This document shows, one piece after another, positions 1 through 56,070 of a stretch of DNA of 56,070 bases. How positions within the stretch are numbered: the first letter of the stretch is position 1; every line of letters begins with the position of its first letter. The stretch spans positions 1 to 56,070 of the IMG/VR virus record IMGVR_UViG_3300021197_001081; one strand, given 5' to 3'. The notes beneath the pieces are model-generated. The model made no database searches, was not told where the DNA came from, and saw only the letters and a program-made list of their open reading frames with translations. The position numbers and the translations under genes are program-made. This DNA comes from a virus (Duplodnaviria > Caudoviricetes).

Positions 1-1
1 G

Positions 2-151
2 TTAAAAAATGCAGCTGCTACAAAAAAACTTTGTATTATGGATGCTTTTGAAATTATTAAAAAAATACAAGAAGAAAAAGATTTATTAGAAGGAATTGAT
101 ACTAAAATAAATAATACACCAAAAGGATTTGCAGAATCAAGATCAAAATAA
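2..151 (+). CDS. 3' end of a gene truncated by the window edge, probable terminase small subunit
   Basis: Open frame LKNAAATKKLCIMDAFEII...GFAESRSK* ends at TAA 149-151, directly upstream of and overlapping the large terminase. Confidence 0.6.
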   Translation, partial: LKNAAATKKLCIMDAFEIIKKIQEEKDLLEGIDTKINNTPKGFAESRSK

Positions 152-2378
152 ACTATACACTGAGCTTAAAAATATAGTTCCTAAAAATGTTTTAAGTACA
201 AAAAACAAAGCAAAAACTTGGACTTATGGCTATAATGAAAAGTATAATTTTGTTGTTATATCAAAAACAGGTCAAATTCAAGACATTATTAATATTAGTG
301 GATTAACTGTTGCGCTTCCCAAACCTCCTAAAGACATTTTTAAAATATCTAAAAAAAAAGAAGATCAATACTGGAAACCTAAAATACTACCAAAACAATT
401 AACAAGAATTAAATCTATATTTCAATGGCATGACACTCCTTCGAGTTTTAAAAATGAGTGGGTAGATTATATTGAAAATGAATTTAATCTTAGAGAAGAA
501 GGTTTTTGGTTTATGAATAAAGGAGTTCCTACTTATATTACAGGAACTCATTACATGTATTTACAGTGGACTAAGATTGATGTTGGATTTCCAGATTTTA
601 GAGAAGCCAATAGAATATTTTATATTTTTTGGGAAGCCTGTAAGGCAGATAAAAGAAGTTTTGGAATGGACTACTTGAAAATCAGACGTTCTGGATTTTC
701 TTTTATGGCATCATGCGAGGGAGTAAACATGGGTACAATTACCAAGGACGCTCGTATAGGTATACTTTCTAAAACAGGATCTGATGCAAAAAAAATGTTT
801 ACAGATAAAATTGTTCCTATATCTAATAATTATCCATTCTTTTTTAAACCTATACAAGATGGTATGGATAAGCCAAAAACTGAATTAGCTTATAGAGTCC
901 CTGCTGCAAAAATTACTAAAAAAAATATGTATTTAAATGAAGAGCAGGAGCTTGAGGGGTTAGATACTACGATTGATTGGAAAAACACAGGAGACAACAG
1001 TTATGATGGTGAGAAGCTTCGATTATTATTACATGATGAAAGTGGTAAGTGGGAGCGTCCTGATAATATTTTAAATAACTGGAGGGTTACAAAAACTTGT
1101 TTGCGTTTGGGTAGTAAAATAGTTGGCAAGTGTATGATGGGATCTACATCTAATGCATTAGAAAAAGGTGGTGGTAATTTTAAAAAATTATATAACGATT
1201 CTAATGTGGGATCACGAAACTCTAATGGTCAAACTAAAAGTGGGTTATATTCACTTTTCATCCCAATGGAATGGAATATGGAAGGTTTTATAGATAGATA
1301 TGGAATGCCTGTATTTAATAATCCATCAAGTCCAGTATTAGGAATTGATGGTGAGATGATACATCAAGGCGCTATAGATTATTGGCAGAACGAAGTTGAT
1401 TCATTGTCAAATGATCCAGATGCTTTAAATGAATTTTACAGACAGTTTCCAAGAACAGAGTCACATGCGTTTAGAGATGAAAGTAAACAGTCACTTTTTA
1501 ATTTAACTAAAATATACCAACAAATTGATTATAACGATTCTTTAATAATGGGCCAAAATATAACTCAAGGATCATTTTCTTGGGAAAACGGAATCAAAGA
1601 TACCAGAGTTATTTGGAGTCCAGATAAAAGAGGAAGATTTTTTGTATCTTGGTTACCTGAAATGTCGTTGCAAAATAATGTGACATTAAAAAACGGTAGA
1701 AAATATCCAGGGAACGAACATATTGGTTCATTTGGGTGTGACTCTTATGACATTTCAGGAGTTGTGGTTGGTAAAGGTTCTAACGGTGCTTTACATGGTA
1801 TGACTAAATTTAATATGGATAACGCTCCGAGTAATGAGTTTTTTTTAGAATATATCGCACGTCCTCAGACTGCTGAAATATTTTTTGAAGAGGTACTAAT
1901 GGCTTGTGTGTTTTATGGTATGCCAATATTGTGTGAAAACAATAAACCTCGTTTGTTATATCATTTAAAAAATAGAGGTTATAGAGGGTTTAGTATGAAC
2001 AGGCCTGATAAACGATTTAATAAATTATCAAAGACAGAAAAAGAATTAGGTGGTATACCTAACTCAAGTGAAGATGTAAAACAATCTCACGCTTCTGCTA
2101 TAGAATCTTACATAGAAAAACATGTAGGTTTAGATTTAATTCAAAGTTATAGAGATAGTGACGAGATGGGTGTAATGTATTTTCAAAGAACATTAGAAGA
2201 TTGGGCGAAGTTTGATATTAACAACAGAACTAAGTTTGATGCTTCCATAAGTTCAGGATTAGCTATAATGGCTAATCAAAAACACTTGTACACACCATCT
2301 AAAGAAAAATCGAAAATAAGCATTAACTTTGCAAGATATAATAATAAGAATTCAGTTAGTCAATTACTTAATAAATGA
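129..2378 (+). CDS. terL: Terminase large subunit
   Basis: 749 aa. ATPase motifs LKIRRSGFS (Walker A-like) and LLLHDESGKW (Walker B), coupling motif MGST, RNase H-like nuclease FGCDSYD. Precedes the portal. Start is TTG and uncertain. Confidence 0.9.
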   Translation: MQNQDQNKLYTELKNIVPKNVLSTKNKAKTWTYGYNEKYNFVVISKTGQIQDIINISGLTVALPKPPKDIFKISKKKEDQYWKPKILPKQLTRIKSIFQWHDTPSSFKNEWVDYIENEFNLREEGFWFMNKGVPTYITGTHYMYLQWTKIDVGFPDFREANRIFYIFWEACKADKRSFGMDYLKIRRSGFSFMASCEGVNMGTITKDARIGILSKTGSDAKKMFTDKIVPISNNYPFFFKPIQDGMDKPKTELAYRVPAAKITKKNMYLNEEQELEGLDTTIDWKNTGDNSYDGEKLRLLLHDESGKWERPDNILNNWRVTKTCLRLGSKIVGKCMMGSTSNALEKGGGNFKKLYNDSNVGSRNSNGQTKSGLYSLFIPMEWNMEGFIDRYGMPVFNNPSSPVLGIDGEMIHQGAIDYWQNEVDSLSNDPDALNEFYRQFPRTESHAFRDESKQSLFNLTKIYQQIDYNDSLIMGQNITQGSFSWENGIKDTRVIWSPDKRGRFFVSWLPEMSLQNNVTLKNGRKYPGNEHIGSFGCDSYDISGVVVGKGSNGALHGMTKFNMDNAPSNEFFLEYIARPQTAEIFFEEVLMACVFYGMPILCENNKPRLLYHLKNRGYRGFSMNRPDKRFNKLSKTEKELGGIPNSSEDVKQSHASAIESYIEKHVGLDLIQSYRDSDEMGVMYFQRTLEDWAKFDINNRTKFDASISSGLAIMANQKHLYTPSKEKSKISINFARYNNKNSVSQLLNK

Positions 2379-4810
2379 AAGACGTAAAGATACAAGTAAA
2401 TGCCTCTGCATTTCCAGACCAATTTGTTTCTGACTCTGTAAAAGACACAATGGAGTTTGGACTACAGGTTGGGCAAGCAATACAATACGAATGGTTTAGG
2501 AGAGACAGTGGATCTTGTAGGTTTTATTCACAATGGGGTGATTTTAACAGACTAAGACTTTATGCTCGAGGTGAACAATCAGTTGCTAAATATAAAAACG
2601 AATTAGCTATAGATGGTGATTTAAGTTATTTAAATTTAGACTGGACACCAGTTCCTATTATTCCTAAATTTGTTGACATTGTTGTTAATGGAATGAATGA
2701 TAGACTTTTTAAAATAAAAGCTGTTGCTCAAGATGCTTTGTCAGCAGAAAAAAGAAATGAATATCAAGAAATGATTGAGGGCGAAATGCTCGCTAAACCA
2801 TTACTACAACAAATAGAATCAGATTTTGGTGTAAATGTGTTTCAAACAAAAGAAGAAGATTTACCAGAAACAGACGCAGAGTTAGAACTTTTCATGCAAA
2901 TGAATTATAAGCCTGCTATTGAAATTGCAACAGAAGAAGCAATTGATACTTTATTTCAAGAAAGTCATTATAGTGACACGAGAAAAAGAGTTGACATGGA
3001 CATTACTACGTTAGGTATTGGAATGGCAAAGCATATATTTCTTCCAGGAGAAGGCGTAAGAGTTGAGTATGTTGATCCTGCAAATGTAGTTTACAGCTAT
3101 ACTGAAGATCCTTATTTTAAAGATACATTTTATTGGGGTGAAATAAAAACAGTTCCAATAACTGAATTAATAAAAATAGATCCTTCATTAACTAATGAAG
3201 ACTTAAAAGAAATTTCTAAATATAGTCAATCATGGTACGATTATTATAATTCACAGCAGTTTTATGAAAATAGTATGTTTCATAGAGACACAGCTACATT
3301 GTTGTATTTTAATTATAAAACTACTCACACTTTTGTTTATAAAAAGAAAAAAACTTCTAATGGAACTTATAAAGTTGTAGAAAAAGATGATCAATTTAAT
3401 CCCCCTCAAGAAATGATGGATGAGGGTGATTTTGAAAAAGTAACTAAAACTATTGATGTTTGGTATGACGGTGTAATGGTTATGGGAACTAACATAATGC
3501 TTCAATGGAAGTTGGGCGAAAACATGGTTAGACCAAAATCAGCAAGTCAATATGCTATGCCAAACTATGTGGCGTGTGCGCCAAAAATGTATAAAGGACA
3601 ATTGGAGTCTTTAGTTAAACGAATGATTCCATTTGCTGACTTAATTCAAGTAAGTCATTTAAAAATTCAGCAAGTTGTTTCAAGAGTTGTTCCAGATGGT
3701 GTTTTTATTGATGCTGATGGTTTAAATGAAGTTGATTTAGGAACAGGAAACGCATACAATCCAGAAGATGCTTTAAGACTTTACTTTCAAACAGGTAGTG
3801 TTATTGGTAGAAGTTATACTCAAGACGGAGAATATAATAATGCGAAAGTTCCAATCACTCAATTAACAGCTAATAGTGGGGCGAGTAAGATGCAAATGCT
3901 TATCGGTAACTATAATCATTACTTAGATATGATTAGGTCTGTAACAGGTTTAAATGAAGCTCGTGACGGATCAAGTCCAGATCCTAACTCTTTAGTTGGT
4001 GTTCAAAAATTAGCTGCATTAAATTCAAATGTAGCGACAAGACATATTTTAAATGCAAGTTTATATATAACAAAAACTTTAGCTGAATGTTTATCTATAA
4101 GAACAGCAGATGTTTTAGAGTATGCGGATTTTAAAGATGAGTTTGCTATGCAGATTGGTAAATATAATTTATCAATATTAGATGATATTAAAAACTTGTA
4201 TTTACATGACTTTGGAATATTTATAGATCTTATGCCTGATGAAGAACAAAAAGCTATGTTGGAGCAAAATATACAAATGGCTCTGTCTAAAGAGAATATA
4301 AGTTTAGAAGACGCAATAGATATTAGAGAGATTTCTAATATAAAAATGGCTAATCAATTGCTTAAGGTAAAAAGAAAGGCTAAACAAGATAGGGAACAGC
4401 AGCAGCAAATGCAACAACAGCAAATGCAAGCGCAAATGCAAATGCAAGCGCAACAAGCTCAAGCTCAGTTGGCAATGCAGACACAGCAGGCTGAAACACA
4501 ATCTAAGATGGCCTTGAAAGAAGCAGAGGTTAGTTTTGATATACAAAAATTGCAAAGAGAAGCAGAATTAAAACAACAATTAATGCAAGTTGAATTCGAA
4601 ATGCAAATGCAATTAAAAGGTTTGGAAGCTTCCAATTTACAAACGAGAGAATCTGAAAGGGAAAAAGCAAAAGATAACAGAATAAGTCAACAGTCTACTC
4701 AAACATCTAAAATGATTGAACAGAAAAAAAGAGATTTACCAGCTATAAACTTTGAGTCTAATGAAGATAGTTTAGATGGTTTTGATTTAGCTGAGTTTAA
4801 CCCAAGATAA
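2375..4810 (+). CDS. Portal protein
   Basis: 811 aa, follows terL with an ATAA/ATGA overlap. Contains PIIPKFVDIVVNG and a Gln-rich coiled-coil C-terminus like P22-type barrel portals. Confidence 0.85.
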   Translation: MKDVKIQVNASAFPDQFVSDSVKDTMEFGLQVGQAIQYEWFRRDSGSCRFYSQWGDFNRLRLYARGEQSVAKYKNELAIDGDLSYLNLDWTPVPIIPKFVDIVVNGMNDRLFKIKAVAQDALSAEKRNEYQEMIEGEMLAKPLLQQIESDFGVNVFQTKEEDLPETDAELELFMQMNYKPAIEIATEEAIDTLFQESHYSDTRKRVDMDITTLGIGMAKHIFLPGEGVRVEYVDPANVVYSYTEDPYFKDTFYWGEIKTVPITELIKIDPSLTNEDLKEISKYSQSWYDYYNSQQFYENSMFHRDTATLLYFNYKTTHTFVYKKKKTSNGTYKVVEKDDQFNPPQEMMDEGDFEKVTKTIDVWYDGVMVMGTNIMLQWKLGENMVRPKSASQYAMPNYVACAPKMYKGQLESLVKRMIPFADLIQVSHLKIQQVVSRVVPDGVFIDADGLNEVDLGTGNAYNPEDALRLYFQTGSVIGRSYTQDGEYNNAKVPITQLTANSGASKMQMLIGNYNHYLDMIRSVTGLNEARDGSSPDPNSLVGVQKLAALNSNVATRHILNASLYITKTLAECLSIRTADVLEYADFKDEFAMQIGKYNLSILDDIKNLYLHDFGIFIDLMPDEEQKAMLEQNIQMALSKENISLEDAIDIREISNIKMANQLLKVKRKAKQDREQQQQMQQQQMQAQMQMQAQQAQAQLAMQTQQAETQSKMALKEAEVSFDIQKLQREAELKQQLMQVEFEMQMQLKGLEASNLQTRESEREKAKDNRISQQSTQTSKMIEQKKRDLPAINFESNEDSLDGFDLAEFNPR

Positions 4811-4811
4811 T

Positions 4812-5189
4812 ATGCCTACAGTAAAGTTTAGAAGAAAAAAACACCTTAGAAATCTTGAACGAAATAAGTCAGGTAGAAATGCCACTGTAAAAATGGCAAC
4901 ATATACAGGAGAAACAAAAAGAACTGGTGTAAAAACTTTAGGCGGAGGACGAGCAAAAGTAACAAAACATTATGCAGCTCCTACAATTACATTCAAAGGT
5001 AAAGAAAAGGCAAGACCTCAAAGCTTTAATGAGGCTTTAGCGGCAGGCGAAGTTTATGAGTTTAAATCAAAAAAAAGAGCCGAAAGATTTGCAGCTGGTT
5101 CTTGGAAGAAAGGTAAGGCAAAAAGAGAGGCTATGAAGGCTTATAGGAGAAAGAAAAAAGAGAGAAAACAAGCCAAAAAAAATAAATAA
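4812..5189 (+). CDS. Highly basic hypothetical protein, possibly DNA-binding core protein
   Basis: 125 aa, Lys/Arg-rich, tightly packed between portal and scaffold genes. Confidence 0.6.
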   Translation: MPTVKFRRKKHLRNLERNKSGRNATVKMATYTGETKRTGVKTLGGGRAKVTKHYAAPTITFKGKEKARPQSFNEALAAGEVYEFKSKKRAERFAAGSWKKGKAKREAMKAYRRKKKERKQAKKNK

Positions 5190-5197
5190 ATAAGTAT

Positions 5198-5205
5198 TAA
5201 CTTTG
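5198..5205 (+). promoter_or_regulatory. Bacteroidota-type -7 promoter box (TAACTTTG)
   Basis: Matches TAnnTTTG, 16 nt upstream of the scaffold ATG. Confidence 0.6.
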
Positions 5206-5221
5206 TTAAAAATAAAATCAA

Positions 5222-6370
5222 ATGGAATTTAAAGTAAAAGCAGTAGACGGAAATGTCGAAGAAAAATCAAAAGCGCAAGTTGAAGAAGCTTTATTAAAAG
5301 AACACGCTGAACAATTTGAAGAACAAAATACAGAAAAACCTATCGATAAGATAGATTTGTCTGAAAAACAAAATTCACCTGTCGAAGAAAAATCGACTGA
5401 TGAAACTAAGATTGAAGAACAATCATTGCCTGAGTTAAAAGATGATGATATTCTTTCATATATTAAAACAAGATATAATAAAGACATATCTTCGGTAGAC
5501 GAACTATTTTCTGAAAAAGAACTAAATGAGGAACTACCTGAAGATGTTTCTAAGTATTTAAAGTATAAACAAGAAACTGGACGTGGTATTGATGACTTTT
5601 ATAAATTACAAAAAGACATTGATAACATGGAGGATGACACCATACTTGCTAATTATTATGAATCTACTGAAGACGGTTTAGACTCAGAAGATATTCAAGA
5701 TATTATTGCAGACAAATTTTCTTATGATGAAGATTTAGATGATGAAAAAGATATTAGAAAAATAAAATTAGCGAAAAAAAGAGAACTTTCTAAAGCAAAG
5801 AAATTTCTTAATGAACAGAAAGACAAATATAAAGTTCCTCTTGAGTCAAGTGGGGGCGGATTGTCCGAAGATCAGCAAGATGATTTAGATGCATATAAAA
5901 AGTATATAGAGGAATCTAAAAGTATTGAAGAAGTAAATAGGAAGAGATACAATTATTTCTTAGATAAAACCGAGTCGGTTTTTAACAACGAGTTCAAAGG
6001 TTTTGAATTTTCAGTTGGTGATAAAAATATTTCTTTTAAACCAGGTGACGCACAAGAGCTAAAAAATGTCCAATCTGACGTTAACAATTTCGTTAACAAA
6101 TTTATGGATAAAGATGGTTTAATTAACGATCCTGTAGGATATCATAAAGCCTTTTCGGTTGCTATGAATCCTGATAAATTTGCTAAACACTTTTATGACC
6201 AGGGTGTTGCCGCAGCTGTAGATAATGTTTCAAGAAAATCTAAAAACATAAATATGGATGTAAGACAACAATCTCAATCGGTTTCTAAAAACGGAATCAC
6301 GATTAGACCTATGAATGTAAGTAATGATAGTGGAAGAGGACTCAAAATTAAAAGTAGAAAAAATAATTAA
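5222..6370 (+). CDS. Probable capsid scaffolding protein
   Basis: 382 aa, strongly acidic and helical, located between portal and major capsid genes. Confidence 0.65.
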   Translation: MEFKVKAVDGNVEEKSKAQVEEALLKEHAEQFEEQNTEKPIDKIDLSEKQNSPVEEKSTDETKIEEQSLPELKDDDILSYIKTRYNKDISSVDELFSEKELNEELPEDVSKYLKYKQETGRGIDDFYKLQKDIDNMEDDTILANYYESTEDGLDSEDIQDIIADKFSYDEDLDDEKDIRKIKLAKKRELSKAKKFLNEQKDKYKVPLESSGGGLSEDQQDDLDAYKKYIEESKSIEEVNRKRYNYFLDKTESVFNNEFKGFEFSVGDKNISFKPGDAQELKNVQSDVNNFVNKFMDKDGLINDPVGYHKAFSVAMNPDKFAKHFYDQGVAAAVDNVSRKSKNINMDVRQQSQSVSKNGITIRPMNVSNDSGRGLKIKSRKNN

Positions 6371-6385
6371 TAAAAAAACAAAATT

Positions 6386-7861
6386 ATGGCAGTAAATGTA
6401 ACTCCAGGATTTGACTTGCAGCCAAGTGCGCAGCAAACTCCTTTATCAACAAACTACATAACTAACTTTGACTTCTTGAATCAGTATCTTCCTGATACTT
6501 ATGAAAAGGAATTTGAGCGTTATGGAAATAGAACAGTAGCTTCATTCTTAAGAATGGTAGGTGCTGAAATGCCTTCTAATTCTGACCTTATCAAATGGGC
6601 AGAACAAGGAAGATTACACACTAAATATCAAGCTTGTACATCTGCAGCAGCAGCAGGTGCTGATGATGGTGTTTGGACTATTCCAAATAACATTACTAAC
6701 TTTAACCCAGCTTTAGGTGGAACATCAAGTCAAGCAGCTTTAAGAGCTGGACAGACTGTAATGATCTCAGATAACACGCCAGGTTCAACTTTACAGAACA
6801 AAGGTATTATTACTGTAGCTCCAACAGCTGCTAATCCAAACCAAGTAACAATTGCTTATTATGAAGGAGGAGGTCAAGCAATGGATGGTGTAGCTGGTGC
6901 AGGAGCTGTACCTTGTGATATATTTGTATATGGTTCTGAATTTGCAAAAGGAGTAAACGGAATGCAAGGTTCTTTAGAATCTGATGATTTTATCTTCCAA
7001 AACAAACCAATCATTATCAAAGACAAATATTCTGTTTCTGGTTCTGACATGGCTCAAATTGGATGGGTAGAAGTTACATCTGAAAATGGTGCATCTGGAT
7101 ACTTATGGTATTTAAAATCTGAACACGATACAAGATTACGTTTTGAAGATTACTTAGAAACAGCAATGATTGAAGCAGTACCAGCAGCAGCAGGTTCTGG
7201 TGCAGGAGACTACTTACAAGGTACAGCGGCAGGAGCTTCTGTAGCAGGAGAGTCTGGATCTGAAGGAATTTTCTATGTAGTTGGACAAAGAGGTAATGTA
7301 TTTGGTGGAGGAAATCCAACAACTTTAGCTCAGTTTGACAACATTATTCAAAGACTTGACAAGCAAGGATCTATTGAAGAGAATGTTATTTTTGTAGATC
7401 GTCAGTTTTCATTTGACATTGATGACATGTTAGCAGTACAAAACTCTTACGGAGCAGGCGGTACTTCTTACGGTTTATTTGACAATGACAAAGACATGGC
7501 TTTAAACTTAGGTTTCACAGGATTCCGTAGAGGATATGACTTTTACAAGTCTGACTGGAAATACTTAAATGATCCTACAATGAGAGGTGGTCTTAATGCA
7601 GGTAAAGTCAATGGACTTTTAGTTCCAGCTGGATCTACAACTGTATACGATCAAATTTTAGGCAAGAACGCAAAGCGTCCTTTCTTACACGTTCGTTACA
7701 GAGCTTCAGAGACCGAAGACAGACGTTACAAATCTTGGATTACTGGTTCAGCTGGTGGAGCAAGAACAAGTGACTTAGATGCAATGGAAGTAAACTTCTT
7801 GAGTGAAAGAGCTGTATGTACTTTAGGTGCAAACAACTTCTTCCTATTTCAAGATTCATAG
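6386..7861 (+). CDS. Major capsid protein
   Basis: 491 aa, follows the scaffold, high-expression codon usage (TTC, TAC, AAC, GCA), strong terminator downstream. Motifs QYLPDTYEKEFERYGNR and GFRRGYDFYK. Confidence 0.85.
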   Translation: MAVNVTPGFDLQPSAQQTPLSTNYITNFDFLNQYLPDTYEKEFERYGNRTVASFLRMVGAEMPSNSDLIKWAEQGRLHTKYQACTSAAAAGADDGVWTIPNNITNFNPALGGTSSQAALRAGQTVMISDNTPGSTLQNKGIITVAPTAANPNQVTIAYYEGGGQAMDGVAGAGAVPCDIFVYGSEFAKGVNGMQGSLESDDFIFQNKPIIIKDKYSVSGSDMAQIGWVEVTSENGASGYLWYLKSEHDTRLRFEDYLETAMIEAVPAAAGSGAGDYLQGTAAGASVAGESGSEGIFYVVGQRGNVFGGGNPTTLAQFDNIIQRLDKQGSIEENVIFVDRQFSFDIDDMLAVQNSYGAGGTSYGLFDNDKDMALNLGFTGFRRGYDFYKSDWKYLNDPTMRGGLNAGKVNGLLVPAGSTTVYDQILGKNAKRPFLHVRYRASETEDRRYKSWITGSAGGARTSDLDAMEVNFLSERAVCTLGANNFFLFQDS

Positions 7862-7877
7862 TAAATAGTAGTAATAT

Positions 7878-7914
7878 TTACCCTCGTTATAATGACGAGG
7901 GTAATTATTTTTTT
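7878..7914 (+). terminator. Rho-independent terminator after the capsid gene
   Basis: TTACCCTCGT-7 nt loop-ACGAGGGTAA followed by a T-tract. Confidence 0.85.
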
Positions 7915-7937
7915 AAATCAAATTAAATTATATTATA

Positions 7938-8693
7938 ATGAAACCAAAAAAAGAACAGTATAAAGCGAAAGCTTATCGATTAAAAGGAGATAAATCTCCT
8001 CTATCTTACATGTTGTCTTCAAGACACTCACAAAGATCACCCTTATTACATTTTGACGAAGAACAAGGAAATAACAGACCTTTACGTTATGCTCGTAATC
8101 AAAAGTCACCTTTTGAAGATGAACAGGACGGTAATGCTATCTTAGAACCTATTGTGTTTGAAGATGGAATGCTTTCAGTTTCAAAAGAAAATCAAGTTTT
8201 GCAAAAATTTTTAGAACTACATCCAAGTAATGGATATGTGTTTGAGGAAATAAACCATGAACGTGATGCTGCTGTTGAGTTAGAGTGGGTTGAGTTTGAG
8301 TTGGAAGCTCAAATAGAAGCTAAAAAAATAACTAAAGATATTTCTAAACTTACACAAATATGCAGAGTATTAATGGGTAACGCTGTAGAAAAAATGACAA
8401 CAGCTGAATTAAAAAGAGACATATTAGTTTATTCTAAAAATAATCCTCATGACTTTTTAGATACTGTAAACGATCCTATGTTAGAGCTTATGGATGATGT
8501 TTACCAATTTTTTAATTTATCCTTTTTAACTTTAAGAAATAATGGAAAGGATGTATATTACAATCTTCCAAACAATAAAAAGAAAATGCTAACAGTTCCT
8601 TTTGGAGAAGATAAAAACTTTATTGTAGCATCTTTTATGAAAAGCGATGATGGTTTAGAAGTTTATAAACTATTAAAAAATAAATTAAAATAA
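7938..8693 (+). CDS. Hypothetical protein in the head/tail module
   Basis: 251 aa ORF with a typical A-rich start context. Confidence 0.7.
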   Translation: MKPKKEQYKAKAYRLKGDKSPLSYMLSSRHSQRSPLLHFDEEQGNNRPLRYARNQKSPFEDEQDGNAILEPIVFEDGMLSVSKENQVLQKFLELHPSNGYVFEEINHERDAAVELEWVEFELEAQIEAKKITKDISKLTQICRVLMGNAVEKMTTAELKRDILVYSKNNPHDFLDTVNDPMLELMDDVYQFFNLSFLTLRNNGKDVYYNLPNNKKKMLTVPFGEDKNFIVASFMKSDDGLEVYKLLKNKLK

Positions 8694-8714
8694 AACTAAC
8701 TAACCAGAAAGAGA

Positions 8715-8743
8715 AAGTCACCTAATTAGGTGGCTTTTTTTTT
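8715..8743 (+). terminator. Rho-independent terminator
   Basis: AAGTCACCT-AATT-AGGTGGCTT followed by poly-T. Confidence 0.8.
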
Positions 8744-8745
8744 AC

Positions 8746-8753
8746 TATCTTTG
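8746..8753 (+). promoter_or_regulatory. Bacteroidota-type -7 promoter box (TATCTTTG)
   Basis: TAnnTTTG directly after the terminator and upstream of ATG 8787. Confidence 0.65.
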
Positions 8754-8786
8754 TACTTTATTAACCCATTAAAAACTTTATATAAA

Positions 8787-9065
8787 ATGGCAAAATTTCT
8801 TAAAATTTCGAATGCTCCTATTACTGGTCAATTAATCAGTCTTGACGGAGTCAAAGCTATTGCTACAGCAACAGCAACAGCAACAGCAGTTACAATTGAT
8901 TATGTTGATGGAACTACTACTACAGTAACAACAGCGGCTCAAGTAGGTCATGATGTTTACAATTCTATATTAGATAATATGGAAGTAGCATTAGCTACAT
9001 CTTGGCAAAAACCTTACTTTGAGGTTTTATTACCAAAAGCTGTTACAAGTATTGTTAATGCCTAA
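8787..9065 (+). CDS. Small Thr/Ala-rich protein (92 aa), possibly a virion decoration protein
   Basis: Real start is probably MAKFLKIS at 8787; the track's GTG start lies inside the terminator. Has its own promoter and terminator. Confidence 0.7.
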   Translation: MAKFLKISNAPITGQLISLDGVKAIATATATATAVTIDYVDGTTTTVTTAAQVGHDVYNSILDNMEVALATSWQKPYFEVLLPKAVTSIVNA

Positions 9066-9091
9066 TAAGCAAATTAACTAAAAAATACCTT

Positions 9092-9126
9092 AAGAGGCTA
9101 CAAAAAAAAGTAGCCTCTTTTTTTTT
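9092..9126 (+). terminator. Rho-independent terminator
   Basis: AAGAGGCTAC-A8-GTAGCCTCTT followed by poly-T. Confidence 0.85.
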
Positions 9127-9128
9127 GC

Positions 9129-9136
9129 TATCTTTG
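9129..9136 (+). promoter_or_regulatory. Bacteroidota-type -7 promoter box (TATCTTTG)
   Basis: TAnnTTTG 15 nt before the tail operon start. Confidence 0.65.
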
Positions 9137-9151
9137 TAAAAAGAATTAATT

Positions 9152-10129
9152 ATGCCTATAAATGAAGTACGAAATACTGTATTAGCAATAGCCAATAAAA
9201 ATAATTACGGATATATATCACCATCAGATTTTAATCTTTATGCTGCTCAAGCACAAATGGATATGTTTGAAGATTATTTTTATCAATACAATAATCAATT
9301 AATAAAAGAAAACCAAAGGACTTCTGGCACTGGTTACGCAGATATAACAAAAGGTTTAGCAGAAGTTATTGATACTTTTTATGTAAACACACCTTTATTA
9401 AACTCTGCAACAACACAGCTGGGTGATATACAAACTAATTTGTATACGCTGCCATCTGATTATTATTTAATTAATAAGATGATGGTATATACAAAAGAGT
9501 TAGCGGCAGGTACTACAACTTCAACCAATGGTGGTGGTGTGTCTGTAGCTGATACTACAGCAGACTTTATTGCAGCAGGAGTAGCGGTTGGAGATATAGT
9601 CTCAACTATTACAGGCGGAGTGGTTTATAATACTATAGTTTCACAAGTAGTTAGTGCAACTAATCTTTTAGTATTTCCAACACCTGGAGTAATTGTGTGG
9701 AATGCTGTAGGAAAAACATACAACATATATTCAGCTAATCATATTATAGATGCTGAACGAGTTTCACAAGCCAAAATTACTTTGTTAAATAATTCTATTT
9801 TAACAAGGCCGACTTTAGGTTATCCTGCATATACTCAAGACGCTTTAGCAGCTCAAGCTTTTCCTATTACAATAAATAAAATAGGACAGCTTACCTCTCA
9901 ATATGTAAGGTATCCCCTTCCTCCAAACTGGACTTATGCTACATTATTAGAAGGTGAACCTTTATTTGATTCAACTGCAGCGGATTATCAAGATTTTGAA
10001 TTACCACTTTCTGATGAGCCTTCGTTAATAGCTAAGATATGTCAGTATGTAGGTATAGAAATAAGAGAAGCAGATGTGTATAATTTTGGCACACAAGAAT
10101 TAGTAGCAGAACAACAAACACAAGGATAG
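9152..10129 (+). CDS. Tail adaptor/ring-type structural protein with an inserted beta-rich domain
   Basis: 325 aa, position after the head genes. N-terminal INEVRNTVLAIANKNNYGYISP and YTLPSDYY resemble podovirus tail ring proteins. Confidence 0.6.
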   Translation: MPINEVRNTVLAIANKNNYGYISPSDFNLYAAQAQMDMFEDYFYQYNNQLIKENQRTSGTGYADITKGLAEVIDTFYVNTPLLNSATTQLGDIQTNLYTLPSDYYLINKMMVYTKELAAGTTTSTNGGGVSVADTTADFIAAGVAVGDIVSTITGGVVYNTIVSQVVSATNLLVFPTPGVIVWNAVGKTYNIYSANHIIDAERVSQAKITLLNNSILTRPTLGYPAYTQDALAAQAFPITINKIGQLTSQYVRYPLPPNWTYATLLEGEPLFDSTAADYQDFELPLSDEPSLIAKICQYVGIEIREADVYNFGTQELVAEQQTQG

Positions 10130-11053
10130 ATGGCATATATAAACGATTACGCATACTACGCAAATTCAGGAAATAACCCAAGTGATGCAAACTGGGGTTC
10201 TTATCAATATGTTTCTTTAGCAGATATAGTCAACAACTTTATGTTAATGTATCAAGGAAACCACGAACTTATAAATAATATAAATCGTTATCAAGTTTTG
10301 TTTCATGCAAAAAGAGGCATACAAGAGCTGAATTATGATGCAATGAAGGAGATTAAAGTACTTCAATTAGACATAACACAGCAATTAAGATTTGTGTTAC
10401 CACAAGATTATGTTAATTGGGTAAGAATATCTATTTATGAAAATGGATATTTAAAACCTTTAACAGAAAATATACAAACTAACTGGTCTTCAGCTTATTT
10501 ACAGGACAATAATTCTAATATTTTGTTTGATCAAGACGGAAATGTGTTACAGCCTCAAGACTCTGAAGTAGATTTAGGAAGAATTTTGGGAGGATCTAAA
10601 AGCATATATTTAAATGCTTCAAGCCCATATAATGGCGCGGAAGGATACTGTTGTGATGGTCATTGGTATTTTGACTATGCCATTGGTTCACGTTTTGGAT
10701 TAAATACAGAAACAGCAAATTCTAATCCTACTTTTTCAATAGACAAACAATCAGGAGTTATCAACTTTAGTAATATAGGAGGCGCTGCATCTATTGTTTT
10801 AGAATATGTTTCTGATGGTATGGAAAATGGAGTTGATGCTGAAGTACAATTAAATAAATTATTTGAGGAATATATTTATGCTTATATTAGATACTCTATT
10901 CTTAATGGTAGATTGGGTGTTCAGGAATATGTTGTTAACAGAGCCAGAAAAGACAAGTCTTCTTTATTAAGAAATGCAAAAATAAGATTAAGTAATATAC
11001 ATCCTGGAAGACTTTTAATGAACTTAAGAGGACAAAATAAATTGATAAAATAG
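10130..11053 (+). CDS. Tail ring-type structural protein
   Basis: 307 aa, FVLPQDYVNWVRI motif parallel to the preceding gene, abuts the muzzle gene. Confidence 0.6.
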   Translation: MAYINDYAYYANSGNNPSDANWGSYQYVSLADIVNNFMLMYQGNHELINNINRYQVLFHAKRGIQELNYDAMKEIKVLQLDITQQLRFVLPQDYVNWVRISIYENGYLKPLTENIQTNWSSAYLQDNNSNILFDQDGNVLQPQDSEVDLGRILGGSKSIYLNASSPYNGAEGYCCDGHWYFDYAIGSRFGLNTETANSNPTFSIDKQSGVINFSNIGGAASIVLEYVSDGMENGVDAEVQLNKLFEEYIYAYIRYSILNGRLGVQEYVVNRARKDKSSLLRNAKIRLSNIHPGRLLMNLRGQNKLIK

Positions 11054-11054
11054 T

Positions 11055-14000
11055 ATGCCAATAACTACAACAAATTTTGTGGCTGGAAGAATGAATAAGT
11101 CAATAGACGAAAGACTTCTTCCAAAAGGAGAATATATAGACGCAATGAACGTTCGTTTAGGTTCAACTGAAGCGACCGAAATAGGAGCTGTGGAGAACTC
11201 AAGAGGGAATGAACAGTTAACTACACTACAATACAATGGAGTTAATTTAAGTTCGGCTGCAGTGTGTATAGGAGCATATGAAGACGGTGTTAGAGAGACT
11301 ATATATTGGTTTGTACATGATGGATCTAATACACAAGCTCCAGGAGGTGTTGTAGACTTAGTGGTTTCATATAACACCACTAATCAAATAGTTAATTATC
11401 ATGTTATCACAACAGAGCTTTTAAGTTTTGATCCGTTGTATTTAATTACAGGAGTTGATTTAATTGAAGATTTACTTTTTTGGACGGATGATAAAAACCC
11501 TCCTCGAACAATAAATATAAATAGAAGTTATCCAGAACCTGTTTCTAATGTAGATCAAATTATAGAAGAAGATATATCGGTTGTCGTTAAGCCCCCAGGC
11601 TTTGAAAATGTTGTTGGAAATAATAAACCTTTGCCAGCCCCTTTATTGTCTTTTTTAAATATTGCAGGGAACGAAAATTATATAGAAAATAGGTTTTTAT
11701 GTTTTGCATATAGATATAGATATGAGGACGGTCAATATAGTGCAACTTCTTTATTTACTAACCCTGCCTTTGTGCCTCGTCCTTTTCAGTTTAGCACTAA
11801 AAACTTTTGTAATGATGGTATGCTGAATTTATATAATGGAGTTGAAATTGAATTTTCCACAGGAAGTTCGAGAGTAAAAGAGGTAGACTTATTATTTAAA
11901 GATACTAACTCAACAACTTTAAATGTAATAGAAAGATTTAAAAAAGAAGATTTTGGCTGGGCTGACAATACAACTAAAAAATTTACGTTTACTAATAATA
12001 AAATATATACTGTTTTAGGTAATGATGAATTACTAAGACAATATGATAATGTCCCAAGATTAGCTAAAGCTCAGACAATACAGGGTAATAGATTGATGTA
12101 TGGTAATTATGTAGATGGATACAATATAACAAGACCAGATGAAAATGGAAGTAAAATTGCTATTGATTTTAACACAAGTGTTGTTAACACTCTTCTTGGT
12201 TTTTCAGAGCTTCCTTTAGGTCTTTTAAACAGTGGAATACCATACACTATAAATCCCAATCAAAGCGAAACAATTCTTAACTCAAAAGTCACAATAAATT
12301 TACAACCTATTGCGGATAAATTAAAGAAAAATGCATTATTTGGATTAACTTTTAACTTCGATAGTGATAAAAGAGTTTTTTTTCCATCCAACAGCGCTGA
12401 AGCAACTGCTAATATAGCTTTTCAAAATCAACCGTTTACCATATCTATAAACATTACATTAGATCAAGATTACTCAAGCCCTTATGATTTTTTTAATAGC
12501 CCTTTATTTGCTGAACGTATTGGTACGATTCTTAATACAAACTTCCAACCTATTGCTACAGCAGATCAAGGAAACTCATTAACAGATTTCTTTAATAATG
12601 AACTATCATCCCCAGGTGCAGGTAATTTCCCTTTTACAAAATTTAACAGCGGTATTACAGACGCAACAATTCAACAAGGGTTTAGACTTTCAAATTTTTC
12701 TCCAGGATCAAACACGTGTGATATACAAGCTATTGCAATGGCTTTTCAAACCACAGACACCACTGATCCAGCTGCTCCAGTTGTAACTACTTTATACGAA
12801 TACTTTAGATTTATATCTGTACAAGGAGCTTTTACTACAGACTTAGATACTGGTAGTTTACACAGTGACCGAGATTTTGAAACAGGCATTGTATACAGTG
12901 ATGAATACGGAAGATCTTCTACTGTTTTAGTCTCTCCATACAATACTGTGTATATAGAGCCTGGTAATAGTGTAACCGCAAATACTATACAGGTAGCGGT
13001 GTCTTCCAGAGCGCCATATTGGGCAGAACGATATAAGTTTGTAGTTAAGCCAAGTAAGGCAGGATATGAAACTATATTTTCTAACTTTTATTATATAAGA
13101 CCAAGTGATAACATGGTGTTTTTTAGGCTTGAGGGTGATAATGCAAATAAAGTGGGTAAAGGAGATTTATTAGTCGTAAAAGCAGATGTAAGTGGGCCTT
13201 TAAGTAGAGTTGAAACTTGTGAAGTTTTAGAAGTAAGTGCCGAGCCAACAAATTTTTTAAATGATGATAATGAATTAGGTTCTGACTCAAACCAGTTAAA
13301 GGGTTTGTATATGCAAATTAAAAATCAAAATTTTGATATTGTTATACCTGATGACTCTTTAATAGAATTTGGAAATTTAAGAAGGCGATCGAGTTCAAGG
13401 GGGTGTACAAATGGAAGAAAAATAGGGTATCCTTGTTTTACAACAGATCCTGATACTAATGTAACAACTAATTATACAGTTCCAGGGGGTTCTGTAATAA
13501 GAATAAAGGTGGTTATGTTTCGTAATGACACTTTTAATGGAAATAGCTGTCAAGAAATAAGATGGGAGTGGGAGCAAGAATATGTTGCAAGTAGAGATTA
13601 TACAGACATGAGAAGGTGGTGGATTGGAGACAATATAAACCCAAATCTTGCGCAACCAGGGGACTTGGCTGATTCGACAGATGCTATATTTAATTCAGCC
13701 TTAGTAGCTCCAGCAGCTGGTGGCCCTACAAGTGGTGTAGCTAATAACGTAGCGTGTACAACTTGGGATGTAACTTTTCAATGGATACAAGATAATGCTC
13801 AAGGCATTAATGATCCGTTATATTTAGGAGTTTCTTCTGGAGTAAAAGGATGTAATAGACCTTGGCCTCAAAGCGACAGGACTTCAGATTTAGATGTTGA
13901 ATTAGTGGTATTTAGAGCAAACACATTATGTGTGTTTGAAACAGAACCAGCTGATGCTAATGCAGAGTTGTATTATGACGCATCTCAATCTTTTGAGATA

Positions 14001-15845
14001 TCACAACCTGATGGGTTTCATTTATCTGGAAACAATACGGAAATGAATGATCAAGATCAAACTGCAACACAAGATGCTGTAGTTAACTTAAATTTTAGAG
14101 ATTGCTTTTCCTTTGGTAATGGCGTAGAAAGTTTTAAAATAAAAGATAGATTAGTAGGGAGACCATTTCAATTAGGTCAAAGAACATTAGCTGTTTCTAA
14201 TCAAGACTATAAAGAAGCCGACAGATTTGAGGGTATTACTTATAGTGGTGTATTTAGTAGTAACAGTGGTGTTAATAACCTAAATGAATTTAATTTAGGA
14301 TTAATAAATTTTAAAGATTGTGAAACATCTTTTGGTCCAATACAAAAAATGCATCCAAGAGAAACAGATATTTTAGTTTTACAAGAAGACAGAATTACCT
14401 ATGTATTATCATCTAAAAATTTAATTAGTGATAGTACTGGGGGTGGAGTTATTGCGTCTGTTCCTGAAATATTAGGAACACAGATTGCTCGTATAGAAGA
14501 GTATGGTATTAGTTATAATCCAGAAAGTTTTGTTGCTCATGGATATGATATGTTTTTTACCGATGTAAAAAGAGGTGCTGTTATTAGATTGAGAGGTACT
14601 TCAAAAAATAATGATTCATTAGAGGTTATTTCATCTTTTGGAATGCGTTCATGGTTTAGAGATGAATTTTATGAGTCTATTCAAACACAAAAATTAGGAG
14701 CGTTTGATCCTTATATGGATGAATATGTTTTAGGTATGAATTGCAAAACTATACCACTTCCTCCAGAAATATCTCAATGCGGATATAAGCTACAAAGAAA
14801 CGGATTACAAGTTGGTTCTAATAACGCTATTGTATCTGTTATAAATTATGGATCTTTAATTGGAACTGCTAATTTTAATTATAACATTACAGCTGGATCA
14901 ATAACTATTTCTGTATTATGGAATGGTGTTACAACCACAAGCTCTACCCTAACTGGTTCAGGCACATTTAGTTTTAATAAAACTTTAAATAGCCCCACAA
15001 ACGCAACTGTAACATTTACTGCAATTACAGCCGCTTCGTTTGTTGTGACAGCCGCATGTATTGAACCATTAAATATTACTGTAGTAAAAGTAGTAATGAA
15101 CTCACCAGAACAAAGTGGTAAATTTATTCATGCTGAGTATTTTTGGGAAGACACTGCTAATATTAGTCCAGTAGATTCAGATTTAGTTGAATTTGGTTCA
15201 AGTAATTTAGTACCTTCAAGTTATGATGCTCAAACAGGGGTAAGATCATTAGGTGTTTTTCCATATAATGGAATTGATTTAACAATTAGATCAAATAAAA
15301 TTAATTTTGATGATTATGATTGGGGTTATCCTGACGATAATTTTAAGTATTTATCAAGTAATACTCTTTATAGTAATAATCAAGCTGATACAGCGTCTTT
15401 ACTTGCGGCAGCTACAACTATACCAAACAGTAGTGTTTCAAACCCCTCATCTGGTCTTTATCAAGCAACTATAACAAATTTATCACTACCTACTAACAAT
15501 CAGTATTTATATTTAATATATGATTATAGATTAACAAGTTGTCAAGAATTTTGTTACGATGCAAGTTCAGCCTCTGCTGCATGTTGTGATTGTTCTTTTA
15601 CTTTTACATCATATCAAAGTAGTTCTGTATTTCAATCAGAGCCAGATGTATGTGGTCAACCTTTAAATATAACATACTATCACTCAGGAAGTAACGCACT
15701 ACCTGAATACGAAGATTTTGTTTACTCTTCTTCTGACGGTGAAGTAGGATCTCAATTAACTCAAGGTCTTTATAAAATAAGTGCAACAGATTATATAACA
15801 GTAAATGAATTTGGCTTAGTTACTGCGGTAACTACATGCCCATAA
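11055..15845 (+). CDS. Tail stabilization/muzzle (nozzle) protein with a Cys-containing C-terminal extension
   Basis: 1596 aa. Motifs NFVAGRMNKSIDERLLP, FAYRYRYEDG, GNRLMYGNY and GISYNPESF resemble P22 gp10-like and crAss-type muzzle proteins. Confidence 0.75.
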   Translation: MPITTTNFVAGRMNKSIDERLLPKGEYIDAMNVRLGSTEATEIGAVENSRGNEQLTTLQYNGVNLSSAAVCIGAYEDGVRETIYWFVHDGSNTQAPGGVVDLVVSYNTTNQIVNYHVITTELLSFDPLYLITGVDLIEDLLFWTDDKNPPRTININRSYPEPVSNVDQIIEEDISVVVKPPGFENVVGNNKPLPAPLLSFLNIAGNENYIENRFLCFAYRYRYEDGQYSATSLFTNPAFVPRPFQFSTKNFCNDGMLNLYNGVEIEFSTGSSRVKEVDLLFKDTNSTTLNVIERFKKEDFGWADNTTKKFTFTNNKIYTVLGNDELLRQYDNVPRLAKAQTIQGNRLMYGNYVDGYNITRPDENGSKIAIDFNTSVVNTLLGFSELPLGLLNSGIPYTINPNQSETILNSKVTINLQPIADKLKKNALFGLTFNFDSDKRVFFPSNSAEATANIAFQNQPFTISINITLDQDYSSPYDFFNSPLFAERIGTILNTNFQPIATADQGNSLTDFFNNELSSPGAGNFPFTKFNSGITDATIQQGFRLSNFSPGSNTCDIQAIAMAFQTTDTTDPAAPVVTTLYEYFRFISVQGAFTTDLDTGSLHSDRDFETGIVYSDEYGRSSTVLVSPYNTVYIEPGNSVTANTIQVAVSSRAPYWAERYKFVVKPSKAGYETIFSNFYYIRPSDNMVFFRLEGDNANKVGKGDLLVVKADVSGPLSRVETCEVLEVSAEPTNFLNDDNELGSDSNQLKGLYMQIKNQNFDIVIPDDSLIEFGNLRRRSSSRGCTNGRKIGYPCFTTDPDTNVTTNYTVPGGSVIRIKVVMFRNDTFNGNSCQEIRWEWEQEYVASRDYTDMRRWWIGDNINPNLAQPGDLADSTDAIFNSALVAPAAGGPTSGVANNVACTTWDVTFQWIQDNAQGINDPLYLGVSSGVKGCNRPWPQSDRTSDLDVELVVFRANTLCVFETEPADANAELYYDASQSFEISQPDGFHLSGNNTEMNDQDQTATQDAVVNLNFRDCFSFGNGVESFKIKDRLVGRPFQLGQRTLAVSNQDYKEADRFEGITYSGVFSSNSGVNNLNEFNLGLINFKDCETSFGPIQKMHPRETDILVLQEDRITYVLSSKNLISDSTGGGVIASVPEILGTQIARIEEYGISYNPESFVAHGYDMFFTDVKRGAVIRLRGTSKNNDSLEVISSFGMRSWFRDEFYESIQTQKLGAFDPYMDEYVLGMNCKTIPLPPEISQCGYKLQRNGLQVGSNNAIVSVINYGSLIGTANFNYNITAGSITISVLWNGVTTTSSTLTGSGTFSFNKTLNSPTNATVTFTAITAASFVVTAACIEPLNITVVKVVMNSPEQSGKFIHAEYFWEDTANISPVDSDLVEFGSSNLVPSSYDAQTGVRSLGVFPYNGIDLTIRSNKINFDDYDWGYPDDNFKYLSSNTLYSNNQADTASLLAAATTIPNSSVSNPSSGLYQATITNLSLPTNNQYLYLIYDYRLTSCQEFCYDASSASAACCDCSFTFTSYQSSSVFQSEPDVCGQPLNITYYHSGSNALPEYEDFVYSSSDGEVGSQLTQGLYKISATDYITVNEFGLVTAVTTCP

Positions 15846-15857
15846 ATAATTAAATAA

Positions 15858-16910
15858 ATGGCAACATTAGGAACATATTGTTTTGATGGATTAAATTTTT
15901 CTCAAGCTTCAGCTCTATTTACAGACTCAGGCTTAACTACACTTGCTCCAGATGGATATTATTCTCAAGGAGGAATTATAAGACAACAATTAAATGGATC
16001 TTTACTAAACGCACAACCATGTGGCACATGTTTAGTACCCTGTGGCTCAGGAATATCTGCAGCTTTTTCGGATAATGGTTTATTTACAGCTACAGTAGAT
16101 TTAGCGAACGATACAGGGGCTACTGTTATGTATTTTTATATGGGATCTTCAATCCCAGATGGCGTAGATGTAACATACAATGGAACGCATTACAATAGGT
16201 TAACTTGTCAAGGAAACCATGACACCACTACTATTGTAGATGGAGCTGGTGTACAAGTGGACTATGCAGGTAGGTTTAACCAGGGGACAGGATTGCCTAC
16301 GTATGTGGGAAGCGACACTCAAGTTCCTCAATTACTTGCTCAGTCACCTTTTAATAACACACCCAGCGGCGCATGTTCGCCCAGTGATCAACCACAGGAA
16401 TATACTTTGAGTGGAAGTCCAGCAACATATGTGGCTCAAGGAACATTTCAAACTGTTACTGCAGTATCGTCTCAAGTAGGCTGTAATCCAACTGGTAGTC
16501 AAGTTTTTACTTTAGTTGTCCCCAAAACAGCAGCGACTCCAACATCTATTAATGTTTTAATTAGTGCGCCTTTATGTGGCACGCTTTTTAGATGGGAGGT
16601 AGATTGTCCAGCAGATCTTCCAAGTTTTACAGGCTCACCCCTTCAAGGAGGACCTGGTTGTTTTACTCCGAATACAACTTATTATTTTGCACGAAATGCA
16701 ACAGGTACAGCCCCACCTTTTACTGTTGACACTAATGTGTTACCAGAGATAGGTAATTTTGTTTTTACAGCCTCTGATGGATCAGCGTATTTAAACGATA
16801 CAAATACACTTCAATACGTTATAATAGGAAATCCTGGGCCAAGCGGAACAACTGCTTTAGGAATTAGAAATGGAGTCGTTGTGTCTTCAGGACCTTGTAA
16901 TCCTACTTAA
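15858..16910 (+). CDS. Cys/Gly/Thr-rich virion (tail appendage) protein
   Basis: 350 aa, beta-rich composition, within the tail operon. Confidence 0.6.
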   Translation: MATLGTYCFDGLNFSQASALFTDSGLTTLAPDGYYSQGGIIRQQLNGSLLNAQPCGTCLVPCGSGISAAFSDNGLFTATVDLANDTGATVMYFYMGSSIPDGVDVTYNGTHYNRLTCQGNHDTTTIVDGAGVQVDYAGRFNQGTGLPTYVGSDTQVPQLLAQSPFNNTPSGACSPSDQPQEYTLSGSPATYVAQGTFQTVTAVSSQVGCNPTGSQVFTLVVPKTAATPTSINVLISAPLCGTLFRWEVDCPADLPSFTGSPLQGGPGCFTPNTTYYFARNATGTAPPFTVDTNVLPEIGNFVFTASDGSAYLNDTNTLQYVIIGNPGPSGTTALGIRNGVVVSSGPCNPT

Positions 16911-16921
16911 AAATATATAAT

Positions 16922-17740
16922 ATGGCAACAAAATGTACATCAAATTATACCTTAACCTTTAGCGAAAGCTCAAAAGGATGGCCTTCTTTTTACTCTTTTT
17001 ACCCTGACTTTATGATAGGTATGAATAGTTTTTTCTATTCATTTAAAGGAGGTAATGTATGGAGGCATAACACAGGGGCTAATCGTAATACATATTATGG
17101 ACAGTTTGCTAATTCAACTATTACAAGTGTTTTTAGCCCTGAACCAACACTAAGTATTAAACTTTTTAAAACTCTTTCATATGAAGCCACAACAACTGTA
17201 GCTGACACTAATGAGGCAAGATGGGAATGTACATCACTTTTAACTGATTTAACAGATGGTAGTCCAGGCTCAATGCTTGACACTTATTTTGAGCAAAAAG
17301 AAGGAGAGTGGTTTAGTTTTATAAGAACTAATGCAGGCACTGTAAACTGGCAAATGAGATCAGCAAATGGTGTAGGTGTGTGTACAGCAGTTAGTGGAAC
17401 AGCAGCAGCTACTTTAATTGAGTTTGCAGGAGCTATTGGTTCTATATTAAATATTGGAGATAACGTATATGCCGCAACTTTAACAGCTGGTGTAGCTACT
17501 ACAGCTCCAATTTTTATTGGTCAAGTAACAGCTAAAACAAGCACAAGTATTACTGTAGACACTACAGTAACAGGCGGCTCTGTGCCGACAGTTGGTCAGT
17601 TTATTATGTTTATTAAAAATGCAGTTGCTGAGTCTCATGGCGCACGAGGGTATTACTTAGAATTTAAACTTGAAAATGACTCAACAGATCCTGTAGAGCT
17701 GTTTTCTGTCGGTAGTAGTGTGATGAAAAGTTTTCCATAG
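16922..17740 (+). CDS. Tail structural protein resembling the C-terminal part of muzzle proteins
   Basis: 272 aa, motifs TLTFSESSKGWPSFYSF, KLFKTLSYE, KEGEWF and RGYY. Confidence 0.6.
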   Translation: MATKCTSNYTLTFSESSKGWPSFYSFYPDFMIGMNSFFYSFKGGNVWRHNTGANRNTYYGQFANSTITSVFSPEPTLSIKLFKTLSYEATTTVADTNEARWECTSLLTDLTDGSPGSMLDTYFEQKEGEWFSFIRTNAGTVNWQMRSANGVGVCTAVSGTAAATLIEFAGAIGSILNIGDNVYAATLTAGVATTAPIFIGQVTAKTSTSITVDTTVTGGSVPTVGQFIMFIKNAVAESHGARGYYLEFKLENDSTDPVELFSVGSSVMKSFP

Positions 17741-17748
17741 AAATTTAC

Positions 17749-17756
17749 TATCTTTG
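17749..17756 (+). promoter_or_regulatory. Bacteroidota-type -7 promoter box (TATCTTTG)
   Basis: TAnnTTTG upstream of the GNAT/internal protein operon. Confidence 0.6.
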
Positions 17757-17773
17757 TTTCTAAATCATATTTA

Positions 17774-18181
17774 ATGGAATTAGACATACGAAGACTTGAA
17801 AGCGAGGATTGGGATACATTAGTTTCTTGGTGGGATACATGGCCAGATTGGCAAACCCCACCCAAAGATTTTTTACCAGACAATGGTAAAGGTGGTTTTA
17901 TGGTAGAAAAAAACAACACACCAATTGTCGCAGGTTTTATGTATTTTACTAATTCTGAAGGGGTTTTATTAGAGTGGATTGTATCTAACCCATCATACAG
18001 AGATCAAGACAGGCAAGATGCAATAGAGTTTTTAATTCTTACATGTGAAGAATATATAAAAGCAAATGGTAAAAAATATATATTTAGTATAGGAAGAAAC
18101 AAACACTTAATAGAAACGCATAAAAAATTAGGTTACCATGTAGATACAAAAGTGTCTCATGAAATAATAAAAAAAATATAA
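17774..18181 (+). CDS. GNAT-fold acetyltransferase-like protein
   Basis: 135 aa, N-terminal IRRLESEDW, VSNPSYR and C-terminal HKKLGY match the GNAT pattern. Confidence 0.65.
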   Translation: MELDIRRLESEDWDTLVSWWDTWPDWQTPPKDFLPDNGKGGFMVEKNNTPIVAGFMYFTNSEGVLLEWIVSNPSYRDQDRQDAIEFLILTCEEYIKANGKKYIFSIGRNKHLIETHKKLGYHVDTKVSHEIIKKI

Positions 18182-18182
18182 T

Positions 18183-19028
18183 ATGGCAGCAGCAACAGCA
18201 ATAGCAGCGACAGGAGTATTAGTAAGTGCAACATCAGCAGGAATGAGTTTTTCCCAAGCTGCAAAAGCAAAAAGACAAGGTGAAAAAGCTCAAGCTGCAA
18301 GTAAAAAATTAATGAAGGAAGCAGAGCGTAAAGCTGAGGTTGAGTTTTTTCAAAAACTAAATGTTCCTTTAGATGCTTATGGGAAAGAATATGAGCAAAA
18401 CTTACAAGTTCAACAACAAGGAATTCAAGCTTTACAAGAGGGGGACAGTCGTAACTTAGCCGCTGGAATTGGTAGAGTTGGAGCGGCAGCAACAGAGGCT
18501 AATGAAAACACTCGAATTGGAATGGGTAAAGAAATGTTTGAGTTAGAAAAAATGCAAGTTCAAGAACAGTCTGATATTAATCAAGACTTAAAAGACATGA
18601 AAGTGGGAGCTGCAGCTGATCAACAACAAATCGCAAGAGATGCAGATGAAGCCAGAGCTGCGGCAATGCAACAAGGTGTTGCGTCAGTTGGTAGTGCGGT
18701 ACAAGGAGCTGCGGCAGCTATACCCTTATTCCCTAAGTCAGCTATGGATAATCGTGCTAATAAATTAGCCGATCAAGTTATGGCTTCTGGAAATACAGAC
18801 ATTATGAATAAAACTGCGGTAAACCCTAATGCTAATAAAGCTGAATTTGATAGATTAACTGCTTTAGGAGATCCTAAAAAAGCATCATTGTTTGCTCCTA
18901 CAACTTCTGTTCCAAGAGGAAGATCTGAGATTTTAAATGCTATTACTCAAAATTATTCAAAAGATCAAATAAATAGAAAAGGTAGAGCTAATTTTGACAT
19001 GAATGCATTCCTTCAATATCTAAACTAA
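18183..19028 (+). CDS. Internal virion (ejection) protein 1
   Basis: 281 aa, Ala/Gly/Gln-rich helical protein with a hydrophobic N-terminus, first of three successively larger genes. Confidence 0.6.
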   Translation: MAAATAIAATGVLVSATSAGMSFSQAAKAKRQGEKAQAASKKLMKEAERKAEVEFFQKLNVPLDAYGKEYEQNLQVQQQGIQALQEGDSRNLAAGIGRVGAAATEANENTRIGMGKEMFELEKMQVQEQSDINQDLKDMKVGAAADQQQIARDADEARAAAMQQGVASVGSAVQGAAAAIPLFPKSAMDNRANKLADQVMASGNTDIMNKTAVNPNANKAEFDRLTALGDPKKASLFAPTTSVPRGRSEILNAITQNYSKDQINRKGRANFDMNAFLQYLN

Positions 19029-19033
19029 CAAAT

Positions 19034-21325
19034 ATGGCAGAAGATACTTCAAGACCATCAGGCGCAAATAAATATTCAATCTATGCTCAAAGAAGTGTAG
19101 ATAGTACTCAGGTAGATTACAACAAGGTTCAAAAAGACCTTGTTACTGGACTTAATCTTATACAAGCTGACAGAGAAACGCGTAAAGCAGCCATTGAAAA
19201 GTCTACTCAAGATGCTATAGAACAGCTTAGTAAAGTTCCAGAAACAGGAACTCAAGATGCAGCATCATTATTAATAAATGCTTCTGCAATGTCTATAAAA
19301 GAAATACAAACACAAAACAACTTAATGAAGCGTGGGCTATCAAGTGTCCAGGATAATATGTTGTTTATGCAGCAGCAAAAAAATGGATACGCAAGTTTAA
19401 GCACAGCTGTAAAAGGTTGGGATGATTGGGCTGTTGAAGCGAGGGAAAGACTTCAAGCTGCAAAAGACGGAGGTGCAACAGCTTCTGAGCTGGAAATATT
19501 TACAAACTTATCTGTTGAAGCTTTAGGTAATTTAAAAAATAAAAAATTATGGTCTAACCCTACTAACGGTAAAATGCAGTTAGTAACGATGGGTAAAAAT
19601 GAAAAAACAGGTTTATATGATGTAATGCCTGATTATGAAGCCAGAAAACAAGACTATCAAAATCCTAACCAGATAGTAAATTTCATGAAGTATCAACAAG
19701 ACAGGATTGATGTTGATGATTTAGCAACTGCTCAAACTGCTCAAATAGCAGACATTATACAGATAACACTGGATGGAGATGAGTATAAAAGACTTACAGG
19801 TGGTGGAAGACAAATAAGTACAGAAGACTTTAGAAACCTTGGAGACTTTGGTACAGATGAAAGTGGACAAAAAATAACATATAACATGTGGAAATCTACG
19901 CAGTTAGATGCTATGATTGGAGCGCCTGGAGATAAAAATAATATGAATGCGGCACAGGTTTTAACAAACTCTGGAAGATTTTTCTTTGCAGAAACAGAAA
20001 GTCAATTTAAAGAACAACATCCAGGGATATCTACTGATTATATGATTAAAGTAGATATGAGTTCAGGACAACCAGTACCTGAAATGACTGAATCTCAATA
20101 CGAAGATGCTCGTAGGCTTGCTGATATTGCTGTTGAATCACAAGTTAGTCATATAGAGAAAGTTGCAGAGACCTCTAAATCAGCACAAGCACCACAACAA
20201 GACACACCTGCAACAATAGCAAACAAGGAAAAAGATAGAGCTTTAGTTGGCTTTATGGATGATGCAAATGCTCTTGTGTCTGATGATGAATCAGCATTTA
20301 ACTCAACAGCACAAGATAGAATAGTAGCTTTAAATAAAGCAATGGCTGGTGGTGATCCAAATAAATTGATTGATAGTATAACTCGTAATGATGAGACAAT
20401 TACTATTACTTTAGCCGATGGAACACCAGAAGTAATAAGAAGAGTAGATGAAAATGGAATTGTAAGACCTACTGAGGATGTTGTTAAAGAAGTGTACAGA
20501 TATATTACACCTCAAACATCTGAATATGATAACTCATATAAAGACGCTAAAATATTATATGAAGCCGAACCAGGTGGTGGCTTTAGAGGTGCAGATAGAG
20601 ATATGACTGAAGTAGAATTGGTTGCGGCAGCAGCTGAAAATAAGGCAAAACAACAGTTAGAAGCAGAGGGTATTAAACCAACTTTAACTGATGTTAATGG
20701 CAGAGAAACTGGTGCTAATCCAGATTACGAAGAACAACTTGCAGCTAAAATTGTTGATTTAACTGATGGAATTACAGATGAGGAAAAAGCAGCAGTTAAG
20801 AAAAGAGTTTTAAAGAATATAACTGGGGAGAAATACAGAGCTTTAGCTCCTCTTCCATCTATCAAACAAAATACTGCTAAAATTGGAGTTCTTACAGAAG
20901 ACGGTACACCAAAACCAGTTACTGGTACAGAACTTATTGAAGATAAAATAGGTGGTAGATTAGATGGACTATCGACAATAGGTGGTGACGATTCAGTAGA
21001 AGTTAATGATGTTTTAAGTCAGGTTATGAATGATTACCTTCCAAGTGAAATAAAGGGTGGTGCTAAAGTTGTACTTAAAAAAGATGATGTTGATGATAGT
21101 AAATGGGTTGTTGAAGTTTCTTATTTTGACAGAGCTGGAAAACAACAATCACTTCCTCCAATATATCCAAATGTAGGTACTGTAATTGGTCTTGACGGTT
21201 CAACACCGTCTGAGTTAAACGAAATCATGCATGGAGCAGCACAAAAAGTTTTAGACGAAGAAAACGCAAGACTTACAACAAGAAATCTAAAAGGTACTGG
21301 TAAAAACCGAAAAAAGTTTAATTAA
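19034..21325 (+). CDS. Internal virion (ejection) protein 2
   Basis: 763 aa, helical, positional call. Confidence 0.55.
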   Translation: MAEDTSRPSGANKYSIYAQRSVDSTQVDYNKVQKDLVTGLNLIQADRETRKAAIEKSTQDAIEQLSKVPETGTQDAASLLINASAMSIKEIQTQNNLMKRGLSSVQDNMLFMQQQKNGYASLSTAVKGWDDWAVEARERLQAAKDGGATASELEIFTNLSVEALGNLKNKKLWSNPTNGKMQLVTMGKNEKTGLYDVMPDYEARKQDYQNPNQIVNFMKYQQDRIDVDDLATAQTAQIADIIQITLDGDEYKRLTGGGRQISTEDFRNLGDFGTDESGQKITYNMWKSTQLDAMIGAPGDKNNMNAAQVLTNSGRFFFAETESQFKEQHPGISTDYMIKVDMSSGQPVPEMTESQYEDARRLADIAVESQVSHIEKVAETSKSAQAPQQDTPATIANKEKDRALVGFMDDANALVSDDESAFNSTAQDRIVALNKAMAGGDPNKLIDSITRNDETITITLADGTPEVIRRVDENGIVRPTEDVVKEVYRYITPQTSEYDNSYKDAKILYEAEPGGGFRGADRDMTEVELVAAAAENKAKQQLEAEGIKPTLTDVNGRETGANPDYEEQLAAKIVDLTDGITDEEKAAVKKRVLKNITGEKYRALAPLPSIKQNTAKIGVLTEDGTPKPVTGTELIEDKIGGRLDGLSTIGGDDSVEVNDVLSQVMNDYLPSEIKGGAKVVLKKDDVDDSKWVVEVSYFDRAGKQQSLPPIYPNVGTVIGLDGSTPSELNEIMHGAAQKVLDEENARLTTRNLKGTGKNRKKFN

Positions 21326-24300
21326 TGGATAAATTTACAGAGTTATATAATTACTTAAAGGAAGAAGGATTAACAGATTTATCTGCAGAAGAATTCAAAG
21401 CTGAGTATGCAGCAGGTACTGCTAAAAATACTGAACTATATTCTTATTTAAAAGCTGAAAAATTAACAGATTTAGATGCGGAAAAATTTAATATAGAGTA
21501 TTTCCCTGGTGTTGAAAAAAAAAATCCAAACGACATTTCTCCTTCAAACACTCCAGAGGTTATTACGGACTCTACTACAGAAGCTCCAGAGGTCGTGGAT
21601 ACTTCTTCGGATACCACCACACTTGAAAAACCTTTAGGTGACAATACTGTAGTAGATGTACAGGAAGAAGACAATATGGTTACCGAATACCCTGCATACG
21701 ATCCTCGTGAGCAAGGTAAAGAAATAAATGCAAACCCAATTACATATAATTCCAGCGACTCTCAGTTTGACAAATCTTTGGCTTTTGTAACAGCTGATTT
21801 AATTGACAGAGAGGAAAGTGAAGTAGTCAACAGAATGAGATATCATTTTGAAGACTATGGTTTTGACTTTGAACAAGGTGGTGGCTTTATGAGTGGATTA
21901 GATGGAATGAAAGTTACATCTAAAGATGATCCCACTAAAAGCATAAACATTAATCTTGATCCTTTTTTTGGAGATATTTTTGGTGGTGAGTCAGGGCCTG
22001 CAAAAGAACTTAGAAAGTTTTTAAAAGAAAACAGAAGAACTGACCAGAGAATGCAAAGTCTGGATGCTTCGTATGATAAAAACAGAAAAAAATATTTTAG
22101 TGCAGAAGCAACTAAAGAAGATATTCAAGCTGTAAGAAATTCAGCTAAATCTTTAAATGAAGATTATAAAGTTTATCAAGACAGAAAAGCTATTCATGAA
22201 GCAGAAATGGAAGCATTAATGTCTCAAGGCAAGGATGTACAGAACACTCCTGAATGGAAGCTTAAATACCAACAAACTTTATTGGCAGGTAAAAGATTAA
22301 AACAATTTCAAAACAAACTTCAAAAAGACTATAGTAGTTACACACAATTTCAAAGTCAAGTAAATTCATCTGTTGGTAATTATATATCAATGAAAGAATC
22401 AGACGATAGTACATTTTTTGGCGGTTTAGTAAATGATTTTGTTGGCCCTGGTGTAAGTGAAGTTCTTGCGTCTGTTTGGGGTGCTGGTGTTGATGGGTTT
22501 TATAAAGTAGCTCAGTTTATTGACGAAGACTTTGGAATGACTGCTGAAGAAAAAAAAGATCGTTATATTGATATTGCAAAAGATCTTGGGTATCCAGTTC
22601 CTGAAAATATAGAAGACGATGCTGTTTACACAAAGTGGTTAGAAGGTTTGCAGGAGCAAGGGTTTGATGATGAAGAAGTAGAGTCAGAAAAAATAGGTGA
22701 ATTGTCAATTAATACGTTTCCTAAAGAAATAATGGAACGACTTGAAGCTGATGGTTTTGATTTAAGTAAGCCAACTTTAAATGGACAATACTTTAATAAA
22801 AATCAGTCAGGATTTAATAAATTTTTAAATGGACAATACATTGACCTTCCTGACTATGCTTATGATAAAACAAGAGGTGAGCGATTAAAAAGATTGGTAT
22901 TAGATCAAGAGGTAAAAGAAAATAAAAATCCACAAAAAGATTTAATAAAAAAATACTTTAACGAAATATTATCTGCAGATGATATCTCAGATGAAAAATA
23001 CGCTAAACAATCTAATAGCAATATTGTTTATACTGGACTTTCTGGTCTTGCTAAGTCTCTTCCATCTGTATTAGTTTCTTTTGCTTCAAGAGGAAAAATA
23101 GCTCCAGCTGTTGGAGTGGGAGCGGCAAAAAGAAATTTAGTTGCAAGAGGGTTAGGTCTAACAACAAAAGGAGGAATTGCCCAAACAATTTCATTTGCTA
23201 TGTTGCAAGCTGAAGCAATGAATGTTGAAATGAATAATGATCCTGATTTTAAGTATGTTACTGAGTCAGAAAGAAAAAACATAATTATTCCAACATCTAT
23301 TACAGTAGGTCTTTTAGAACGTTATGGTTTTAGAAATATAGCGTCAAACAAAGCTATAATGACTGGTTTAATGAACAGGGTAACTAATGCTTTACCTAAA
23401 GGAGCTACCGCGCAAATGTTCAAAAACAAGATGAATGATGTTATTCAAAGCAATATTGCTCGTGGCATTTTTTCAAACAAAGCTGTAAAAGCTGCTACAA
23501 CTTTTACTGGTCGAGTTACTAAAGCTGCTTTGGCAGAAGCAGAAACAGGTGGTCTTCAGCAAATAGCTGAGATGGGCTACAAAGATGTGTGGAACAACAT
23601 GAATAATAAAGACATGTTTGAACAGCCTGAATTATGGACTAAAGAGTTTTGGGGAACTGTTGGGCATGCTGCAGCTGCTGAAGCTGTAGGTGGTTTTGTG
23701 ATGGGTGTTCCTGGGGCAGTAATTGCGGCAGCTAAAAACAAAACAGAAGACTTGCTTTCTGATGATCTTGTTGACATGTTTGACATGATAAGAAATGATG
23801 AAATAACTGTAGAAGCTTATCAAGCACAATTAGATTTATCAGTTGCTAATGGTACAATAACAGCTGAAAAAGCAGCACAAGATTTATTAGATTTTAACAC
23901 ATTAAGTGGAGCTGCTAATACTTTACCAAGCGACTTAGATGTTAACTCAAGAAAAAAAGGATTATTATTGATTTTTGAGCAGCAGCAATTAGAAGCTGAA
24001 ATGGAAAAATTAAATAAGAATTTAAATTCTTATAAAACCAAAGAAGCCAGAGTTGAAGAAATAAAAAACGAAATTGGACAGCTTGGAACTAATCAAGCTC
24101 AAGCAAATACCAATTTAAGAAATGAGACTGAAGGAATTCAAGATTCTGTTTTAGTTACAGAAGAAGATGCCACAAAATCTTTACAAGATAAGGGGGTGCA
24201 AAACCCTACAGTTGAACAAATTAAAGCCGAACAAGATGCCTTACAAAAGCAAAGCACAACGAGCCTGGATGCACAAGAATCTTCCAGAAGTAGCGAAGAG

Positions 24301-27300
24301 GTGGGACAAAGCGTACCCAACAGCCAGTCTACCCAACAGAGCGAAACCGAAGACAAAGCTCAAGACAAGAAGAAGACCGAAGAGAAAGTAAGTAAAGACG
24401 ATCAAAATGACATTGATGATTTCTTTGGTGATGAAGTTTTAGATGACGTTGAAACCTCTTCAGATAATTTATCTATAAATAGAAAACAAGTAGAGGGAGA
24501 TACAGAAATAGAGAATACAACTTTAGCAGCAGCTGTAGTAAATAAAGCTAAAAAAGCTGCACGAGCAATTGCTAAAATAGCACCTGAAGTGAAGATAGTT
24601 TTGCACGACACTCAAGCAGAATACGAAAAGTACGCAACCAAGGGTAGTCGTGGGTATTACAATCCAAACAGTAAAGTTGTACATATTAATTTAACTAAGG
24701 CTAAAGGAAACACAGTAGCTCACGAAGTTTTTCATGCGGTATTTTTAGATAAAATATCAGGGGGTGATGTTCAAGCTCAACAAGCAGCTTTAAAACTGAT
24801 AACCTCTGTAAGAAAAACCTTACCAGCTGAATCATTGTTAGCTAAAAGAATAGATAATTTTGCTAAAAATTATGATGAAAATATTAAAAATGAAGAGAAG
24901 TTAGCAGAGTTATTCTCTTTGATGGCCACTGAATATAAAACATTAAAGAAGCCAGGGAAGAATAAAGTTATAGAATTTATAAGATCAATGGCGGCTAAAT
25001 TAGGCGTTAAAATCCCTGGTGGTTTTGGTAAAACAGACGAGTCAGTTATAGATTTTATGAATGCATTTTCTAAAAAAGTTAGAACTGGTACTGAAATAAC
25101 AGAAGGTGATGTAGATGTTTTAAATAAAATAAATGAAATGCAGGGCGGTGAAAACATTACCAATCCTGCAAATGCATTTAGAGAACAAAGGGTAGGAGGC
25201 TTTGATATTAAATATACCGAAAACGAAAAAATATCACAGTATATAAAAGATGGAAGAATTACTGAGCCAAAAAACCTTGAAAAATTTAGAGGAAATAAAA
25301 CTGCAATTACTTCACCTGATGACATGGTGGTTGGTGAAATATCTTTTAATGGTGAAAAAATATTTGAAGGACAAGGAGGTTTATTTTTTGTAACTAAGTT
25401 TGGAGATGTATGGGCTGCTGGAGATAAAACGACAGCAACTAAATTAGCAGACATGATTAATAGAAGTGTTGATGCTAATGGCGGAAAAGGATATCTTACT
25501 TTGACGAAAGGGACAGATAAAAAATTGATTAGTAGTGCCGCTGGAGTTAATTCAAGTCTTGGGGTAATTGATGTTTTGCTTAATCAAAATATTTTACCTA
25601 AATCAGTTGTAAGAACTGCTGTTAAAAAAGTTATAAGCGATTTCGGTGGTGGTAATATAGATTTAACTGGAACATCAAAACAAATGGTTTCACAGTTAAG
25701 AGATTTTTTTGGAGATAAAAAGAATGCCACTTTTGAAGCTCGTGGAACTGTAATGGAAAGAATAATTGCAGAGATAGGTATGGATAAAAGACTTGGAGAT
25801 TTAAAAAAGAAGAACTCTAAGTTAACTAAAATTTTAGGAGGTGATTCATCTAAAACTTTGGTGGGTGGTAAGACAAGTAGAACAGCAAATAGTTTAGTAG
25901 ACTTAGTTGCTTCATTAGCCGCAGAACAAATCACCAAAGGATTAAATACTGGAGATATTTATGGAGTGATTGAAGTGGATGGTAAAGTTGAATATTATCC
26001 AGGCACTCATCCAAGTTACCCTGCACATATAAGACAGGTTAACAAAAAACCTCCTACGCTGCACTTACCTAAAAACAGACCTGCTGCAAGGGATTACTTG
26101 ATGAGAGATAGTAATAAAATTTATAAAACTCCAGCTGTTAGTCCAACAGAATATGGATCATTTTATGAGTTAGATTCTAAAGTAGAAAGTTCTACTGAAT
26201 CAAAGACTGAGAAAAGACAAGGTAGAGAACAGTCTACTGAACAGCAAGTAAAAGATCAAACTGGAATGCCAGCAAGTGGCTTCTATAGCGCTCAAGCTAT
26301 GGTATCTGATATCCAACGCCAGTTTAATAGAATTGGTCCAGGATATGTGGCTAAAAGAGCCAAGCAAGGCGCTTATGGAGGCGGTGGCGGCGTATATGTC
26401 ATTGGCCCTAATAAGCGTATTGTAAAAAATCCTACACGAAAAGGACGTCAACAGGCAATGGATAATGAAAACGATTTGCTTAGAATTATAATAGCTGGCC
26501 GAGAAGAAGGAGGTTTTGAAGATGCAGCTATAAAAGATTATTTAAAGAGAAGAAAAAGAAAGGTTGATGGTAAAACAGCAAGTGCTTATAGTGCGAAAGA
26601 AATTAATGCTGCATTCAAAGTTTTAGAAAGCGAAGCTTTTGATTCTTACATGTTTAGAGAATACCCTACAAGTTTTAATGACATAAAAGGTGGTTTTCTG
26701 GCTGGTCTTAAATTAATGAAAGATGTTGATACTTACTATAAAAAATTAGTTGAAAAGAATAATTTAATTAAAGACAGAGTTGCAAAAAACAGGAAGACAA
26801 AACAAGTACCACTGACTGACGAACAAATTAATTTAAAAGTTTTAGATTACTTTATGTCGCTCCCTGGATACAAAAGCGTAGGGGTAAAAGGTAAAAGACA
26901 GACATCTCAACAGCTTGCTATGGAACGTGATATGTTAAACATACTGCTTCCTGATCCATTAAAGGCTAATCCTAAACGTATTGCAGCAATAAACAGAAGG
27001 ATAAAAAACATAAAGTTTACTGAAAGAAACCTTAAAGGTGTTCAGAGAGCTTTAAGAAATTACATAAGAACCGTACTACCAAGAGATTTATATACTAAAA
27101 AAGAAATAACTGATTTAATTGATAAGGTGAATAGAGTAAACGCTACAAACTTTGAATCAGTTAAAGATGAGGTTTTTAAAATAGTTACTACAAAAACAAA
27201 CAAAAGACTTGAGAGTGTTTTATTTAAGATGCTCGACAAAGGGTATACCACTATTCAAAGTGGTAGATTTAAAGGTGTAAAAATTGATAATGAAACTCGT

Positions 27301-30243
27301 AAAAAGTTAAATCGTATCAATAAATTAGTAGTGAACCCTAAGTCAACTGGAGATCAAATAATGGAAGCCAATGAAAAACTTTTAAAATTATATAATAAAG
27401 TTTCTACAGAAGAGGTGGTAGACGAAAAAGATAAAAAAAGTCGTAAGACTAAATCTACATTTAGTAAAAGTGATTTACAGCAGATGGCTGAAATTACATT
27501 AGCTATGCAGATAAACACATCTTTTACTCAAGAAATGAATGACTCTAATAAAACTACTCAGTTAAGCTCAGTAATCAATAGCTTAAAACAAATAGAAGAG
27601 TCTGGGAAAGCTAATTTTGAGTACGAATTACTACAAGACGCTATACAATACAGAGAGAATGAGAGAGCTGTATACAAGGATATGACAGGTATAGATATTG
27701 ATGCAAAACAATCACTTATTGACCAAGGTATACCTGAGAATGAAATTACTGAGTTTATGGTAAACGAAGAGTTTCAAAAAATTAAAAAAGATATTTCACT
27801 TGATGCTAAAGAATCAGGTGGCTTGAAAGTAGAAGGTGTTATAAAAAGATTTAAAGGTTCACTAAATAGTTTAGCCGCTAAAATTGAGCAAGGGTTATTT
27901 GGAAGTGCAGAAGATATGACAGGTTTGATAGATAGAATATCTACACAACCAGGGGAAATATTTGAAGGTGCAACTCAAGAGCTGACGCAGAAAAAAATAC
28001 GTTCTTCTTCAAGAGTTTATAAGTCAAGAATGATTGGACAGCAATTAAGTCTTTCTAATAAAATGACAGAATTATTTGGTGAGAAATGGGTTAAAATAAA
28101 CAGAAAAAACTCTCAGATGACTGAATCTATTGTTCGCAGTAAGGTCAAAGATGATTTACTACAAGGACAATTAAAAGAAGCTCAAGAAAATAAAACTCTG
28201 AAGAAAGGAGAACGAACAGCTTTAATTAATTCAATACAAAAGGAGATTGATCAAAACACAGTAAACTTAAGTCAAAACCAATTGCTTTATTATTACTCAC
28301 AGATGCAAGATCCTTCTTTAGAGGGGAGTATGATAAACACTTTTAATCCCACAAGAAAGGGGAATATAGTGTTTGATAATGAATTTAAGAGCAGAATAGA
28401 GCAAGAGATAAGCGATAAATTAGATGACAGATTAAAAGACCTGTCTGAGTGGATGATAAAAGATTATTATCCAACTTCTTATGACCACTACAATAATACT
28501 TACAAGAAGATTTACAGGACTGATATGCCTTGGAATCAAAACTATGCTGGTCGTGTGTATCGTCAAAACGAAAACGACATGGAGGCCTTAGATTTATTAG
28601 CCGACAGTCAATCATGGATTACAAACGTTGGTTCTGCAAGTACTAAAGTAAGAGTTCAAAACACAAACCCAATTGAAAAAGTAGATGGTATAGATGCATT
28701 ACTTAATTATACTAAGGATATGGAGTATTTTGCTGCATATGGTGTGGCTATAAGAGATATTAATAAAATATTTTCATCACCAATGATCAAAGAAACCATT
28801 AAAGAAAAATTTGGTTCTACTATTTACACATATATTGATGATTCTATAAAAAAAATAGCAAACAAGGGAATACAATCACAAAGACAAATACAAATAATAA
28901 ATACTTTTAATAATACATTTTTATTATCTCGTTTAGGTTTAAACCCAACACTTATATTAAAACAAATGACATCTTTCATCACTTATGGAAATGACATTGG
29001 TTATTTGAATTGGGTTAAAAATGCCGCTATGAGTACGACTCAAGCAAAAAAATTAGTAAACGAAGTTTTAGACAACTCAATTGTCCTACAAGACAGGTAT
29101 GGACAAACAATTAAAAGAGCTGTAGAAACATATGCTGATGAAAAGTTTGAAAAAATGAACGGTGGTTTATTAGAGCGTTTTGGATTGACAAACGCAAAAC
29201 AAGACAAGATTAGTAAAATTTTAATGTGGACCACAATGACAGGGGATAAAGGCGCTATACTTGTTGGTGGTGTTCCAAATTACTTATACTATAAAAATGA
29301 ATTTAAAAAGAAAAACCCTGAAGCATCAGAACAAGAGGTTATTGATCATGCAATAAAAAAGTTTGAAGCTGATACATTAAGAACTCAGCAGTCATCTGAT
29401 TTACAAGATAAAGATTACTTTCAAACTAAAGGGGCGCTTATAAGAGCCTTTAACATGTTCTTGACAACTCCAAAACAATATTTCCGTAGAGAAATTATTG
29501 CAGCAAGAAACATGTATAGAATTGTTAAAAGTGGTGGTAAGCAGGGTAAAGGGGTTATAAAAGATAATGGAGAATTAGATTACTGGAGAAGTTTAGGTAA
29601 ATCTGCAAGAAGTTTAGCAGTGTATCATGTGGTGATGCCAGTGGTATTCCAGTGGGTATCTGCTGGATTGCCAGGACTTTTAAGAGGGATGAATGAGGAG
29701 GACGAAAAAGATTTAGGAATAGCCGCTCTTTTAGGTAATTTAAATGCTTTGTTTATTATAGGAAAAGTAGCTGAGACTCTTAAAGATGTTGCGTTAGGCA
29801 AGCCTTGGGCAAAAACTCCATCAACAATTCCAATTTTAGGACAAACATCACAGCTGGCAGATTTATACATGCGTGCGCAAAAATCAAAAGGTGTAAAGAG
29901 AGAAGAAGCTATGAATAAATTTATGGCAGAAGCAATTGCTCTTACAGGTATACCAGCCCCACAATTAAGGAAGTTTATGAAAAACTTTTCTGAAATTGGT
30001 GACTCAAAATCTGCAGGGGAGTTTATCTTAAAACTTTTTAATTTTTCTGAATATCAGCAAAGAGGAGGTAAGAAAGGTAAAGGTTTTAAATTAACAAAAA
30101 CTGAACTAAAAGAATATTTCCCAGAACTATACCCAGAAACTGAAGAAGACGGTCCACTGGAAGATTATCTTAAATTACAGAAAGAAGCTAAAGCAGAACA
30201 AAAACGTTTAAGAAAAGAACTCCTTGATCAAATGTATAAATAA
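21325..30243 (+). CDS. Giant internal virion / large polyvalent protein with a zincin-like HEXXH domain
   Basis: 2972 aa. RGYYNPNSKVVHINL...AHEVFHAVFL at 24721-24735 with downstream EEKLAELF; helical C-terminal region. No DxDxD RNA polymerase motif seen. Confidence 0.7.
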   Translation: MDKFTELYNYLKEEGLTDLSAEEFKAEYAAGTAKNTELYSYLKAEKLTDLDAEKFNIEYFPGVEKKNPNDISPSNTPEVITDSTTEAPEVVDTSSDTTTLEKPLGDNTVVDVQEEDNMVTEYPAYDPREQGKEINANPITYNSSDSQFDKSLAFVTADLIDREESEVVNRMRYHFEDYGFDFEQGGGFMSGLDGMKVTSKDDPTKSININLDPFFGDIFGGESGPAKELRKFLKENRRTDQRMQSLDASYDKNRKKYFSAEATKEDIQAVRNSAKSLNEDYKVYQDRKAIHEAEMEALMSQGKDVQNTPEWKLKYQQTLLAGKRLKQFQNKLQKDYSSYTQFQSQVNSSVGNYISMKESDDSTFFGGLVNDFVGPGVSEVLASVWGAGVDGFYKVAQFIDEDFGMTAEEKKDRYIDIAKDLGYPVPENIEDDAVYTKWLEGLQEQGFDDEEVESEKIGELSINTFPKEIMERLEADGFDLSKPTLNGQYFNKNQSGFNKFLNGQYIDLPDYAYDKTRGERLKRLVLDQEVKENKNPQKDLIKKYFNEILSADDISDEKYAKQSNSNIVYTGLSGLAKSLPSVLVSFASRGKIAPAVGVGAAKRNLVARGLGLTTKGGIAQTISFAMLQAEAMNVEMNNDPDFKYVTESERKNIIIPTSITVGLLERYGFRNIASNKAIMTGLMNRVTNALPKGATAQMFKNKMNDVIQSNIARGIFSNKAVKAATTFTGRVTKAALAEAETGGLQQIAEMGYKDVWNNMNNKDMFEQPELWTKEFWGTVGHAAAAEAVGGFVMGVPGAVIAAAKNKTEDLLSDDLVDMFDMIRNDEITVEAYQAQLDLSVANGTITAEKAAQDLLDFNTLSGAANTLPSDLDVNSRKKGLLLIFEQQQLEAEMEKLNKNLNSYKTKEARVEEIKNEIGQLGTNQAQANTNLRNETEGIQDSVLVTEEDATKSLQDKGVQNPTVEQIKAEQDALQKQSTTSLDAQESSRSSEEVGQSVPNSQSTQQSETEDKAQDKKKTEEKVSKDDQNDIDDFFGDEVLDDVETSSDNLSINRKQVEGDTEIENTTLAAAVVNKAKKAARAIAKIAPEVKIVLHDTQAEYEKYATKGSRGYYNPNSKVVHINLTKAKGNTVAHEVFHAVFLDKISGGDVQAQQAALKLITSVRKTLPAESLLAKRIDNFAKNYDENIKNEEKLAELFSLMATEYKTLKKPGKNKVIEFIRSMAAKLGVKIPGGFGKTDESVIDFMNAFSKKVRTGTEITEGDVDVLNKINEMQGGENITNPANAFREQRVGGFDIKYTENEKISQYIKDGRITEPKNLEKFRGNKTAITSPDDMVVGEISFNGEKIFEGQGGLFFVTKFGDVWAAGDKTTATKLADMINRSVDANGGKGYLTLTKGTDKKLISSAAGVNSSLGVIDVLLNQNILPKSVVRTAVKKVISDFGGGNIDLTGTSKQMVSQLRDFFGDKKNATFEARGTVMERIIAEIGMDKRLGDLKKKNSKLTKILGGDSSKTLVGGKTSRTANSLVDLVASLAAEQITKGLNTGDIYGVIEVDGKVEYYPGTHPSYPAHIRQVNKKPPTLHLPKNRPAARDYLMRDSNKIYKTPAVSPTEYGSFYELDSKVESSTESKTEKRQGREQSTEQQVKDQTGMPASGFYSAQAMVSDIQRQFNRIGPGYVAKRAKQGAYGGGGGVYVIGPNKRIVKNPTRKGRQQAMDNENDLLRIIIAGREEGGFEDAAIKDYLKRRKRKVDGKTASAYSAKEINAAFKVLESEAFDSYMFREYPTSFNDIKGGFLAGLKLMKDVDTYYKKLVEKNNLIKDRVAKNRKTKQVPLTDEQINLKVLDYFMSLPGYKSVGVKGKRQTSQQLAMERDMLNILLPDPLKANPKRIAAINRRIKNIKFTERNLKGVQRALRNYIRTVLPRDLYTKKEITDLIDKVNRVNATNFESVKDEVFKIVTTKTNKRLESVLFKMLDKGYTTIQSGRFKGVKIDNETRKKLNRINKLVVNPKSTGDQIMEANEKLLKLYNKVSTEEVVDEKDKKSRKTKSTFSKSDLQQMAEITLAMQINTSFTQEMNDSNKTTQLSSVINSLKQIEESGKANFEYELLQDAIQYRENERAVYKDMTGIDIDAKQSLIDQGIPENEITEFMVNEEFQKIKKDISLDAKESGGLKVEGVIKRFKGSLNSLAAKIEQGLFGSAEDMTGLIDRISTQPGEIFEGATQELTQKKIRSSSRVYKSRMIGQQLSLSNKMTELFGEKWVKINRKNSQMTESIVRSKVKDDLLQGQLKEAQENKTLKKGERTALINSIQKEIDQNTVNLSQNQLLYYYSQMQDPSLEGSMINTFNPTRKGNIVFDNEFKSRIEQEISDKLDDRLKDLSEWMIKDYYPTSYDHYNNTYKKIYRTDMPWNQNYAGRVYRQNENDMEALDLLADSQSWITNVGSASTKVRVQNTNPIEKVDGIDALLNYTKDMEYFAAYGVAIRDINKIFSSPMIKETIKEKFGSTIYTYIDDSIKKIANKGIQSQRQIQIINTFNNTFLLSRLGLNPTLILKQMTSFITYGNDIGYLNWVKNAAMSTTQAKKLVNEVLDNSIVLQDRYGQTIKRAVETYADEKFEKMNGGLLERFGLTNAKQDKISKILMWTTMTGDKGAILVGGVPNYLYYKNEFKKKNPEASEQEVIDHAIKKFEADTLRTQQSSDLQDKDYFQTKGALIRAFNMFLTTPKQYFRREIIAARNMYRIVKSGGKQGKGVIKDNGELDYWRSLGKSARSLAVYHVVMPVVFQWVSAGLPGLLRGMNEEDEKDLGIAALLGNLNALFIIGKVAETLKDVALGKPWAKTPSTIPILGQTSQLADLYMRAQKSKGVKREEAMNKFMAEAIALTGIPAPQLRKFMKNFSEIGDSKSAGEFILKLFNFSEYQQRGGKKGKGFKLTKTELKEYFPELYPETEEDGPLEDYLKLQKEAKAEQKRLRKELLDQMYK
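24236..24391 (+). CDS. Overprinted basic microprotein (51 aa) in the +1 frame of the giant gene
   Basis: MPYKSKAQRAWMHKNLPEVAKRWDKAYP... resembles stand-alone phage microproteins of the MP(F/Y)KSKAQRxWM...AKRW type (recognised from memory). Confidence 0.6.
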   Translation: MPYKSKAQRAWMHKNLPEVAKRWDKAYPTASLPNRAKPKTKLKTRRRPKRK

Positions 30244-30245
30244 AT

Positions 30246-30485
30246 ATGGTATTTAACGAACATCAATGCATGATAGATAGTTACAAGCTTTTGACAGGTA
30301 AGGAAACTTATACTCAAATGCTTGAACACAGGGAAAATGTGTATTTAGTGTTTAATCCTTCAGTTCCTGTTATTCCTATGGAAGATGATGTTTATGACAA
30401 TGTTAGAAAGTACTTTGAAGATATTGAAGACTACGAGAAGTGCGCTGAAATACACTGGGCTAAGTGTAAGGCTAAAAATTCTTAG
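30246..30485 (+). CDS. Hypothetical protein with a UVR-like EDYEKCAEI motif
   Basis: 79 aa, starts 2 nt after the giant gene. Confidence 0.6.
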   Translation: MVFNEHQCMIDSYKLLTGKETYTQMLEHRENVYLVFNPSVPVIPMEDDVYDNVRKYFEDIEDYEKCAEIHWAKCKAKNS

Positions 30486-30792
30486 AATAATTTCTCCGTT
30501 CCGCTTCCAGTTTATAATATAAAAATGCTTGAAATCCATTTAAGTGTGAGTCCGTAGGAAAAAAGTATTTCCATCCTTTTGACCTTCCTTTATTTATGTA
30601 ATAAAAAAAAGCTACTGCAACTTTACCTCCTGTTTTAGAAAAATTAACGCAAGCGCTATGGTCGGATGTGGGGATTATTTCTTCTACAGTAAAACTTTCA
30701 TTATTTACGTTTCCTACTCTTTTTACATTAGAATATCGTTCTGCAATTGTTTCACAAAAGTTTTGTAATTCTGTAGCGATTCCTTTATTCAT
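30472..30792 (-). CDS. Hypothetical protein
   Basis: 106 aa, last gene of the - strand arm, converges on the late arm. Confidence 0.65.
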   Translation of the reverse strand: MNKGIATELQNFCETIAERYSNVKRVGNVNNESFTVEEIIPTSDHSACVNFSKTGGKVAVAFFYYINKGRSKGWKYFFPTDSHLNGFQAFLYYKLEAERRNYSKNF

Positions 30793-30905
30793 AATTTTTG
30801 TTGTAACTTTTTTATTTTTAATAAAACTTTTGGTGACTGGGGAAGTTTTTTTAATCTTAATATTTCAACAATTATAATTTTTTTTTCCTTGTCTTTAAAT
30901 TTCAT
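30789..30905 (-). CDS. Small basic hypothetical protein (38 aa)
   Basis: MKFKDKEKKIIIVEILRLKKLP...; fills the gap and overlaps both neighbours. Not in the ORF track. Confidence 0.5.
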   Translation of the reverse strand: MKFKDKEKKIIIVEILRLKKLPQSPKVLLKIKKLQQKL

Positions 30906-31089
30906 CAGACAAAGATTTTATTAAGTCATTCATAAGTGTAATTATATATTTTGCTTTTTCTTTAGCAAGATCATGGTCTCTATCCATTAAATCTTCATAT
31001 AAATCATTAGTCAAAGAATGCATGCTATCAGCTACATAGGTAATATGATTTATAGCATTAGTATCATTCTCTGAAACTGGATTCGCCAT
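30895..31089 (-). CDS. Hypothetical protein
   Basis: 64 aa, translationally coupled to neighbours. Confidence 0.6.
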   Translation of the reverse strand: MANPVSENDTNAINHITYVADSMHSLTNDLYEDLMDRDHDLAKEKAKYIITLMNDLIKSLSDEI

Positions 31090-31325
31090 TAATCTATAGA
31101 TTTTAATATAAGACGCCCTACTGATGGATCAATTTTAGATATAGCTTTGTATAACTTTTTAGACTTAGACTTCGTAATATTTCTTTCTGTCTGAGTAGAC
31201 TCTGTACCCATGTTTGTGTAAAGTGAACAGTCTATAAAAAGCAAAGTGTCAACCTTCTTTTTTTGAGACCATGAAGTGAAATTCATGATTTTATCTAAAT
31301 CTTCAAACGTATATTTACATTCCAT
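31089..31325 (-). CDS. Hypothetical protein
   Basis: 78 aa, overlapping operon packing. Confidence 0.6.
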   Translation of the reverse strand: MECKYTFEDLDKIMNFTSWSQKKKVDTLLFIDCSLYTNMGTESTQTERNITKSKSKKLYKAISKIDPSVGRLILKSID

Positions 31326-31830
31326 TTAATAAAGTATTTACTTTTTTCTTAAACTCGTCAAATCTATCTCCAACTCTAAAGCCCCACTCTTGACTCAATT
31401 CTAAGTATTTGTGATATTTACCTGTGTAGTTAGAAAGCTTTGTGTTTAGCTCGTCTACTTCCAAATTTAACATTTTATTTTGATTTATAAGGTATCTTAT
31501 CCTTGTTTTTAACTCTTGGTCTGAAACTTCAACAGAGTTATCAACATTTCCAAGCCACATATACATGATATTATTGTGCTTACTGGCTAAGTTTTTGTCA
31601 AATTTTAACAAGAAAGGTAGTTGTTTTAAGCTATGTAATACTGTTGCGTGGTTTTTGTTAAAAACTTTTGCAATATCACTTAGTGTCATATTTAAATGTT
31701 TTCGTAGAATTTTATATAACACAGCTCTTCCGAACACATATATTCTTTGTCTTCTTTTAGAGTTTTGAATTAAATCAATACCCAGCTCTTCGTTTATAAT
31801 TAATATTATATTGGCTATACTTTTATTCAT
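31315..31830 (-). CDS. DnaA C-terminal (domain IV)-like HTH protein with coiled coil
   Basis: KRRQRIYVFGRAVLYKILRKHLNMTLSDIAKVFNKNHATVLHSLK matches the Bac_DnaA_C pattern. Confidence 0.75.
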   Translation of the reverse strand: MNKSIANIILIINEELGIDLIQNSKRRQRIYVFGRAVLYKILRKHLNMTLSDIAKVFNKNHATVLHSLKQLPFLLKFDKNLASKHNNIMYMWLGNVDNSVEVSDQELKTRIRYLINQNKMLNLEVDELNTKLSNYTGKYHKYLELSQEWGFRVGDRFDEFKKKVNTLLNGM

Positions 31831-32159
31831 TTTATATATAAATTTAAATTAATCAGATCAAGATATTCATTAACATCAATTAACTGAAAGTCAGTTAAAG
31901 TTAGCAGGCTTCCAGTGGTTTTTAAAATTTCTATGGCAAAATAAATTGACTCATTATTGTGCATCACAAAACCTCCAACCACGTATGTTGTAAATTTATT
32001 GTCTGGATATTCTGGTAAATTATTGTCTATGTAGTCTGATATTTTTATTTTCAAAAGTATATCATCAAGCTCAGACAATGAGTCGATGAAATCATCTTCA
32101 ACATCATATCTTCCAACACTCTCATCTTCAACCTTTATAAATCTCGGTTTTAAACCCAT
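31827..32159 (-). CDS. Acidic hypothetical protein
   Basis: 110 aa within the operon. Confidence 0.6.
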   Translation of the reverse strand: MGLKPRFIKVEDESVGRYDVEDDFIDSLSELDDILLKIKISDYIDNNLPEYPDNKFTTYVVGGFVMHNNESIYFAIEILKTTGSLLTLTDFQLIDVNEYLDLINLNLYIK

Positions 32160-32367
32160 TCTTTTTTAATTCTTTTATTCTATATTTTTGTAACTCCGAC
32201 AAAACTCCCTTTGGTTTTTTTATTTCAGAAAAAAGAACATCACATCCTGGAGGAAGCGCTATTAAATCAGGTATACCATTTTTATTTGTAAGTTTTAGTT
32301 TTATAACATAATAGCCCTCTGCTTCAAGCTCTTTAATTCTTTTGTTCTGTATCTGTTGCTCTGTCAT
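32128..32367 (-). CDS. VRR-NUC family nuclease (putative Holliday junction resolvase)
   Basis: EQQIQ...NGIPDL...FSEIKKPKGVLSELQ is the PD-(D/E)XK VRR-NUC signature. Confidence 0.85.
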   Translation of the reverse strand: MTEQQIQNKRIKELEAEGYYVIKLKLTNKNGIPDLIALPPGCDVLFSEIKKPKGVLSELQKYRIKELKKNGFKTEIYKG

Positions 32368-32482
32368 CCCATAAGTTGTTTTCTGTTAAATATGCTGGAT
32401 TCATCATTGGAATCCACATATTATAAGGCTCTCCAAATATCCAAATTGTTTGACAATATTCTCCTAATGTTTCTTCTGTCAT
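32333..32482 (-). CDS. Small hypothetical protein (49 aa)
   Basis: MTEETLGEYCQTIWIFG...; ATGA-coupled to the upstream gene. Not in the ORF track. Confidence 0.45.
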   Translation of the reverse strand: MTEETLGEYCQTIWIFGEPYNMWIPMMNPAYLTENNLWDDRATDTEQKN

Positions 32483-32667
32483 TTTTTTCCGTTTTGTTTC
32501 CAATCAATCCAAAATCCAACTGCAACCATAACGTGTAAAAATATAGACAAAGCGTATTCATATAGGTCATGCCAGGTGGCAAAGTGTAAATGTACGTGTC
32601 CAATTACCCAAAAAGGTATTGCCATTTGTTGACTGTACCAAATTAAAAAAAATTTTATAAACTTCAT
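32479..32667 (-). CDS. Small membrane protein
   Basis: 62 aa, two hydrophobic segments, ATGA overlap with the helicase stop. Confidence 0.55.
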   Translation of the reverse strand: MKFIKFFLIWYSQQMAIPFWVIGHVHLHFATWHDLYEYALSIFLHVMVAVGFWIDWKQNGKK

Positions 32668-33893
32668 AGCGACAATAAATCTCTTTTAAAATGTCTTAAT
32701 GTGTAATCCTTTTTCTTTGTAACCGCCTTGTATATGTCAGCTTCAATTCCTCCACGAGAAAATACCCAATACACATCATTCTCTAATCTTTCTTTAGTTG
32801 TCATACGATCCCTGGATTGCCAGTAACTGGTAGCTGAAAAATCTATATTGTAATAAACAAGAGCATCAGCTTTACGCAAACTAATTCCTTCTCTACCACT
32901 GACAATTTGTAGAGCTATAGTTTTATTAGTTTCATTAAACGTACTTAAATCTGTACATAAATCATCTCCGTAAACCTCTTTTAATGCATTCAACTCTTCT
33001 TTAAATTTATAAAATATACCGATTTTAGCATCAGCAAAGTTATCATGTATAAATTGTGCTTTACTTAAATCAATAATCATAGAGTTTCCTGATTCAAATT
33101 TTACAGTTCCTGAATACATTTGATGTAGCTTCATCATAAGTTTTACTGGAGTGTCGGCTAATATTACATCTTCACTTCCTTCAATAACTAAATGTTTTTT
33201 TAATTTATTTGTTAATTGATACGTCATCGGACTCATTTCCACCTCCAACACATGCTCTTTTGTATTAACTTTAAATCCAGCTTCTTTTTGAGTATAAGAA
33301 ATTGTATGTGGTTTCATTTTATCAATGATGGATTGTAGGCCATCAGAGTAATCGTTTATGTAAAGAGAATTGATTTTTCTTTGCTTAACATTTACGTATT
33401 GTTTAGAAAACTTATAAAAGTTTACATAATCACTAAATGGATGTTTACGAACTACTGAAACCTGGTGGTACATTTGACTAAATGATTCAGGTGTTGGTGT
33501 TCCAGATAAGAATATTACAAAAGGATTGTTTTCTAAGATCAAAGAACGTACTTGCATGGATCGTTTGTTTCTTTTTGGAAACGCTCCCATACCATGTGCC
33601 TCATCACAGATTACCATGTCCCAACCCTTCTGGTCTATTTTGTGTAGTGATTCGTAGTTAATAACTGTAATACTATAAGAAGGCTTAAGAAGTTTATAGT
33701 CATCTTGTATACTGCTAATGGCTTTTTTCTTAGTAATAAATAAAAGGTTAGAGACTGGCAAAAGCGCACTTACACCCAAGCTCGTGAGAGTTTTACCAGT
33801 TCTTACCTCCATCGCAAGATAAACAAATTTATCCTTTAGCAACAGAGGTTTAGCCTTATTAATTATTTCTTTTTGATAGTCTCTAAACTCCAT
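32664..33893 (-). CDS. Superfamily 2 (SNF2-like, DEAH) helicase
   Basis: Q-motif FRDYQ, Walker A MEVRTGKT, DEAH, LSGTP, GREGISL, YWQSRDR. Likely start is MEFRDYQ. Confidence 0.9.
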   Translation of the reverse strand: MEFRDYQKEIINKAKPLLLKDKFVYLAMEVRTGKTLTSLGVSALLPVSNLLFITKKKAISSIQDDYKLLKPSYSITVINYESLHKIDQKGWDMVICDEAHGMGAFPKRNKRSMQVRSLILENNPFVIFLSGTPTPESFSQMYHQVSVVRKHPFSDYVNFYKFSKQYVNVKQRKINSLYINDYSDGLQSIIDKMKPHTISYTQKEAGFKVNTKEHVLEVEMSPMTYQLTNKLKKHLVIEGSEDVILADTPVKLMMKLHQMYSGTVKFESGNSMIIDLSKAQFIHDNFADAKIGIFYKFKEELNALKEVYGDDLCTDLSTFNETNKTIALQIVSGREGISLRKADALVYYNIDFSATSYWQSRDRMTTKERLENDVYWVFSRGGIEADIYKAVTKKKDYTLRHFKRDLLSL

Positions 33894-33894
33894 A

Positions 33895-36306
33895 TTAAAA
33901 ATCAAAATTTCCGTTAGTTTCTAATTCATGTTTGCTTCTAAAACGAATCCACCTTCCATGTTCATCTCTATCAGCTTCAGGCTTACAATCATATTTGTAT
34001 AAAGAATAGGCCACTAACCATTTATAAAATTTTGTTCTTGATACAGTCATTTTTGATTTAGGCGCAAAGTCAGGGTTGTCTTCTACAAAATCCAAATACA
34101 AATCGTTTTTATAAACCTTGTAGTTTTTCTTTAATTTTTGATTAGTATTATTAGTTCCAATCACACCACACCATTCTAAAAACTCATGGCAGGTTTCTGC
34201 AGACAACTGTCTTATTTTAAGATTTACAAATTTAGATTTTATCAATCCATGCATCATGTATTGTTGTAAACATCCTATCATATAATTATCAAACTGACAC
34301 CATTCATCATCATCCCACTCTCCAAACATAAGTTTACCAAACTCTTTTAGTGGAGTCAAATCTTTTGTATAGTGTTGAGCTAACTCAAGCTCCCATTTTC
34401 TTCTTTCAAATGAAGATCCCTTTCCTTTAATAGCGTAGTTCGTAGTTATTGCTACTTTTGGGGATTTGCTAAATGGTATTTTTATTGCATCCTTATTTTT
34501 CTTTTCAAGTGTAAGACCTTCTGTTACCACGCTAAATAATCTTTCAAAATCAAAATGTTTTTTGACGTCATCAAAGCACAGAATTTGAGTGTCTGCAGAA
34601 ACAAGTTGGTATGCAAAGCTCTTTTCAAAATTAAATGATTTACCATCAATTACAACTAACTTTTTCATATGCCCTAAAGCACTCATAAATAATCCTTTTC
34701 CAGTACCGCCTTCAGGGTTGTCTGATATTACCTCGTCATTTAAAATAGCGGCTGGGCAGTAGCTTAAGTTTTTCCAAGCATGTAGCAAATACCCTATTGT
34801 TGATTTCATTGATTTTGTTCTGCTTTCATCCTGACCACAAATGTTTGATATGAACTGCTGGTAGTCACATCCTTCTCCATCACATAGCTGAAAATTTCTA
34901 TCTATAACATGGTCTTTCCAAACATAACCACCTAAATCTAAGTAATCAATTTTAGTAATTTTATTATGTTTTACTTTTACAGCTCCATTTTTATAGTACA
35001 AATATGCTGTGTCTTTGTTGTCTTCAATAAAATAAACATCAATAGAGTTTAATAAAGTTAAAAACTCTTCCCTAAAATAACGTGTGTGTTCAGCGAAGTA
35101 ATTATAAACAGATAAATCATCTACCTCCAGCAAATAATTTAAAATAAAATCTTTGATTTCTTTTTCTGAGGTGTGGTCAATTAAATTGTTTGTGACCTTT
35201 ACAAACACATAATTTTTACTCCCTTCAGGATTAAATTTAAAGAAACCGTTTTCTTCTAAAAATTGTTTGAAAAGTATGTGAACTATTTTTATAACACCTT
35301 TGTCGTTTTTAGTCCAAAATTGATTGTTAGCGTTTTCTTGGTCTAATCTTGATAAAACATTTTCAATTGTGGTAGACTCTATATCAGAGTTCTCAAGCTC
35401 AACCCTGATATCTTTTTTTGCTACACCACGCTTTAATTTCATTCTAAGGTTATTTACCTTGTCTTCGTCTTCGTAATATTTAGTACCAAAATTATGTTTT
35501 TGAGCGTATGCACTTTGAATTGTTCTTTTAATCTCAGCTCTGTTAAAATTTTTAGTTTCGTAATTCATTAGCTGTGATTCAGCTAAAGACTGATATACAC
35601 CAAAATCATTAAACGCTGCAGCTAAAACATAAGCGTTATTATTTCTCTCTCCTTCATTCATGGGAAACTTTTTAGTCCACCACTTCACAAGAATCTCTAC
35701 AATTTTGTTTTCATCGGTTACAGGTATTGTTGGAATATCGTTATGTCTGTGAACCTCTGTGTACTGTTGTTCAATTATTTTATCCCACAAACTTGACTGT
35801 GCATTTATATAAATTAAGGGATCATATGACTCATAGCACACGCGTGAGACATTTTTACATGACTTGTCAAAGTAATCGCTGTCAAAATAATTTTGAAGGC
35901 TTAGAAAGTAATTTTTATGGTCTTCAGTTATTGGTGGAATTTTTACCAAAACTTTTAAACCATTACCACTGGGAGATATAAATACTGAGTAAACATATTT
36001 ATCTTTTGATAGTCGTTCTTTTTCCTGTAATAAATCTCTATTAGATTTATATCCATCAAAATCTAAACAAATAAAACCACTGTGTTCTTTTATTGAGTTA
36101 TCGTTTCTTTTTGAAAATTTACCACTAAAGCAAATAGCTGGTAACTTTTGTTTTAGGATGTTTCTATTGTCTTTGTCCTTCTCAGAACGAATCTTTTTTA
36201 CTATGTCTTTTGAGGCCCCTTCCTGAATCCTCGATAATACTAAATTAATGTTTCGGTAGAATGGTTGTGATGTTTGTTTAATATCTTTAAAAATAGTAAT
36301 GTCCAT
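33895..36306 (-). CDS. Primase-helicase (BT4734-like/VirE N-terminal primase domain, PriCT-like region, P-loop helicase)
   Basis: HSGFICLDFD and FISPSGNGLKVLVKI in the N-terminus, EGERNNN, Walker A GGTGKG, Walker B ILCFDD. Confidence 0.85.
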   Translation of the reverse strand: MDITIFKDIKQTSQPFYRNINLVLSRIQEGASKDIVKKIRSEKDKDNRNILKQKLPAICFSGKFSKRNDNSIKEHSGFICLDFDGYKSNRDLLQEKERLSKDKYVYSVFISPSGNGLKVLVKIPPITEDHKNYFLSLQNYFDSDYFDKSCKNVSRVCYESYDPLIYINAQSSLWDKIIEQQYTEVHRHNDIPTIPVTDENKIVEILVKWWTKKFPMNEGERNNNAYVLAAAFNDFGVYQSLAESQLMNYETKNFNRAEIKRTIQSAYAQKHNFGTKYYEDEDKVNNLRMKLKRGVAKKDIRVELENSDIESTTIENVLSRLDQENANNQFWTKNDKGVIKIVHILFKQFLEENGFFKFNPEGSKNYVFVKVTNNLIDHTSEKEIKDFILNYLLEVDDLSVYNYFAEHTRYFREEFLTLLNSIDVYFIEDNKDTAYLYYKNGAVKVKHNKITKIDYLDLGGYVWKDHVIDRNFQLCDGEGCDYQQFISNICGQDESRTKSMKSTIGYLLHAWKNLSYCPAAILNDEVISDNPEGGTGKGLFMSALGHMKKLVVIDGKSFNFEKSFAYQLVSADTQILCFDDVKKHFDFERLFSVVTEGLTLEKKNKDAIKIPFSKSPKVAITTNYAIKGKGSSFERRKWELELAQHYTKDLTPLKEFGKLMFGEWDDDEWCQFDNYMIGCLQQYMMHGLIKSKFVNLKIRQLSAETCHEFLEWCGVIGTNNTNQKLKKNYKVYKNDLYLDFVEDNPDFAPKSKMTVSRTKFYKWLVAYSLYKYDCKPEADRDEHGRWIRFRSKHELETNGNFDF

Positions 36307-36309
36307 TTT

Positions 36310-36478
36310 ATGTCGTTTTTATGTCGTTTTTAATTTATCTAACTCTTTGTTTATTAACTATTTACATTAATTAATGTCGATAATGTCAATAATATATAAA
36401 GAAGTATAGATGAATAATAGTTGATTTAATTTTTTTTTATATGGTTCTGCTGAACCTATTTTTTATGACATTTGTCAT
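36310..36478. repeat. ATGTCR iteron-like array 1, candidate replication origin
   Basis: ATGTCG at 36310, 36321 and 36374; ATGTCA at 36383; inverted TGACAT at 36466; AT-rich spacers. Confidence 0.55.
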
Positions 36479-36487
36479 TGTTAAGAG

Positions 36488-36509
36488 CAAAAGAAAGAGG
36501 GCAAAGCCC
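36488..36509 (-). terminator. Terminator-like hairpin after the SSB-like gene
   Basis: - strand GGGGGC-TTT-GCCCTC followed by TTTCTTTT. Confidence 0.55.
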
Positions 36510-36534
36510 CCTTACCTCTTGTCTTGTTCATTGA

Positions 36535-36795
36535 TTAAAATGGTAAATCAGGCTCTAAATGTGTCTTTGTTGCATTTTCTAATTGAGCTGTATTATCTTT
36601 TTTGTATGGCTCTTGCATCTTACACGAAAAATAAGTTTTACCACCTTTAGACGTTGTAACCCACGCAGACACTTGGAATTCATTTCCATTCATGTCTTTA
36701 CCATTACCATTGTAATGTGGCTGATTGTTGTCATCAGTTCTGTTTTCATTTTTAAATAGAGAAAAAGTCCCTGGCTTAATTTCATAATTACTCAT
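36535..36795 (-). CDS. Small single-stranded DNA-binding-like protein (DUF736-like)
   Basis: LFKN...PHYNG...VSAW...YFS and an SSB-type C-terminal DLPF tail. Confidence 0.7.
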   Translation of the reverse strand: MSNYEIKPGTFSLFKNENRTDDNNQPHYNGNGKDMNGNEFQVSAWVTTSKGGKTYFSCKMQEPYKKDNTAQLENATKTHLEPDLPF

Positions 36796-36797
36796 AA

Positions 36798-36980
36798 TTA
36801 ATTTATTTTAATGTTTCGTTCCATTAGGTTTAGTGTAGTCATCATAATTTCATTTTTATGTTCTACGCTGTTACAGGACAGTGGAACTTCTACCCACATA
36901 ACAGTTTTCTTTGGTGTCAACTTAAACAAACTATAAAGTCTGCCTATGTATGTACGAATGTATATCTTCAGTCGCTTCAT
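36798..36980 (-). CDS. Hypothetical protein
   Basis: 60 aa, fills the gap between exonuclease and SSB. Confidence 0.5.
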   Translation of the reverse strand: MKRLKIYIRTYIGRLYSLFKLTPKKTVMWVEVPLSCNSVEHKNEIMMTTLNLMERNIKIN

Positions 36981-37668
36981 CGCTAAAGTATTTTTGATAA
37001 ACTTCTACAGCTCTTTCTACCTTGTCAGCTCCACCTCTTAAAAAAGCATCAGAGCATTCAAAGATTCCTAATCTTGCAGTCAATTTATCTATTACTAAAA
37101 AAATAAGTGGTTTACCAAAAAGCCTTTGGTATATATAAGCTTGACTATCATAATTATAAGTTTTTGCACTGTACAAAAATTTATCGATATCAGAACTGGT
37201 TTTGATGTCAACCAGCAAACCTTTATTATGGTTTATAATATCAGCCTTACCCTTCCAATCTAAGCTCATTATCTTTTGAATCTCAGGAACTTCAAACTCA
37301 TTTCCATCATCATATATATAATCAAACATTTCCATATTTGATGTCATTTTAGTGCAAAGAAAATCTAAATGTTCTTGTTCTTTTTTAAGCAAAAGTATTT
37401 CTCCTTCGTTTATTGATTCTTTATAAATCTTAGTGTTTCTTGACGCCACATCAATTACATTAAACTCACTTAATTTTTGTGGTTCTAATATTTTGGTGTG
37501 AAAATATCTACCCTCAAGCATCGGCTTTGTCATTGTTTGACTTACTCTAAACTGGGTAGGATTCTTCAAAAGCTTGCCTATGTCAGAGTTTGATAAAAAT
37601 TGTTTACCAAACTCTCCATAGTATTTATCATCATCTTTTAACGCCTTTAATATAGATCCCTTATCCAT
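36931..37668 (-). CDS. PD-(D/E)XK exonuclease (RecE/exonuclease VIII-like, DUF3799)
   Basis: LSNSDI, GRYFHTKILEP, KGKADI, VDIKTS and YNYDSQAYIY motifs; adjacent to an annealing protein. Confidence 0.8.
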   Translation of the reverse strand: MDKGSILKALKDDDKYYGEFGKQFLSNSDIGKLLKNPTQFRVSQTMTKPMLEGRYFHTKILEPQKLSEFNVIDVASRNTKIYKESINEGEILLLKKEQEHLDFLCTKMTSNMEMFDYIYDDGNEFEVPEIQKIMSLDWKGKADIINHNKGLLVDIKTSSDIDKFLYSAKTYNYDSQAYIYQRLFGKPLIFLVIDKLTARLGIFECSDAFLRGGADKVERAVEVYQKYFSDEATEDIHSYIHRQTL

Positions 37669-38266
37669 TATTTATAGCTTTAGATATCTCTTTCTTAACT
37701 ATAGCTTTCATCTTGTATTTAGTTTGAAGATTTTCAGCAATCTTAGTCAAGCCTAAAGATTTATTAGAGGCTACGTATTTTAAAACTTTATCCCAATTAG
37801 CATCGCCAATATCTAAAGTTATTAAAGTTGCCTTAGATTCTTTCTTAGGCGGCTTTGCTGCCACATTAGTAGACTCTATTAAATCCTCTCCAGCATATAA
37901 ACTCAATCCTAATCCATGCATTGCAATAGCTTTTGCTGTAGCTCTTTGAATAGCTGTATTAACATCCATTGTAGTGATTTTGTCAATTCGTATAGAATTG
38001 TTTCTAAAATCTTTTATAGGAAGATAATCTATGTGTTCTAATTCATTAACTACAATTCCTACTTTTACATATCCAGTAACCCCATCAGTAAACCAGTTCA
38101 ATCCAGTCTCAGGAGATTCATAAACATTTCTTTGTGCATCTGCGTGTTCTAACTTTAAGTAAGCCCAAGCATTAGCCCATGATAAATAATCAAGGTTTCC
38201 CTTTTTTTCTACTTTACTTTTTACGTTGATACTTACCAACTTTTTGAAATAACTTTCTTTGCTCAT
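37661..38266 (-). CDS. Single-strand annealing protein (Sak-like, DUF1071)
   Basis: VEKKGNLDYLSWANAW and QRATAKAIAMHGLGLSLYAGED signatures. Confidence 0.85.
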   Translation of the reverse strand: MSKESYFKKLVSINVKSKVEKKGNLDYLSWANAWAYLKLEHADAQRNVYESPETGLNWFTDGVTGYVKVGIVVNELEHIDYLPIKDFRNNSIRIDKITTMDVNTAIQRATAKAIAMHGLGLSLYAGEDLIESTNVAAKPPKKESKATLITLDIGDANWDKVLKYVASNKSLGLTKIAENLQTKYKMKAIVKKEISKAINNG

Positions 38267-38267
38267 T

Positions 38268-38675
38268 CTATTTGATTTTAATTAATAATTGATTTAACTT
38301 TAATTTCAGCTCTGCATGTTTCTGCAGTGCTTTTTCTCTTTTGTTTTTTAAATTTTGAATATGCTTATCGTTTTTACGTGTATTAACTTCTTTTTTTATT
38401 CTCTCTTCAATTAACATAAGCTTGTGCTTACAGTTTTCTATGGAAAGAATTAAGCATCCAGTAGACCAGCCATTATACTTAAAAAAATCATACTCAAACT
38501 TGTTGCAAACTTTGTAATAAGAACCACCTTTACCTAAGTTCAGTATTTCTATCCTGTCATCAAATTTTTGAATCTTGACTCCATTATGTATAATACAAAT
38601 GCCCTTTGGCATTTCGCTTTTTACACTGTTGTTAGATTTAAAAGCTTGATTAAATATTTGCTCTAATGTATACAT
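38268..38675 (-). CDS. Hypothetical protein
   Basis: 135 aa with a C-terminal coiled coil. Confidence 0.6.
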   Translation of the reverse strand: MYTLEQIFNQAFKSNNSVKSEMPKGICIIHNGVKIQKFDDRIEILNLGKGGSYYKVCNKFEYDFFKYNGWSTGCLILSIENCKHKLMLIEERIKKEVNTRKNDKHIQNLKNKREKALQKHAELKLKLNQLLIKIK

Positions 38676-38676
38676 A

Positions 38677-38970
38677 CTACTGTTCTAAAATATCGTTAAT
38701 CATACGCTTAAAATCAGAGTCGCTGTCTACAAGCTCTCTTGCTTTTCTGTAGCTGTAAATTATATTTGAGTGTGTAACTTGATGACCATTTTCTTCCATA
38801 AATCTTTTAATGTATGAAACTCTCATAGGTCTTTCCATACACAGATAGTAAAGCAACTGTCTTGCGTCAACAATGTCTCTTCGTCTTGTTTTAGTAAACA
38901 TCTCGTCCAAGGTAAGATGAAACTTTTTAGCTATTGTAGTAGCATAAATATCAAAAATATCTTTTTTCAT
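38677..38970 (-). CDS. Second DnaA C-terminal-like HTH protein
   Basis: KTRRRDIVDARQLLYYLC...HSNIIYSYRK pattern. Confidence 0.7.
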   Translation of the reverse strand: MKKDIFDIYATTIAKKFHLTLDEMFTKTRRRDIVDARQLLYYLCMERPMRVSYIKRFMEENGHQVTHSNIIYSYRKARELVDSDSDFKRMINDILEQ

Positions 38971-39222
38971 TTATTTATTATTTAATTTGTTTAATTCAAA
39001 ATTCAAGTGATCTATAGCTTTTTGAATATCCTCATGAGGAGTCTCGTGTTTTTTATAGGCTCTCAAAATATAAGTACATGCTGTACCTAAATTGTAATTC
39101 AAATCAAAGTTTGTTACTACATCTATTGCAGTATAGTTTTTTTTACCATCGTAATAAGTTGGTGTGTCAACTTTTACTTCGTTTGTATTGGTGGTAGTCC
39201 AATGTTGTCTTTTTATTGCCAT
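38971..39222 (-). CDS. DUF3310-family protein
   Basis: PTYY...AIDVV...LNYNLGTACTYILRAYKKH...EDIQKAIDHL. Start moved to MAIKRQ at 39222. Confidence 0.75.
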   Translation of the reverse strand: MAIKRQHWTTTNTNEVKVDTPTYYDGKKNYTAIDVVTNFDLNYNLGTACTYILRAYKKHETPHEDIQKAIDHLNFELNKLNNK

Positions 39223-39236
39223 TAGGTTATGTTTTG

Positions 39237-39271
39237 TACCACAAAAACCCCCATGCGTAAACATGGAGGCT
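39237..39271 (-). promoter_or_regulatory. Hairpin plus UUUUUGUGGUA motif, copy 1 (terminator/attenuator-like)
   Basis: - strand AGCCTCCATG-TTTACG-CATGGGGGTT followed by TTTGTGGTA. Confidence 0.55.
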
Positions 39272-39297
39272 ATTGCTTGAATCAACTACAATTCAGA

Positions 39298-39411
39298 TTA
39301 AATGTTGAGTAACCAAGTTATAAACCTGTAGAATTGCCATCCAATTAGGATGGAAATTATGCCCATTACAGACCATACTGCAAGCTTTAAGTTTCTTTCG
39401 TCTCTATTCAT
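39298..39411 (-). CDS. Small single-pass membrane protein (37 aa)
   Basis: MNRDERNLKLAVWSVMGIISILIGWQFYRFITWLLNI. Not in the ORF track. Confidence 0.55.
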   Translation of the reverse strand: MNRDERNLKLAVWSVMGIISILIGWQFYRFITWLLNI

Positions 39412-39413
39412 AG

Positions 39414-39593
39414 TTAAATGCCTAAAGGATATTCGTCTTCATCAATTTCTTCGTGCTGGACTTCAATAACTTTTTCTTCGTCATCATGTCCATTTATTAT
39501 ATTAAAACACGTTGCCATGTGGATGGCGTGATTCATTCTAACAGGGTTGTCAGGGTTCAGGGATTCAAAAAATTTTCTTAATTCTACGCTCAT
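39414..39593 (-). CDS. Small acidic hypothetical protein (59 aa)
   Basis: MSVELRKFFESLNPDNP...; first gene after the promoter at 39622. Not in the ORF track. Confidence 0.6.
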   Translation of the reverse strand: MSVELRKFFESLNPDNPVRMNHAIHMATCFNIINGHDDEEKVIEVQHEEIDEDEYPLGI

Positions 39594-39614
39594 GATTTAA
39601 TTATATTTAGTTTG

Positions 39615-39646
39615 TAAAGATATTATAAATAATTAATAAAAACAAA
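39615..39646 (-). promoter_or_regulatory. Bacteroidota sigma-A type promoter for the replication arm
   Basis: - strand TTTG (-33), 20-nt spacer, TATCTTTA (-7 variant). Confidence 0.65.
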
Positions 39647-39688
39647 TAAAGATATGAAATCGTACCCAAAAAGATACGATATCATACC
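39640..39688 (-). terminator. Long hairpin terminator ending the early cassette
   Basis: - strand GGTATGA-T-ATCGTATC...GGTACGAT-T-TCATATC followed by a T-rich tail. Confidence 0.6.
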
Positions 39689-39701
39689 TAAAAAATGCTT
39701 G

Positions 39702-40304
39702 TTACGAATTAACAACAGAATTGGTTTCTAACACCATATCTATGAATTCTTTTATGTGTCTTTTCTCTGCATAATCATGCTCTTTCATAGCGTGTTCTAA
39801 CTCTTCTCTATCAGTTTCATCCTCGAAATTATAGTACAAGTTGTCCATCCAAGAATGAATGTCATCTTGGTATCTGTACTCATGATAAGTCATTTCTTGA
39901 TGGTCTGTTATTCCATGTTTGTCAAACTTAGCTATGCCAGCAAAATCCTCTCCACACTCTTCATACTCCATCTCAGCTGTTAAGCTGTAGTGTTGACATA
40001 TTTGTTTAACCAACCTTACTGGTGGACTCCATGCACTGTCTCCAGCAACAGTGAAAGTTTCTTCATCATCACATGGATAGTCATTTAGATTAAAGTCCCA
40101 CCAGCGTGTTCCGTAGTAGTAAAAATCCTTATACTTTTTCTCAAGCTCTTCTTGAGTAACTCCAATCTTACCCTTGTCAAGTACGAAGTCTCCAAACTCT
40201 AAAAAGTAATTGGTTTTATCATACTCCTTGAATTTGTTTCTTAGTTTTTTTAATGCAGCAGCGTTTCCATTAAACGTTACGTAATTCCAACAATTGTTTG
40301 CCAT
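39702..40304 (-). CDS. DUF1281/YubB ferredoxin-like domain protein
   Basis: MANNCWNYVTF, YGTRWWD, DSAWSPP and YEECGEDFAG motifs. Confidence 0.7.
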   Translation of the reverse strand: MANNCWNYVTFNGNAAALKKLRNKFKEYDKTNYFLEFGDFVLDKGKIGVTQEELEKKYKDFYYYGTRWWDFNLNDYPCDDEETFTVAGDSAWSPPVRLVKQICQHYSLTAEMEYEECGEDFAGIAKFDKHGITDHQEMTYHEYRYQDDIHSWMDNLYYNFEDETDREELEHAMKEHDYAEKRHIKEFIDMVLETNSVVNS

Positions 40305-40337
40305 TTTATTTAATTTAAGTTATGTGACTTATGTCGT

Positions 40338-40377
40338 GAATAGGGAGGAATCGAACCTCCCAAGCACCATGCTATTC
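40338..40377 (-). ncRNA. 40-nt tRNA-like element (acceptor stem plus T-arm, no anticodon arm), copy 1
   Basis: GAAUAG-CAUGGUGCUUG-GGAGG-UUCGAUU-CCUCC-CUAUUC-A. Confidence 0.65.
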
Positions 40378-40382
40378 TGTAA

Positions 40383-40748
40383 TTATTCTGCTGGTAGCAT
40401 CACTGTGATATTATTGTCCTCTACAACAATAGTACCTGTGTCTCCCCACTCTTCTCCTCTCCACTCAATTTCTCCAGTCAGCTTTAATCCCCATCCTTTA
40501 AAGATGTACTTGATTACGTACTCTAACCACTTTACGTACTCGTAGAATTTCTCTCCACCATCCCACTCTAAGCGATGTTCTCCGTTCTGCTCTATAATCT
40601 CCCACTGCAACCATATTGATGGCTTTCCGTTTGGCTGGTAGCCATCCTCGTGTCGCTGATTAGCAAACTTCTTATACGTTTCAACCATGTCCTTTGTCAA
40701 TGGTTTATCAAAATTTAAACTTCCTCTAAAATCTGTACTGTATCCCAT
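40383..40748 (-). CDS. Phage hypothetical protein
   Basis: 121 aa, Trp-rich, MGYSTDFRG...WDGGEKFYEYVKWLEY. Confidence 0.75.
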   Translation of the reverse strand: MGYSTDFRGSLNFDKPLTKDMVETYKKFANQRHEDGYQPNGKPSIWLQWEIIEQNGEHRLEWDGGEKFYEYVKWLEYVIKYIFKGWGLKLTGEIEWRGEEWGDTGTIVVEDNNITVMLPAE

Positions 40749-40750
40749 AT

Positions 40751-40984
40751 CTATTTATTTTTAATTATACTTCGATTAATAAACGTCACTATTGCATTCA
40801 GCTCGTGAATCTCATCACTACCTATTCTTTGACTCCAGTCCAGTATTCCTTTGACTGCAGCTCTGACTTCATTTAAGTCTCTGCGTAATGATTTTACTTT
40901 CTTTTGAGAATCTAAATAGTCTCCCATTAATTCAGTGATTCTGTTGAAATCTCTGTCTTTTTGTGTTTCTTGATAACTGCTCAT
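40751..40984 (-). CDS. Hypothetical early protein
   Basis: 77 aa with an A-rich start context. Confidence 0.65.
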   Translation of the reverse strand: MSSYQETQKDRDFNRITELMGDYLDSQKKVKSLRRDLNEVRAAVKGILDWSQRIGSDEIHELNAIVTFINRSIIKNK

Positions 40985-41003
40985 TGTATTAAATTTAAGT
41001 TAT

Positions 41004-41060
41004 GGCATTATTGCCTTTTACCACCAAAACCCCACTCCGTTTTGGAAGTGAGGCAGGTGT
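41004..41060 (-). promoter_or_regulatory. Hairpin plus UUUUGGUGGUA motif, copy 2, followed by a GGCAAUAAUGCC hairpin
   Basis: - strand GCCTCAC-T-TCC-AAAAC-GGA-GTGGGGT, then TTTGGTGGTA, AAA, GGCAATAATGCC. Confidence 0.55.
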
Positions 41061-41079
41061 GTTTAGGGATCAGTTGATT

Positions 41080-41304
41080 TTACTCTTTGCTCTCTGTTAT
41101 AGCTTGGTAAATATCATCAATTGTATTTTGTGAAAGTATGTCCCATATGCATACTCCACAGTGTGTGATAGCTGTAATACTTATCTCAGCTGGACTACCA
41201 CAATAATCATAAGTCTGAGGTTCAGCGTGTGCATACTCATAGTATACATCAAGCTCTATGTCATCCACTTTGTAAGTGAGTGTTTCTGAATTCCAAATGC
41301 TCAT
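41080..41304 (-). CDS. Hypothetical early protein
   Basis: 74 aa, acidic. Confidence 0.65.
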   Translation of the reverse strand: MSIWNSETLTYKVDDIELDVYYEYAHAEPQTYDYCGSPAEISITAITHCGVCIWDILSQNTIDDIYQAITESKE

Positions 41305-41552
41305 ATAAGATTGTTTAATTGGTTAATACTCTCGCTGAAATCTACTCCAGCAATCACATTTGGATTTGGCTCTTCACATCCTTCCATTTCTACCCACTGC
41401 TCGTAACTTCTGTAGCTTGTGCGAACAAAAATAATAGACTCTAATGACTCTATGCTCCTGCCATTGATGTGGCATACTAATCTCATTTCTTCTTCGGTTG
41501 CGATGGTCATTACATCGTCCCATACTTGATTGAATTTATCTATCTTCCCCAT
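41301..41552 (-). CDS. Hypothetical early protein
   Basis: 83 aa, ATGA coupling to the next gene. Confidence 0.65.
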   Translation of the reverse strand: MGKIDKFNQVWDDVMTIATEEEMRLVCHINGRSIESLESIIFVRTSYRSYEQWVEMEGCEEPNPNVIAGVDFSESINQLNNLI

Positions 41553-41707
41553 TTTGATTTTTTGTGTTTTTTGTTAGACTTCCAGTAATTTTTCTTTGCC
41601 CATTTCTTCTTCATCTTAGATGTCTTGCATCGCTTTGAAGTTCCACAGCTCGTTAACGTGGGTGTAGCTATAAGCATACACATCACAAACATTAAAATTT
41701 TCTTCAT
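41540..41707 (-). CDS. Small basic lipoprotein (55 aa)
   Basis: MKKILMFVMCMLIATPTLTS-CGTSKR: signal peptide with lipobox LTSC. Not in the ORF track. Confidence 0.65.
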   Translation of the reverse strand: MKKILMFVMCMLIATPTLTSCGTSKRCKTSKMKKKWAKKNYWKSNKKHKKSKWGR

Positions 41708-41724
41708 AATTGTAGTTTTTTAGA

Positions 41725-41838
41725 TTAATCTTGGTCTTTGGTTTCTACGTAGAACTCTGCATGTTCATGGCAGTCTCCACATAAAGAATCACTAAGGAAT
41801 GATGGGGATGCCCCACAACAGTTACTGTACTTATTCAT
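41725..41838 (-). CDS. Zinc-finger-like microprotein (37 aa)
   Basis: MNKYSNCCGA...LCGDCHEHAEF. Not in the ORF track. Confidence 0.65.
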   Translation of the reverse strand: MNKYSNCCGASPSFLSDSLCGDCHEHAEFYVETKDQD

Positions 41839-41875
41839 AAATTATAGTTTTAAATATCTGCATTATTGCATTGAT

Positions 41876-41915
41876 ACTGGAGAAGGAATCGAACCTTACT
41901 TACAACCATTCCAGT
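41876..41915 (-). ncRNA. 40-nt tRNA-like element (acceptor stem plus T-arm, no anticodon arm), copy 2
   Basis: ACUGGA-AUGGUUGUAAG-UAAGG-UUCGAUU-CCUUC-UCCAGU-A. Confidence 0.6.
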
Positions 41916-41932
41916 TAGTCGGACAGCGTGTG

Positions 41933-42427
41933 CTAAAGCTTGTAGCTATAGTTCTCTGCTACCCATGTGCATAAAGTCTCTCTATTGCCATCTGACAGCT
42001 CCATGAACAGGTTAAATACATTAGCAGTTCCACCATGACCATTTCTCTTGTTGAGGTTGTTCCATTTGGCTTCTATGTGATTAGCCAGTGACGTACCCTC
42101 ACCAAAAGCTTTTTGTATCCATCCAGCTGGGAAGTTATACGCAAAGTACATGAAGTTAGTAATTTGGTCAGCTGCAGCATCTCTTTTCTCTTCTGCTTCA
42201 TCATACTCGTCATACCATTCTGTCCATACGTACAGCTCCTGCTCATGTGCGTCATCCAGTATGAACTCATCAGAGCATTCAGCGTAGGCACATTTGTAGT
42301 TCTCTTTCAACCAATCCACCAAGCTGGATTCATCTTTAATGGTTTCGTCATTGTGAAGAAGAAATCCTTCATACATTCCTTCTCCAGTGATAATACATGT
42401 TCTTGGTTCTTTGTTTAAATTACTCAT
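41933..42427 (-). CDS. Acidic hypothetical early protein
   Basis: 164 aa; ATG is 22 nt downstream of a predicted hammerhead cut site. Confidence 0.7.
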   Translation of the reverse strand: MSNLNKEPRTCIITGEGMYEGFLLHNDETIKDESSLVDWLKENYKCAYAECSDEFILDDAHEQELYVWTEWYDEYDEAEEKRDAAADQITNFMYFAYNFPAGWIQKAFGEGTSLANHIEAKWNNLNKRNGHGGTANVFNLFMELSDGNRETLCTWVAENYSYKL

Positions 42428-42443
42428 AATTGTAGTTTTTAAT

Positions 42444-42493
42444 GATTAAGACGCTTCACAGCGTTTCGACTATTGAAGTCTCGTCAGTTAATC
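42444..42493 (-). ncRNA. Type I hammerhead ribozyme A
   Basis: GAUUAA-CUGACGA-GACU-UCAAU-AGUC-GAAA-CGCU-GUGA-AGCG-UC^UUAAUC: full conserved core and three perfect stems. Confidence 0.95.
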
Positions 42494-42820
42494 TATGTGC
42501 TGCTCCAGTGCCGACAGCACGTCATACATCATGTGTCTTTGTGTAGCATCATGAGTTACGTTCTTTTCGATTAGCTTGTACATAAGAAGTCCTACGTCTT
42601 CAGCATTCAAGCTATCTACTTGGTCTTGCCAGTCTGAGTTTGTAAGTTCAACTGAAGACATTAATTGTTTGATTTGTGGTTCTTTGAGCTGTGATACAGC
42701 ACTGTCAAGGTTATCAATACTTGCTTGACATGAGTCATGGTCAGGATTCCATTCTCCACTTTGTAACATTTCAAAATCTTTGATTGCTGTTACTACTTTA
42801 CTAATTACTTTGTAATTCAT
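42488..42820 (-). CDS. Hypothetical early protein
   Basis: 110 aa; its last codon and stop (GAU UAA) form stem I of hammerhead A. Confidence 0.7.
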   Translation of the reverse strand: MNYKVISKVVTAIKDFEMLQSGEWNPDHDSCQASIDNLDSAVSQLKEPQIKQLMSSVELTNSDWQDQVDSLNAEDVGLLMYKLIEKNVTHDATQRHMMYDVLSALEQHID

Positions 42821-42837
42821 TGTGATTTAATTTAAGA

Positions 42838-43077
42838 TTAATATAATTGTGATTTTTCTATTTGTTTTACCTCTCTTGCTGGTAATTCACTGGTGTACTC
42901 TTCGTACTTGTCAAATGTCTTTTGACACAGATTATCGTACTTGGTATACATCTTTTCATTACCATCTCCATCAGCGTCATTACGCATGTCATTGGCAGTA
43001 TTATACTTGATTAGCCAGTAAACTGCTTTGTTTACTTTTGCTTGGTGTTTCTTGTTTAATGCTATTATTTTACTCAT
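42838..43077 (-). CDS. Hypothetical early protein
   Basis: 79 aa. Confidence 0.7.
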   Translation of the reverse strand: MSKIIALNKKHQAKVNKAVYWLIKYNTANDMRNDADGDGNEKMYTKYDNLCQKTFDKYEEYTSELPAREVKQIEKSQLY

Positions 43078-43079
43078 AA

Positions 43080-43220
43080 TTAAAATGGATTAGATGTTAC
43101 GAAATAGCTTAGTGCTATTACATTCTTTTTTACTTGTTCTAATTCGTACAGCTTTTGAGCTGTCTTGATTAATGCACAGTCAATACGTACATACTTGATT
43201 ACTGTTTTTGATTTACTCAT
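43080..43220 (-). CDS. Small hypothetical early protein (46 aa)
   Basis: MSKSKTVIKYVRIDCALIK...SNPF*; ATG is 22 nt after the hammerhead B cut. Not in the ORF track. Confidence 0.6.
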   Translation of the reverse strand: MSKSKTVIKYVRIDCALIKTAQKLYELEQVKKNVIALSYFVTSNPF

Positions 43221-43236
43221 TGTAGTTGAATTTTAA

Positions 43237-43286
43237 AGTTAAGACGCCTCTCGGCGTTTCGTCCTATATGGACTCATCAGTTAACT
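43237..43286 (-). ncRNA. Type I hammerhead ribozyme B
   Basis: AGUUAA-CUGAUGA-GUCC-AUAUA-GGAC-GAAA-CGCC-GAGA-GGCG-UC^UUAACU: canonical core, GNRA-capped stem III. Confidence 0.95.
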
Positions 43287-43623
43287 ATGCATCGTGAACA
43301 CAGCCAACTGCTGAGTTCTGCCACTCGAAGTACAACCCATGCTTCTCCAGTGTTTCTTGTAGTTTCTTGCTGCCCCAGTACATTTCAGTATCGTAGTAAT
43401 CTAACCACTCTTCTGCATTATACTCTTCTGCTTTTATCCAAAAGTATCCTCTGTAGTCTTGGTAACCTCGCTGGTTTTGATACCATATGTCTATTGGGCA
43501 ACCAAGTTTTTTTAACTCGATAAACGCTTTGATTGATGCTGGAGTCATGTGGCTGATTTCTTCAGCAGAAAACTCATTGTTAAACATTTTTTTTGTGTAC
43601 TTCACTGTTGTTGAATTTGACAT
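43285..43623 (-). CDS. First early gene, hypothetical protein
   Basis: 112 aa; UAG stop overlaps stem I of hammerhead B. Confidence 0.7.
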   Translation of the reverse strand: MSNSTTVKYTKKMFNNEFSAEEISHMTPASIKAFIELKKLGCPIDIWYQNQRGYQDYRGYFWIKAEEYNAEEWLDYYDTEMYWGSKKLQETLEKHGLYFEWQNSAVGCVHDA

Positions 43624-43646
43624 TTTAATTAAATTTAAAGATTAGT

Positions 43647-44030
43647 TATCGGTACGAGTATTGCTCTCGCTGGTCTGTCAATCAGATACCGATATTAGTG
43701 TCGTAAATTTCACTCTCAAGACTCGCACATTAACTCCATCCACAGATGGTTAAAGAGATGTCATTCGCTCTACAGAATCCTCAATTAAGGGATGCCAATA
43801 TTTTATCCTTGAAATCATTTTTACTTTATGTAAGACCTATGAACACCTTGGTGCTAACTACTTCGCTTGATAGATATGGATAGAGAGATAATCATAACAG
43901 AATCGTTAAATGATTGATTATCAGCAGTCTGCGTGAAGCACAGTTAAAGCAACACTTTAGATAATGTGTCGTAACTGCTTGATTCTCAGTAGTTTAGGTC
44001 AGAATGTCAATGAACGTGAGGTTTCCCCCC
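43647..44030 (-). ncRNA. Candidate ~400-nt structured leader/ncRNA of the early transcript
   Basis: Nested helices GACCUA/UAGGUC, AACUACU/AGUAGUU, CAGUUA/UAACUG, GAUAAUCA/UGAUUAUC, CCAUC/GAUGG and UAUCGGUA/UACCGAUA; no long ORF. Confidence 0.6.
44004..44029 (-). promoter_or_regulatory. boxB/boxA-like antitermination site
   Basis: GGGG-GAAA-CCUC GNRA hairpin followed by GUUCAUUGACAU, immediately after the promoter. Confidence 0.45.
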
Positions 44031-44034
44031 ATGG

Positions 44035-44065
44035 CGAATATACAACTTTATGTTTATATAACAAC
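44035..44065 (-). promoter_or_regulatory. Major early promoter (Bacteroidota sigma-A type)
   Basis: - strand GTTG (-33), 19-nt spacer, TATATTCG (-7 variant). Confidence 0.6.
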
Positions 44066-44255
44066 TATAAATGACAAATAAAATGTAAATAATTTGTCAG
44101 TAACTATGCTTTGCTGGACAGCAGTTCTCTTTACTTACTATCTACAAATGTATATGGTACTTTTACTTTCTAATTACTAACGGATTACATCAAAGCTGTT
44201 GACTATGTTTTGTTTGGGGTTATAGAGACTCGTACTGGGGTTAAGGGAAGGCTCT

Positions 44256-44486
44256 GTCCTTCTCCTTTTTTAATGTGTGCAGAAAATGTGCAACAATGGT
44301 TTTTATGTTTGCAGTATGAAAAACTATAATTGGTCAAACCTATCGGTACAGCAGAAAATAAATGTCAAACAATATGCAATCAACTTGTATGGAAAAAGAT
44401 GGCACACATCTAAACCAAACTTTTGCAGCAAACTGAACTACCTTGAAATCTACAGCATACTACATAGTTAGTCCTTCTCCTTTTTT
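44256..44486 (+). repeat. 16-bp direct repeat GTCCTTCTCCTTTTTT
   Basis: Exact copies at 44256-44271 and 44471-44486. Confidence 0.8.
44316..44471 (+). CDS. Small hypothetical protein (51 aa), probably leaderless
   Basis: MKNYNWSNLSVQQK...; TATGTTTG box at 44304-44311 only 4 nt before the ATG. Confidence 0.5.
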   Translation: MKNYNWSNLSVQQKINVKQYAINLYGKRWHTSKPNFCSKLNYLEIYSILHS

Positions 44487-44610
44487 GTGGGGTGGAAGGG
44501 GGGAGCAGGGGACATGTGTGCTGGAGCAGGGGCAATACGTGTAACTGGAGCTGGAGCTGGGAGATACTGCAGCTCTACCACCAGCTGGAGCTGGGGTTGG
44601 TACTGGAGCT
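44487..44610 (+). repeat. G-rich CTGGAGC repeat island
   Basis: CTGGAGC at 44521, 44545, 44551, 44585 and 44603, plus GGGAGC at 44501; followed by A-tracts. Confidence 0.7.
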
Positions 44611-44756
44611 TAACGAATTCTCAAAAAATCCGAAAAAAAAACTTGAAAAAATCCAAAGACATCAAAAAAAAAACGACTTTCTGTGATCACAACACGACTG
44701 TATTAGCTACTATAGCCCTAAACCTATAAGTGTCTGAACGCAAAAAAAATTTTTAC

Positions 44757-44764
44757 TATATTTG
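44757..44764 (+). promoter_or_regulatory. Bacteroidota-type -7 promoter box (TATATTTG)
   Basis: TAnnTTTG upstream of 44789. Confidence 0.6.
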
Positions 44765-44788
44765 TAGGGAACTTTTAAAACGCTTATT

Positions 44789-44986
44789 ATGAATAAGAAT
44801 GACTTTATTAACGGACTGTATGTAAAAGATGGACGCTTAATTAATGCGCGCCCAGAATCTGAGTCTGGCATTGCAAAAGCTTGTGCTATTAAACGTTCTG
44901 TACGTAATGACAGAAAGGTTAATCAAATAGCTGAAGGCATGGAGCTTGCGGATAACAAGAAAAAATTTAGACAGTTAAATTTTTAA
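44789..44986 (+). CDS. Small hypothetical protein
   Basis: 65 aa, with its own promoter and terminator. Confidence 0.65.
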   Translation: MNKNDFINGLYVKDGRLINARPESESGIAKACAIKRSVRNDRKVNQIAEGMELADNKKKFRQLNF

Positions 44987-45017
44987 AATGCTAATACATT
45001 TTATTAATTTTTAAATT

Positions 45018-45046
45018 AGAGGATCAATGTGATTCTCTTTTTTTTT
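45018..45046 (+). terminator. Rho-independent terminator
   Basis: AGAGGATC-AATGT-GATTCTCT followed by poly-T. Confidence 0.7.
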
Positions 45047-45064
45047 ATAACTACTGTTAATTAT

Positions 45065-45241
45065 TGACATTATTATGTCGATTATCCTGTCAATTTATTT
45101 TTACTAACTTATTGATTATTAATTACTTATTCTTTTAATGTCGAAAATGTCGAAAATAAATAGAATAATAATAAATAAAAATATAAAGAATAGTAAAAGT
45201 ATATATAAAGTAAGTGGAGTATTTTTCTTGACATTTGACAT
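45065..45241. repeat. ATGTCG iteron-like array 2
   Basis: ATGTCG at 45075, 45138 and 45147; TGACAT at 45065, 45229 and 45236; same layout as the 36.3 kb array. Confidence 0.55.
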
Positions 45242-45277
45242 TTGTTTAGTTTTGTGTTTATTATAAATATATTTTAC

Positions 45278-45285
45278 TATATTTG
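45278..45285 (+). promoter_or_regulatory. Bacteroidota-type -7 promoter box (TATATTTG)
   Basis: TAnnTTTG upstream of groEL. Confidence 0.6.
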
Positions 45286-45306
45286 TTCTAAATTAAATTT
45301 AATACA

Positions 45307-46923
45307 ATGAGCAATTATATTCCAAAGAACCTTGAGTTCGATCAGCCTGGTCGAAATAAATTAATAAAAGGGATTACAAAAATTTCTAAAGCAGTAAAGA
45401 GTACGTTAGGCCCACGCGGAAAAACAGTTCTAATAGAATCGCCTGAACATATCGGAGGTATGACAATAACAAAAGACGGTGTAACTGTAGCTAACTCTAT
45501 TTTTTTGGATGATCCTGTAGAGAACCTTGCGGTTCAAATGTTAAAAGATGCAGCACGTAGAACTGCTAACTCAGCTGGAGATGGAACGACTACAGCAATT
45601 GTATTAACCGAGGCTATTATAAAAGCTGGTGAAAGACTTCTAACAGAAAAAAATAATATAACTGAGGTTGTAAAATCAATAAACAGATTCAGTAAAATTA
45701 TTCTTAAAAAATTAAAAAAGAACTCACGAAAAATTACCAAGGCAAGGCTATTAGATGTTGCAACAATTTCAGCAAACAACGATAAGTCTTTAGGAAAAAT
45801 AATTGCTGATGCTTATAATAAAGTTGGAAAGAACGGTATTGTAACTGTAGAGCGATCTCAAAACCATGAGACATATGCCACAGTTACTAATGGAATAAAA
45901 GTTGATAGAGGTTATACTTCTAATTTATTTATCACTAATCAAAAAAACGATGAAGCAATCTTAGAAGATGTTTTAGTTTTAGTTTGTGACCAGGAGATAA
46001 GTAATATTCTACAAATAGAAAATGTTTTAAAACCAATCATTCAACAAAATAAAAAACTTCTCATCATTGGTCCATGCTCAGTCAATGTTGTGAATACCCT
46101 GGCGGCAAACGTAGTGCGTAACGGACTTAAGCTTTGTAATATTATACCACCACAATTTGGATATAAACAACACGAGCTTATGCAGGACATTGCGTTGTCG
46201 GTAGGGGCTAAATACTTTTCAGAAAAAACTGGAGATGATTTAAGTCTGTTAAGCATGGAAGATCTTGGTCATGCTGATAAAATTATTTCAGGAAAGAGTC
46301 AAACGGTTATCATTAAAAATAATCAAATGACTGAAGAGATAGAAAAAAGAATAACTGATCTTAAGGAACAACAAGAAAACACAGAAATAGTTTCAGATAA
46401 AGAGTTTATAAACGAGCGTATTGCAAGTTTATCAGGATCAATAGGAGCTATTTATGTTGGGGGTAATTCTGATATAGAGCAAAAAGAAAAGTATGACAGA
46501 GTAGAAGATGCTGTGTGTGCTGTTCGTAGCGCTTTGCAAGAGGGTATTGTAAGAGGTGGAGGACTTGCTTTATTTTATTCAAGAGAAGAACTTAGTTATA
46601 TTTCTAAGAAGACAGTTAATGATGACGAAAGTACAGCTATAGATATTCTAATGGAATCTTTATGTGCGCCATTAAGACAAATATTACAAAACGCTGGATT
46701 AAATCTTGATGAATACTACAATGTATCTACAACAAGTGATTCATGGATTCTTCAACAATTAGACGAGTACAATGTAAAGACTGAAGTAAAAGGAGATTTT
46801 TTTAAGATGGGTGTTATAGATCCTTTAAAAGTAACTAAGACTGCTTTTGAAAATTCAGTTAGTGTAGCAACAACTATTCTAACAACAAACGCAATAATAA
46901 CTCACGCGCGAGTAAAAGAATAA
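45307..46923 (+). CDS. groEL: Phage-encoded chaperonin GroEL (Cpn60)
   Basis: TLGPRG, ITKDGVTVA, AGDGTTTA, DRVEDAVCA and GVIDPLKVT motifs; no GGM tail. Confidence 0.97.
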   Translation: MSNYIPKNLEFDQPGRNKLIKGITKISKAVKSTLGPRGKTVLIESPEHIGGMTITKDGVTVANSIFLDDPVENLAVQMLKDAARRTANSAGDGTTTAIVLTEAIIKAGERLLTEKNNITEVVKSINRFSKIILKKLKKNSRKITKARLLDVATISANNDKSLGKIIADAYNKVGKNGIVTVERSQNHETYATVTNGIKVDRGYTSNLFITNQKNDEAILEDVLVLVCDQEISNILQIENVLKPIIQQNKKLLIIGPCSVNVVNTLAANVVRNGLKLCNIIPPQFGYKQHELMQDIALSVGAKYFSEKTGDDLSLLSMEDLGHADKIISGKSQTVIIKNNQMTEEIEKRITDLKEQQENTEIVSDKEFINERIASLSGSIGAIYVGGNSDIEQKEKYDRVEDAVCAVRSALQEGIVRGGGLALFYSREELSYISKKTVNDDESTAIDILMESLCAPLRQILQNAGLNLDEYYNVSTTSDSWILQQLDEYNVKTEVKGDFFKMGVIDPLKVTKTAFENSVSVATTILTTNAIITHARVKE

Positions 46924-46926
46924 ATT

Positions 46927-47184
46927 ATGAAACCAGTTGGAAAATATATTGTCATAAAAACTATTGAGGAAGAGGTTAAAACTTCTTCAGGTCTTTTATT
47001 ATCTGCATCAGACGTTGATGAATTTAGATATAGAAAAGGATATGTTGTTAAAGAAGGAACAGATGTTTCTGTAGTTAAACCGAAGGATCTTATTTATTAT
47101 GATAAAAATTCTGGATTTACTATGTTGATTAAGGATGAGCCTTACACTATTATCCAGGAAAGAGACGTAGTTATTGTTCTCTAA
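46927..47184 (+). CDS. groES: Co-chaperonin GroES (Cpn10)
   Basis: MKPVGKYIVIK, mobile loop KTSSGLLL, IIQERDV. Confidence 0.92.
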   Translation: MKPVGKYIVIKTIEEEVKTSSGLLLSASDVDEFRYRKGYVVKEGTDVSVVKPKDLIYYDKNSGFTMLIKDEPYTIIQERDVVIVL

Positions 47185-47635
47185 TTTCTTTATTCATTTC
47201 TTTAATCATATTACGATAAACTTTATCCATATATGATGCGTCATTTCTAAATAATGGATTGGCACACGCGGATTCTGCAATTTCCTCACCGTTTAACTTT
47301 TTGTAAATAGTATTTATTATTCTTTTGGCTTTATATGTCAATTCATATAAGGTCGTTTCATTACCTTTTCTTTTTCTCCAAACATGAATCCACTCTTCTT
47401 TAAGAAGTTTACTGAAACGATTTACATCCCAGGACATTATTTCTTCATACTCTTTGAATTGACTTTTATTAAAAATTTGTTCGCTGTACAAAAACAGTAA
47501 CATCTCTAAATCAGGAGTTCCTAAACCGTATTTAGCCTTTACCCAATATCTTATAACTCTCCAGTATTTTAGAAAATCATGATCAGGCAGTTTCCTGGTA
47601 GTATTTTTCCGCGGATAGACTCCTTTAAATTTCAT
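47171..47635 (-). CDS. Putative winged-helix DNA-binding protein
   Basis: 154 aa; LEMLLFLY...RFSKLLKEEWI...LYELTYKAKRII resembles a MarR-like wHTH. Confidence 0.55.
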   Translation of the reverse strand: MKFKGVYPRKNTTRKLPDHDFLKYWRVIRYWVKAKYGLGTPDLEMLLFLYSEQIFNKSQFKEYEEIMSWDVNRFSKLLKEEWIHVWRKRKGNETTLYELTYKAKRIINTIYKKLNGEEIAESACANPLFRNDASYMDKVYRNMIKEMNKEIREQ

Positions 47636-47648
47636 TGAATTAAATTCT

Positions 47649-47656
47649 TATATTTG
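47649..47656 (+). promoter_or_regulatory. Bacteroidota-type -7 promoter box (TATATTTG)
   Basis: Upstream of the basic microprotein cluster. Confidence 0.6.
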
Positions 47657-47689
47657 TAAAGATAAAATAAATATTTAAAATCATAAGTT

Positions 47690-47920
47690 ATGCCAGATCC
47701 AGTTAAACAGAAGGATAAAAATAGATTAAGAGTAAGAACTCAAGTTTGCAAGACATCCAGAAGTGGAAAAACCAAATGTAAATACAAGATGGTTAAAAGA
47801 ACACCTAAGCAATTAACAGCTTATGATGAAATGAAAGCAAGAGGATCTAAAAGAAAATTAAGTGATCTTGACGTAAACTATCCTGTCAAAGTAATTGATA
47901 AAAGAAAAAAGAAAAAATAA
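47690..47920 (+). CDS. Basic microprotein (MPDP N-terminus)
   Basis: 76 aa, Lys/Arg-rich. Confidence 0.6.
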   Translation: MPDPVKQKDKNRLRVRTQVCKTSRSGKTKCKYKMVKRTPKQLTAYDEMKARGSKRKLSDLDVNYPVKVIDKRKKKK

Positions 47921-47931
47921 TATATACAACT

Positions 47932-48105
47932 ATGCCAACAGTAAGCTATAAGTGTGGAGACACAGGTAAAATTAAAAAAAGACAATTTCCTTACAACGCA
48001 GTAGGTAAAGCTCAAGCAACAGAATTTGCTAAAACAATGGGCGGTAAAGTAAAAAACAATCCAAACTATGGTAATGAAAAAGCTATGGGTAAAAAAATGT
48101 ATTAA
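47932..48105 (+). CDS. Basic microprotein (57 aa)
   Basis: MPTVSYKCGDTGKIKKRQFPYNAVGKAQA... Not in the ORF track. Confidence 0.65.
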   Translation: MPTVSYKCGDTGKIKKRQFPYNAVGKAQATEFAKTMGGKVKNNPNYGNEKAMGKKMY

Positions 48106-48108
48106 ACC

Positions 48109-48384
48109 ATGCCAGATCCAATTACTAAAAAAGTTAAAGACTCTTTAAAAAGGGTAAAAGTTAGAAAAAAAATTGTAAAAGATTCTACAAGTAGAATGGC
48201 TATGGTCAATGTCTTAAAAAAAGAATTAGGCAAAGAAAACTACAATAAGATTAGAACTACAAAAGGTGTAAAACAAGTTAAGCTAACTTCTAAGCAAAAG
48301 AAATATATTAGCAGAATTAATCGTTTAGCTAAAACAGAGCAAAAGAATAGAAGAAAAATTAACAATAATCCAAGAAAAAGATAA
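48109..48384 (+). CDS. Basic microprotein (MPDP N-terminus)
   Basis: 91 aa, Lys/Arg-rich. Confidence 0.6.
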   Translation: MPDPITKKVKDSLKRVKVRKKIVKDSTSRMAMVNVLKKELGKENYNKIRTTKGVKQVKLTSKQKKYISRINRLAKTEQKNRRKINNNPRKR

Positions 48385-48388
48385 AATT

Positions 48389-48754
48389 ATGCCAGATCCA
48401 AAATGTACATTTAAATATAATGGTCAAGTGATGACAGAGTTTTCAGGTACTGGTAAAAAAGAGTGCGAAGAAAAACGAAAAGCTTTTAATCAGTTTAAAA
48501 AAGAACGCGATGCGAGAGCAAGGGAGTTGCTGGGTATGGAAACTAAAGATACAACTTCTGGTAAAAGATCTAAAAGCGGTACTACTAAAAAGAAAAAAAG
48601 TAATTTTTTACAAAAAGTAAGTAAAACTTTAGGTATTAAAAAGAAAACTGAAGCTCAGAAAGAAAGAATAAAACAAAATAAAGCTAATCAGAAAAAAGCT
48701 AAAAACATTAGAAGAAGTAGAAGAAAAGGGCTTGATAGAAACGCCAGAAACTAA
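48389..48754 (+). CDS. Basic protein (MPDP N-terminus)
   Basis: 121 aa, Lys/Arg-rich. Confidence 0.6.
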   Translation: MPDPKCTFKYNGQVMTEFSGTGKKECEEKRKAFNQFKKERDARARELLGMETKDTTSGKRSKSGTTKKKKSNFLQKVSKTLGIKKKTEAQKERIKQNKANQKKAKNIRRSRRKGLDRNARN

Positions 48755-48768
48755 TTTATTAAATTTTG

Positions 48769-48776
48769 TATATTTG
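48769..48776 (+). promoter_or_regulatory. Bacteroidota-type -7 promoter box (TATATTTG)
   Basis: Intergenic TAnnTTTG. Confidence 0.6.
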
Positions 48777-48803
48777 TGTTATTAATAACTTAAAATAAAA
48801 ATT

Positions 48804-48998
48804 ATGAAACAAGGTTATAATGATAGATTAGATGAGTCTTTAGGTTCAAGAAACGGAAAGAAGTCTCAGTCTATGAAGTCTCGTAGAAATGAAAGCAAGG
48901 CTATGTCTAAAAAAATGTATGGTCATGCTTACGGAGCTGACAAGTCAATGTCTTATAGACACGTTGCTAAAATAGTAAAGCACGATCATTTAAAGTAA
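48804..48998 (+). CDS. Basic microprotein
   Basis: MKQGYNDRLDESLGSRNGKKSQSMKSRRNESK. Confidence 0.7.
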   Translation: MKQGYNDRLDESLGSRNGKKSQSMKSRRNESKAMSKKMYGHAYGADKSMSYRHVAKIVKHDHLK

Positions 48999-49001
48999 GA
49001 T

Positions 49002-49160
49002 ATGAGTTTTAAAAAAGTAGCAGCAAAAATAGCAAGAAAAGGAGGTTATTCTAAAAAAGCTGCTGGAGCTATTTTAGCTTCTGCATCAAGAAAGGCAAGC
49101 GCTAAGGCTAAAAAGAAAAACCCTAAACTTAAAAAAGTAAAGGGTAAGGCAAGGCGATAA
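49002..49160 (+). CDS. Lys/Ala-rich microprotein (52 aa)
   Basis: MSFKKVAAKIARKGGYSKKAAGAILASASRKAS... Not in the ORF track. Confidence 0.65.
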   Translation: MSFKKVAAKIARKGGYSKKAAGAILASASRKASAKAKKKNPKLKKVKGKARR

Positions 49161-49176
49161 TTTAAATTTTAATCAA

Positions 49177-49332
49177 ATGGCAAAAAAGAAAGTAGTCAAA
49201 AAAGATGCTTCTAATAAAAAGAAGCCAGTAGTAAAAAAACCAGTGGATAAAAAAAAGGTTGTTGAGTTAGAGTTAAAAAGCTCTGTTCAGCACATAAATG
49301 TTTATCCAAAGTATAATCCTTTAAGAAAATAA
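49177..49332 (+). CDS. Lys-rich microprotein (51 aa)
   Basis: MAKKKVVKKDASNKKKPVVKK... Not in the ORF track. Confidence 0.55.
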   Translation: MAKKKVVKKDASNKKKPVVKKPVDKKKVVELELKSSVQHINVYPKYNPLRK

Positions 49333-49334
49333 AA

Positions 49335-49472
49335 ATGGGAAGATTATTAGTAAAATTAGGTCTATGGATGCAAGGGGTATGGTGTAAATTTCAATGTGGA
49401 TGGAACGCATTAATATCTAAGCTTTTATTTAAAGTAGAGTCTTGTCCAAACAAATTATGTACTTGTAAGTAA
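49335..49472 (+). CDS. Cys/Trp-rich microprotein (45 aa)
   Basis: MGRLLVKLGLWMQGVWCKFQCGWN...CPNKLCTCK. Not in the ORF track. Confidence 0.6.
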   Translation: MGRLLVKLGLWMQGVWCKFQCGWNALISKLLFKVESCPNKLCTCK

Positions 49473-49648
49473 TGAAAAAAAATTTTACAAAAATACAGAC
49501 AATAAACAGATCCAGAGGATTTGGAGATACAGTAGAGAAATTTACAAAAGCTACTGGAATAAAAAAAGTTGTAGATACAGTTACTAAAGGTGATTGTGGC
49601 TGCAACAAACGTAGGGATTCACTTAACAGAATGTTTCCTTATAAGTAA
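49472..49648 (+). CDS. Small phage protein with a DCGC motif (58 aa)
   Basis: SRGFGDTVEKFTKATGIKKVV...DCGCNKRRDSLNRMFPY. Not in the ORF track. Confidence 0.7.
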   Translation: MKKNFTKIQTINRSRGFGDTVEKFTKATGIKKVVDTVTKGDCGCNKRRDSLNRMFPYK

Positions 49649-49683
49649 ACAAACGAGATTTTTAACCCTCAAAAAAAAACAAA

Positions 49684-50217
49684 ATGGCATATCCAAAAAT
49701 TACTGTTAACACAGGGCTGGCGCAAAAAGTAATATCCAGCAACACATTACCAATACCATCACCAGACTTGGCACAATTAACTGGAACAACTACAGCAACT
49801 ACAGCAAATAAATTAGTAGATGTAGGGGCTGATTTTTCTAATGTAAGTGTAGGAGATATTATTTATAATACTACAGATAATACATCAGCAACAGTAACAG
49901 CAATAGATACTTCAACAATATTATCAATAAGTTCAGATATATTTACTTCTCCAGAAGCATATACTATATTTTTAGGTGGCCCTAATGGTTCGTCAAGAAT
50001 AGATTCTTCTGAAGGATGTTTATTATATGTAGGAAGTAATCTCACAACTATGGATATAGCTAAATCTTATGTTTTTATTAAAGTTCAAACAGTAGCAGGT
50101 AGTGATATAACATTTGAAAACTTTCCAGTAGGAAACTATCTTCCAATTCAAATAATAAAATTATACACCACAGGCACAGATGCTGCGTCTCGTAATAGTT
50201 GTATAGCAATTTGGTAA
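49684..50217 (+). CDS. Probable virion structural protein
   Basis: 177 aa, Thr-rich, shares a GTTT...ADF...VGDI segment with the 9152 ring protein. Confidence 0.6.
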   Translation: MAYPKITVNTGLAQKVISSNTLPIPSPDLAQLTGTTTATTANKLVDVGADFSNVSVGDIIYNTTDNTSATVTAIDTSTILSISSDIFTSPEAYTIFLGGPNGSSRIDSSEGCLLYVGSNLTTMDIAKSYVFIKVQTVAGSDITFENFPVGNYLPIQIIKLYTTGTDAASRNSCIAIW

Positions 50218-50218
50218 T

Positions 50219-50386
50219 ATGAACTTTGATATGTCAGATATAAAATTATACGCTTTAAATGCAACGTCTCTTGTTGTATCATTTTCACAAATTGATATGG
50301 CTTTAAAAATAATTTTGCTCGCACTAAGTGTTGGGTATACCGCTCAAAAGTGGTACTTATTGAATAAAGAAAGAAAGAACAAATAG
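50219..50386 (+). CDS. Putative holin (55 aa)
   Basis: Hydrophobic segments and a basic C-terminal tail, directly upstream of the endolysin. Not in the ORF track. Confidence 0.55.
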   Translation: MNFDMSDIKLYALNATSLVVSFSQIDMALKIILLALSVGYTAQKWYLLNKERKNK

Positions 50387-50416
50387 TAAAAGTTCTAAAA
50401 TCTTAATTAAAAACAT

Positions 50417-50446
50417 AAGAGGCACAGAACGACTGTGTCTTTTTTT
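50417..50446 (+). terminator. Rho-independent terminator between the putative holin and the endolysin
   Basis: AGAGGCACAG-AACGA-CTGTGTCTTT followed by a T-tract. Confidence 0.7.
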
Positions 50447-50457
50447 ATATATAAAAT

Positions 50458-50886
50458 ATGAAAAAAGTTGAAAAAATCATTATTCATTGTTCTGCAACAA
50501 GAGAAGGTGATGACTCTATTAATGCTGAGGTTATAGATCGATGGCATAAAAAAAGAGGATGGAAAGGAATTGGATATCATTTTTTAGTTTTGATTGACGG
50601 ATCTATTGAGCCTGGAAGAATGATAAATAAGTGCGGTGCGCATACGAAAGGGTTGAACTGTAGTTCAGTCTCAATTTGTTATGTGGGAGGGGTAGAATCT
50701 GAAAGAGACTCAAAAGGAAAGTATCCTGCAAAGGATACAAGAACACCAGAGCAAAAAGAAACATTGTTAGAATTATTGCAAGTATTGCGTAAAATATATC
50801 CAGAAGCAAAAATCCATGGTCATCGAGACTTTGCGGCTAAAGCTTGCCCAAGCTTTGATGCAACAACAGAATATTGTAATATTTAA
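50458..50886 (+). CDS. Endolysin, N-acetylmuramoyl-L-alanine amidase (Amidase_2, T7 lysozyme-like)
   Basis: IIIHCSAT, IGYHF, GAH, ICYVGG, GHRD and KACPSF zinc-amidase motifs. Confidence 0.93.
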   Translation: MKKVEKIIIHCSATREGDDSINAEVIDRWHKKRGWKGIGYHFLVLIDGSIEPGRMINKCGAHTKGLNCSSVSICYVGGVESERDSKGKYPAKDTRTPEQKETLLELLQVLRKIYPEAKIHGHRDFAAKACPSFDATTEYCNI

Positions 50887-50898
50887 AAATAAATTCTT

Positions 50899-51057
50899 AT
50901 GGCAAAAAAAGGTAGAACTAAAGGAAATAAAATTTGTGCAGCAGGAATCTCCTGGGCTAAAAGAACATTTGATAAATACCCATCTGCCTATGCAAATATG
51001 GCGGCAAGTAAATATTGTAAAGATCCTAATTACGGAAAAGGTAAAAAAAAGAAATAA
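50899..51057 (+). CDS. Basic microprotein (52 aa)
   Basis: KICAAGISWAKRTFDKYPSAYANMAASKYCK. Not in the ORF track; replaces track ORF 50816..51067. Confidence 0.7.
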   Translation: MAKKGRTKGNKICAAGISWAKRTFDKYPSAYANMAASKYCKDPNYGKGKKKK

Positions 51058-51059
51058 AG

Positions 51060-51374
51060 ATGAATAAAGATAAAACTATAGTAACTACTGCTTCTGTTAC
51101 AAACGTAAAGAACGACAAAAAGAAAAGAAAAAGTCGTTCAACGTTTGAATCAAATAATAGAATCTCAAAAAAAGTAACTAATGGAAATGTTGTTAAGCGC
51201 AAGTCTGCAACCCTTCAAAAAGATGGATCTTTAGTAATTAGCGTTAACACTTCTAAAAAACCTGCAGGAAGAACAAGGATGGTAAGAAATAAAAAAAGAG
51301 CAGTTAAGAAATTAGATAGATTAAAGAATAGATTTAATAAACGACAAGATCGTTTCATAGACAACATAAGTTAA
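51060..51374 (+). CDS. Basic hypothetical protein
   Basis: 104 aa, Lys/Arg-rich. Confidence 0.55.
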   Translation: MNKDKTIVTTASVTNVKNDKKKRKSRSTFESNNRISKKVTNGNVVKRKSATLQKDGSLVISVNTSKKPAGRTRMVRNKKRAVKKLDRLKNRFNKRQDRFIDNIS

Positions 51375-51604
51375 TGGGAGAACTAAAAGAATGGCGCGAT
51401 GAAAATTGGGTGCGCATAGGAACGGATGGAAAAATAAAAGGCCCATGTGGAACTTCTAAGAACAAAAAAAATCCTGATAGATGTTTACCTATGGCTAAAG
51501 CTAAAAGCCTCTCTAAAAGAAAGCTTTCAGCTACAGCTCGAAAGAAAAAGAAAGCAGGAGCAAAAGGAAAACAGTTTGTTAAAAATGTAAAAGGAGTAAG
51601 ATGA
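51374..51604 (+). CDS. Basic microprotein
   Basis: MGELKEWRDENWVRIG...CG...RCLP...KQFVKN. Confidence 0.7.
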   Translation: MGELKEWRDENWVRIGTDGKIKGPCGTSKNKKNPDRCLPMAKAKSLSKRKLSATARKKKKAGAKGKQFVKNVKGVR

Positions 51605-51918
51605 AAAAAACAATAAATAAAAAAAAGAAGTCTTCTAAGACACATGTTCGAACTAAGTCAAAGGTAAAGCTGAAAGGGAGGAAAAGAAAATATTCTGAAT
51701 CCTTAAAAAGCAGGTCTGTTATAAGCTCACCAAATAGCACCGCTACACTTAACCAACGTTTGAAAAGGGGAAAAGCATCGGCTGTTTTTAAAAAAGTGAA
51801 AAAAAATAAAAATGGTACTTATACTCTTGAGCAAGGTAGAGACGGAGGTAATTTTACTTCAAAAATAATAACTGCCGCTCAAGCTATGAGAATAAAAAAA
51901 CAAATGAATAAAAAATAA
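51601..51918 (+). CDS. Basic hypothetical protein
   Basis: 105 aa, Lys-rich. Confidence 0.55.
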   Translation: MKKTINKKKKSSKTHVRTKSKVKLKGRKRKYSESLKSRSVISSPNSTATLNQRLKRGKASAVFKKVKKNKNGTYTLEQGRDGGNFTSKIITAAQAMRIKKQMNKK

Positions 51919-52193
51919 TGGCAGTAAGAAGAACTACAAAAGGAAAAAACGCAAACTACCGATCTACAGCAAGTGGAGCTGGTATGACTGCACGTGGAGT
52001 AGCTGCATACAATAGAAAAACTGGAGGCAATTTAAAAACTGCTGTTACTGAAAAAAAACCAAGTAAGGGCAGAGCTAAAAGAAGAAAATCATATTGTGCA
52101 AGAAGTTTAGGTCAAATGAAGATGCATAATATAAGTTGTAAAAAAACACCTAACAAAAGAATTTGTAAAGCCAGAAAACGCTGGAAGTGTTAA
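51918..52193 (+). CDS. Basic phage protein (RRKSYCARS...RWKC type)
   Basis: GAGMTARGVAAY, RRKSYCARS and ARKRWKC motifs. Confidence 0.7.
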   Translation: MAVRRTTKGKNANYRSTASGAGMTARGVAAYNRKTGGNLKTAVTEKKPSKGRAKRRKSYCARSLGQMKMHNISCKKTPNKRICKARKRWKC

Positions 52194-52209
52194 CTTAAAA
52201 TGTATAGAA

Positions 52210-52605
52210 ATGAAAAAAATAATTGACTGGTTCGGTGGTACTGTTGTTAAAGATTTAATGTCAGGACTTGATAAACTTTTTACATCTAAAGAGGAAAAAA
52301 TTATAGCTGAAAACGCTATCAAGCAAATTATAATTCAAAAGCAATTAGAGTTGCAGAAAATGCAAACTGAAATTATAGTTACAGAAGCAAAAGGTAATTG
52401 GCTTCAAAGAAGTTGGAGGCCAATACTAATGTTAGCTTTTGGTTTTATAGTAATCTATGTAAAGTTTCTTGCTCCCTTATTTGATTTAAAAATACCTGAA
52501 TTAGAAAATGAATTTTGGAACTTGCTACAATTAGGTATAGGGGGTTATGTTGTTGGTAGGAGTGCTGAAAAAATATCTAAGAATATCACCATTTCTAAAA
52601 AATAA
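52210..52605 (+). CDS. Holin-like membrane protein (GTA 3TM holin family-like)
   Basis: WLQRSWRP followed by two transmembrane segments and GGYVVGRSAEK. Confidence 0.75.
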   Translation: MKKIIDWFGGTVVKDLMSGLDKLFTSKEEKIIAENAIKQIIIQKQLELQKMQTEIIVTEAKGNWLQRSWRPILMLAFGFIVIYVKFLAPLFDLKIPELENEFWNLLQLGIGGYVVGRSAEKISKNITISKK

Positions 52606-52623
52606 ACAAAGAAAAAAAAAGAT

Positions 52624-52631
52624 TAACTTTG
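52624..52631 (+). promoter_or_regulatory. Bacteroidota-type -7 promoter box (TAACTTTG)
   Basis: Upstream of the fibre genes. Confidence 0.6.
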
Positions 52632-52655
52632 TATCTGTAAAAACAAGCAAATTAA

Positions 52656-53369
52656 ATGGCAAGAATAAGCACATATAAAAACGCAACACCTGTAGTAGCT
52701 TCAGATAAATGGATAGGTTCTGACTCTCAGAACAACATGCAGACTAAAAACTTTACAGCTCAAGCTGTTGCTGATTTTATAAATAAAACTGGAGGCCAAG
52801 GTCAAAACTTACGATATAGATACAATGAAACAAATGCTTATGAAACAGGAACTTTATCTTTTTCAGGTGGTGGATCAGACAGTGTTTTATTAAACAGCAT
52901 TTCCACTATAGATGCCTCAGTTTTTGACACAAGAAGTCCAACTATTGATATTTATGATTTTATTCAAAATGCTTTATTAGACTCAGACATATTATTAACT
53001 GATTGTAGTGATATTACTAACTGGGCTATATATACAGTTAATTCAGTCGTTAAAAAAGGCAGCAATGTTCAAGCGACTTTAGGCTTAACTTTTAAGGCAG
53101 GAGGTGGGAGCTTAATCGCAAATAAAGATTATTTCATATCTTTGCTAAAGTATGATGCAAACGCATCAGGAGATTTAAATTTCACAGTGGGAATACCTGG
53201 AAACAGCCTCACTTATTTAATAACTCACAATTTAAATAAATTCCCAGCAGTTTCTGTTTTTGAAGATGGAACTCAAAAGGAAATATTTGGAGAAGTAACA
53301 TATAATAATTTAAACCAGTGTACTTTAACTTTTACAAGTTTAGTTACTGGAACAGCAACATTTAATTAA
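52656..53369 (+). CDS. Tail/fibre-associated structural protein
   Basis: MARISTY...DKWIGSD N-terminus and a C-terminal ITHNLNKFPAVSV domain. Confidence 0.65.
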   Translation: MARISTYKNATPVVASDKWIGSDSQNNMQTKNFTAQAVADFINKTGGQGQNLRYRYNETNAYETGTLSFSGGGSDSVLLNSISTIDASVFDTRSPTIDIYDFIQNALLDSDILLTDCSDITNWAIYTVNSVVKKGSNVQATLGLTFKAGGGSLIANKDYFISLLKYDANASGDLNFTVGIPGNSLTYLITHNLNKFPAVSVFEDGTQKEIFGEVTYNNLNQCTLTFTSLVTGTATFN

Positions 53370-53380
53370 AAAAAAGAATT

Positions 53381-55927
53381 ATGGCAATAGGGTATTTAAC
53401 TAACATTGATCTTAACAATAATCAGGTCAAAGATTTTAAGATTGACAACGTAACCTCAGATCCAACAGGATTAGCTGGCGAAGGACAAATGATATATAGA
53501 ACTGATACTAATCAGATGAAATATCATACAGGTTCTAATAACTGGGTAGCATTTGGAACAAGCGGTGGTACAGTTACTTCCGTTAATTTAGGAAGTAGTA
53601 CATCTACAATTAGTGTATCTGGAGGCCCTATTACTACAAGTGGAACTATACAAGTTAATTTACCAACTTCTGGAGTTACACCAGGATCATACACAAGCGC
53701 AGATATTACAGTTAATGCTTATGGGATAATCACCGCTGCTTCTGATGGTGGTGCAGGAACAATGAGTAACTGGAAATTAACAGCTGATTCAGGAGGTGTA
53801 GCAACAATATCAAATAATGATACAGTTGATATTTCTGGTAACACTTATATAACTACAGCAAGAAGTGGAGACAATGTAAGTATAACTCACGATGCTACTT
53901 CAAGATCAAATACAACTTCTACTGGCGCGCCAGCTGCTGGAGCAACTTTTACTGCAATTGATGCTATAACGACAAACTCAACAGGTCACATAACTGCTGT
54001 TAATACAAAAACAGTTACTATGCCAGCTGATCAACAAGGGGTTATATCTGTTGCAACTGGTAACGGAATATCAGGTGGAACAATAACCTCAATAGGTACT
54101 TTAACTGTTGGAGCTGGACCTGGTTTATCACAATCGTCTACAGGATTATTAGTAGATTATTTAGGAACTGACAACGTTATATTAGCTGCTGCCGATGGTG
54201 TTACAACACCAATTACTGTAGCTGCTGGAGATAGAATAATTATAAGTGACGCTACAGATAATAATGTTAAATATGTAAATATATCACAATTAACCGCAGC
54301 TGTTGGTGGAGGTACAGTTACTTCTGTAAATGTAAAAACAGATGGTACTTCTTTAAATGTAGCCTCAAACACAATCACAGGATTTGGCACAATGACAATG
54401 GTTTGGCAAGGTAGCACTTCTCAGTATGTAAATGGTGAAGGAGATTTAGTAACTTTCCCAGCTATTCCAACAGTAGGAAATGGAACACTAACAGTTCAAG
54501 GAACTGGTGCTTTAGGAGGAACTGGAACATTTACAGCCAATCAATCAGGTAATACAACTATATCTGTAACTCATGATAGTTTTTCAGACACAGAAACTAC
54601 AGATGCTGCTACCTTATCATTTGGTGGAACATTTGATGCTTATACAGATGTAACAACTAATTCAACAGGACACGTAACAGGCCATGAGGTAACAACATTT
54701 ACACTGCCTGCTAATCCAAATGTAAATACAACATCTTTACCAGTTAAAAATAGTGGAGGAACTACACAGTTTACATCTACCGATTCAACAGGTATTAGAT
54801 TTGCAGCTTCAGGCTCTACATCAATAGCATTTGATTCTGGAACTCAAAAAGTTACATTTAGCTCAACTAATACAAACGAAACATATACTTTACCAGTTGC
54901 CGCAGGAGGTTCTAACTCTGCTGTTCTTAATTTAACAGCTGGAGGAACTGGATCAGGTATTAAGTCATCTGTGACGATAAATGGAACTTCAAGTGAAATA
55001 CAGGTTACGGAATCAACTGGAAATAACGGTAGTCTTACTATTGGCTTACCAGATGATGTTACAATCACTTCTGACTTAACAGTTGGAGATAATTTAACAT
55101 TAACAAGTGGTAACTTAAGTGTTACAGGTACAGGTTCTTTTACAGGACAAGTAACAATTCCTGTTACTCCAACTGCGTCAGCTCATGCAGCTTCTAAGAG
55201 TTATGTAGACTCTACGTTGGCAGGATCAGGAGCTTTAATATTCCAAGGTGGATATAACGCAGCAACTAATACGCCTGATTTAGATGTTAACCCAAGTGCA
55301 TCAATAAAACAAGGTTGGACATATGCAGTAACAGCAGCAGGACAATTCTTTGGGGAAACAGTTGAAGATGGTGATTTGCTTATTGCAGAATCAGACTCTC
55401 CAACAGCATTATCTGATTGGACAGTTGTTCAAAATAACATTGGAGTTGCTACAGCAGGTTCTACAGACGGAGGAACAACAAAAGGTATAGCAGGATTTGA
55501 TTCAGCTAACTTTACAGTAAGTACAAATGGTTGGGTTCAATTAAACAACCAGGGTACAGCAGGTAACTACGGAGATGCTAACGAAACAGTAACTCTTGCA
55601 ATTAATGCAGATGGTATTGTTACTTCAGCTTCAGAACAAGCAATTGCAATAACAGCATCTCAGGTAACTGATTTCTGTAATGCAGTTGATACTTGTGTTG
55701 CTGATAACGGAGTAACTGCAAATATTGGAGACGGAACTGCTGTTGCTTACCAAATAAATCATAACTTAGGCACAAGAAATGTAATTGTTTCATGCTACAG
55801 AAACTCTTCACCATACGATACAGTAATGTTAGATGTTGAGAGAACAAGTACAAATCAAGTTACTTTAAGAACAACAACTGCTTTAGCTTCTAACGCTGTT
55901 TCAGTTATTATTACAAAAGTAACATAG
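53381..55927 (+). CDS. Tail fibre protein
   Basis: 848 aa, Gly/Thr/Ser-rich, with GTVTSV, ITVNAYGIITAAS and GHITAV fibre repeats and a C-terminal INHNLGTR domain. Confidence 0.8.
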   Translation: MAIGYLTNIDLNNNQVKDFKIDNVTSDPTGLAGEGQMIYRTDTNQMKYHTGSNNWVAFGTSGGTVTSVNLGSSTSTISVSGGPITTSGTIQVNLPTSGVTPGSYTSADITVNAYGIITAASDGGAGTMSNWKLTADSGGVATISNNDTVDISGNTYITTARSGDNVSITHDATSRSNTTSTGAPAAGATFTAIDAITTNSTGHITAVNTKTVTMPADQQGVISVATGNGISGGTITSIGTLTVGAGPGLSQSSTGLLVDYLGTDNVILAAADGVTTPITVAAGDRIIISDATDNNVKYVNISQLTAAVGGGTVTSVNVKTDGTSLNVASNTITGFGTMTMVWQGSTSQYVNGEGDLVTFPAIPTVGNGTLTVQGTGALGGTGTFTANQSGNTTISVTHDSFSDTETTDAATLSFGGTFDAYTDVTTNSTGHVTGHEVTTFTLPANPNVNTTSLPVKNSGGTTQFTSTDSTGIRFAASGSTSIAFDSGTQKVTFSSTNTNETYTLPVAAGGSNSAVLNLTAGGTGSGIKSSVTINGTSSEIQVTESTGNNGSLTIGLPDDVTITSDLTVGDNLTLTSGNLSVTGTGSFTGQVTIPVTPTASAHAASKSYVDSTLAGSGALIFQGGYNAATNTPDLDVNPSASIKQGWTYAVTAAGQFFGETVEDGDLLIAESDSPTALSDWTVVQNNIGVATAGSTDGGTTKGIAGFDSANFTVSTNGWVQLNNQGTAGNYGDANETVTLAINADGIVTSASEQAIAITASQVTDFCNAVDTCVADNGVTANIGDGTAVAYQINHNLGTRNVIVSCYRNSSPYDTVMLDVERTSTNQVTLRTTTALASNAVSVIITKVT

Positions 55928-55960
55928 TAGTATGTAACCTTTTAAAATAAATTCAATAAT

Positions 55961-56070
55961 ATGGCCATTAGTTTTTTAACTGGAGAATCCGTAGATGGTA
56001 ACATCGCATTACCTGATAATAAAAAAATAATATTAGGGACAGGTTCTGACCTTGAAATATATCACGATGG
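55961..56070 (+). CDS. 5' end of a further tail fibre-like gene, truncated by the window edge
   Basis: MAISFLTGESVDGNIALPDNKKIILGTGSDLEIYHD, open to the end of the window. Confidence 0.65.
   Translation, partial: MAISFLTGESVDGNIALPDNKKIILGTGSDLEIYHD

What the first reader, a model, noticed from the sequence alone, without database searches (positions are those of the whole stretch)
24236..24391. Microprotein gene overprinted inside the 2972-aa virion gene
The +1 frame encodes MPYKSKAQRAWMHKNLPEVAKRWDKAYPTASLPNRAKPKTKLKTRRRPKRK*. This reads like a real basic phage microprotein of the MP(F/Y)KSKAQR..M...AKRW type I recall as stand-alone genes, and it matches the style of the 47.7-52.2 kb cluster. 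In the giant protein's frame the same DNA is a low-complexity linker (DALQKQSTTSLDAQESSRSSEEVGQS) with unusually many C/G-ending codons, as expected under dual coding. It lies about 330 nt upstream of the HEXXH motif. Standard gene callers would miss it.
Basis: partly seen in the sequence, partly recalled or inferred. Interest (0 to 1): 0.8.

Follow-up and report, generated by a model that had tools for sequence, protein, structure and literature searches.

The report
Small gene nested in giant gene
A real, conserved gene for a 51-residue, very basic phage protein sits entirely inside a giant virion-protein gene in another reading frame, so the same DNA codes for two proteins, and gene callers miss it.

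Summary
The ORF is exactly as described: window 24236-24391 (+), in the +1 frame of the 2972-codon gene at 21325-30243, ending 330 nt upstream of HEVFH.

ORF length alone is not significant. A codon-shuffled giant gene gives a +1 ORF of 51 or more codons in 1106 of 2000 shuffles. The case rests on three other results.
- **Homology.** An HMM built only from 27 free-standing homologues scores the nested ORF at E=6.7e-20. It is the only hit in the window. A profile search finds 4211 cluster representatives for the family, which has no Pfam, PHROG or NCBIfam model.
- **Selection.** Across relatives, variation moves to the small frame's third codon positions exactly within 24236-24391.
- **Dual coding.** Nested copies avoid third-position T (0.057, against 0.205 in separated copies). 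This keeps the giant frame open.

Among 80 loci found through the giant protein alone, 33 carry the gene nested at +1. Twelve carry it as a separate gene 1-12 nt after the giant's stop. At least 21 lack it.

This resembles the embedded and separated layouts of Rz/Rz1, in a new family and a new host gene. It does not look like de novo overprinting, because the small frame is the more widespread one. Function is only inferred: probably a head- or packaging-associated, nucleic-acid-binding partner of the giant protein.

The parts
24236..24391 (+). Nested gene: 51 codons plus TAA. It encodes a very basic protein (18 K/R, 2 D/E, no Cys) of the MP[YF]KSxxQ small-protein family.
   Evidence: Translation. 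HMM built from stand-alone members only gives E=6.7e-20. Variation concentrates at the third codon positions of this frame. The AF2 model shows two helices (6-15, 17-26) and an extended tail, pLDDT 83.
21325..30243 (+). Host gene: a 2972-aa giant protein, presumed virion protein. It lies after the terminase, portal and structural genes.
   Evidence: ORF list. The nearest cultured relatives are the 3694-aa 'structural protein' of Flavobacterium Elemovirus phages, plus Tenacibaculum phage records. No Pfam or PHROG family matches.
24235..24390 (+). Dual-coded segment read in the giant frame (giant residues 971-1022): an acidic, polar linker.
   Evidence: Translation. AF2 pLDDT is below 50 for giant residues 979-1045. 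There are 0 stops in this frame in 32 of 32 nested copies. Of 37 free-standing homologues, 32 have at least one stop in the equivalent frame.
24211..24235 (+). Presumed translation-initiation region of the nested gene: A-rich, with no Shine-Dalgarno sequence.
   Evidence: A fraction is 0.55, against a mean of 0.56 for 46 gene starts in the window. Only 2 of those 46 have an SD-like 4-mer. Predicted MFE over -30..+30 is -2.2 kcal/mol, against an internal mean of -7.39; 6.4% of windows are as weak. Its function is inferred.
24721..24735 (+). HEVFH (HExxH) motif of the giant protein, 330 nt downstream of the nested stop.
   Evidence: Translation. The spacing of 109-135 aa is conserved in most nested relatives. 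A metallopeptidase fold is not confirmed.

Best explanation
Window 24236-24391 is a genuine protein-coding gene that lies wholly inside the 2972-codon giant gene, on the same strand, in the +1 frame.

**Shown**
- Its product belongs to a large, uncatalogued family of small basic phage proteins that are usually encoded by free-standing genes.
- In this 153-nt segment, purifying selection acts mainly on the small frame.
- The giant frame is nevertheless kept open, at the cost of strongly skewed codon choice in the small gene. This is true dual coding.
- In related phages the same small gene is nested at +1, sits 1-12 nt after the giant gene's stop, or is absent.

**Inferred**
- The protein is made by independent internal initiation at its own ATG on the giant gene's mRNA. 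The leader is A-rich, lacks an SD sequence and is weakly structured, like the other starts in this phage. Its host is probably a member of the Flavobacteriia.
- In the giant frame the segment acts only as a disordered acidic linker ahead of the HExxH region.
- The 51-aa protein (a two-helix N-terminal hairpin plus a Lys/Arg/Pro tail) binds nucleic acid and acts in head assembly, packaging or ejection together with the giant protein. Nesting or abutting the two genes keeps them co-inherited and co-expressed.

**My odds:** real, selected gene about 0.9. Independent initiation about 0.8, given that it is real. Capsid- or packaging-associated partner of the giant protein about 0.35-0.4.
For: **Homology**
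- tblastn hits fall on the first residues of annotated stand-alone small genes: FlowerPower gp48 (72 aa) and 023Pt_psg01 URG13095 (39 aa). There is also an unannotated ORF in phage C75C1.
- A peptide-seeded scan returned 58 viral loci. 32 are nested in ORFs of 1155-3082 aa, always at the same +1 offset. 26 are not in a long ORF.
- An HMM of the 27 stand-alone members scores the window ORF at E=6.7e-20. It is the sole hit in the window, which was searched together with locus L074 as 1194 six-frame pieces.
- The profile search finds 4211 representatives at E<=1e-3 and 182 at E<=1e-10. Of the 149 hits listed besides P0004 (the near-identical 51-aa cluster), 112 are 100 aa or shorter, with the domain at the extreme N-terminus.

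**Selection**
- Among 15 unique sequences from 21 loci, variable sites number 18, 21 and 39 of 51 at small-frame positions 1, 2 and 3.
- In 17-codon windows, giant position 3 is the most variable in nearly all flanking windows. Inside 24236-24391 it falls to 0.08-0.55 and giant position 1 becomes the most variable.
- Differences that are synonymous in the small frame and non-synonymous in the giant frame number 1561. The reverse class numbers 467 (105 non-independent pairs).
- Giant proteins only 25-37% identical carry small proteins 84-92% identical.

**Dual coding**
- The giant frame has 0 stops in 32 of 32 nested copies. The equivalent frame has at least one stop in 32 of 37 free-standing copies.
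- Nested copies have GC3 0.61 and T3 0.057. Separated copies in equally AT-rich phages have GC3 0.35 and T3 0.205.

**Linkage to the giant gene**
- Of 80 loci seeded only by the HExxH region, 33 are nested and 12 are immediately downstream.

**Start context**
-.

**Genomic context of stand-alone copies**
- They lie next to the major head protein, virion structural proteins, portal, or TerS/TerL.
Against: - There is no direct evidence of translation. The only expression data are identical contigs in four RNA-labelled marine libraries of one study. These may contain DNA, or may be the window's own source.
- ORF length is unremarkable.
- The gene is dispensable in some lineages. 21 of 80 giant-seeded loci with at least 489 nt of downstream cover have no copy, and one more has only a shortened 36-aa copy. 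Seven of 7 relatives that are 95-100% complete have none anywhere at E<=0.01, while the positive controls were found.
- Part of the identity contrast between small and giant proteins could reflect exchange of this segment between phages.
- In the two closest comparisons (L016, L025) the few differences change the small protein's tail more than the giant frame.
- Two stand-alone copies lie beside a DNA polymerase and a DNA methyltransferase rather than head genes.
- No structural or family match points to a function.
Confidence: 0.8

Rival explanations
1. The ORF is an untranslated by-product. What is conserved is a giant-frame peptide motif ([DN]A[LV]Q[KE]QS...VGQ) or a nucleic-acid element, and the +1 frame happens to stay open.
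For: The giant frame also shows a recurring motif over the first codons in unrelated giant ORFs. An open frame of this length is common by chance.
Against: - Variation sits at the small frame's third positions, which are the giant frame's first positions.
- The family exists free-standing, with stops in the giant-equivalent frame in 32 of 37 copies.
- An HMM built only from those free-standing copies finds the nested ORF at E=6.7e-20.
- The giant-frame motif is the automatic reading of the bases that encode MPYKSKAQ.
Confidence: 0.04
2. The small gene is a recent passenger. It was inserted into, or engulfed by, the giant gene's linker and is still intact, but it is no longer expressed or needed.
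For: The segment is a GC island, 0.474 against 0.336. The arrangement is labile on the giant-protein tree, with at least 11 changes among nested, downstream and absent. Some complete relatives lack the gene.
Against: - Nested copies occur on both sides of the midpoint of the giant-protein tree, and in giant ORFs with no BLAST similarity to this one.
- They have diverged 10-25% in nucleotides while keeping the ATG, the frame and the protein.
- The GC skew is explained by dual-coding codon choice, because separated copies in sister phages are not GC-rich.
Confidence: 0.05
3. The small frame is not translated on its own. It is read as part of a recoded product. One possibility is a ribosome initiating at the nested ATG and shifting -1 before the stop, which would give the small domain fused to the C-terminal roughly 1950 aa. 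Another is a +1 shift from the giant frame, which would give a truncated N-terminal fragment with a basic tail.
For: Natural in-frame fusions of the domain to longer proteins exist: 37 of the 149 listed hits are longer than 100 aa, and two carry a C-terminal HELGH region. Several relatives have an AGGAGG-like run just before the nested stop.
Against: - The stop codon is kept in all nested copies and most family members are 40-80 aa.
- No slippery heptamer was seen on reading the sequence.
- In some relatives the small frame is closed only 4 codons upstream of the ATG.
- The phage's genes do not use SD pairing.
Confidence: 0.04
4. This alternative concerns function only. The small protein is a trans-acting regulator (inhibitor, activator or pro-peptide-like partner) of the giant protein's HExxH domain, rather than a DNA-binding head protein.
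For: In most nested relatives the gene sits 109-135 aa upstream of HExxH. One lineage fuses the domain to a HELGH-containing region. FlowerPower gp48 follows a gene annotated 'peptidase'.
Against: - Nested copies also occur in giant ORFs without any HExxH, one of which carries a ddrB-ParB domain.
- Only 2 of 37 long family members have HExxH.
- hhalign of the giant's HExxH region against the fusion protein gives 7.5% probability.
- A peptidase fold for the giant's domain is unconfirmed.
Confidence: 0.12

Closest known systems
Rz/Rz1 two-component spanin genes of phages (embedded, overlapped and separated architectures). I read passages of Kongari et al. 2018, PMC6139136.
   Same: A small gene lies wholly inside a larger same-strand gene in the +1 frame. 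The same pair of genes also occurs in a separated layout in other phages. Gene callers usually leave embedded copies unannotated. That paper reports 182 embedded, 228 overlapped and 118 separated among 528 systems.
   Different: - The product here has no cysteine, so it has no lipobox and cannot be an o-spanin (read).
- It lies in the virion module, not a lysis cassette.
- The host gene is a roughly 3000-aa virion protein.
- One protein family here spans both embedded and separated layouts next to homologous host genes. The spanin survey says it found no family that combines embedded with other architectures.
Classical overprinted viral genes, with one ancestral and one de novo frame. I read passages of Pavesi 2021, PMC8227390. 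The phiX174 and MS2 examples are recalled.
   Same: It is a same-strand internal overlap at +1. The review says +1 is the commonest register for internal overlaps. One of the two products is disordered.
   Different: The nested frame is not lineage-restricted. It has thousands of free-standing relatives. By the phylogenetic criterion quoted in the review, the small frame is therefore the older reading of these 153 nt, and the giant gene's linker is the derived one.
Pfam DUF3008 (PF11450), small phage and actinobacterial proteins of unknown function.
   Same: The nearest named cluster in the ESM Atlas feature search is annotated DUF3008: score 0.85, with 37% of members carrying the family. This is a lead only. 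The proteins are similarly small, basic and viral.
   Different: None of the 12 family members scanned hits PF11450 at E<=10. No paper mentioning DUF3008 or PF11450 was found in the held library.
Polyvalent or giant virion-delivered proteins of phages. The Iyer et al. 2017 concept is recalled; I did not read the paper here.
   Same: The host genes are giant multi-region phage proteins. One other host of a nested copy (L048) carries a ddrB-ParB domain, PF18763, at E=2e-22. That domain was defined in the polyvalent-protein context, a point I am recalling. The window's giant protein has an HExxH motif.
   Different: The window's giant protein matches no Pfam or PHROG model, including polyvalent-protein peptidase models. 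I know of no description of a nested small gene in such proteins; searches found none.

Membership tests
MP[YF]KSxxQ small basic phage protein family (uncatalogued; defined here by alignment A1) | Significant match to a profile built only from free-standing members | tested here: met
   E=6.7e-20 (68 bits). It is the only hit in the window; the next best window piece is at E=3.1. The database was 1194 six-frame pieces of the window plus locus L074.
MP[YF]KSxxQ small basic phage protein family (uncatalogued; defined here by alignment A1) | Motif M1-P2-[YF]3-K4-S5...Q8 at the extreme N-terminus, W/F-D/N-K in helix 2, an LPxR segment, and a basic tail; length about 35-80 aa | tested here: met
   The sequence has all of these. 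M1, P2, S5 and Q8 are invariant in 39 aligned members. The loci from the viral scan were seeded partly by the exact motif MPYKSKAQ, which inflates the motif's apparent invariance.
Embedded overlapping gene pair (Rz/Rz1-like architecture) | The small gene lies wholly inside the larger gene, on the same strand, in another frame | tested here: met
   24236-24391 lies inside 21325-30243 at offset +1.
Embedded overlapping gene pair (Rz/Rz1-like architecture) | Both reading frames are under selection | tested here: met
   Small frame: the shift in codon-position variation. Giant frame: kept stop-free in 32 of 32 nested copies, against 5 of 37 free-standing copies, with skewed T3 and GC3.
Embedded overlapping gene pair (Rz/Rz1-like architecture) | Both products are made, and they act together | not testable with these tools
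   This needs Ribo-seq, mass spectrometry and genetics. Only gene linkage (nested or abutting) speaks to partnership.
o-spanin (Rz1-like outer-membrane lipoprotein) | Signal peptide with a lipobox cysteine | tested here: not met
   The 51-aa sequence has no cysteine and no hydrophobic N-terminal segment (read).
Pfam DUF3008 (PF11450) | Match to the Pfam model | tested here: not met
   There is no Pfam hit at E<=10 for the window peptide, its 74-aa extension, or 10 further members. The Atlas neighbour at 0.85 is a lead only.
De novo overprinted gene (novel frame inside an ancestral gene) | The nested frame has the narrower phylogenetic distribution and no homologues outside the overlap | tested here: not met
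   Free-standing homologues are numerous, and some homologues of the giant gene have no nested copy.
Zincin-type metallopeptidase domain (for the giant protein's HExxH region) | HExxH motif within a recognisable zincin fold or family | tested here: inconclusive
   HEVFH is present, and H, E and H are nearly invariant in 14 relatives. There is no Pfam or PHROG hit. The AF2 domain has pLDDT 62-79, but the best Foldseek E-value is 0.77, with only weak selecase and collagenase rows.

The most novel reading that the evidence does not exclude
The overlap did not arise by a new frame being born inside an old gene. Instead, a pre-existing, widespread small gene has moved repeatedly between a position abutting the giant virion-protein gene and a position inside its disordered linker, always in the one register that can stay stop-free. 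The 'overprinted' reading would then be the giant protein's linker. Such relocation would be selected because the small basic protein is an obligate partner of giant or polyvalent virion proteins, for example as a co-packaged DNA-binding cofactor or as an activator of their HExxH domain. Nested copies in giant ORFs that are unrelated by BLAST would then be independent captures. That would make this a general and so far unannotated module of giant phage proteins.
Probability: 0.3. Interest if true: 0.8.

Novelty: new variant of a known kind. Interest (0 to 1): 0.66.

Why it matters
- **A hidden family.** The profile search returns up to 4211 cluster representatives for a small-protein family with no Pfam, PHROG or NCBIfam model. 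In the 30 listed rows of the 69 matching phage records, which include cultured Flavobacterium phage genomes, only the giant gene is annotated at the nested copy.
- **A clean example of dual coding.** The same gene can be compared nested and free-standing in sister phages. The cost of overlap (codon skew, stop avoidance) and the route by which overlaps arise can therefore be measured directly, which is not possible for most overlapping genes.
- **A lead on giant virion proteins.** The tight linkage points to an unknown accessory factor of these proteins, whose assembly and delivery are poorly understood.
- **A practical point.** Annotation pipelines that forbid same-strand nested genes will keep missing this family.

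Tried and rejected
**Family, structure and literature searches that gave nothing**
- Pfam, PHROGs and NCBIfam scans of the peptide and of family members gave no family. Only sub-threshold hits appeared, such as phrog_1375 at E 0.016-0.29.
- blastn of 23000-26000 against phage records found no match.
- tblastn of a subtype-2 member against phage records found no match.
- The search for homologous proteins returned only 2 hits because of its word index. The profile search was far more sensitive.
- Foldseek of the small-protein model found nothing in PDB. In BFVD it found only uncharacterised family members. A PDB sequence search with the profile found nothing.
- Foldseek of the giant segment found nothing significant.
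- hhalign of the giant's HExxH region against the HELGH fusion protein gave 7.5% probability, which I treat as inconclusive.

**Complex prediction**
- Complex prediction of the small protein with the giant's 603-aa HExxH region returned no verdict (score 0.00, controls not run). I count this neither for nor against binding.

**Expression data**
- Contigs from four RNA-labelled marine libraries of one study (X1-X4) hold 23200-25400. X1 and X2 each span it in one identical contig; X3 and X4 cover it in several pieces (one bin of X4 uncovered, one X4 piece with 4 differing letters). They are contigs, may include DNA and may be the window's source, so they do not show transcription, starts or levels. 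Runs that hold only a small share of the words are not used for anything.

**Ideas considered and dropped**
- ORF length as evidence, dropped after the shuffles.
- The GGGGG run 41 nt upstream as a Shine-Dalgarno sequence. It is too far away, this phage does not use SD, and the run encodes a conserved giant-frame motif.
- An o-spanin identity, because the protein has no cysteine.
- Homology with the 47.7-52.2 kb small-gene cluster.

**Literature limits**
- Searches for the motif strings, DUF3008, nested or overprinted phage virion genes, and small-gene surveys found no description of this family or arrangement. The library lacks most subscription journals, and supplements were not open.
- I did not find or read the Elemovirus genome paper, so I do not know on what basis its giant gene is called 'structural'.

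Full report
**1. The observation**

Window 24236-24391 (+) translates to MPYKSKAQRAWMHKNLPEVAKRWDKAYPTASLPNRAKPKTKLKTRRRPKRK plus a stop. It lies at offset +1 inside the 2972-codon ORF at 21325-30243. Read in the giant frame, the same DNA gives DALQKQSTTSLDAQESSRSSEEVGQSVPNSQSTQQSETEDKAQDKKKTEEKV. HEVFH lies at 24721-24735, 330 nt past the nested stop.

The segment is a compositional island. Its GC is 0.474 against 0.336 for the gene; 29 of 2921 windows are as high. Giant-frame GC3 is 0.50 against 0.214; 8 of 2920 windows are as high.

The open frame by itself proves nothing. Codon-shuffled versions of the giant gene contain a +1 ATG-ORF of 51 or more codons in 1106 of 2000 trials, and of 74 or more codons in 181 of 2000.

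**2. What the window is**

The window is a phage record that CheckV rates 88% complete. PHROG hits identify a terminase large subunit (129-2375), a portal protein (2375-4807), several virion structural proteins and a GroEL-like chaperonin.

The giant protein matches no Pfam or PHROG family. Its only relatives among named phages are the 3694-aa 'structural protein' of Flavobacterium Elemovirus phages (68 records) and two Tenacibaculum phage records. Identity is about 30% over residues 1087-1608.

Only 2 of 46 gene starts in the window have an SD-like 4-mer. Leaders are A-rich, with mean A of 0.56 against 0.36 genome-wide. This fits a Bacteroidota host. Contigs binned into a Polaribacter MAG and a Sphingobacteriaceae MAG carry nested copies, which is weak support for the same host range.

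**3. A real family of free-standing small proteins**

tblastn of the peptide against phage records hits exactly the first residues of annotated small genes. These are FlowerPower gp48 (72 aa) and its six relatives, and marine phage 023Pt_psg01 URG13095 (39 aa). It also hits an unannotated ORF in phage C75C1.

A peptide-seeded scan of viral contigs returned 58 loci. In 32 of them the ORF sits inside a stop-to-stop ORF of 1155-3082 aa, always at the same +1 offset. In the other 26 it is not inside a long ORF. In AT-rich contigs these free-standing copies typically abut the preceding gene's stop, and several have SD-like leaders.

An HMM built only from 27 free-standing members scores the window's ORF at E=6.7e-20. 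Nothing else in the window scores better than E=3.1. The window's genome holds exactly one copy.

A profile search of 1.84 billion cluster representatives gave 4211 hits at E<=1e-3 and 182 at E<=1e-10. Some of the weaker hits are surely spurious, for example P0008, a repeat protein. Of the 149 hits listed besides P0004 (the near-identical 51-aa cluster), 112 are 100 aa or shorter, and the domain is almost always at the very N-terminus.

No Pfam, PHROG or NCBIfam model covers the family. The nearest named Atlas cluster is DUF3008 at 0.85, which is a lead only.

AlphaFold2 with the 39-member alignment gives two short helices (residues 6-15 and 17-26) followed by an extended basic tail, with mean pLDDT 83. 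I found no solved or named structural relative.

**4. Selection acts on the small frame**

Fifteen unique nested sequences from 21 loci have no indels. Variable sites number 18 of 51, 21 of 51 and 39 of 51 at small-frame codon positions 1, 2 and 3. The corresponding entropies are 0.26, 0.29 and 0.64.

In codon alignments of the giant gene, the giant frame's third position is the most variable in nearly every 17-codon window of the flanks, with entropy of about 0.5-1.1. Within 24236-24391 it falls to 0.08-0.55, and the giant frame's first position, which is the small frame's third, becomes the most variable.

Over 105 pairs, which are not independent, 1561 differences are synonymous in the small frame but non-synonymous in the giant frame. 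The reverse class numbers 467. The two closest relatives go the other way, on a handful of differences in the tail.

Phages whose giant proteins are only 25-37% identical to the window's carry small proteins that are 84-92% identical. Part of that contrast could come from exchange of this segment between phages. The position-3 pattern shows that the divergence which did accumulate was filtered by the small frame.

**5. The giant frame is constrained too**

No nested copy has a stop in the giant frame (0 of 32). By contrast, 32 of 37 free-standing copies have 1-12 stops in the equivalent frame, including 21 of 22 in contigs with GC below 0.45.

The comparison with sister phages is direct. Twelve separated copies, in loci of mean GC 0.355, have gene GC 0.39, GC3 0.35 and T3 0.205. 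Twenty-three nested copies, in loci of mean GC 0.344, have gene GC 0.48, GC3 0.61 and T3 0.057. A T at the small frame's third position followed by AA, AG or GA would create a stop in the giant frame, so the skew is the signature of keeping both frames open.

In the giant frame the segment is mostly predicted disordered. pLDDT is below 50 for giant residues 979-1045 in a 14-sequence AF2 model, while the HExxH region downstream reaches 62-79.

**6. An unbiased census through the giant gene**

Eighty loci were fetched with patterns from the HExxH region only. With the stand-alone HMM at E<=1e-3:
- 33 carry the gene nested at +1, mostly 109-135 aa upstream of HExxH and up to 380 aa.
- 12 carry it as a separate gene that begins 1-12 nt after the giant gene's stop. 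This is my arithmetic from the coordinates.
- 35 show no copy.

Of those 35, the locus ends within or just after the giant ORF in 13, so nothing can be said about them. In the other 22 there is at least 489 nt of downstream cover and no copy. One of these, L111, has a shortened 36-aa nested copy at E=0.0098.

Seven of 7 such relatives with records 95-100% complete have no copy anywhere at E<=0.01, and three positive controls were found.

On a quick maximum-likelihood tree of the HExxH region (79 rows, 68 distinct), the window lies in a 16-row clade that is entirely nested (support 97). Nested copies occur on both sides of the midpoint. At least 11 changes among nested, downstream and absent are required. 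Long branches and the quick method limit how far this tree can be trusted.

All 12 loci found with the giant segment next to the ORF are the same contigs as nested loci of the peptide scan. That is, 12 of 12 close orthologues keep the ORF.

The cultured Elemovirus phages carry a 42-aa nested copy (L074:6180-6308, E=4e-9) at the same +1 offset. It matches 68 Flavobacterium phage records and one uncultured phage record. In every one of the 30 listed rows only the giant gene is annotated there; 39 records were not listed.

**7. Other hosts of nested copies**

Nine loci (L044, L047-049, L051, L059, L063, L064, L066) carry nested copies at +1 in ORFs of 1174-2735 aa. These ORFs have no tblastn similarity to the window's giant protein at 1e-5. 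All but L044 lack HExxH. One (L048) has a ddrB-ParB domain immediately after the nested copy.

**8. How it most likely works**

The following is shown. There is a selected small coding frame, and the giant frame is kept open over it. The two genes are tightly linked, and the small gene has free-standing relatives.

The following is inferred.
- **Independent initiation at the nested ATG.** The ATG is present in every nested copy. In some relatives the small frame is closed 4 codons upstream. The leader is A-rich like the phage's other starts. It is also predicted to be weakly folded: -2.2 kcal/mol against an internal mean of -7.39, with 6.4% of windows as weak, and gene starts averaging -3.55.
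- **Function.** The protein has 18 K/R, 2 D/E and no Cys. Its free-standing relatives lie beside the major head protein (L050) and virion structural proteins (L060). Others lie beside a portal (L065, 023Pt_psg01) or a head-closure gene (C75C1). Others again lie directly upstream of TerL or a TerS-like gene plus TerL (L039, L043, L071). Two exceptions lie beside a DNA polymerase (L068) and a DNA methyltransferase (L054).

Together with its position inside or abutting the giant virion gene, I read it as a nucleic-acid-binding accessory protein of head assembly, packaging or ejection that works with the giant protein. I put this at about 0.35-0.4. A role tied to the HExxH region is the main functional rival, at about 0.12.

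**9. Comparison with what is known**

The architecture parallels the Rz/Rz1 spanins, which occur embedded, overlapped and separated (Kongari et al. 2018, PMC6139136; I read passages). The product cannot be an o-spanin, because it has no cysteine. Unlike the spanin survey, which reports no family combining embedded with other architectures, one family here shows both layouts next to homologous host genes.

Under the usual model of overprinting (Pavesi 2021, PMC8227390; I read passages), one frame is ancestral and the other arises de novo and lacks homologues. Here the nested frame is the widely distributed one, so for these 153 nt the giant gene's linker is the derived reading. I cannot tell whether the small gene moved in or out, because the tree is unrooted.

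I found no description of this family or this nesting in the held literature. Most subscription journals and all supplements were not searchable.

**10. Verdict**

It is a new variant of a known kind, an embedded phage gene, in an uncharacterised and largely unannotated family. The gene is well supported by comparative evidence. Its translation and its function remain untested.

Noticed in passing
window 24121-24235: The roughly 110 nt just upstream of the nested ATG vary unusually little at all three codon positions among close relatives (entropies 0.06-0.20, against 0.5-1.0 at giant position 3 elsewhere). With distant relatives included, giant position 3 is again the most variable. The segment encodes a conserved giant-frame motif (..TEEDA..SL..G[VI].NPT.EQIK.EQ). 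It might also carry signals for expression of the nested gene.
   Followed up: partly
L074:6180-6308 (Flavobacterium phage vB_FspP_elemoE_6-9C): The 3694-aa 'structural protein' gene of a cultured phage holds an unannotated 42-aa nested family member at +1. The same peptide matches 68 Flavobacterium phage records and one uncultured phage record.
   Followed up: yes
L090, L104, L110, L113, L114, L116, L118, L120, L135, L138, L143, L151: In these giant-gene homologues the small gene is free-standing and starts 1-12 nt after the giant gene's stop. It has 2-9 stops in the frame that is open in nested copies.
   Followed up: yes
L048:5847-12119: A 2091-aa ORF with no BLAST similarity to the window's giant protein carries a nested subtype-2 copy at residues 52-97. 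A ddrB-like ParB domain (PF18763, E=2e-22) follows at residues 164-290.
   Followed up: partly
P0113 (319 aa), P0144 (495 aa): These are in-frame fusions of the small-protein domain, at the N-terminus, to a region that contains HELGH. hhalign against the window giant's HExxH region gives only 7.5% probability.
   Followed up: partly
L111:3146-3259: A shortened 36-aa nested copy lacks the SKAQ segment (E=0.0098 with the full-family HMM). It may be a decaying or variant copy.
   Followed up: no
L003:2998-3105 (Phage C75C1): A free-standing family member of 35 codons from a TTG start, or 34 from the ATG that follows it, lies between two annotated small genes and is not annotated.
   Followed up: no
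window 45307-46920: The phage encodes a GroEL-like chaperonin (phrog_5725, E=4e-133). Its best named relative is in an uncultured freshwater-spring phage record that also carries a nested copy of the small gene.
   Followed up: no
P0008 (1050 aa): A repeat protein with eight 'HPEIAAQWD...'-like units matches positions 14-41 of the family profile at E=2.7e-16. This is probably motif-level similarity only. It shows that the count of 4211 hits includes non-members.
   Followed up: no
L054:5934-6767: A free-standing-looking copy at L054:6001-6126 is covered by a 277-codon ORF in the same register that giant genes use. I did not check whether that ORF is a real gene.
   Followed up: no

Follow-up and report, generated by a model that had tools for sequence, protein, structure and literature searches.

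A type I hammerhead motif built into the stop-start junction of two small phage genes

Between two small genes on the minus strand of a phage genome lies a 50-nt element, hammerhead A, that is genuine-looking and complete as a type I hammerhead: its core is intact, all three helices and a GUC site are present, and it is predicted from its sequence to cut itself. We consider it fairly probable that the element is a working-type ribozyme built into the gene junction, a form of self-made punctuation that separates the cistrons of a polycistronic early message. The motif, the covariation of its stems, its position between a stop and a start codon, its strand and its membership in a family of phage elements are documented below. 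The window, by which we mean the whole stretch of DNA analysed, corresponds to a 56,070-base virus record in IMG/VR, with an estimated completeness of 88%. The 803-aa primase-like protein of the window is closest to that of an uncultured podovirus (65.5% identity), followed by those of Flavobacterium, Nonlabens, Cellulophaga and Polaribacter phages, and the host is probably a Bacteroidota of the Flavobacteriia type.

Structure and genomic setting of hammerhead A

Hammerhead A and a sister copy, hammerhead B, lie 793 nt apart in the same operon and flank three small genes. The genes around the two ribozymes are small and stand at the head of a run of minus-strand genes, downstream of a large non-coding region, and none of the five has a family in Pfam or PHROGs. 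The intergenic gaps of 60-64 nt are wholly occupied by ribozyme and leader, so that the ribozyme must be co-transcribed with the upstream gene. A scan for sigma-70 promoters and terminators, made with a tool that does not cover Bacteroidota promoters, gave nothing above shuffled sequences; the only "terminator" it proposed, at 43244-43257, is stem III of hammerhead B and was rejected. ARAGORN returned no tRNAs. The features of the two junctions, in the order of transcription, are as follows.

43237 to 43286, minus strand: hammerhead B, second copy of the element within this operon (Rfam 35.9 bits, exceeding the gathering score)
42488 to 42820, minus strand: upstream 110-aa gene, no family match (ORF; Pfam and PHROGs), within a cassette absent from relatives L006 to L009
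42494, minus strand: conserved A directly 5' of stem I (A in 179 of the 190 family copies listed)
42444 to 42493, minus strand: the 50-nt hammerhead A, of type I with stem I open (sequence; Rfam RF00163, 25.8 bits; our own model R1, 72.6 bits)
42488 to 42493, minus strand: 5' arm of stem I, GAUUAA, which is codon GAU plus stop UAA of the 110-aa gene (sequence, ORF)
42481 to 42487, minus strand: catalytic core box CUGACGA, C3 to A9 (sequence)
42468 to 42480, minus strand: stem II, 4 bp (GACU/AGUC) with the 5-nt loop UCAAU (sequence, pairing)
42465 to 42467, minus strand: core G12 A13 A14 (sequence, Rfam alignment)
42451 to 42464, minus strand: stem III, ACGCU/AGCGU, comprising A15.1-U16.1 plus 4 bp, with the GNRA loop GUGA (sequence, pairing)
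42449 to 42450, minus strand: predicted cleavage site, after C17 (42450) and before U (42449) (hammerhead consensus on the Rfam alignment)
42444 to 42449, minus strand: 3' arm of stem I, UUAAUC, the initial 6 nt of the downstream leader (sequence, pairing)
42443, minus strand: conserved A directly 3' of stem I (A in 170 of the 190 family copies listed)
42428 to 42449, minus strand: leader of the predicted 3' product, 22 nt, A/U-rich and predicted to be unstructured (sequence, fold)
41933 to 42427, minus strand: downstream 164-aa gene, no family match (ORF; Pfam and PHROGs)

The minus strand of 42444-42493 reads as an earlier, sequence-only reading of this DNA had given it, with all of the hammerhead elements present. 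Stem I is a 6-bp helix (GAUUAA/UUAAUC), A 42464 pairs with U 42451 as A15.1-U16.1, and C 42450 is the cut-site base of the GUC site, placed immediately before stem I; the position of the cut, after C17, follows from the general hammerhead consensus. All 15 pairs are standard, including the G10.1-C11.1 pair that closes stem II. The 110-aa ORF ends in HID*, with the codons GAT TAA, and the proposal that the 5' arm of stem I doubles as its last codon and stop is thereby borne out. RF00163 aligns A from end to end (model positions 1-45), with an E value of 0.0027 when 3 kb are searched and of 0.051 for the window as a whole, although the score lies under the gathering score of 34 bits that B exceeds. 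The likeness to type I members of RF00163 extends to the core CUGANGA...GAAA, A15.1-U16.1, the GUC site, the open stem I and the full-length alignment, while the 6-bp UUAA stem I, the 4-bp stem II, the UNRAU-like 5-nt loop and the A on each side of stem I are features of the present family's own. RAGATH-1 (RF03152) aligns weakly to A, including an upstream hairpin, and with 20.4 bits (E 3.7), where the gathering score is 56.3, A is not a member. A loose CTGANGA...GAAA...TH pattern was uninformative, giving 29 overlapping matches, a number equalled in 2 of 100 shuffles.

Hammerheads A and B are both 50 nt long and align without gaps. In five of their 15 pairs, two each in stems I and II and one in stem III, both partners differ, so the compensatory changes earlier claimed for all three stems are present. 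The predicted cut in B falls after 43243, giving a 3' product that starts at 43242 and a leader of 22 nt to the ATG at 43220; the product of A starts at 42449, and its leader to the ATG at 42427 is also 22 nt, the distance that the sequence-only reading had noted for both. The two leaders share AACUACA, and an alignment between them needs gaps.

The main computational doubt about the predicted activity of A is an alternative fold. In a nearest-neighbour model of the 50 nt, a rod-like structure is placed at -12.5 kcal/mol against -9.7 kcal/mol for the hammerhead fold, a difference of 2.8 kcal/mol, and the pair probability of stems II and III in the full 50 nt is 0.01; for B the hammerhead fold is the minimum. 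Given the more stable alternative, A would depend on the order of folding or on tertiary contacts. Nascent pieces of 43-44 nt are predicted to fold into stems II and III. No loop-loop or pseudoknot contact was recognised by eye in A, while the conserved form of loop II and the flanking As hint at a tertiary contact. The 3' products, that of A at -0.4 kcal/mol, are predicted to be unstructured. Minimal hammerheads are slow at cellular Mg2+, as is established and as excerpts of PMC3088659 also state. The alternative fold, the tertiary contact not found by eye and the score below the Rfam threshold would all be expected if the element did not cleave in the cell and acted as a structure only, for instance by stabilising the 3' end of the upstream message or by insulating, or were a decaying relic. 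We regard this as very improbable, since all core positions match the consensus, the unpaired core bases, needless for a mere hairpin, are conserved throughout the family, and the nascent chain is predicted to form stems II and III first.

The region is contained in four marine metatranscriptome runs, as contigs; these span both cut sites and are silent on cleavage and on expression, and as the contigs in these RNA runs reach lengths of 40-67 kb, DNA carry-over is likely.

A family of hammerheads between phage genes

A covariance model, R1, was built from hammerheads A and B. In contigs with genes for relatives of the two flanking proteins it gave 26 strong matches, nine of them inside 6.2 kb of the relative L025. 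IMG/VR was scanned with a pattern that comprised the core, a UUAA stem I and UC at the cut site, and no flanks, leader or ORFs; at least 120 stretches were returned, and in these loci the model found at least 130 and at least 60 full-length copies, for a total of at least 216 with the 26 from relatives. Five weak matches (13.9-14.3 bits, 36-42 nt) were dropped before all counts, and removal of duplicates, defined as copies with identical ribozyme plus 40 nt, reduced the 216 to at least 192 distinct copies, all from IMG/VR phage contigs. Leader counts refer to 188 of these, four copies with less than 150 nt downstream being omitted, and the survey of stems II and III to 163, the script having left 29 of the 192 unparsed.

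Among 117 distinct family sequences, 99.4% of cells hold standard pairs against 75.5% after shuffling, and two-sided changes number 382 against 82, with none of 500 shuffles as high; the alignment was fitted to our own model and the sequences are related, so these figures lean high, and the contrast is still large. As a control, sliding the pairing partners left 22-42% paired. The 216 full-length relatives together with the excess of pairing place the element beyond chance. In the 192 copies listed, the core CTGANGA is intact in 190, and at the cut site 181 have C and 11 have A; the predominance of C17, like that of UUAA stems, is partly built in, because the scan pattern required both UUAA and UC. 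Stem II has 4 bp in 144 of the 163 parsed copies listed, and its loop 5 nt in 130; the loop is mostly U-N-R-A-U, with the UCAAU of A the commonest form (23 of 163). The A conserved on both sides of stem I suggests that the functional unit is slightly longer than 50 nt. At their thresholds, the Rfam hammerhead models called none of 53 R1 matches in 14 family loci.

The same pattern occurs in 26 stretches of 185,579 species genomes, seven in isolate genomes and 19 in metagenome bins, many of the latter on short phage-like contigs. Counted from their titles, five of the seven isolates are Bacteroidota (three Mucilaginibacter, Paraflavitalea and Riemerella) and two are Gammaproteobacteria. The cultured Cellulophaga phage phi19:3 (KC821608.1) carries an unannotated copy on the minus strand at 21769-21817, between gp051 and gp050, with 34 nt from the cut to the ATG. 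This copy was the only return, apart from weak A/T-rich matches, when a 96-nt query was compared with cultured-phage DNA, and a DNA search with 41900-43700 against 50,697 phage records gave no match.

The stop-start placement seen in A is general in the family. An upstream ORF of at least 30 codons stops at -9 to +12 relative to the hammerhead start in 166 of the 188 copies listed, most commonly with a TAA inside stem I, as in A (63), followed by a TGA in the CUGA box (31); in another 25 of the 188 a TAG spans the 5' edge (-2 or -1), as in hammerhead B. The distance from the cut to the first ORF-opening ATG has a median of 23 nt (interquartile range 21-26) among the 188, and it is 18-26 nt in 145, with a small group at 32-46 nt that has an extra hairpin or a longer leader. 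Leaders of the listed copies are 54% A and 8% G, and a Shine-Dalgarno-like 4-mer is found in 42 of 185. All copies lie on a single strand in each of the 49 listed loci with two or more copies, some of the 49 being drawn twice from the same contig; the copies in the listed loci are spaced by a median of 582 nt, and the ORF downstream has a median length of 78 aa.

The cut-to-AUG survey of relatives thus agrees with the sequence-only reading in that placement is constrained and non-random. That reading went further, to cleavage combined with selection on a processed 5' UTR of exactly 22 nt for downstream translation, and this we judge decidedly improbable. Both copies in the window do have 22 nt although their leaders cannot be aligned without gaps, and 22 is the commonest value in the family. 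It is nevertheless found in only 28 of the 188 copies listed, the other 160 having some other length; by arithmetic on the histogram of the listed copies, two members drawn at random would agree in leader length with a chance of about 8%. The value is 21 or 22 nt in the orthologues of A and B that close relatives carry, 32-46 nt in the copies with extra hairpins or long leaders, and 34 nt in phi19:3; the spacing thus forms a band around 22-23 nt, and "exactly 22" is not borne out. The 30S subunit covers a stretch of mRNA 5' of the start codon. We infer that the 18-26 nt band fits this coverage, a fit to be expected whether or not the processed end itself matters.

A further reading is that pairs of hammerheads release gene-length RNAs with 5'-OH and cyclic-phosphate ends, which re-pair through their near-identical stems I and are ligated, yielding circular or re-joined mRNAs. 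Stem I is near-invariant among the nine L025 copies, and the idea is raised in PMC3088659, where, by its excerpted text, such products went undetected. We hold it to be extremely improbable: full compatibility is seen in 50 of 73 pairs of consecutive copies and in 61% of random inter-locus pairs, which is no excess; the 3' arm of B and the 5' arm of A in the window match at 5 of 6 positions; and the loci L027 and L033 each have three different stems I. Back-joined contigs were also absent among those listed, a weak point as it concerns contigs only.

Junctions with and without a ribozyme

Two junctions in the same gene cluster of the window have the flanks of a hammerhead junction and no ribozyme.

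42818 to 42841, minus strand: ribozyme-free junction, with the stop of a 79-aa gene inside TATTAATC, a leader of 15 nt and the 110-aa gene's ATG
41705 to 41728, minus strand: ribozyme-free junction behind a 37-aa gene, with GAT TAA TC, a leader containing AACTACA and an ATG; the orthologous junction in L025 has a hammerhead

At both sites, and before the 164-aa gene of L006-L009, TTAATC with an A-rich leader lies 21-23 nt before the ATG. Because the same spacing is kept where there is no ribozyme, the spacing belongs to the junction and its leader, and it is no proof of selection on a processed end. The constraint on placement therefore stands; the step from it to "selection on the processed 5' UTR" lacks support in that form. 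The shared AACUACA fares similarly: it is present in both leaders as claimed, and it also precedes the ribozyme-free starts at 41705 and, as AACTATA, at 41836, so that it marks the start regions of the cluster generally and not ribozyme leaders.

Orthologous junctions differ in whether they have the element. In L006-L009 the 79-aa gene ends in TATTAATC and leads directly into the leader of A, with the 164-aa orthologue behind; these relatives are without the block formed by the leader, the 110-aa gene and hammerhead A, a block that has TTAATC at each end. In the window the 37-aa gene closes with GAT TAA TC; in L025 a complete hammerhead and TTAATC come after its GAT TAA, and orthologous junctions with and without the ribozyme collapse exactly to GATTAATC. 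By sequence, the difference between the window and L025 is exactly the one expected if the two UUAA arms were collapsed or opened, and it would look alike for gain and for loss. Whole records differ in copy number, with two in the window, nine in one relative (85% complete) and none in another (estimated 87% complete) or in the closest GenBank record; the zero-copy relative has a 164-aa gene 84% identical to that of the window and keeps the same leader. A scan for collapsed sites in 114 listed loci gave six on the hammerhead strand against one on the other strand, two of them convincing; collapse is documented for the clade of the window, not for the whole family.

Flanking genes are exchanged on either side of the ribozymes. 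Hammerhead B with its downstream 46-aa gene is found behind three unrelated upstream genes (in the window, L010 and L014), and hammerhead A with its downstream gene behind two different ones; conversely, homologues of the 112-aa, 110-aa and 37-aa genes in L025 are followed by hammerheads and then by different downstream genes. Homology thus breaks at either edge of the ribozyme. The ribozymes are themselves recombinant in places: L004 and L014-L017 have a hammerhead B bearing the stem III of A, and in L005 the same gene pair encloses stems II and III that are entirely different. Three of the four RNA-library runs have a contig that shares only 42449-42488 with the window, and in contig X4, for which both flanks are listed, stem I has covaried and the flanks are foreign. 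The low-depth contig X3 would join the 112-aa gene through a single hybrid hammerhead to the leader of A, skipping three genes, on weak evidence of 27 letters on one side. From these comparisons the module is, in sequence terms, optional: it is apparently gained, lost and exchanged by recombination in its conserved parts, and it marks the joints of gene cassettes.

The sequence-only reading had set the ribozyme against a selfish insertion, and the 0, 2 and 9 copies in near relatives, the junctions with and without it and the chimeric copies do not sustain that opposition. They are also the observations expected if the element were mainly a selfish or hitch-hiking repeat, spread or homogenised by recombination at TTAA gene ends, with any cleavage bringing the phage no benefit and the spacing a by-product of landing at a stop before a pre-existing leader. 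The exact collapse of orthologous junctions to GATTAATC or TATTAATC with the same leader, the differing stems II and III of L005 between an identical gene pair, and the contigs whose match to the window is confined to 42449-42488, X4 among them, all suit such a repeat. We nonetheless think it unlikely. The core is kept in nearly all listed copies and the pairs covary, neither of which spread at the DNA level alone requires; copies in the listed loci are always in the sense strand and between ORFs; they come with no transposase or any other mobility gene; and collapsed sites are rare outside the clade of the window.

It is conceivable, though we would put it forward only tentatively, that the hammerhead doubles as an RNA cut site and as a patch of DNA homology (stem I, core and A flanks) for swapping, gaining and losing accessory genes, so that each cassette would travel with its own processing signal and start region. 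Since the 5' edge provides stops in UAA of stem I, in UGA of the CUGA box and, after a preceding UA, in UAG, a newly joined gene would in almost every frame end within about 10 nt. If this is so, the phages have a cassette system that works without an integrase. In the hyperplastic regions of T4-type phages, PeSL promoter/stem-loop cassettes, which are short, conserved and intergenic, border small accessory genes and coincide with recombination joints; PeSLs are promoters with terminator-like hairpins, unlike the ribozymes here.

Proposed processing and known systems

As punctuation, hammerhead A would be transcribed within a polycistronic minus-strand message, between two small early genes. 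Folding would be completed when all 50 nt are synthesised, with stem I forming after stems II and III, and the RNA would then cut itself after C 42450. The upstream 110-aa cistron would retain its stop within stem I and end in a compact stem II/III fold with a 2',3'-cyclic phosphate, and the downstream 164-aa cistron would have a 5'-OH end and a leader of 22 nt that is rich in A, unstructured and devoid of a Shine-Dalgarno sequence. The weak 6-bp A/U stem I would come apart after the cut. The cistrons would thus be parted independently of the host, and their stability and translation uncoupled. Cleavage in vivo, the fate of both products and any benefit to the phage are what we infer for A, and the processing reading is drawn by likeness to the RNase III sites of phage T7 and to hammerhead clusters of prophages. 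In the early genes of T7, RNase III sites between cistrons yield single-gene mRNAs with protective 3' hairpins. There a host enzyme acts on double-stranded sites; here the RNA would cut itself, leaving a 5'-OH and a cyclic phosphate.

Part of this picture is already known. Perreault et al. (2011, PMC3088659), by the excerpts of that paper, described hammerheads that lie close together in prophages and flank single genes whose identity varies, found that three tandem sets (from Clostridium scindens, Azorhizobium and Agrobacterium prophages) cleaved in vitro, with cleavage also in E. coli, and proposed that long phage transcripts are processed into single-gene mRNAs. Clustered phage hammerheads, their cleavage in vitro and the idea of intercistronic processing accordingly date from 2011. 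As in those clusters, the present hammerheads lie on the coding strand and flank single genes or short blocks, with one strand used in each multi-copy locus listed. The excerpts make no mention of stops in stem I or the CUGA box, of the 18-26 nt band, of collapsed junctions or of cassette exchange; the supplementary alignments of that paper may list family members. The HHphage hammerhead of haloviruses HF1 and HF2, in the same excerpted source, is placed in an early polycistronic unit, 13 nt upstream of a start codon, with a mapped 5' end within 3 nt of the cut. The short fixed distance before a start codon is shared with the present family, while the variant core, the high-salt archaeal viruses and the position at a transcript start rather than between cistrons differ.

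A 2026 paper, as excerpted, reports type I hammerheads with a longer helix III that fill small intergenic UTRs of fungal RNA viruses and are linked to translation initiation, one of them cutting 7 nt before the next ORF. By that text they belong to eukaryotic RNA viruses and to an IRES-like use, in contrast to the DNA phage and bacterial translation considered here. A 2019 review (PMC6765202), in its excerpted text, calls the purpose of self-cleaving ribozymes in bacteria and phages largely undefined. The literature search returned no mention of hammerheads together with Cellulophaga or Flavobacterium phages and no discussion of phage hammerheads together with Bacteroidetes. Set against the excerpted text of PMC3088659, whose supplementary alignments could hold members, what appears to be new is the size and uniformity of a Bacteroidota-leaning subfamily that Rfam thresholds miss, the built-in stops, the leader band, and the paired junctions and cassette joints.

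The junctions with and without a ribozyme are natural comparisons for the effect of cleavage on mRNA stability and translation in hosts that do not rely on Shine-Dalgarno sequences, and phi19:3, a cultured phage with a cultured host (Cellulophaga baltica #19), makes the question directly testable. For annotation, elements of 50-60 nt of this kind would explain many of the puzzling 60-nt gaps between small phage genes.

Predicted upstream pairing at hammerhead B

The 3' end of the 112-aa gene directly upstream of hammerhead B (43237-43286, minus strand) is able to pair with the ribozyme over approximately 13 bp (positions 43275-43310, minus strand), with the partner on the ribozyme side being the 5' arm of stem I together with the CUG of the core. 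The 116-nt context of hammerhead B has a minimum free energy of -33.9 kcal/mol (z -3.63), and none of 200 shuffled sequences was as stable. A ribosome translating the 112-aa gene would be expected to open the predicted helix at the 5' side of the ribozyme, so that translation and hammerhead B cleavage might be coupled. The approximately 13-bp pairing is not evident at copies of hammerhead B that lie behind other upstream genes.

Hammerhead copies in other phages and contigs

The cultured Cellulophaga phage phi19:3 carries one hammerhead of the family, with the stop codon TAA inside stem I and a leader of 34 nt between the cut and the ATG.

KC821608.1 21769-21817 (L147 4003-4051), minus strand: unannotated family hammerhead between gp051 and gp050

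In some copies an insert lengthens the leader. In the relative with nine copies (L025), two copies contain an extra small GNRA hairpin that extends the leader to 32-34 nt, while the copies at locus L078 have a different conserved insert of approximately 22 nt and leaders of 44-45 nt.

L025 1689-1714 and 5506-5533: extra GNRA hairpin (GGCGAAAGCC) separating stem I from the leader

At two further loci (L052, near 8563, and L061, near 5467), a fragment (TATCTTAACC) resembling another copy's 3' end is positioned directly 5' of the hammerhead, which suggests tandem or partly deleted hammerhead copies.

Very dense arrays, at approximately one hammerhead per 400-700 nt, were found on short contigs from MAG bins labelled 'Aliivibrio' or 'Gammaproteobacteria'.

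L157: 8 hammerhead pattern matches in 5.8 kb
L161: 6 hammerhead pattern matches in 2.7 kb
L170: 5 hammerhead pattern matches in 2.9 kb

These three contigs are probably phage fragments, and their bin labels are therefore unfit as host assignments.

Other elements in and near the operon

Two intergenic elements are located between cistrons of the hammerhead-bearing operon.

40330-40378, minus strand: intergenic element containing GGTTCGATTCC
41872-41922, minus strand: intergenic element containing GGTTCGATTCC

In both, the common hairpin resembles a tRNA T-arm. A 6-bp acceptor-like stem surrounds it, and an 'AUGGU' linker replaces the D and anticodon arms. ARAGORN called no tRNA at either element, the Rfam tRNA score was only 16.9 bits, and the fold z-scores of the elements were unremarkable. 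Both could serve as tRNA-like processing signals.

A repeat-bounded segment is skipped by assembled contigs from two marine metatranscriptome runs (X1 and X4).

44256-44470: segment of approximately 215 bp with the 16-nt direct repeat GTCCTTCTCCTTTTTT at its borders

A search of the phage collection with this segment gave no match; in three runs it overlaps contigs of approximately 93% identity whose depth is 10-15 times that of the phage. The segment could represent either a small mobile insert or sequence common to a far more abundant entity.

Divergent from the early operon lies one larger reading frame, which by eye looks like a GroEL-type chaperonin.

45307-46923, plus strand: 538-aa ORF, putative GroEL-type chaperonin

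What the first reader, a model, noticed from the sequence alone, without database searches (positions are those of the whole stretch)
43237..43286. Hammerhead ribozyme B overlaps a stop codon and leaves a 22-nt leader
The - strand reads AGUUAA CUGAUGA GUCC-AUAUA-GGAC GAAA CGCC-GAGA-GGCG UC^UUAACU, a complete type I hammerhead. The 5' arm of stem I overlaps the UAG of the first early gene (43285-43623). Predicted cleavage between 43243 and 43242 leaves exactly 22 nt before the AUG at 43220. Inference: a terminating ribosome would melt stem I, so cleavage could be coupled to upstream translation.
Basis: partly seen in the sequence, partly recalled or inferred. Interest (0 to 1): 0.85.

Follow-up and report, generated by a model that had tools for sequence, protein, structure and literature searches.

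The report
Phage hammerhead ribozyme between early genes
A real self-cutting RNA (type I hammerhead ribozyme) sits between two small genes of a marine phage; it belongs to a large, already known kind of phage ribozyme that probably cuts multi-gene messages into single-gene pieces.

Summary
43286..43237 (-) is a canonical type I hammerhead: Rfam RF00163 35.9 bits against a cut-off of 34, and 53.7 bits with a model built only from other phages. The UAG at 43287-43285 overlaps stem I. Cleavage at 43243|43242 leaves 22 nt before the AUG at 43220. A second copy at 42493..42444 has the same layout, also with a 22-nt leader. Both belong to a very large class of compact type I hammerheads in viral contigs. 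In that class the ribozyme fills the whole spacer between genes. The upstream stop lay inside or within 9 nt of it in 114 of 129 cases. The cut lay 19-26 nt before the next AUG in 96 of 146. The leader left behind is the A-rich start region without a Shine-Dalgarno sequence that is typical of Bacteroidetes. Clusters of phage hammerheads flanking genes were described in 2011, so this is a new member of a known kind. The idea of coupling to translation is untested. The same ribozyme-plus-downstream-gene unit follows different upstream genes, which argues against a built-in link. However, copy B alone can form an unusually strong alternative hairpin with the end of gene 1.

The parts
43236..43287 (-). 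Hammerhead B, type I. The 50-nt core motif is 43237-43286. It is flanked by U43287 and U43236, which appear to pair with the loop II ends A43269 and A43265.
   Evidence: Rfam 35.9 bits; R1 53.7 bits; the isolated 50-mer folds into the hammerhead as its minimum-energy structure, -13.8 kcal/mol; flank/loop covariation.
43242..43243 (-). Predicted cleavage site, between C43243 (position 17 of the GUC triplet) and U43242.
   Evidence: Position in the Rfam and R1 alignments. The chemistry was not tested.
43285..43623 (-). Upstream ORF (112 aa, no family hit). Its stop UAG is at 43287-43285.
   Evidence: No Pfam or PHROG match. Homologues in 11 viral contigs.
43274..43287 (-). Stops in all three frames within 14 nt: UAG 43287-85, UAA 43283-81, UGA 43279-77 and 43276-74.
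   Evidence: Read.
43221..43242 (-). 22-nt leader left on the 3' product. Stem I 3' strand occupies -22 to -17. There is an A tract at -14 to -11, and A at -6 and -3.
   Evidence: It matches the F. johnsoniae start-region features in PMC6847099 sections 15 and 17.
43080..43220 (-). Downstream ORF (46 aa). It travels together with hammerhead B in other contigs.
43274..43314 (-). Alternative hairpin. The 5' arm (43314-43298, last codons of gene 1) pairs with the 3' arm (43290-43274), which holds the stop, the stem I 5' strand and CUGAUGA.
   Evidence: It is the minimum-energy structure of the 141-nt and 154-nt contexts. Duplex energy is -15.4 kcal/mol, rank 1 of 147. Only 1 of 4704 control windows is as strong.
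42443..42494 (-). Hammerhead A, the second copy. Stem I is GAUUAA/UUAAUC. The stop UAA 42490-42488 lies inside stem I. Cleavage is at 42450|42449, leaving a 22-nt leader to ATG 42427.
   Evidence: RF00163 25.8 bits, below the cut-off. R1 60.9 bits. Coordinates.
42488..42820 (-). ORF upstream of hammerhead A (110 aa).
41933..42427 (-). ORF downstream of hammerhead A (164 aa).

Best explanation
43286..43237 (-) is a functional type I hammerhead self-cleaving ribozyme. It is one of two in the early-side - strand operon of an uncultured marine phage whose host is most likely a member of the Bacteroidota (Flavobacteriia-like). It belongs to a very large class of compact phage hammerheads. The class has a 6-bp stem I, a 4-bp stem II with a 5-nt UNANU loop, and a 4-6 bp stem III with a tetraloop. 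One unpaired base on each side of stem I contacts loop II. Inferred mechanism: as the polycistronic RNA is made, the ribozyme folds and cuts between C43243 and U43242. The upstream piece keeps its intact stop codon and ends in the folded ribozyme with a 2',3'-cyclic phosphate. The weak, A/U-rich stem I lets the downstream piece go. That piece starts with a 5'-OH and a 22-nt leader that is just the A-rich, unstructured ribosome-loading region used by Bacteroidota, which has no Shine-Dalgarno sequence. The two ribozymes would split the operon into gene 1, genes 2-4, and gene 5 onward. This would allow separate stability and translation of each piece. The overlap with the stop codon arises because the ribozyme fills the whole spacer between genes and carries its own stops (UAA in stem I, UGA in the core). 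It is a trait of the class, not a special device of this copy. Shown here: motif, covariation, geometry, class-wide regularities. Inferred: cleavage itself, and its effect on stability and translation.
For: Motif. Rfam RF00163 scores above its cut-off. The independent model R1 hits only the two sites in 56 kb, at 60.9 and 53.7 bits, with the next hit at 14.8. The core matches the consensus that Perreault et al. required (Methods passage seen). Structure. On 150 model-aligned hits (134 distinct), 99.6% of cells are paired, 13 of 16 pairs change on both sides, and 0 of 500 shuffles reach this. A gap-free alignment of 41 sequences gives 99.0% paired; the stems in that set were pre-filtered by me, the two tertiary pairs were not. 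The two window copies differ by compensatory changes in all three stems. Tertiary contact. Last loop II base against the base 3' of stem I: U/A 105, A/U 13, G/A 8, A/A 2, G/G 1, of 129. In an independent set with other stem I sequences: U/A 41, A/U 2, other 7, of 50. Copy B carries the swapped form on both sides. Geometry. Stop position and leader length are as. Hammerheads with other stem I sequences from a pattern that leaves stem I free show the same layout, with Shine-Dalgarno leaders. Host. Leaders have A at -3 (0.78) and at -11 to -13 (0.71-0.79) and little G. This matches F. johnsoniae (PMC6847099 sections 15 and 17). Primase relatives occur only in phages of Flavobacterium, Nonlabens, Cellulophaga, Polaribacter, Maribacter and Bacteroides, or in unnamed phages (38 records). 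Clusters. A related contig has 9 hammerheads in 4.3 kb and another has 7. This is the arrangement that Perreault et al. 2011 described and showed to cleave in vitro for three bacterial or prophage examples (passages seen).
Against: No cleavage was measured for this RNA. In its natural context, nearest-neighbour folding predicts copy B not to form stem I at all: pair probability about 0, and the ribozyme fold is 6.7 kcal/mol worse than the alternative hairpin. It may therefore be slow or conditional. The isolated 50-mer of copy A does not fold stems II and III as its minimum-energy structure. The class sets were collected with patterns that fix the core, and for one set UUAA as well. Conservation of those letters is therefore partly by construction, and the counts are samples. 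Effects on translation or stability are inference only. The RNA-library contigs laid on the region include one that runs uncut across copy B (X4 record 29). Contigs cannot tell cut RNA from uncut RNA or from DNA.
Confidence: 0.7

Rival explanations
1. Translation-gated ribozyme (coupling with the opposite polarity to the reader's). In this phage the last codons of gene 1 (43314-43298) pair with the stop, the stem I 5' strand and CUGAUGA (43290-43274). This locks copy B in an inactive fold. Ribosomes translating gene 1 occupy the 5' arm and let the ribozyme fold, so cutting follows translation of gene 1.
For: The alternative hairpin is the minimum-energy structure in 141-nt and 154-nt contexts, and the ribozyme fold is 6.7 kcal/mol worse. 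The duplex of -15.4 kcal/mol is the strongest of 147 hammerheads. Their own upstream controls average -4.8, sd 1.8. Only 1 of 4704 control windows is as strong. Within the 56-kb - strand, the only windows that reach it (3 of 5603) are the real site. The hairpin forms from sequence transcribed before the 3' strand of stem I.
Against: It is not conserved. The orthologous ribozymes in L005 and L006 have the hammerhead as their minimum-energy fold, with ddG 0. Class-wide, the near-upstream windows pair no better than controls: -5.04 against -5.18, Wilcoxon p 0.064. The same ribozyme follows other upstream genes without this sequence. The finding is post hoc; about 0.03 such cases are expected among 147. 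Energy models ignore tertiary contacts and Mg2+.
Confidence: 0.12
2. One reading: a ribosome terminating on UAG melts stem I, so upstream translation lowers or times cleavage.
For: All three bases of the stop belong to the extended ribozyme: U43287 is the flanking contact base, and A and G are in stem I. A ribosome at a stop covers roughly a dozen bases downstream (established knowledge). It cannot coexist with the folded core.
Against: The stop position varies from -9 to +5 across the class, so no fixed geometry is under selection. After a fast co-transcriptional cut the conflict disappears. The unit follows different genes.
Confidence: 0.08
3. The repeated unit of ribozyme plus leader serves mainly as a recombination joint, or as the boundary of a mobile gene cassette, in the variable early region. 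RNA cleavage would be secondary.
For: The same copy-B unit with its downstream ORF lies behind at least three different upstream sequences. In 19 of 33 pairs of near-identical hammerheads in different loci, both flanks are unrelated; this was an ungapped comparison and is noisy. In L004, copy B carries the stem III of copy A.
Against: An invariant catalytic core and pervasive compensatory changes show selection on the RNA fold, not merely on DNA identity. Stem II and stem III sequences are highly diverse (109 stem II variants among 146), which is poor substrate for homologous recombination.
Confidence: 0.07
4. Because stem I is nearly the same in all copies of a genome, the 5'-OH end of a released piece could pair with the ribozyme at its own 3' end. 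It could then be ligated, giving circular or shuffled gene-length RNAs.
For: UUAA next to the core is shared by both window copies and by all copies in L005 and L006. Perreault et al. raised this possibility (passage seen).
Against: Perreault et al. looked for such products and report finding none. No backward joint appeared in the contigs laid (table 5). The distal two pairs differ between the window's two copies.
Confidence: 0.03

Closest known systems
Clustered hammerheads flanking genes in prophages and phages (Perreault et al. 2011, PMC3088659; passages seen)
   Same: Several same-strand hammerheads lie between short genes. The proposed role is to process long phage transcripts into single-gene or operon-length mRNAs.
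   Different: The tested examples were from Clostridium, Azorhizobium and Agrobacterium. The term 'stop codon' does not occur in the main text (0 occurrences). The fixed distance to the next AUG and the Bacteroidota-type leader are not discussed in the passages I saw. The supplements (alignments, figure on tertiary contacts) could not be opened.
Type I hammerheads of Rfam RF00163 (consensus dominated by animal satellite and repeat copies)
   Same: Same order of parts, same core, and a very similar stem II (GUCC...GGAC with a loop ending AUA). This is why copy B passes the cut-off.
   Different: Stem I here is only 6 bp and open. The contact to loop II seems to be made by the two unpaired flanking bases, not by a bulge inside a longer stem I (the latter is recalled).
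HHphage variant of haloviruses HF1 and HF2 (Perreault et al. 2011, Discussion passage)
   Same: It lies just upstream (13 nt) of the start codon of an early gene. The mapped transcript 5' end is within 3 nt of the cleavage site.
   Different: It is an archaeal virus with a variant core that needs high Mg2+. It sits before the first ORF of its transcript, not between ORFs.
Type I hammerhead in the intergenic UTR of a fusarivirid RNA virus (PMC13725137, passage seen)
   Same: The ribozyme spans nearly the whole short intergenic region, and the cut is a few nt (7) before the next start codon. It has been proposed to serve translation of the downstream ORF.
   Different: It is a eukaryotic RNA virus with cap-independent initiation, and the ribozyme is encoded in an RNA genome.
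Protein endonucleases that cut phage early polycistronic mRNAs (for example T4 RegB, or host RNase E); recalled, not checked here
   Same: It works like these: cuts between cistrons uncouple the fates of neighbouring genes.
   Different: No protein is needed here. The cut leaves 5'-OH and a cyclic phosphate, and the site is set by the RNA's own fold.

Membership tests
Hammerhead ribozyme, type I (Rfam RF00163, clan CL00010) | Three stems around a junction in the order stem I 5' strand, CUGANGA, stem II hairpin, GAAA, stem III hairpin, UH, stem I 3' strand. | tested here: met
   Alignments. The minimum-energy fold of the 50-mer is exactly this.
Hammerhead ribozyme, type I (Rfam RF00163, clan CL00010) | Core C3 U4 G5 A6 N7 G8 A9, G12 A13 A14, A15.1-U16.1, and H17 not G. 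| tested here: met
   CUGAUGA, GAAA and GUC are all present. The criteria are as listed in the Methods passage of PMC3088659.
Hammerhead ribozyme, type I (Rfam RF00163, clan CL00010) | Score at or above the curated gathering score. | tested here: met
   Copy B scores 35.9 against 34. Copy A at 42444-42493 scores only 25.8 but 60.9 bits with the class model R1.
Hammerhead ribozyme, type I (Rfam RF00163, clan CL00010) | Stems supported by compensatory changes in relatives. | tested here: met
   99.6% paired, 13 of 16 pairs with changes on both sides, 0 of 500 shuffles as high. That alignment was fitted to the model.
Hammerhead ribozyme, type I (Rfam RF00163, clan CL00010) | Tertiary contact between stems I and II, needed for speed at cellular Mg2+. 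| tested here: inconclusive
   Covariation of the last loop II base with the base 3' of stem I: U/A 105 and A/U 13 of 129; U/A 29, A/U 5, other 7 of 41. The 5' side has a swap in only one lineage (this one). No structure or kinetics are available.
Hammerhead ribozyme, type I (Rfam RF00163, clan CL00010) | Self-cleavage 3' of position 17, giving a 2',3'-cyclic phosphate and a 5'-OH. | not testable with these tools
   Only contigs of RNA libraries were available.
Gene-flanking hammerhead clusters of phages (Perreault et al. 2011) | Several same-strand hammerheads between genes of a phage or prophage. | tested here: met
   2 in the window. 9 and 7 in two related contigs.
   The stop lies at +1, +5, -3, -4, or -5 to -9 in 114 of 129 cases, with no single position dominating. 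The same ribozyme uses UAG here and UAA elsewhere.
Intrinsic transcription terminator | G+C-rich hairpin followed directly by a run of U. | tested here: not met
   The scan flags stem III plus CUUAACUUUA. The tail is interrupted, the region has 3 such sites against 2.5 expected from shuffles, and the hairpin is part of a complete hammerhead.

The most novel reading that the evidence does not exclude
Copy B is a ribosome-gated ribozyme. The end of gene 1 folds back on the stop codon, stem I and the catalytic core and keeps the ribozyme off. Only ribosomes passing through gene 1 free it. The phage would then cut genes 2-4 loose from gene 1 only on messages that are actually being translated. This would be a natural self-cleaving ribozyme whose switch is the ribosome itself.
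Probability: 0.12. Interest if true: 0.75.

Novelty: new member of a known kind. Interest (0 to 1): 0.45.

Why it matters
What hammerheads do in phages is still described as open (the review PMC6765202 says more work is needed; passage seen). This locus and its relatives give that question a concrete form. In this class the ribozyme takes up the entire gap between two genes. It supplies or touches the upstream stop. It cuts about 20 nt before the next start, which is the 5' edge of the unstructured start region that Bacteroidota ribosomes need in place of a Shine-Dalgarno sequence. That hypothesis can be tested with reporters in Flavobacterium. The flank/loop covariation predicts a minimal tertiary contact that could be tested with four point mutants. 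For genome annotation, these 50-nt elements are unannotated. In one cultured Flavobacterium phage, a weak match to the class model lies under a called opposite-strand 'hypothetical protein'.

Tried and rejected
Other hammerheads in the window. A loose core pattern, Rfam at E up to 5 and model R1 with filters off found only the two sites.

Named relatives by DNA. blastn of 41500-44000 against the phage collection found nothing. A 52-nt hammerhead query found only 27-nt matches in nine Elemovirus records.

Promoters and terminators. A Bacteroidetes-type promoter pattern gave 4 matches against 6.0 expected. The sigma-70 and terminator scans were at shuffle level. No transcription start could be assigned.

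Function of neighbouring genes. The five small ORFs have no Pfam or PHROG family.

General anti-ribozyme hairpins. These were tested class-wide and rejected.

Whether the ribozyme goes with the downstream rather than the upstream gene, class-wide. The ungapped flank comparison was too noisy, because indels shift the register. Only the copy-B example is used.

RNA evidence. Four marine metatranscriptome runs of one study hold the region, but only as contigs. One X4 contig starts at 43244 with 10 loose letters that look like a sequencing-adapter tail (my recollection). That is 1 nt from the predicted 3' end of the upstream product. A similar loose end at 41403 in X3 is unrelated to any ribozyme, and another X4 contig crosses copy B uncut. 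This is a single contig from a single study and is not counted as evidence. No backward joints were listed.

Supplements of PMC3088659 could not be seen; they may already hold this hammerhead class and its tertiary contact. The 2011 J Biol Chem paper on hammerheads in the human microbiome is only cited in the library and was not read.

Literature searches. Searches for a description of stop-codon overlap or fixed leader length in phage hammerheads found none. The library lacks most subscription papers.

Full report
WHAT IS THERE.

The window is a 56,070-bp viral record estimated 88% complete.
- Rfam RF00163 scores it 35.9 bits, above the curated 34, E 2.3e-5. It is the only family in the window that reaches its cut-off.
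- At a relaxed threshold a second copy appears at 42493..42444, scoring 25.8 bits.
- The ORF list and the sequence confirm the geometry.
- For copy B, the upstream ORF 43285-43623 ends in UAG at 43287-43285, whose A and G open stem I. Cleavage after C43243 leaves 43242-43221, 22 nt, before ATG 43220.
- For copy A, the stop UAA 42490-42488 lies inside stem I (GAUUAA). Cleavage at 42450|42449 again leaves 22 nt before ATG 42427.
- The two copies differ by compensatory changes in all three stems.
- Within 14 nt, copy B closes all three reading frames: UAG, then UAA in stem I, then UGA twice in the core.

IS IT MORE THAN CHANCE?

I built a covariance model (R1) from 21 hammerheads of other viral contigs, with no window sequence among them.
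- With filters off it finds only these two sites in both strands of the window, at 60.9 and 53.7 bits. The next hit scores 14.8 bits.
- The isolated 50-mer of copy B folds into the hammerhead as its minimum-energy structure, -13.8 kcal/mol, z -2.4.
- The isolated copy A keeps stem I, but the energy model prefers another pairing for its interior.

RELATIVES.

The upstream ORF has relatives in 11 viral contigs. The close ones carry the same ribozymes, and two more distant ones carry many more. One related record has 9 model hits within 4.3 kb and another has 7.

That gave 157 distinct contexts.

Model R1 found 160 hits in 98 sources totalling 0.92 Mb.
- On the 150 hits aligned to the model (134 distinct), 99.6% of cells pair.
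- 13 of 16 pairs show changes on both sides.
- No shuffle of 500 reaches the observed values, and slid controls pair at 22-42%.
- This alignment is fitted to the model, and the loci were chosen by a pattern. The invariance of UUAA and of the core is therefore partly by construction. The diversity of stems II and III is not: there are 109 stem II variants among 146 sequences.

- 15 of the 80 rows shown were loci already fetched with the UUAA pattern.
- In the 101 new loci there were 106 matches. 71 of them had at least 4 contiguous stem I pairs, with many different stem I sequences.
- The UUAA group is therefore one large branch of a broader class of compact type I hammerheads in viruses.

CLASS-WIDE GEOMETRY.

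Upstream stop position. Of 149 UUAA-type hammerheads with enough flank, 129 had an upstream open frame of at least 50 codons; the other 20 were left out. Positions are counted from the first U of UUAA.
- UAA inside stem I: 52.
- UGA of the core: 21.
- UAG at -4 or -3: 16.
- -5 to -9: 25.
- Together 114 of 129 lie inside or within 9 nt of the ribozyme. The remaining 15 lie elsewhere: 6 further upstream and 9 further downstream.

Downstream leader length. This was measured from the cut to the first start codon of an ORF of at least 40 codons.
- 19-22 nt in 66 of 146.
- 19-26 nt in 96 of 146.
- At most 35 nt in 123 of 146.
- 20 had longer leaders and 3 had no such ORF.

Leader composition.
- A at -3: 0.78.
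- A at -6 and -7: 0.60 and 0.63.
- A at -11 to -13: 0.71-0.79.
- G is rare.
- 31 of 131 leaders contain any Shine-Dalgarno-like four-letter word.

This is the signature of the start region in Flavobacterium johnsoniae. There, adenines at -3, -6, -12 and -13 promote initiation, and the region from -20 to +20 is kept unstructured (PMC6847099, sections 15 and 17 read).

In copy B the A tract sits at -14 to -11, with A at -6 and -3. The stem I 3' strand occupies -22 to -17. The '22 nt' is therefore the start region plus the six bases of stem I, with almost no spacer.

Host. Protein relatives of the window's primase occur only in phages of Flavobacterium, Nonlabens, Cellulophaga, Polaribacter, Maribacter and Bacteroides, or in unnamed phages (38 records). 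This fits a Bacteroidota host.

Hammerheads with other stem I sequences show the same layout. Stops lay at -9 to +1 relative to the core in 32 of 52. Leaders were 19-42 nt in 42 of 57, and many of these leaders contain a visible Shine-Dalgarno sequence.

A TERTIARY CONTACT THAT INCLUDES THE STOP CODON.

In the UUAA set the following positions are strongly conserved:
- the base just 5' of stem I is A in 95%;
- the base just 3' of stem I is A in 87%;
- loop II is U-N-A-N-U.

The last loop base covaries with the 3' flank. The counts are U/A 105, A/U 13, G/A 8, A/A 2 and G/G 1, of 129. All 13 cases with U in the flank have A in the loop.

An independent set with other stem I sequences gives U/A 41, A/U 2 and other 7, of 50. 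In that set the 5' flank is A in 48 of 50.

On a gap-free alignment of 41 sequences, the 5' flank / first loop base pair is A-U in 39 and U-A in 2. The other tertiary pair is standard in 34 of 41. I had pre-filtered the stems of that set, so only the two tertiary pairs are informative there.

Copy A has the common form. Copy B has the swapped form on both sides: U43287 with A43269, and U43236 with A43265. The 5' swap occurs in only this lineage, so it counts as one evolutionary event.

If this contact is real, all three bases of the UAG belong to the ribozyme, and the functional unit is 43287..43236.

HOW IT MOST LIKELY WORKS.

The arrangement matches what Perreault et al. 2011 described. They reported hammerheads flanking genes in prophages, proposed that these cut long transcripts into gene-length mRNAs, and showed cleavage in vitro for three examples (passages seen).

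The type I order of parts puts the whole ribozyme on the upstream product and only six bases on the downstream one.
- The upstream message would keep its stop codon and gain a structured 3' end with a cyclic phosphate.
- The downstream message would begin with a 5'-OH about 20 nt before its AUG.
- Stem I is weak, with four A-U pairs of six, so the products should separate readily.
- In the window the two cuts would give gene 1, genes 2-4, and gene 5 onward.

The - strand cluster continues into a Sak annealing protein, a PDDEXK nuclease, a primase and an SNF2 helicase. This fits an early or middle region. These steps are inferred; nothing here measures cleavage, stability or translation.

THE COUPLING IDEA.

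Three results speak against a designed link to the upstream gene.
- The stop position floats while the downstream distance is tight.
- The identical copy-B ribozyme, leader and 46-47-aa downstream ORF lie behind at least three unrelated upstream sequences in other contigs. There the stop is the UAA in stem I, not UAG.
- Class-wide, sequence just upstream pairs with the 5' half of the ribozyme no better than sequence further upstream: -5.04 against -5.18 kcal/mol, p 0.064.

One result speaks for a local form of coupling.
- In this phage and its near-identical relative L004, codons near the end of gene 1 (43314-43298) pair with the stop, stem I and CUGAUGA (43290-43274).
- This hairpin is the predicted minimum-energy structure in context. 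The ribozyme fold is 6.7 kcal/mol worse, and stem I has a pair probability of about 0.
- The duplex, -15.4 kcal/mol, is the strongest of 147.
- Only 1 of 4704 control windows is as strong. In the whole - strand of the window, the only windows that reach it (3 of 5603) are the real site.
- About 0.03 such cases would be expected among 147, so it is unlikely to be pure chance. The finding is nevertheless post hoc.
- It is absent from the orthologous ribozymes in L005 and L006, which have ddG 0.

If the hairpin is real, ribosomes on gene 1 would switch the ribozyme on. I give this about 12%.

COMPARISON AND NOVELTY.

This is a member of the hammerhead family by every feature that can be tested in silico. 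It also fits the known kind 'hammerheads flanking phage genes'.

In the passages and searches available I did not find the following described:
- the class-wide embedding of the upstream stop;
- the fixed distance of about 20 nt to the next AUG, in a large branch of the class whose leaders carry the Bacteroidota start-region signature (the named relatives of this window's primase infect Bacteroidota);
- the flank/loop II covariation.

The supplements of the 2011 paper and most subscription papers could not be checked. The review PMC6765202 still calls the purpose of such ribozymes unsettled.

VERDICT.

The element is a new member of a known kind. Interest is moderate (0.45), mainly for the testable class-wide regularities and the odd alternative hairpin of copy B.

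Noticed in passing
window 44256-44470: Contigs of two RNA-library runs (X1, X4) join 44255 directly to 44471. This skips 215 nt between 16-nt direct repeats in the non-coding region upstream of the - strand operon (table 5). It is probably a deletion variant between repeats in the population.
   Followed up: no
window about 41880-41930 (- strand): Just after ORF 41933-42427 the sequence contains a tRNA-like T-arm motif (GGTTCGATTCC) followed by an acceptor-like tail. ARAGORN finds no tRNA in the window and Rfam lists none at E up to 5. It could be a tRNA fragment or an attachment-site remnant.
   Followed up: partly
window 45307-46923 (+): The phage encodes a GroEL-type chaperonin (Pfam Cpn60_TCP1, E 1e-58). 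It is divergently oriented from the hammerhead operon.
   Followed up: no
window 21325-30243 (+): A 2972-aa ORF with no PHROG match. The neighbouring 1596-aa ORF 11055-15845 matches a virion structural protein family (phrog_14478, E 2e-232).
   Followed up: no
L249 (MT497078.1 27095-27152, - strand): A cultured Flavobacterium phage (Elemovirus) has a weak hammerhead match (R1 33.2 bits) between two - strand genes. The record annotates a 108-nt hypothetical CDS on the opposite strand over it. That CDS is probably a false gene call.
   Followed up: partly
L005 3377-3400; L006 3781-3805: Some copies in related phages carry an extra small GAAA-capped hairpin (AGGC-GAAA-GCC) between the ribozyme and the start region. 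This lengthens the leader to 31-33 nt.
   Followed up: no
L004 1201-1250: In a 97%-identical relative, copy B has the stem III and loop of copy A: three changes, two of them compensatory. This could be gene conversion between copies or parallel compensatory change.
   Followed up: no
window 43269: One X4 contig lacks one base in loop II of copy B (table 4), which would give a 4-nt loop. It is probably a strain variant.
   Followed up: no

Follow-up and report, generated by a model that had tools for sequence, protein, structure and literature searches.

A conserved three-domain RNA ahead of the first early gene in a marine Flavobacteriia podovirus and its putative separation from the mRNA

Introduction

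What lies where two sets of genes diverge in a marine Flavobacteriia podovirus of ca. 60 kb, and what might it do there? Phages of marine Flavobacteriia are abundant, and in the literature searched we found no description of their RNA elements. We approached this question in an IMG/VR virus record of 56,070 bases (estimated to be 88% complete, G+C ca. 32%), which is taken here over its full length and called the window below. An earlier note on this DNA had placed a highly structured leader or noncoding RNA of about 400 nt on the - strand of 43647-44030, at the start of the early transcript, and had read it as a put-like antiterminator or a new large phage RNA, with a 22-codon ORF inside it as a possible leader peptide.

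Genome setting and early promoter

The + strand of the window encodes the large terminase, the portal, and the major virion proteins, and the - strand holds a module that runs from 43623 to about 30472, in which small ORFs precede the genes of an annealing protein, an exonuclease, a primase, and a helicase; the structured leader occupies the gap that separates these two divergent gene sets (Table 1). All 87 phage-record matches of the terminase are to phages of Flavobacterium, Cellulophaga, Tenacibaculum, or Maribacter or to uncultured viruses (73.8% identity for the best uncultured match and 46.6% for the best cultured one, an Elemovirus), which makes a marine member of Flavobacteriia the most likely host. 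A blastn search of 43200-45400 against phage records gave zero matches, and Pfam and PHROGs searches with the small ORFs adjoining the leader yielded no families. The ORF-poor stretch pointed out earlier exceeds the extent first given to it, as no ORF of at least 70 aa lies within 43624-44486, and the next ORF with a preceding promoter begins at 44789.

Bacteroidota promoters follow a TTG/TAnnTTTG consensus, and on this basis we take the box at 44064-44035 to be a promoter of this type. Its TATATTCG element reads TATATTTG in the relatives L005, L027, L030, L034, and L035. The RNA is predicted to start at around 44030, about 5 nt past this promoter, which matches the position at which the earlier note had the early transcript begin. 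Among contigs from RNA runs, X15 and X16 span 28/30 and 30/30 bins (40-47 kb) with equal coverage to either side of the promoter; these contigs could be DNA and give no sign of transcription. Runs X19 and X20 each contributed a single contig of 151 nt over 43887-44035 that ends at 44035, a weak hint and too little to count as evidence.

Table 1. Predicted features of the leader and its surroundings in the window.
Feature	Position	Strand	Remarks
GroEL gene	start 45307	+	
Promoter, taken to be Bacteroidota-type	44035..44064	-	TTG (44064-44062), 19-nt spacer, TATATTCG (44042-44035)
Conserved 5' box CGUUCAUUGACAUUCUGAC	43998..44016	-	in all leader types; columns invariant or almost so (alignment A5)
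Domain 1	43834..44000	-	closed by 44000-43995/43839-43834 stacked on 43994-43988/43862-43856
Domain 1, side hairpin	43855-43842	-	16-helix model
Domain 1, inner junction	43979-43974/43928-43923, 43971-43966/43955-43950, 43943-43939/43933-43929	-	16-helix model
Domain 1, long hairpin	43922-43915/43894-43887, inner stem 43908-43905/43898-43895	-	16-helix model
Domain 2	43703..43824	-	long-range helices 43824-43820/43707-43703 and 43814-43807/43721-43714
Domain 2, enclosed hairpin	43793-43790/43780-43777	-	16-helix model
Domain 2, enclosed hairpin	43771-43768/43757-43754	-	loop GAUAACCAA in most leader types
Domain 2, enclosed hairpin	43749-43745/43740-43736	-	loop UGUR
Domain 3, three-way junction, 48 nt	43647..43694	-	ends ca. 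23 nt before the first ATG
Junction P1, 7 bp	43694-43688/43653-43647	-	
Junction P2	43686-43683/43677-43674	-	
Junction P3, 5 bp	43670-43666/43658-43654	-	7-nt loop AGCAAUA, invariant closing G:C; abuts the P1 3' strand
Junction tail and UTR	43624..43646	-	A, conserved CUAA (43645-43642), A/U-rich 5' UTR to the ATG at 43623
First ORF, 112 aa	43285..43623	-	ATG at 43623
Type I hammerhead	43237..43286	-	between 112-aa and 46-aa ORFs; RF00163, 35.9 bits, gathering score 34
Second hammerhead	42444..42493	-	before 164-aa ORF; RF00163, 25.8 bits, below gathering score; passes core-and-stem scan
Mini tRNA-like element	41875..41915	-	before 37-aa ORF; 6-bp acceptor-like stem, 11-nt linker, T-arm GGUUCGAUUCC
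Second mini tRNA-like element	40338..40377	-	before 200-aa ORF; GAAUAG/CUAUUC stem, T-arm GGAGG-UUCGAUU-CCUCC

Conservation and covariation of the leader

By folding energy, which the earlier note had proposed as a check, the region is no better than shuffled sequence. RNAfold gave -88.6 kcal/mol for the - strand of 43647-44030 compared to -86.2 +/- 5.8 for 100 dinucleotide shuffles (z -0.41), with 31 of the 100 shuffles folding as well as or better than the native sequence, and the z-score of the + strand was +0.30. No family reached threshold within 43624-44030 in a gathering-score scan with Rfam 15, and E-value scans (to 5 and 10) over the leader returned matches at chance level only, such as snoR16 at 20.2 bits for a gathering score of 70. 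A match to the S4-Flavobacteria leader at 43775-43816 (19.0 bits at E 8, for a gathering score of 35.2) was rejected as chance because it requires a 10-nt insertion and because its locally paired AAGG is better explained by a covarying long-range helix.

Homologues of the leader were collected along several routes, with collections searched by exact patterns before confirmation by a model. Starting from the 112-aa protein encoded by the first ORF, we found 11 viral loci, four of which align across the leader (L002 and L003 almost identically, L005 at ca. 76% from 44018 down, and L004 over only the last ca. 130 nt). Searching viral sequences for a pattern from the conserved end gave 16 stretches, eight of them true. 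A model built from five sequences, R1, found nine copies in 93 sources; it matches just two of 79 GroEL-neighbourhood loci (L034 and L035), though several of these loci include under 1 kb of sequence ahead of GroEL, so that a leader may have escaped notice there. With a looser pattern, 39 viral stretches were obtained, 31 of them new, among which R1 confirmed L115 and L120 and weakly matched L126. R1 further confirmed 23 of the 46 pattern stretches from metagenomes, and a model R2 confirmed five of 11 from the genome collection at 72.6 bits or more. Counted before this last scan, 28 distinct pattern contexts comprise 12 instances of the leader element and 16 chance-like matches in coding sequence. 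On whole records, R1 found one copy each in those of L027 and L005 and none in MW202828.1, the closest deposited uncultured phage, or in the cultured Elemovirus MT497065.1; this route missed the weak copy of L126 and is therefore less sensitive. The long leader is thus known from about six sequence lineages in marine viral, metagenome, and MAG contigs, and the 20 full leaders chosen as representatives make up some five length classes (ca. 270, 360, 380, 394, and 455 nt) with 98% down to 56% identity to the window.

No conserved ORF was found on either strand of the leader homologues. The 22-codon ORF put forward as a leader peptide (43818-43750) is present in the window, but it is restricted to the window-like type of leader (7/20), its ATG reads GTG or GTT in 11 of the 20 rows, and the peptides are unrelated, leaving the peptide idea unsupported.

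We scored a model of 16 helices and 89 pairs, written from window coordinates and in part derived from the window itself, on the alignment A5 of the 20 leaders; rows of the two most divergent classes, which are poorly aligned in the 5' half, were retained and counted as unpaired. In this model, 85.7% of cells are paired, compared to 31.8-42.7% when the partners are slid by 1-3 columns, 27 pairs are changed on both sides (6-9 when slid), and the covariation score is 0.238 (0.048-0.080 when slid). Not one of 500 shuffles attained the observed paired percentage or covariation score, but the count of "further pair types" lies below that of the shuffles (56 versus 68.6, with 500/500 shuffles at least as high). 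For the same 20 leaders, RNAalifold predicted 33 pairs and showed compensatory changes in 14 of these, and one position of the first long-range helix of domain 2 appears as C:G, A:U, G:C, and U:A. G-U cells outnumber A-C cells across the alignment by 131 to 56, which points to the - strand as the folded one. With just about six lineages, relatedness inflates covariation, and an all-against-all column scan for loop-loop or pseudoknot partners turned up many spurious complementary column pairs from relatedness alone; to our judgement, the weight of the covariation rests on the preservation of whole helices.

Being conserved, noncoding, strand-specific, and covarying, with a start predicted from its promoter, the - strand of 44030-43624 is established by these comparisons, at the level of sequence, to encode a conserved noncoding RNA of three domains between the early promoter and the first early gene, and this leader of about 385 nt is probably a new phage RNA. 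The earlier observation therefore stands in part: the scarcity of ORFs, the helices, and the covariation proposed as a check were borne out, whereas exceptional folding energy, one helical arm, and conservation of the small ORF were not. As an interpretation, a new noncoding RNA or leader that opens the early transcript is supported; for the put-like antiterminator no specific support was found, and the leader peptide is unsupported.

Domain architecture

As modelled, the leader of ca. 385 nt (44030-43624) is composed of three domains. All helices named from the window alone in the earlier note are complementary there, and most of them are also kept among homologues. The outer closing helix of domain 1 is found in 13 of 13 well-aligned rows with four to six of its six pairs and one double change in L176. 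The helix stacked on it retains 7/7 pairs in 13 rows, with A:U replaced by G:C in four L005-like rows, and the long hairpin retains seven to eight of eight pairs in 13 rows. By contrast, a proposed inner arm, 43977-43972/43946-43941, is not conserved, the four L005-like rows having lost its 3' arm; the conserved alternative is the first helix of the inner junction (43979-43974/43928-43923). L027-like leaders have a differing 5' half, yet inspection by eye reveals a closing helix, GACUUCCC/GGGAAGUC, at the same place.

Two long-range helices define domain 2 and enclose three hairpins, and the second of these helices is only 62.5% paired owing to register shifts. The core of a hairpin at 43753-43730 that had been proposed earlier is kept in 20/20 rows, as is the terminal junction. 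Strongly conserved loops and junctions of the leader include GAUAACCAA, AGCAAUA, and UACGAC.

Domain 3 is a compact three-way junction just ahead of the first gene. Across 13 distinct sequences, pairing is kept in 99.5% of 206 cells and both partners have changed in 10 of the 16 pairs, compared to 0-3 when partners are slid; the alignment used for this (A7) had been fitted to the model. About 20 loop and junction nucleotides are conserved, all three stems covary, and the distance from the end of the junction to the start codon is always 19-40 nt; the A/U-rich UTR in between is of the same type as that found after hammerheads and after the short leader described below. The geometry is tRNA-like in 13/13 sequences, with 7 bp in P1, 5 bp in P3, a 7-nt loop, and P3 followed without a gap by the 3' strand of P1. 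Yet, the loop reads AGCAAUA or AGCAAAA and the tail N-CUAA where a tRNA would have the T-loop UUCRANY and a 3' NCCA. ARAGORN made no call on the junction even with relaxed settings, and Rfam returned no tRNA match at E up to 10. The models of twister, twister-sister, pistol, hatchet, and HDV gave no match at E up to 10 either. As a hammerhead the junction was likewise rejected, since no Rfam hammerhead match covers 43647-43694, CUGAUUGA lies inside the covarying P2, and no GAAA is found between the stems.

An optional cassette in an operon punctuated by RNA elements

The long leader is an optional, swappable cassette, and which gene comes next varies from phage to phage. L030 and L032 have the upstream region and the promoter in common with the window but carry a leader of ca. 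90 nt with one hairpin, followed by the same type of UTR. The first gene encodes 112 aa in the window and L005, 128 aa in L034, and 140 aa in L035, and the 140-aa gene is common to L035 with its long leader and L030 with its short one. In L004, an extra small ORF and a hammerhead-like element come first. Ahead of one and the same 112-aa gene, the window and L005 thus have the junction where L004 has the hammerhead-like element.

Further along the operon, the window contains five sets of structured elements directly before start codons, comprising hammerheads, T-arm elements, and small hairpins. The type I hammerhead that follows the 112-aa ORF is the sole above-threshold match to an Rfam family in the window, and from the family consensus it is predicted to cut 3' of C43243. 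A core-and-stem scan over the window and the 79 GroEL loci detected 13 distinct hammerhead-like elements in nine of 80 sources, all of them on the operon strand with an ATG within 45 nt downstream, and Rfam revealed further hammerheads in L005 and L035. The T-arm elements are less readily recognised by tRNA tools: the one at 41875..41915 has a weak Rfam tRNA match (16.9 bits, E 7.6) and is called by ARAGORN at relaxed thresholds only, where the program makes one poor 94-nt call at 41875-41968 plus many obvious false calls; at default settings it makes none. An acceptor-like stem with a linker of just 11-32 nt is present in 13 of 18 T-arm contexts, and several T-arm elements are followed by UCUAA.

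The three-way junction belongs to this set of boundary elements and occupies the same slot as hammerheads and T-arm elements. It stands alone, between 111-aa and 204-aa ORFs inside the operon, in L126/L179. L197 has one junction after its leader and a second scored one after four ORFs (3011-3062, 33.1 bits), in which all three stems are changed and the loops and CUAA are kept; by eye, we also noticed a junction-like element with the loop AGCGAAA at 2744-2794, which has no score, and a hammerhead with a long stem III in the same locus. A search of 92 sources with R2 found no further copies, suggesting that the junction is far rarer than hammerheads.

Processing of the early transcript and alternative explanations

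What could such an arrangement be for? Our preferred reading, which we hold tentatively, is that a new early phage RNA is split from the mRNA by a putative cistron-boundary processing element. The junction would serve as a processing and insulating element at the boundary of cistrons and would be cut, as a first guess, by the RNase P or RNase Z of the host, with self-cleavage as the alternative. This guess draws on the 7-bp-on-5-bp stack, the 7-nt loop, and the G:C closure, which resemble the acceptor and T-arm of a tRNA, and on the true T-arm elements that sit in the same slot a few genes on, several of them followed by UCUAA; known precedents of tRNA-like punctuation are MALAT1-mascRNA and mitochondrial punctuation. 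A cut at the junction would free the upstream two-domain RNA (ca. 335 nt, 44030 to ca. 43695) as an early phage noncoding RNA, and the first mRNA would then begin with the short standard leader that later cistrons would likewise obtain through cutting by hammerheads. As a guess, the freed RNA might bind or decoy a host factor early in infection. When targets in trans were sought for the conserved pyrimidine-rich strand, only its own locus came up. Features of the junction that speak against processing of this kind are its loop, AGCAAUA and not UUCRANY, and the CUAA that stands in place of CCA.

Going further, the locus could hold two new classes of RNA at once, with the junction acting as a self-cleaving ribozyme or as minimal tRNA-mimic punctuation and the released two-domain RNA acting in trans on a host factor. 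We consider this combination distinctly unlikely. If true, the ca. 335-nt RNA might be, e.g., a decoy against a host defence or RNA-binding protein, and early operons would be built from shuffled cassettes, with a ribozyme, a tRNA mimic, or a junction insulating every one of them.

Alternatively, the RNA may stay on the mRNA and work in cis as a riboswitch-like sensor or as a module of stability or translation that adjusts the expression level of the early operon or of its first gene, the junction then being a protective or insulating structure at the 5' end and not a cut site. This is possible, if on the whole unlikely. Its location directly between the promoter and the first ATG, with the junction ending 19-40 nt before the start codon, would suit such a role, as would loops and junctions that are strongly conserved as in ligand- or protein-binding RNAs. 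However, the gene downstream differs between phages, the junction turns up between cistrons even where the large RNA is lacking, no alternative fold forming a terminator or masking the start codon was seen, and the Rfam scans matched no riboswitch family.

The junction might also be a new class of self-cleaving ribozyme that functionally substitutes for the hammerheads found at other cistron boundaries, which we regard as improbable. It does share their slot and the UTR downstream, and it combines ca. 20 conserved loop and junction nucleotides with three covarying stems. The association with hammerheads itself is suggestive, as Weinberg and colleagues reportedly found new ribozyme classes in this way in 2015. 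On the other hand, the core of a hammerhead is absent, with CUGANNGA located inside a covarying hairpin; the above searches with models of other self-cleaving ribozymes brought no match, and small conserved junctions are equally typical of sites for proteins or RNases.

A put-like or EAR-like processive antiterminator would modify the RNA polymerase that had made it and let this polymerase pass into the replication genes through the terminator-like hairpins with U-tracts at 39271-39246 and 36513-36495, which precede the recombination and replication genes on the - strand. The promoter-proximal position and structured nature of the leader agree with this proposal of the earlier note, but no terminator-like site was found on the - strand downstream of the leader before 39271. 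The put RNA of phage HK022 is a cis-acting antiterminator made of two adjacent stem-loops, ca. 70 nt in total, just downstream of the promoter. Both are thus promoter-proximal structured RNAs of a phage early operon, but the leader differs in size and architecture with its three domains, 16 helices, and ca. 385 nt, and it is optional, as close relatives with the same promoter and the same genes downstream lack it. Furthermore, its most conserved part, the junction, also lies mid-operon in other phages, and no resemblance of sequence or family was found. Antitermination is left without specific support and seems very improbable to us.

We give hardly any credence to the view that conservation reflects a function of the DNA itself, as operators, second promoter, or origin, or else a short peptide, instead of RNA structure: it could appeal to the conserved TTGACAT...TGAC box with its TTGACA-17-GAGAAT match, to the repeats and A-tracts just upstream (44487-44700), and to the presence of the 22-codon ORF, but whole helices are kept through two-sided changes and through G-U pairs, which are A-C on the other strand, and the ORF is not conserved.

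Relation to known systems and significance

In phage T7, RNase III sites between early genes cut the polycistronic transcript into defined mRNAs. The elements described here are alike in being structured intercistronic elements of an early transcript, though in place of the RNase III hairpins of T7 the window has a three-way junction, ribozymes, and tRNA-like elements. ROOL and GOLLD are large phage-associated noncoding RNAs that are often encoded beside tRNAs, and the leader is likewise large, ornate, phage-borne, and located beside a tRNA-like structure. It differs from them in having no Rfam match, in being much smaller, in belonging to another host clade, and in lying inside an mRNA leader.

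The closest parallels that we found in the literature concern hammerheads and RNase P or Z. As described in the consulted parts of the report by Perreault et al. (2011, PMC3088659), clustered hammerheads that flank genes of phages and prophages cut phage-related polycistronic RNAs. The operon of the window is likewise punctuated by hammerheads, of type I and just upstream of start codons, and our junction takes the same slot, replacing a hammerhead before the same 112-aa gene. The junction lacks a hammerhead core, however, and the large two-domain RNA upstream has no counterpart in those parts of the report (PMC3088659). Non-tRNA substrates of RNase P are covered by PMC11143913, the consulted parts of which list the C4 RNA precursor of phages P1 and P7 and the phage M3 RNA as well as operon mRNAs among RNase P substrates. 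Compared with these, the junction has 7 bp on 5 bp, a 7-nt loop closed by G:C, and a place at the 3' end of a long RNA, and true T-arm mini tRNA-like elements mark other boundaries of the same operon; different from them are the loop AGCAAUA, the lack of CCA and of a D or anticodon arm, and the lack of any score from tRNA tools. Among the matches listed, a literature search pairing hammerheads with Flavobacterium or Cellulophaga phages brought up nothing, though lists of ribozymes in supplements could hold members, and the leader element is absent from the titles and abstract openings of matches listed for hammerhead, bacteriophage, tRNA-like, and polycistronic.

One and the same transcript thus appears to have three kinds of boundary element, hammerheads, mini tRNA-like T-arm elements, and a new three-way junction, which are interchangeable before the same genes. 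This interchangeability makes the role of ribozymes between phage genes, a long-open question, testable. The junction offers a concrete candidate for either a ribozyme or an RNase P substrate of a new kind, and the large RNA would be a new family among the ornate phage RNAs.

The conserved 5' box

The box that opens the RNA, TTGACAT...TGAC at 44010-43998, may be an operator or promoter-like DNA site besides being part of the RNA. A sigma-70-like scan picked out TTGACA-17-GAGAAT at 44010-43982, and TTGACAT-like repeats also occur at the GroEL and primase promoters of the window, suggesting that the conservation of the box may be partly a matter of DNA. We note that the box overlaps helix 1.

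Small RNA elements of the early operon

The early operon, transcribed from the - strand, carries type I hammerhead ribozymes between its gene cassettes and mini tRNA-like elements between its cistrons (see the table). A core-and-stem scan of 80 sources (the window and 79 GroEL-neighbourhood loci) found 13 distinct hammerhead-like elements in nine of them, all 13 on the operon strand. Type I hammerheads also separate the early gene cassettes of the related loci L005, L035, L004 and L197; there, as in the window, each lies 15-30 nt upstream of a start codon. The mini tRNA-like elements have an acceptor-like stem and a T-arm of canonical form (GGUUCGAUUCC), but neither a D arm nor an anticodon arm; L030, L032, L035, L072, L076 and L087 likewise have such elements between early-operon cistrons.

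In the genome collection, an L005-type leader end was found on small contigs (L191, L192, L194 and L200) assigned to gammaproteobacterial MAGs; these are probably phage contigs put into the wrong bin and therefore uninformative on the host.

The region between the divergent promoters

The terminator-like hairpin is oriented towards the early promoter, and its region is kept in the relatives L030, L032, L034 and L035. In the repeat block, which lies wholly between the divergent promoters and is kept in relatives, after the G+C-rich repeats come A-tracts as well as a conserved box (TAGGGCTATAGTAGC, - strand); the block may serve as an origin or have a regulatory role.

The direct repeats that bound the 215-nt insert are 16 nt long (GTCCTTCTCCTTTTTT) and lie at 44256 and 44471. 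The related locus L003 lacks the insert, as do the contigs of two RNA runs. In the same two runs, another contig, ~93% identical to the insert but with different flanks, is about ten times as deep. The insert holds a 61-aa ORF (44286-44471, + strand) with no match in a Pfam search. In the virion module, a 2,972-aa ORF (21325-30243, + strand) had no match in PHROG or Pfam.

The two TTTTTACTATATTTGT sites look like host-type promoters, and both contain a TAnnTTTG box. The TTGACAT-like boxes at three promoter regions may be sites of a phage regulator, for which the 154-aa protein encoded at 47171-47635 may be one candidate.

Positions of sequence elements in the window
Element	Position	Strand	Remarks
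Type I hammerhead	43237-43286	-	between early gene cassettes
Type I hammerhead	42444-42493	-	between early gene cassettes
Mini tRNA-like element	41875-41915	-	intercistronic, early operon
Mini tRNA-like element	40338-40377	-	intercistronic, early operon
Terminator-like hairpin	44245-44271	+	GGGAAGG...CCTTCTC, then T-run
215-nt insert	44256-44486	+	identical 16-nt flanking direct repeats
Repeat block	44487-44740		G+C-rich; short direct repeats GGAGCAGGGG and CTGGAGCTGG, twice each
TTTTTACTATATTTGT, copy 1	44758-44765	+	upstream of 65-aa ORF (44789)
TTTTTACTATATTTGT, copy 2	45279-45286	+	upstream of GroEL (45307)
Tandem TTGACAT-like boxes	45228-45243	+	GroEL promoter region
Tandem TTGACAT-like boxes	about 36380-36400	-	primase promoter region
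Tandem TTGACAT-like boxes	44010-43998	-	leader start
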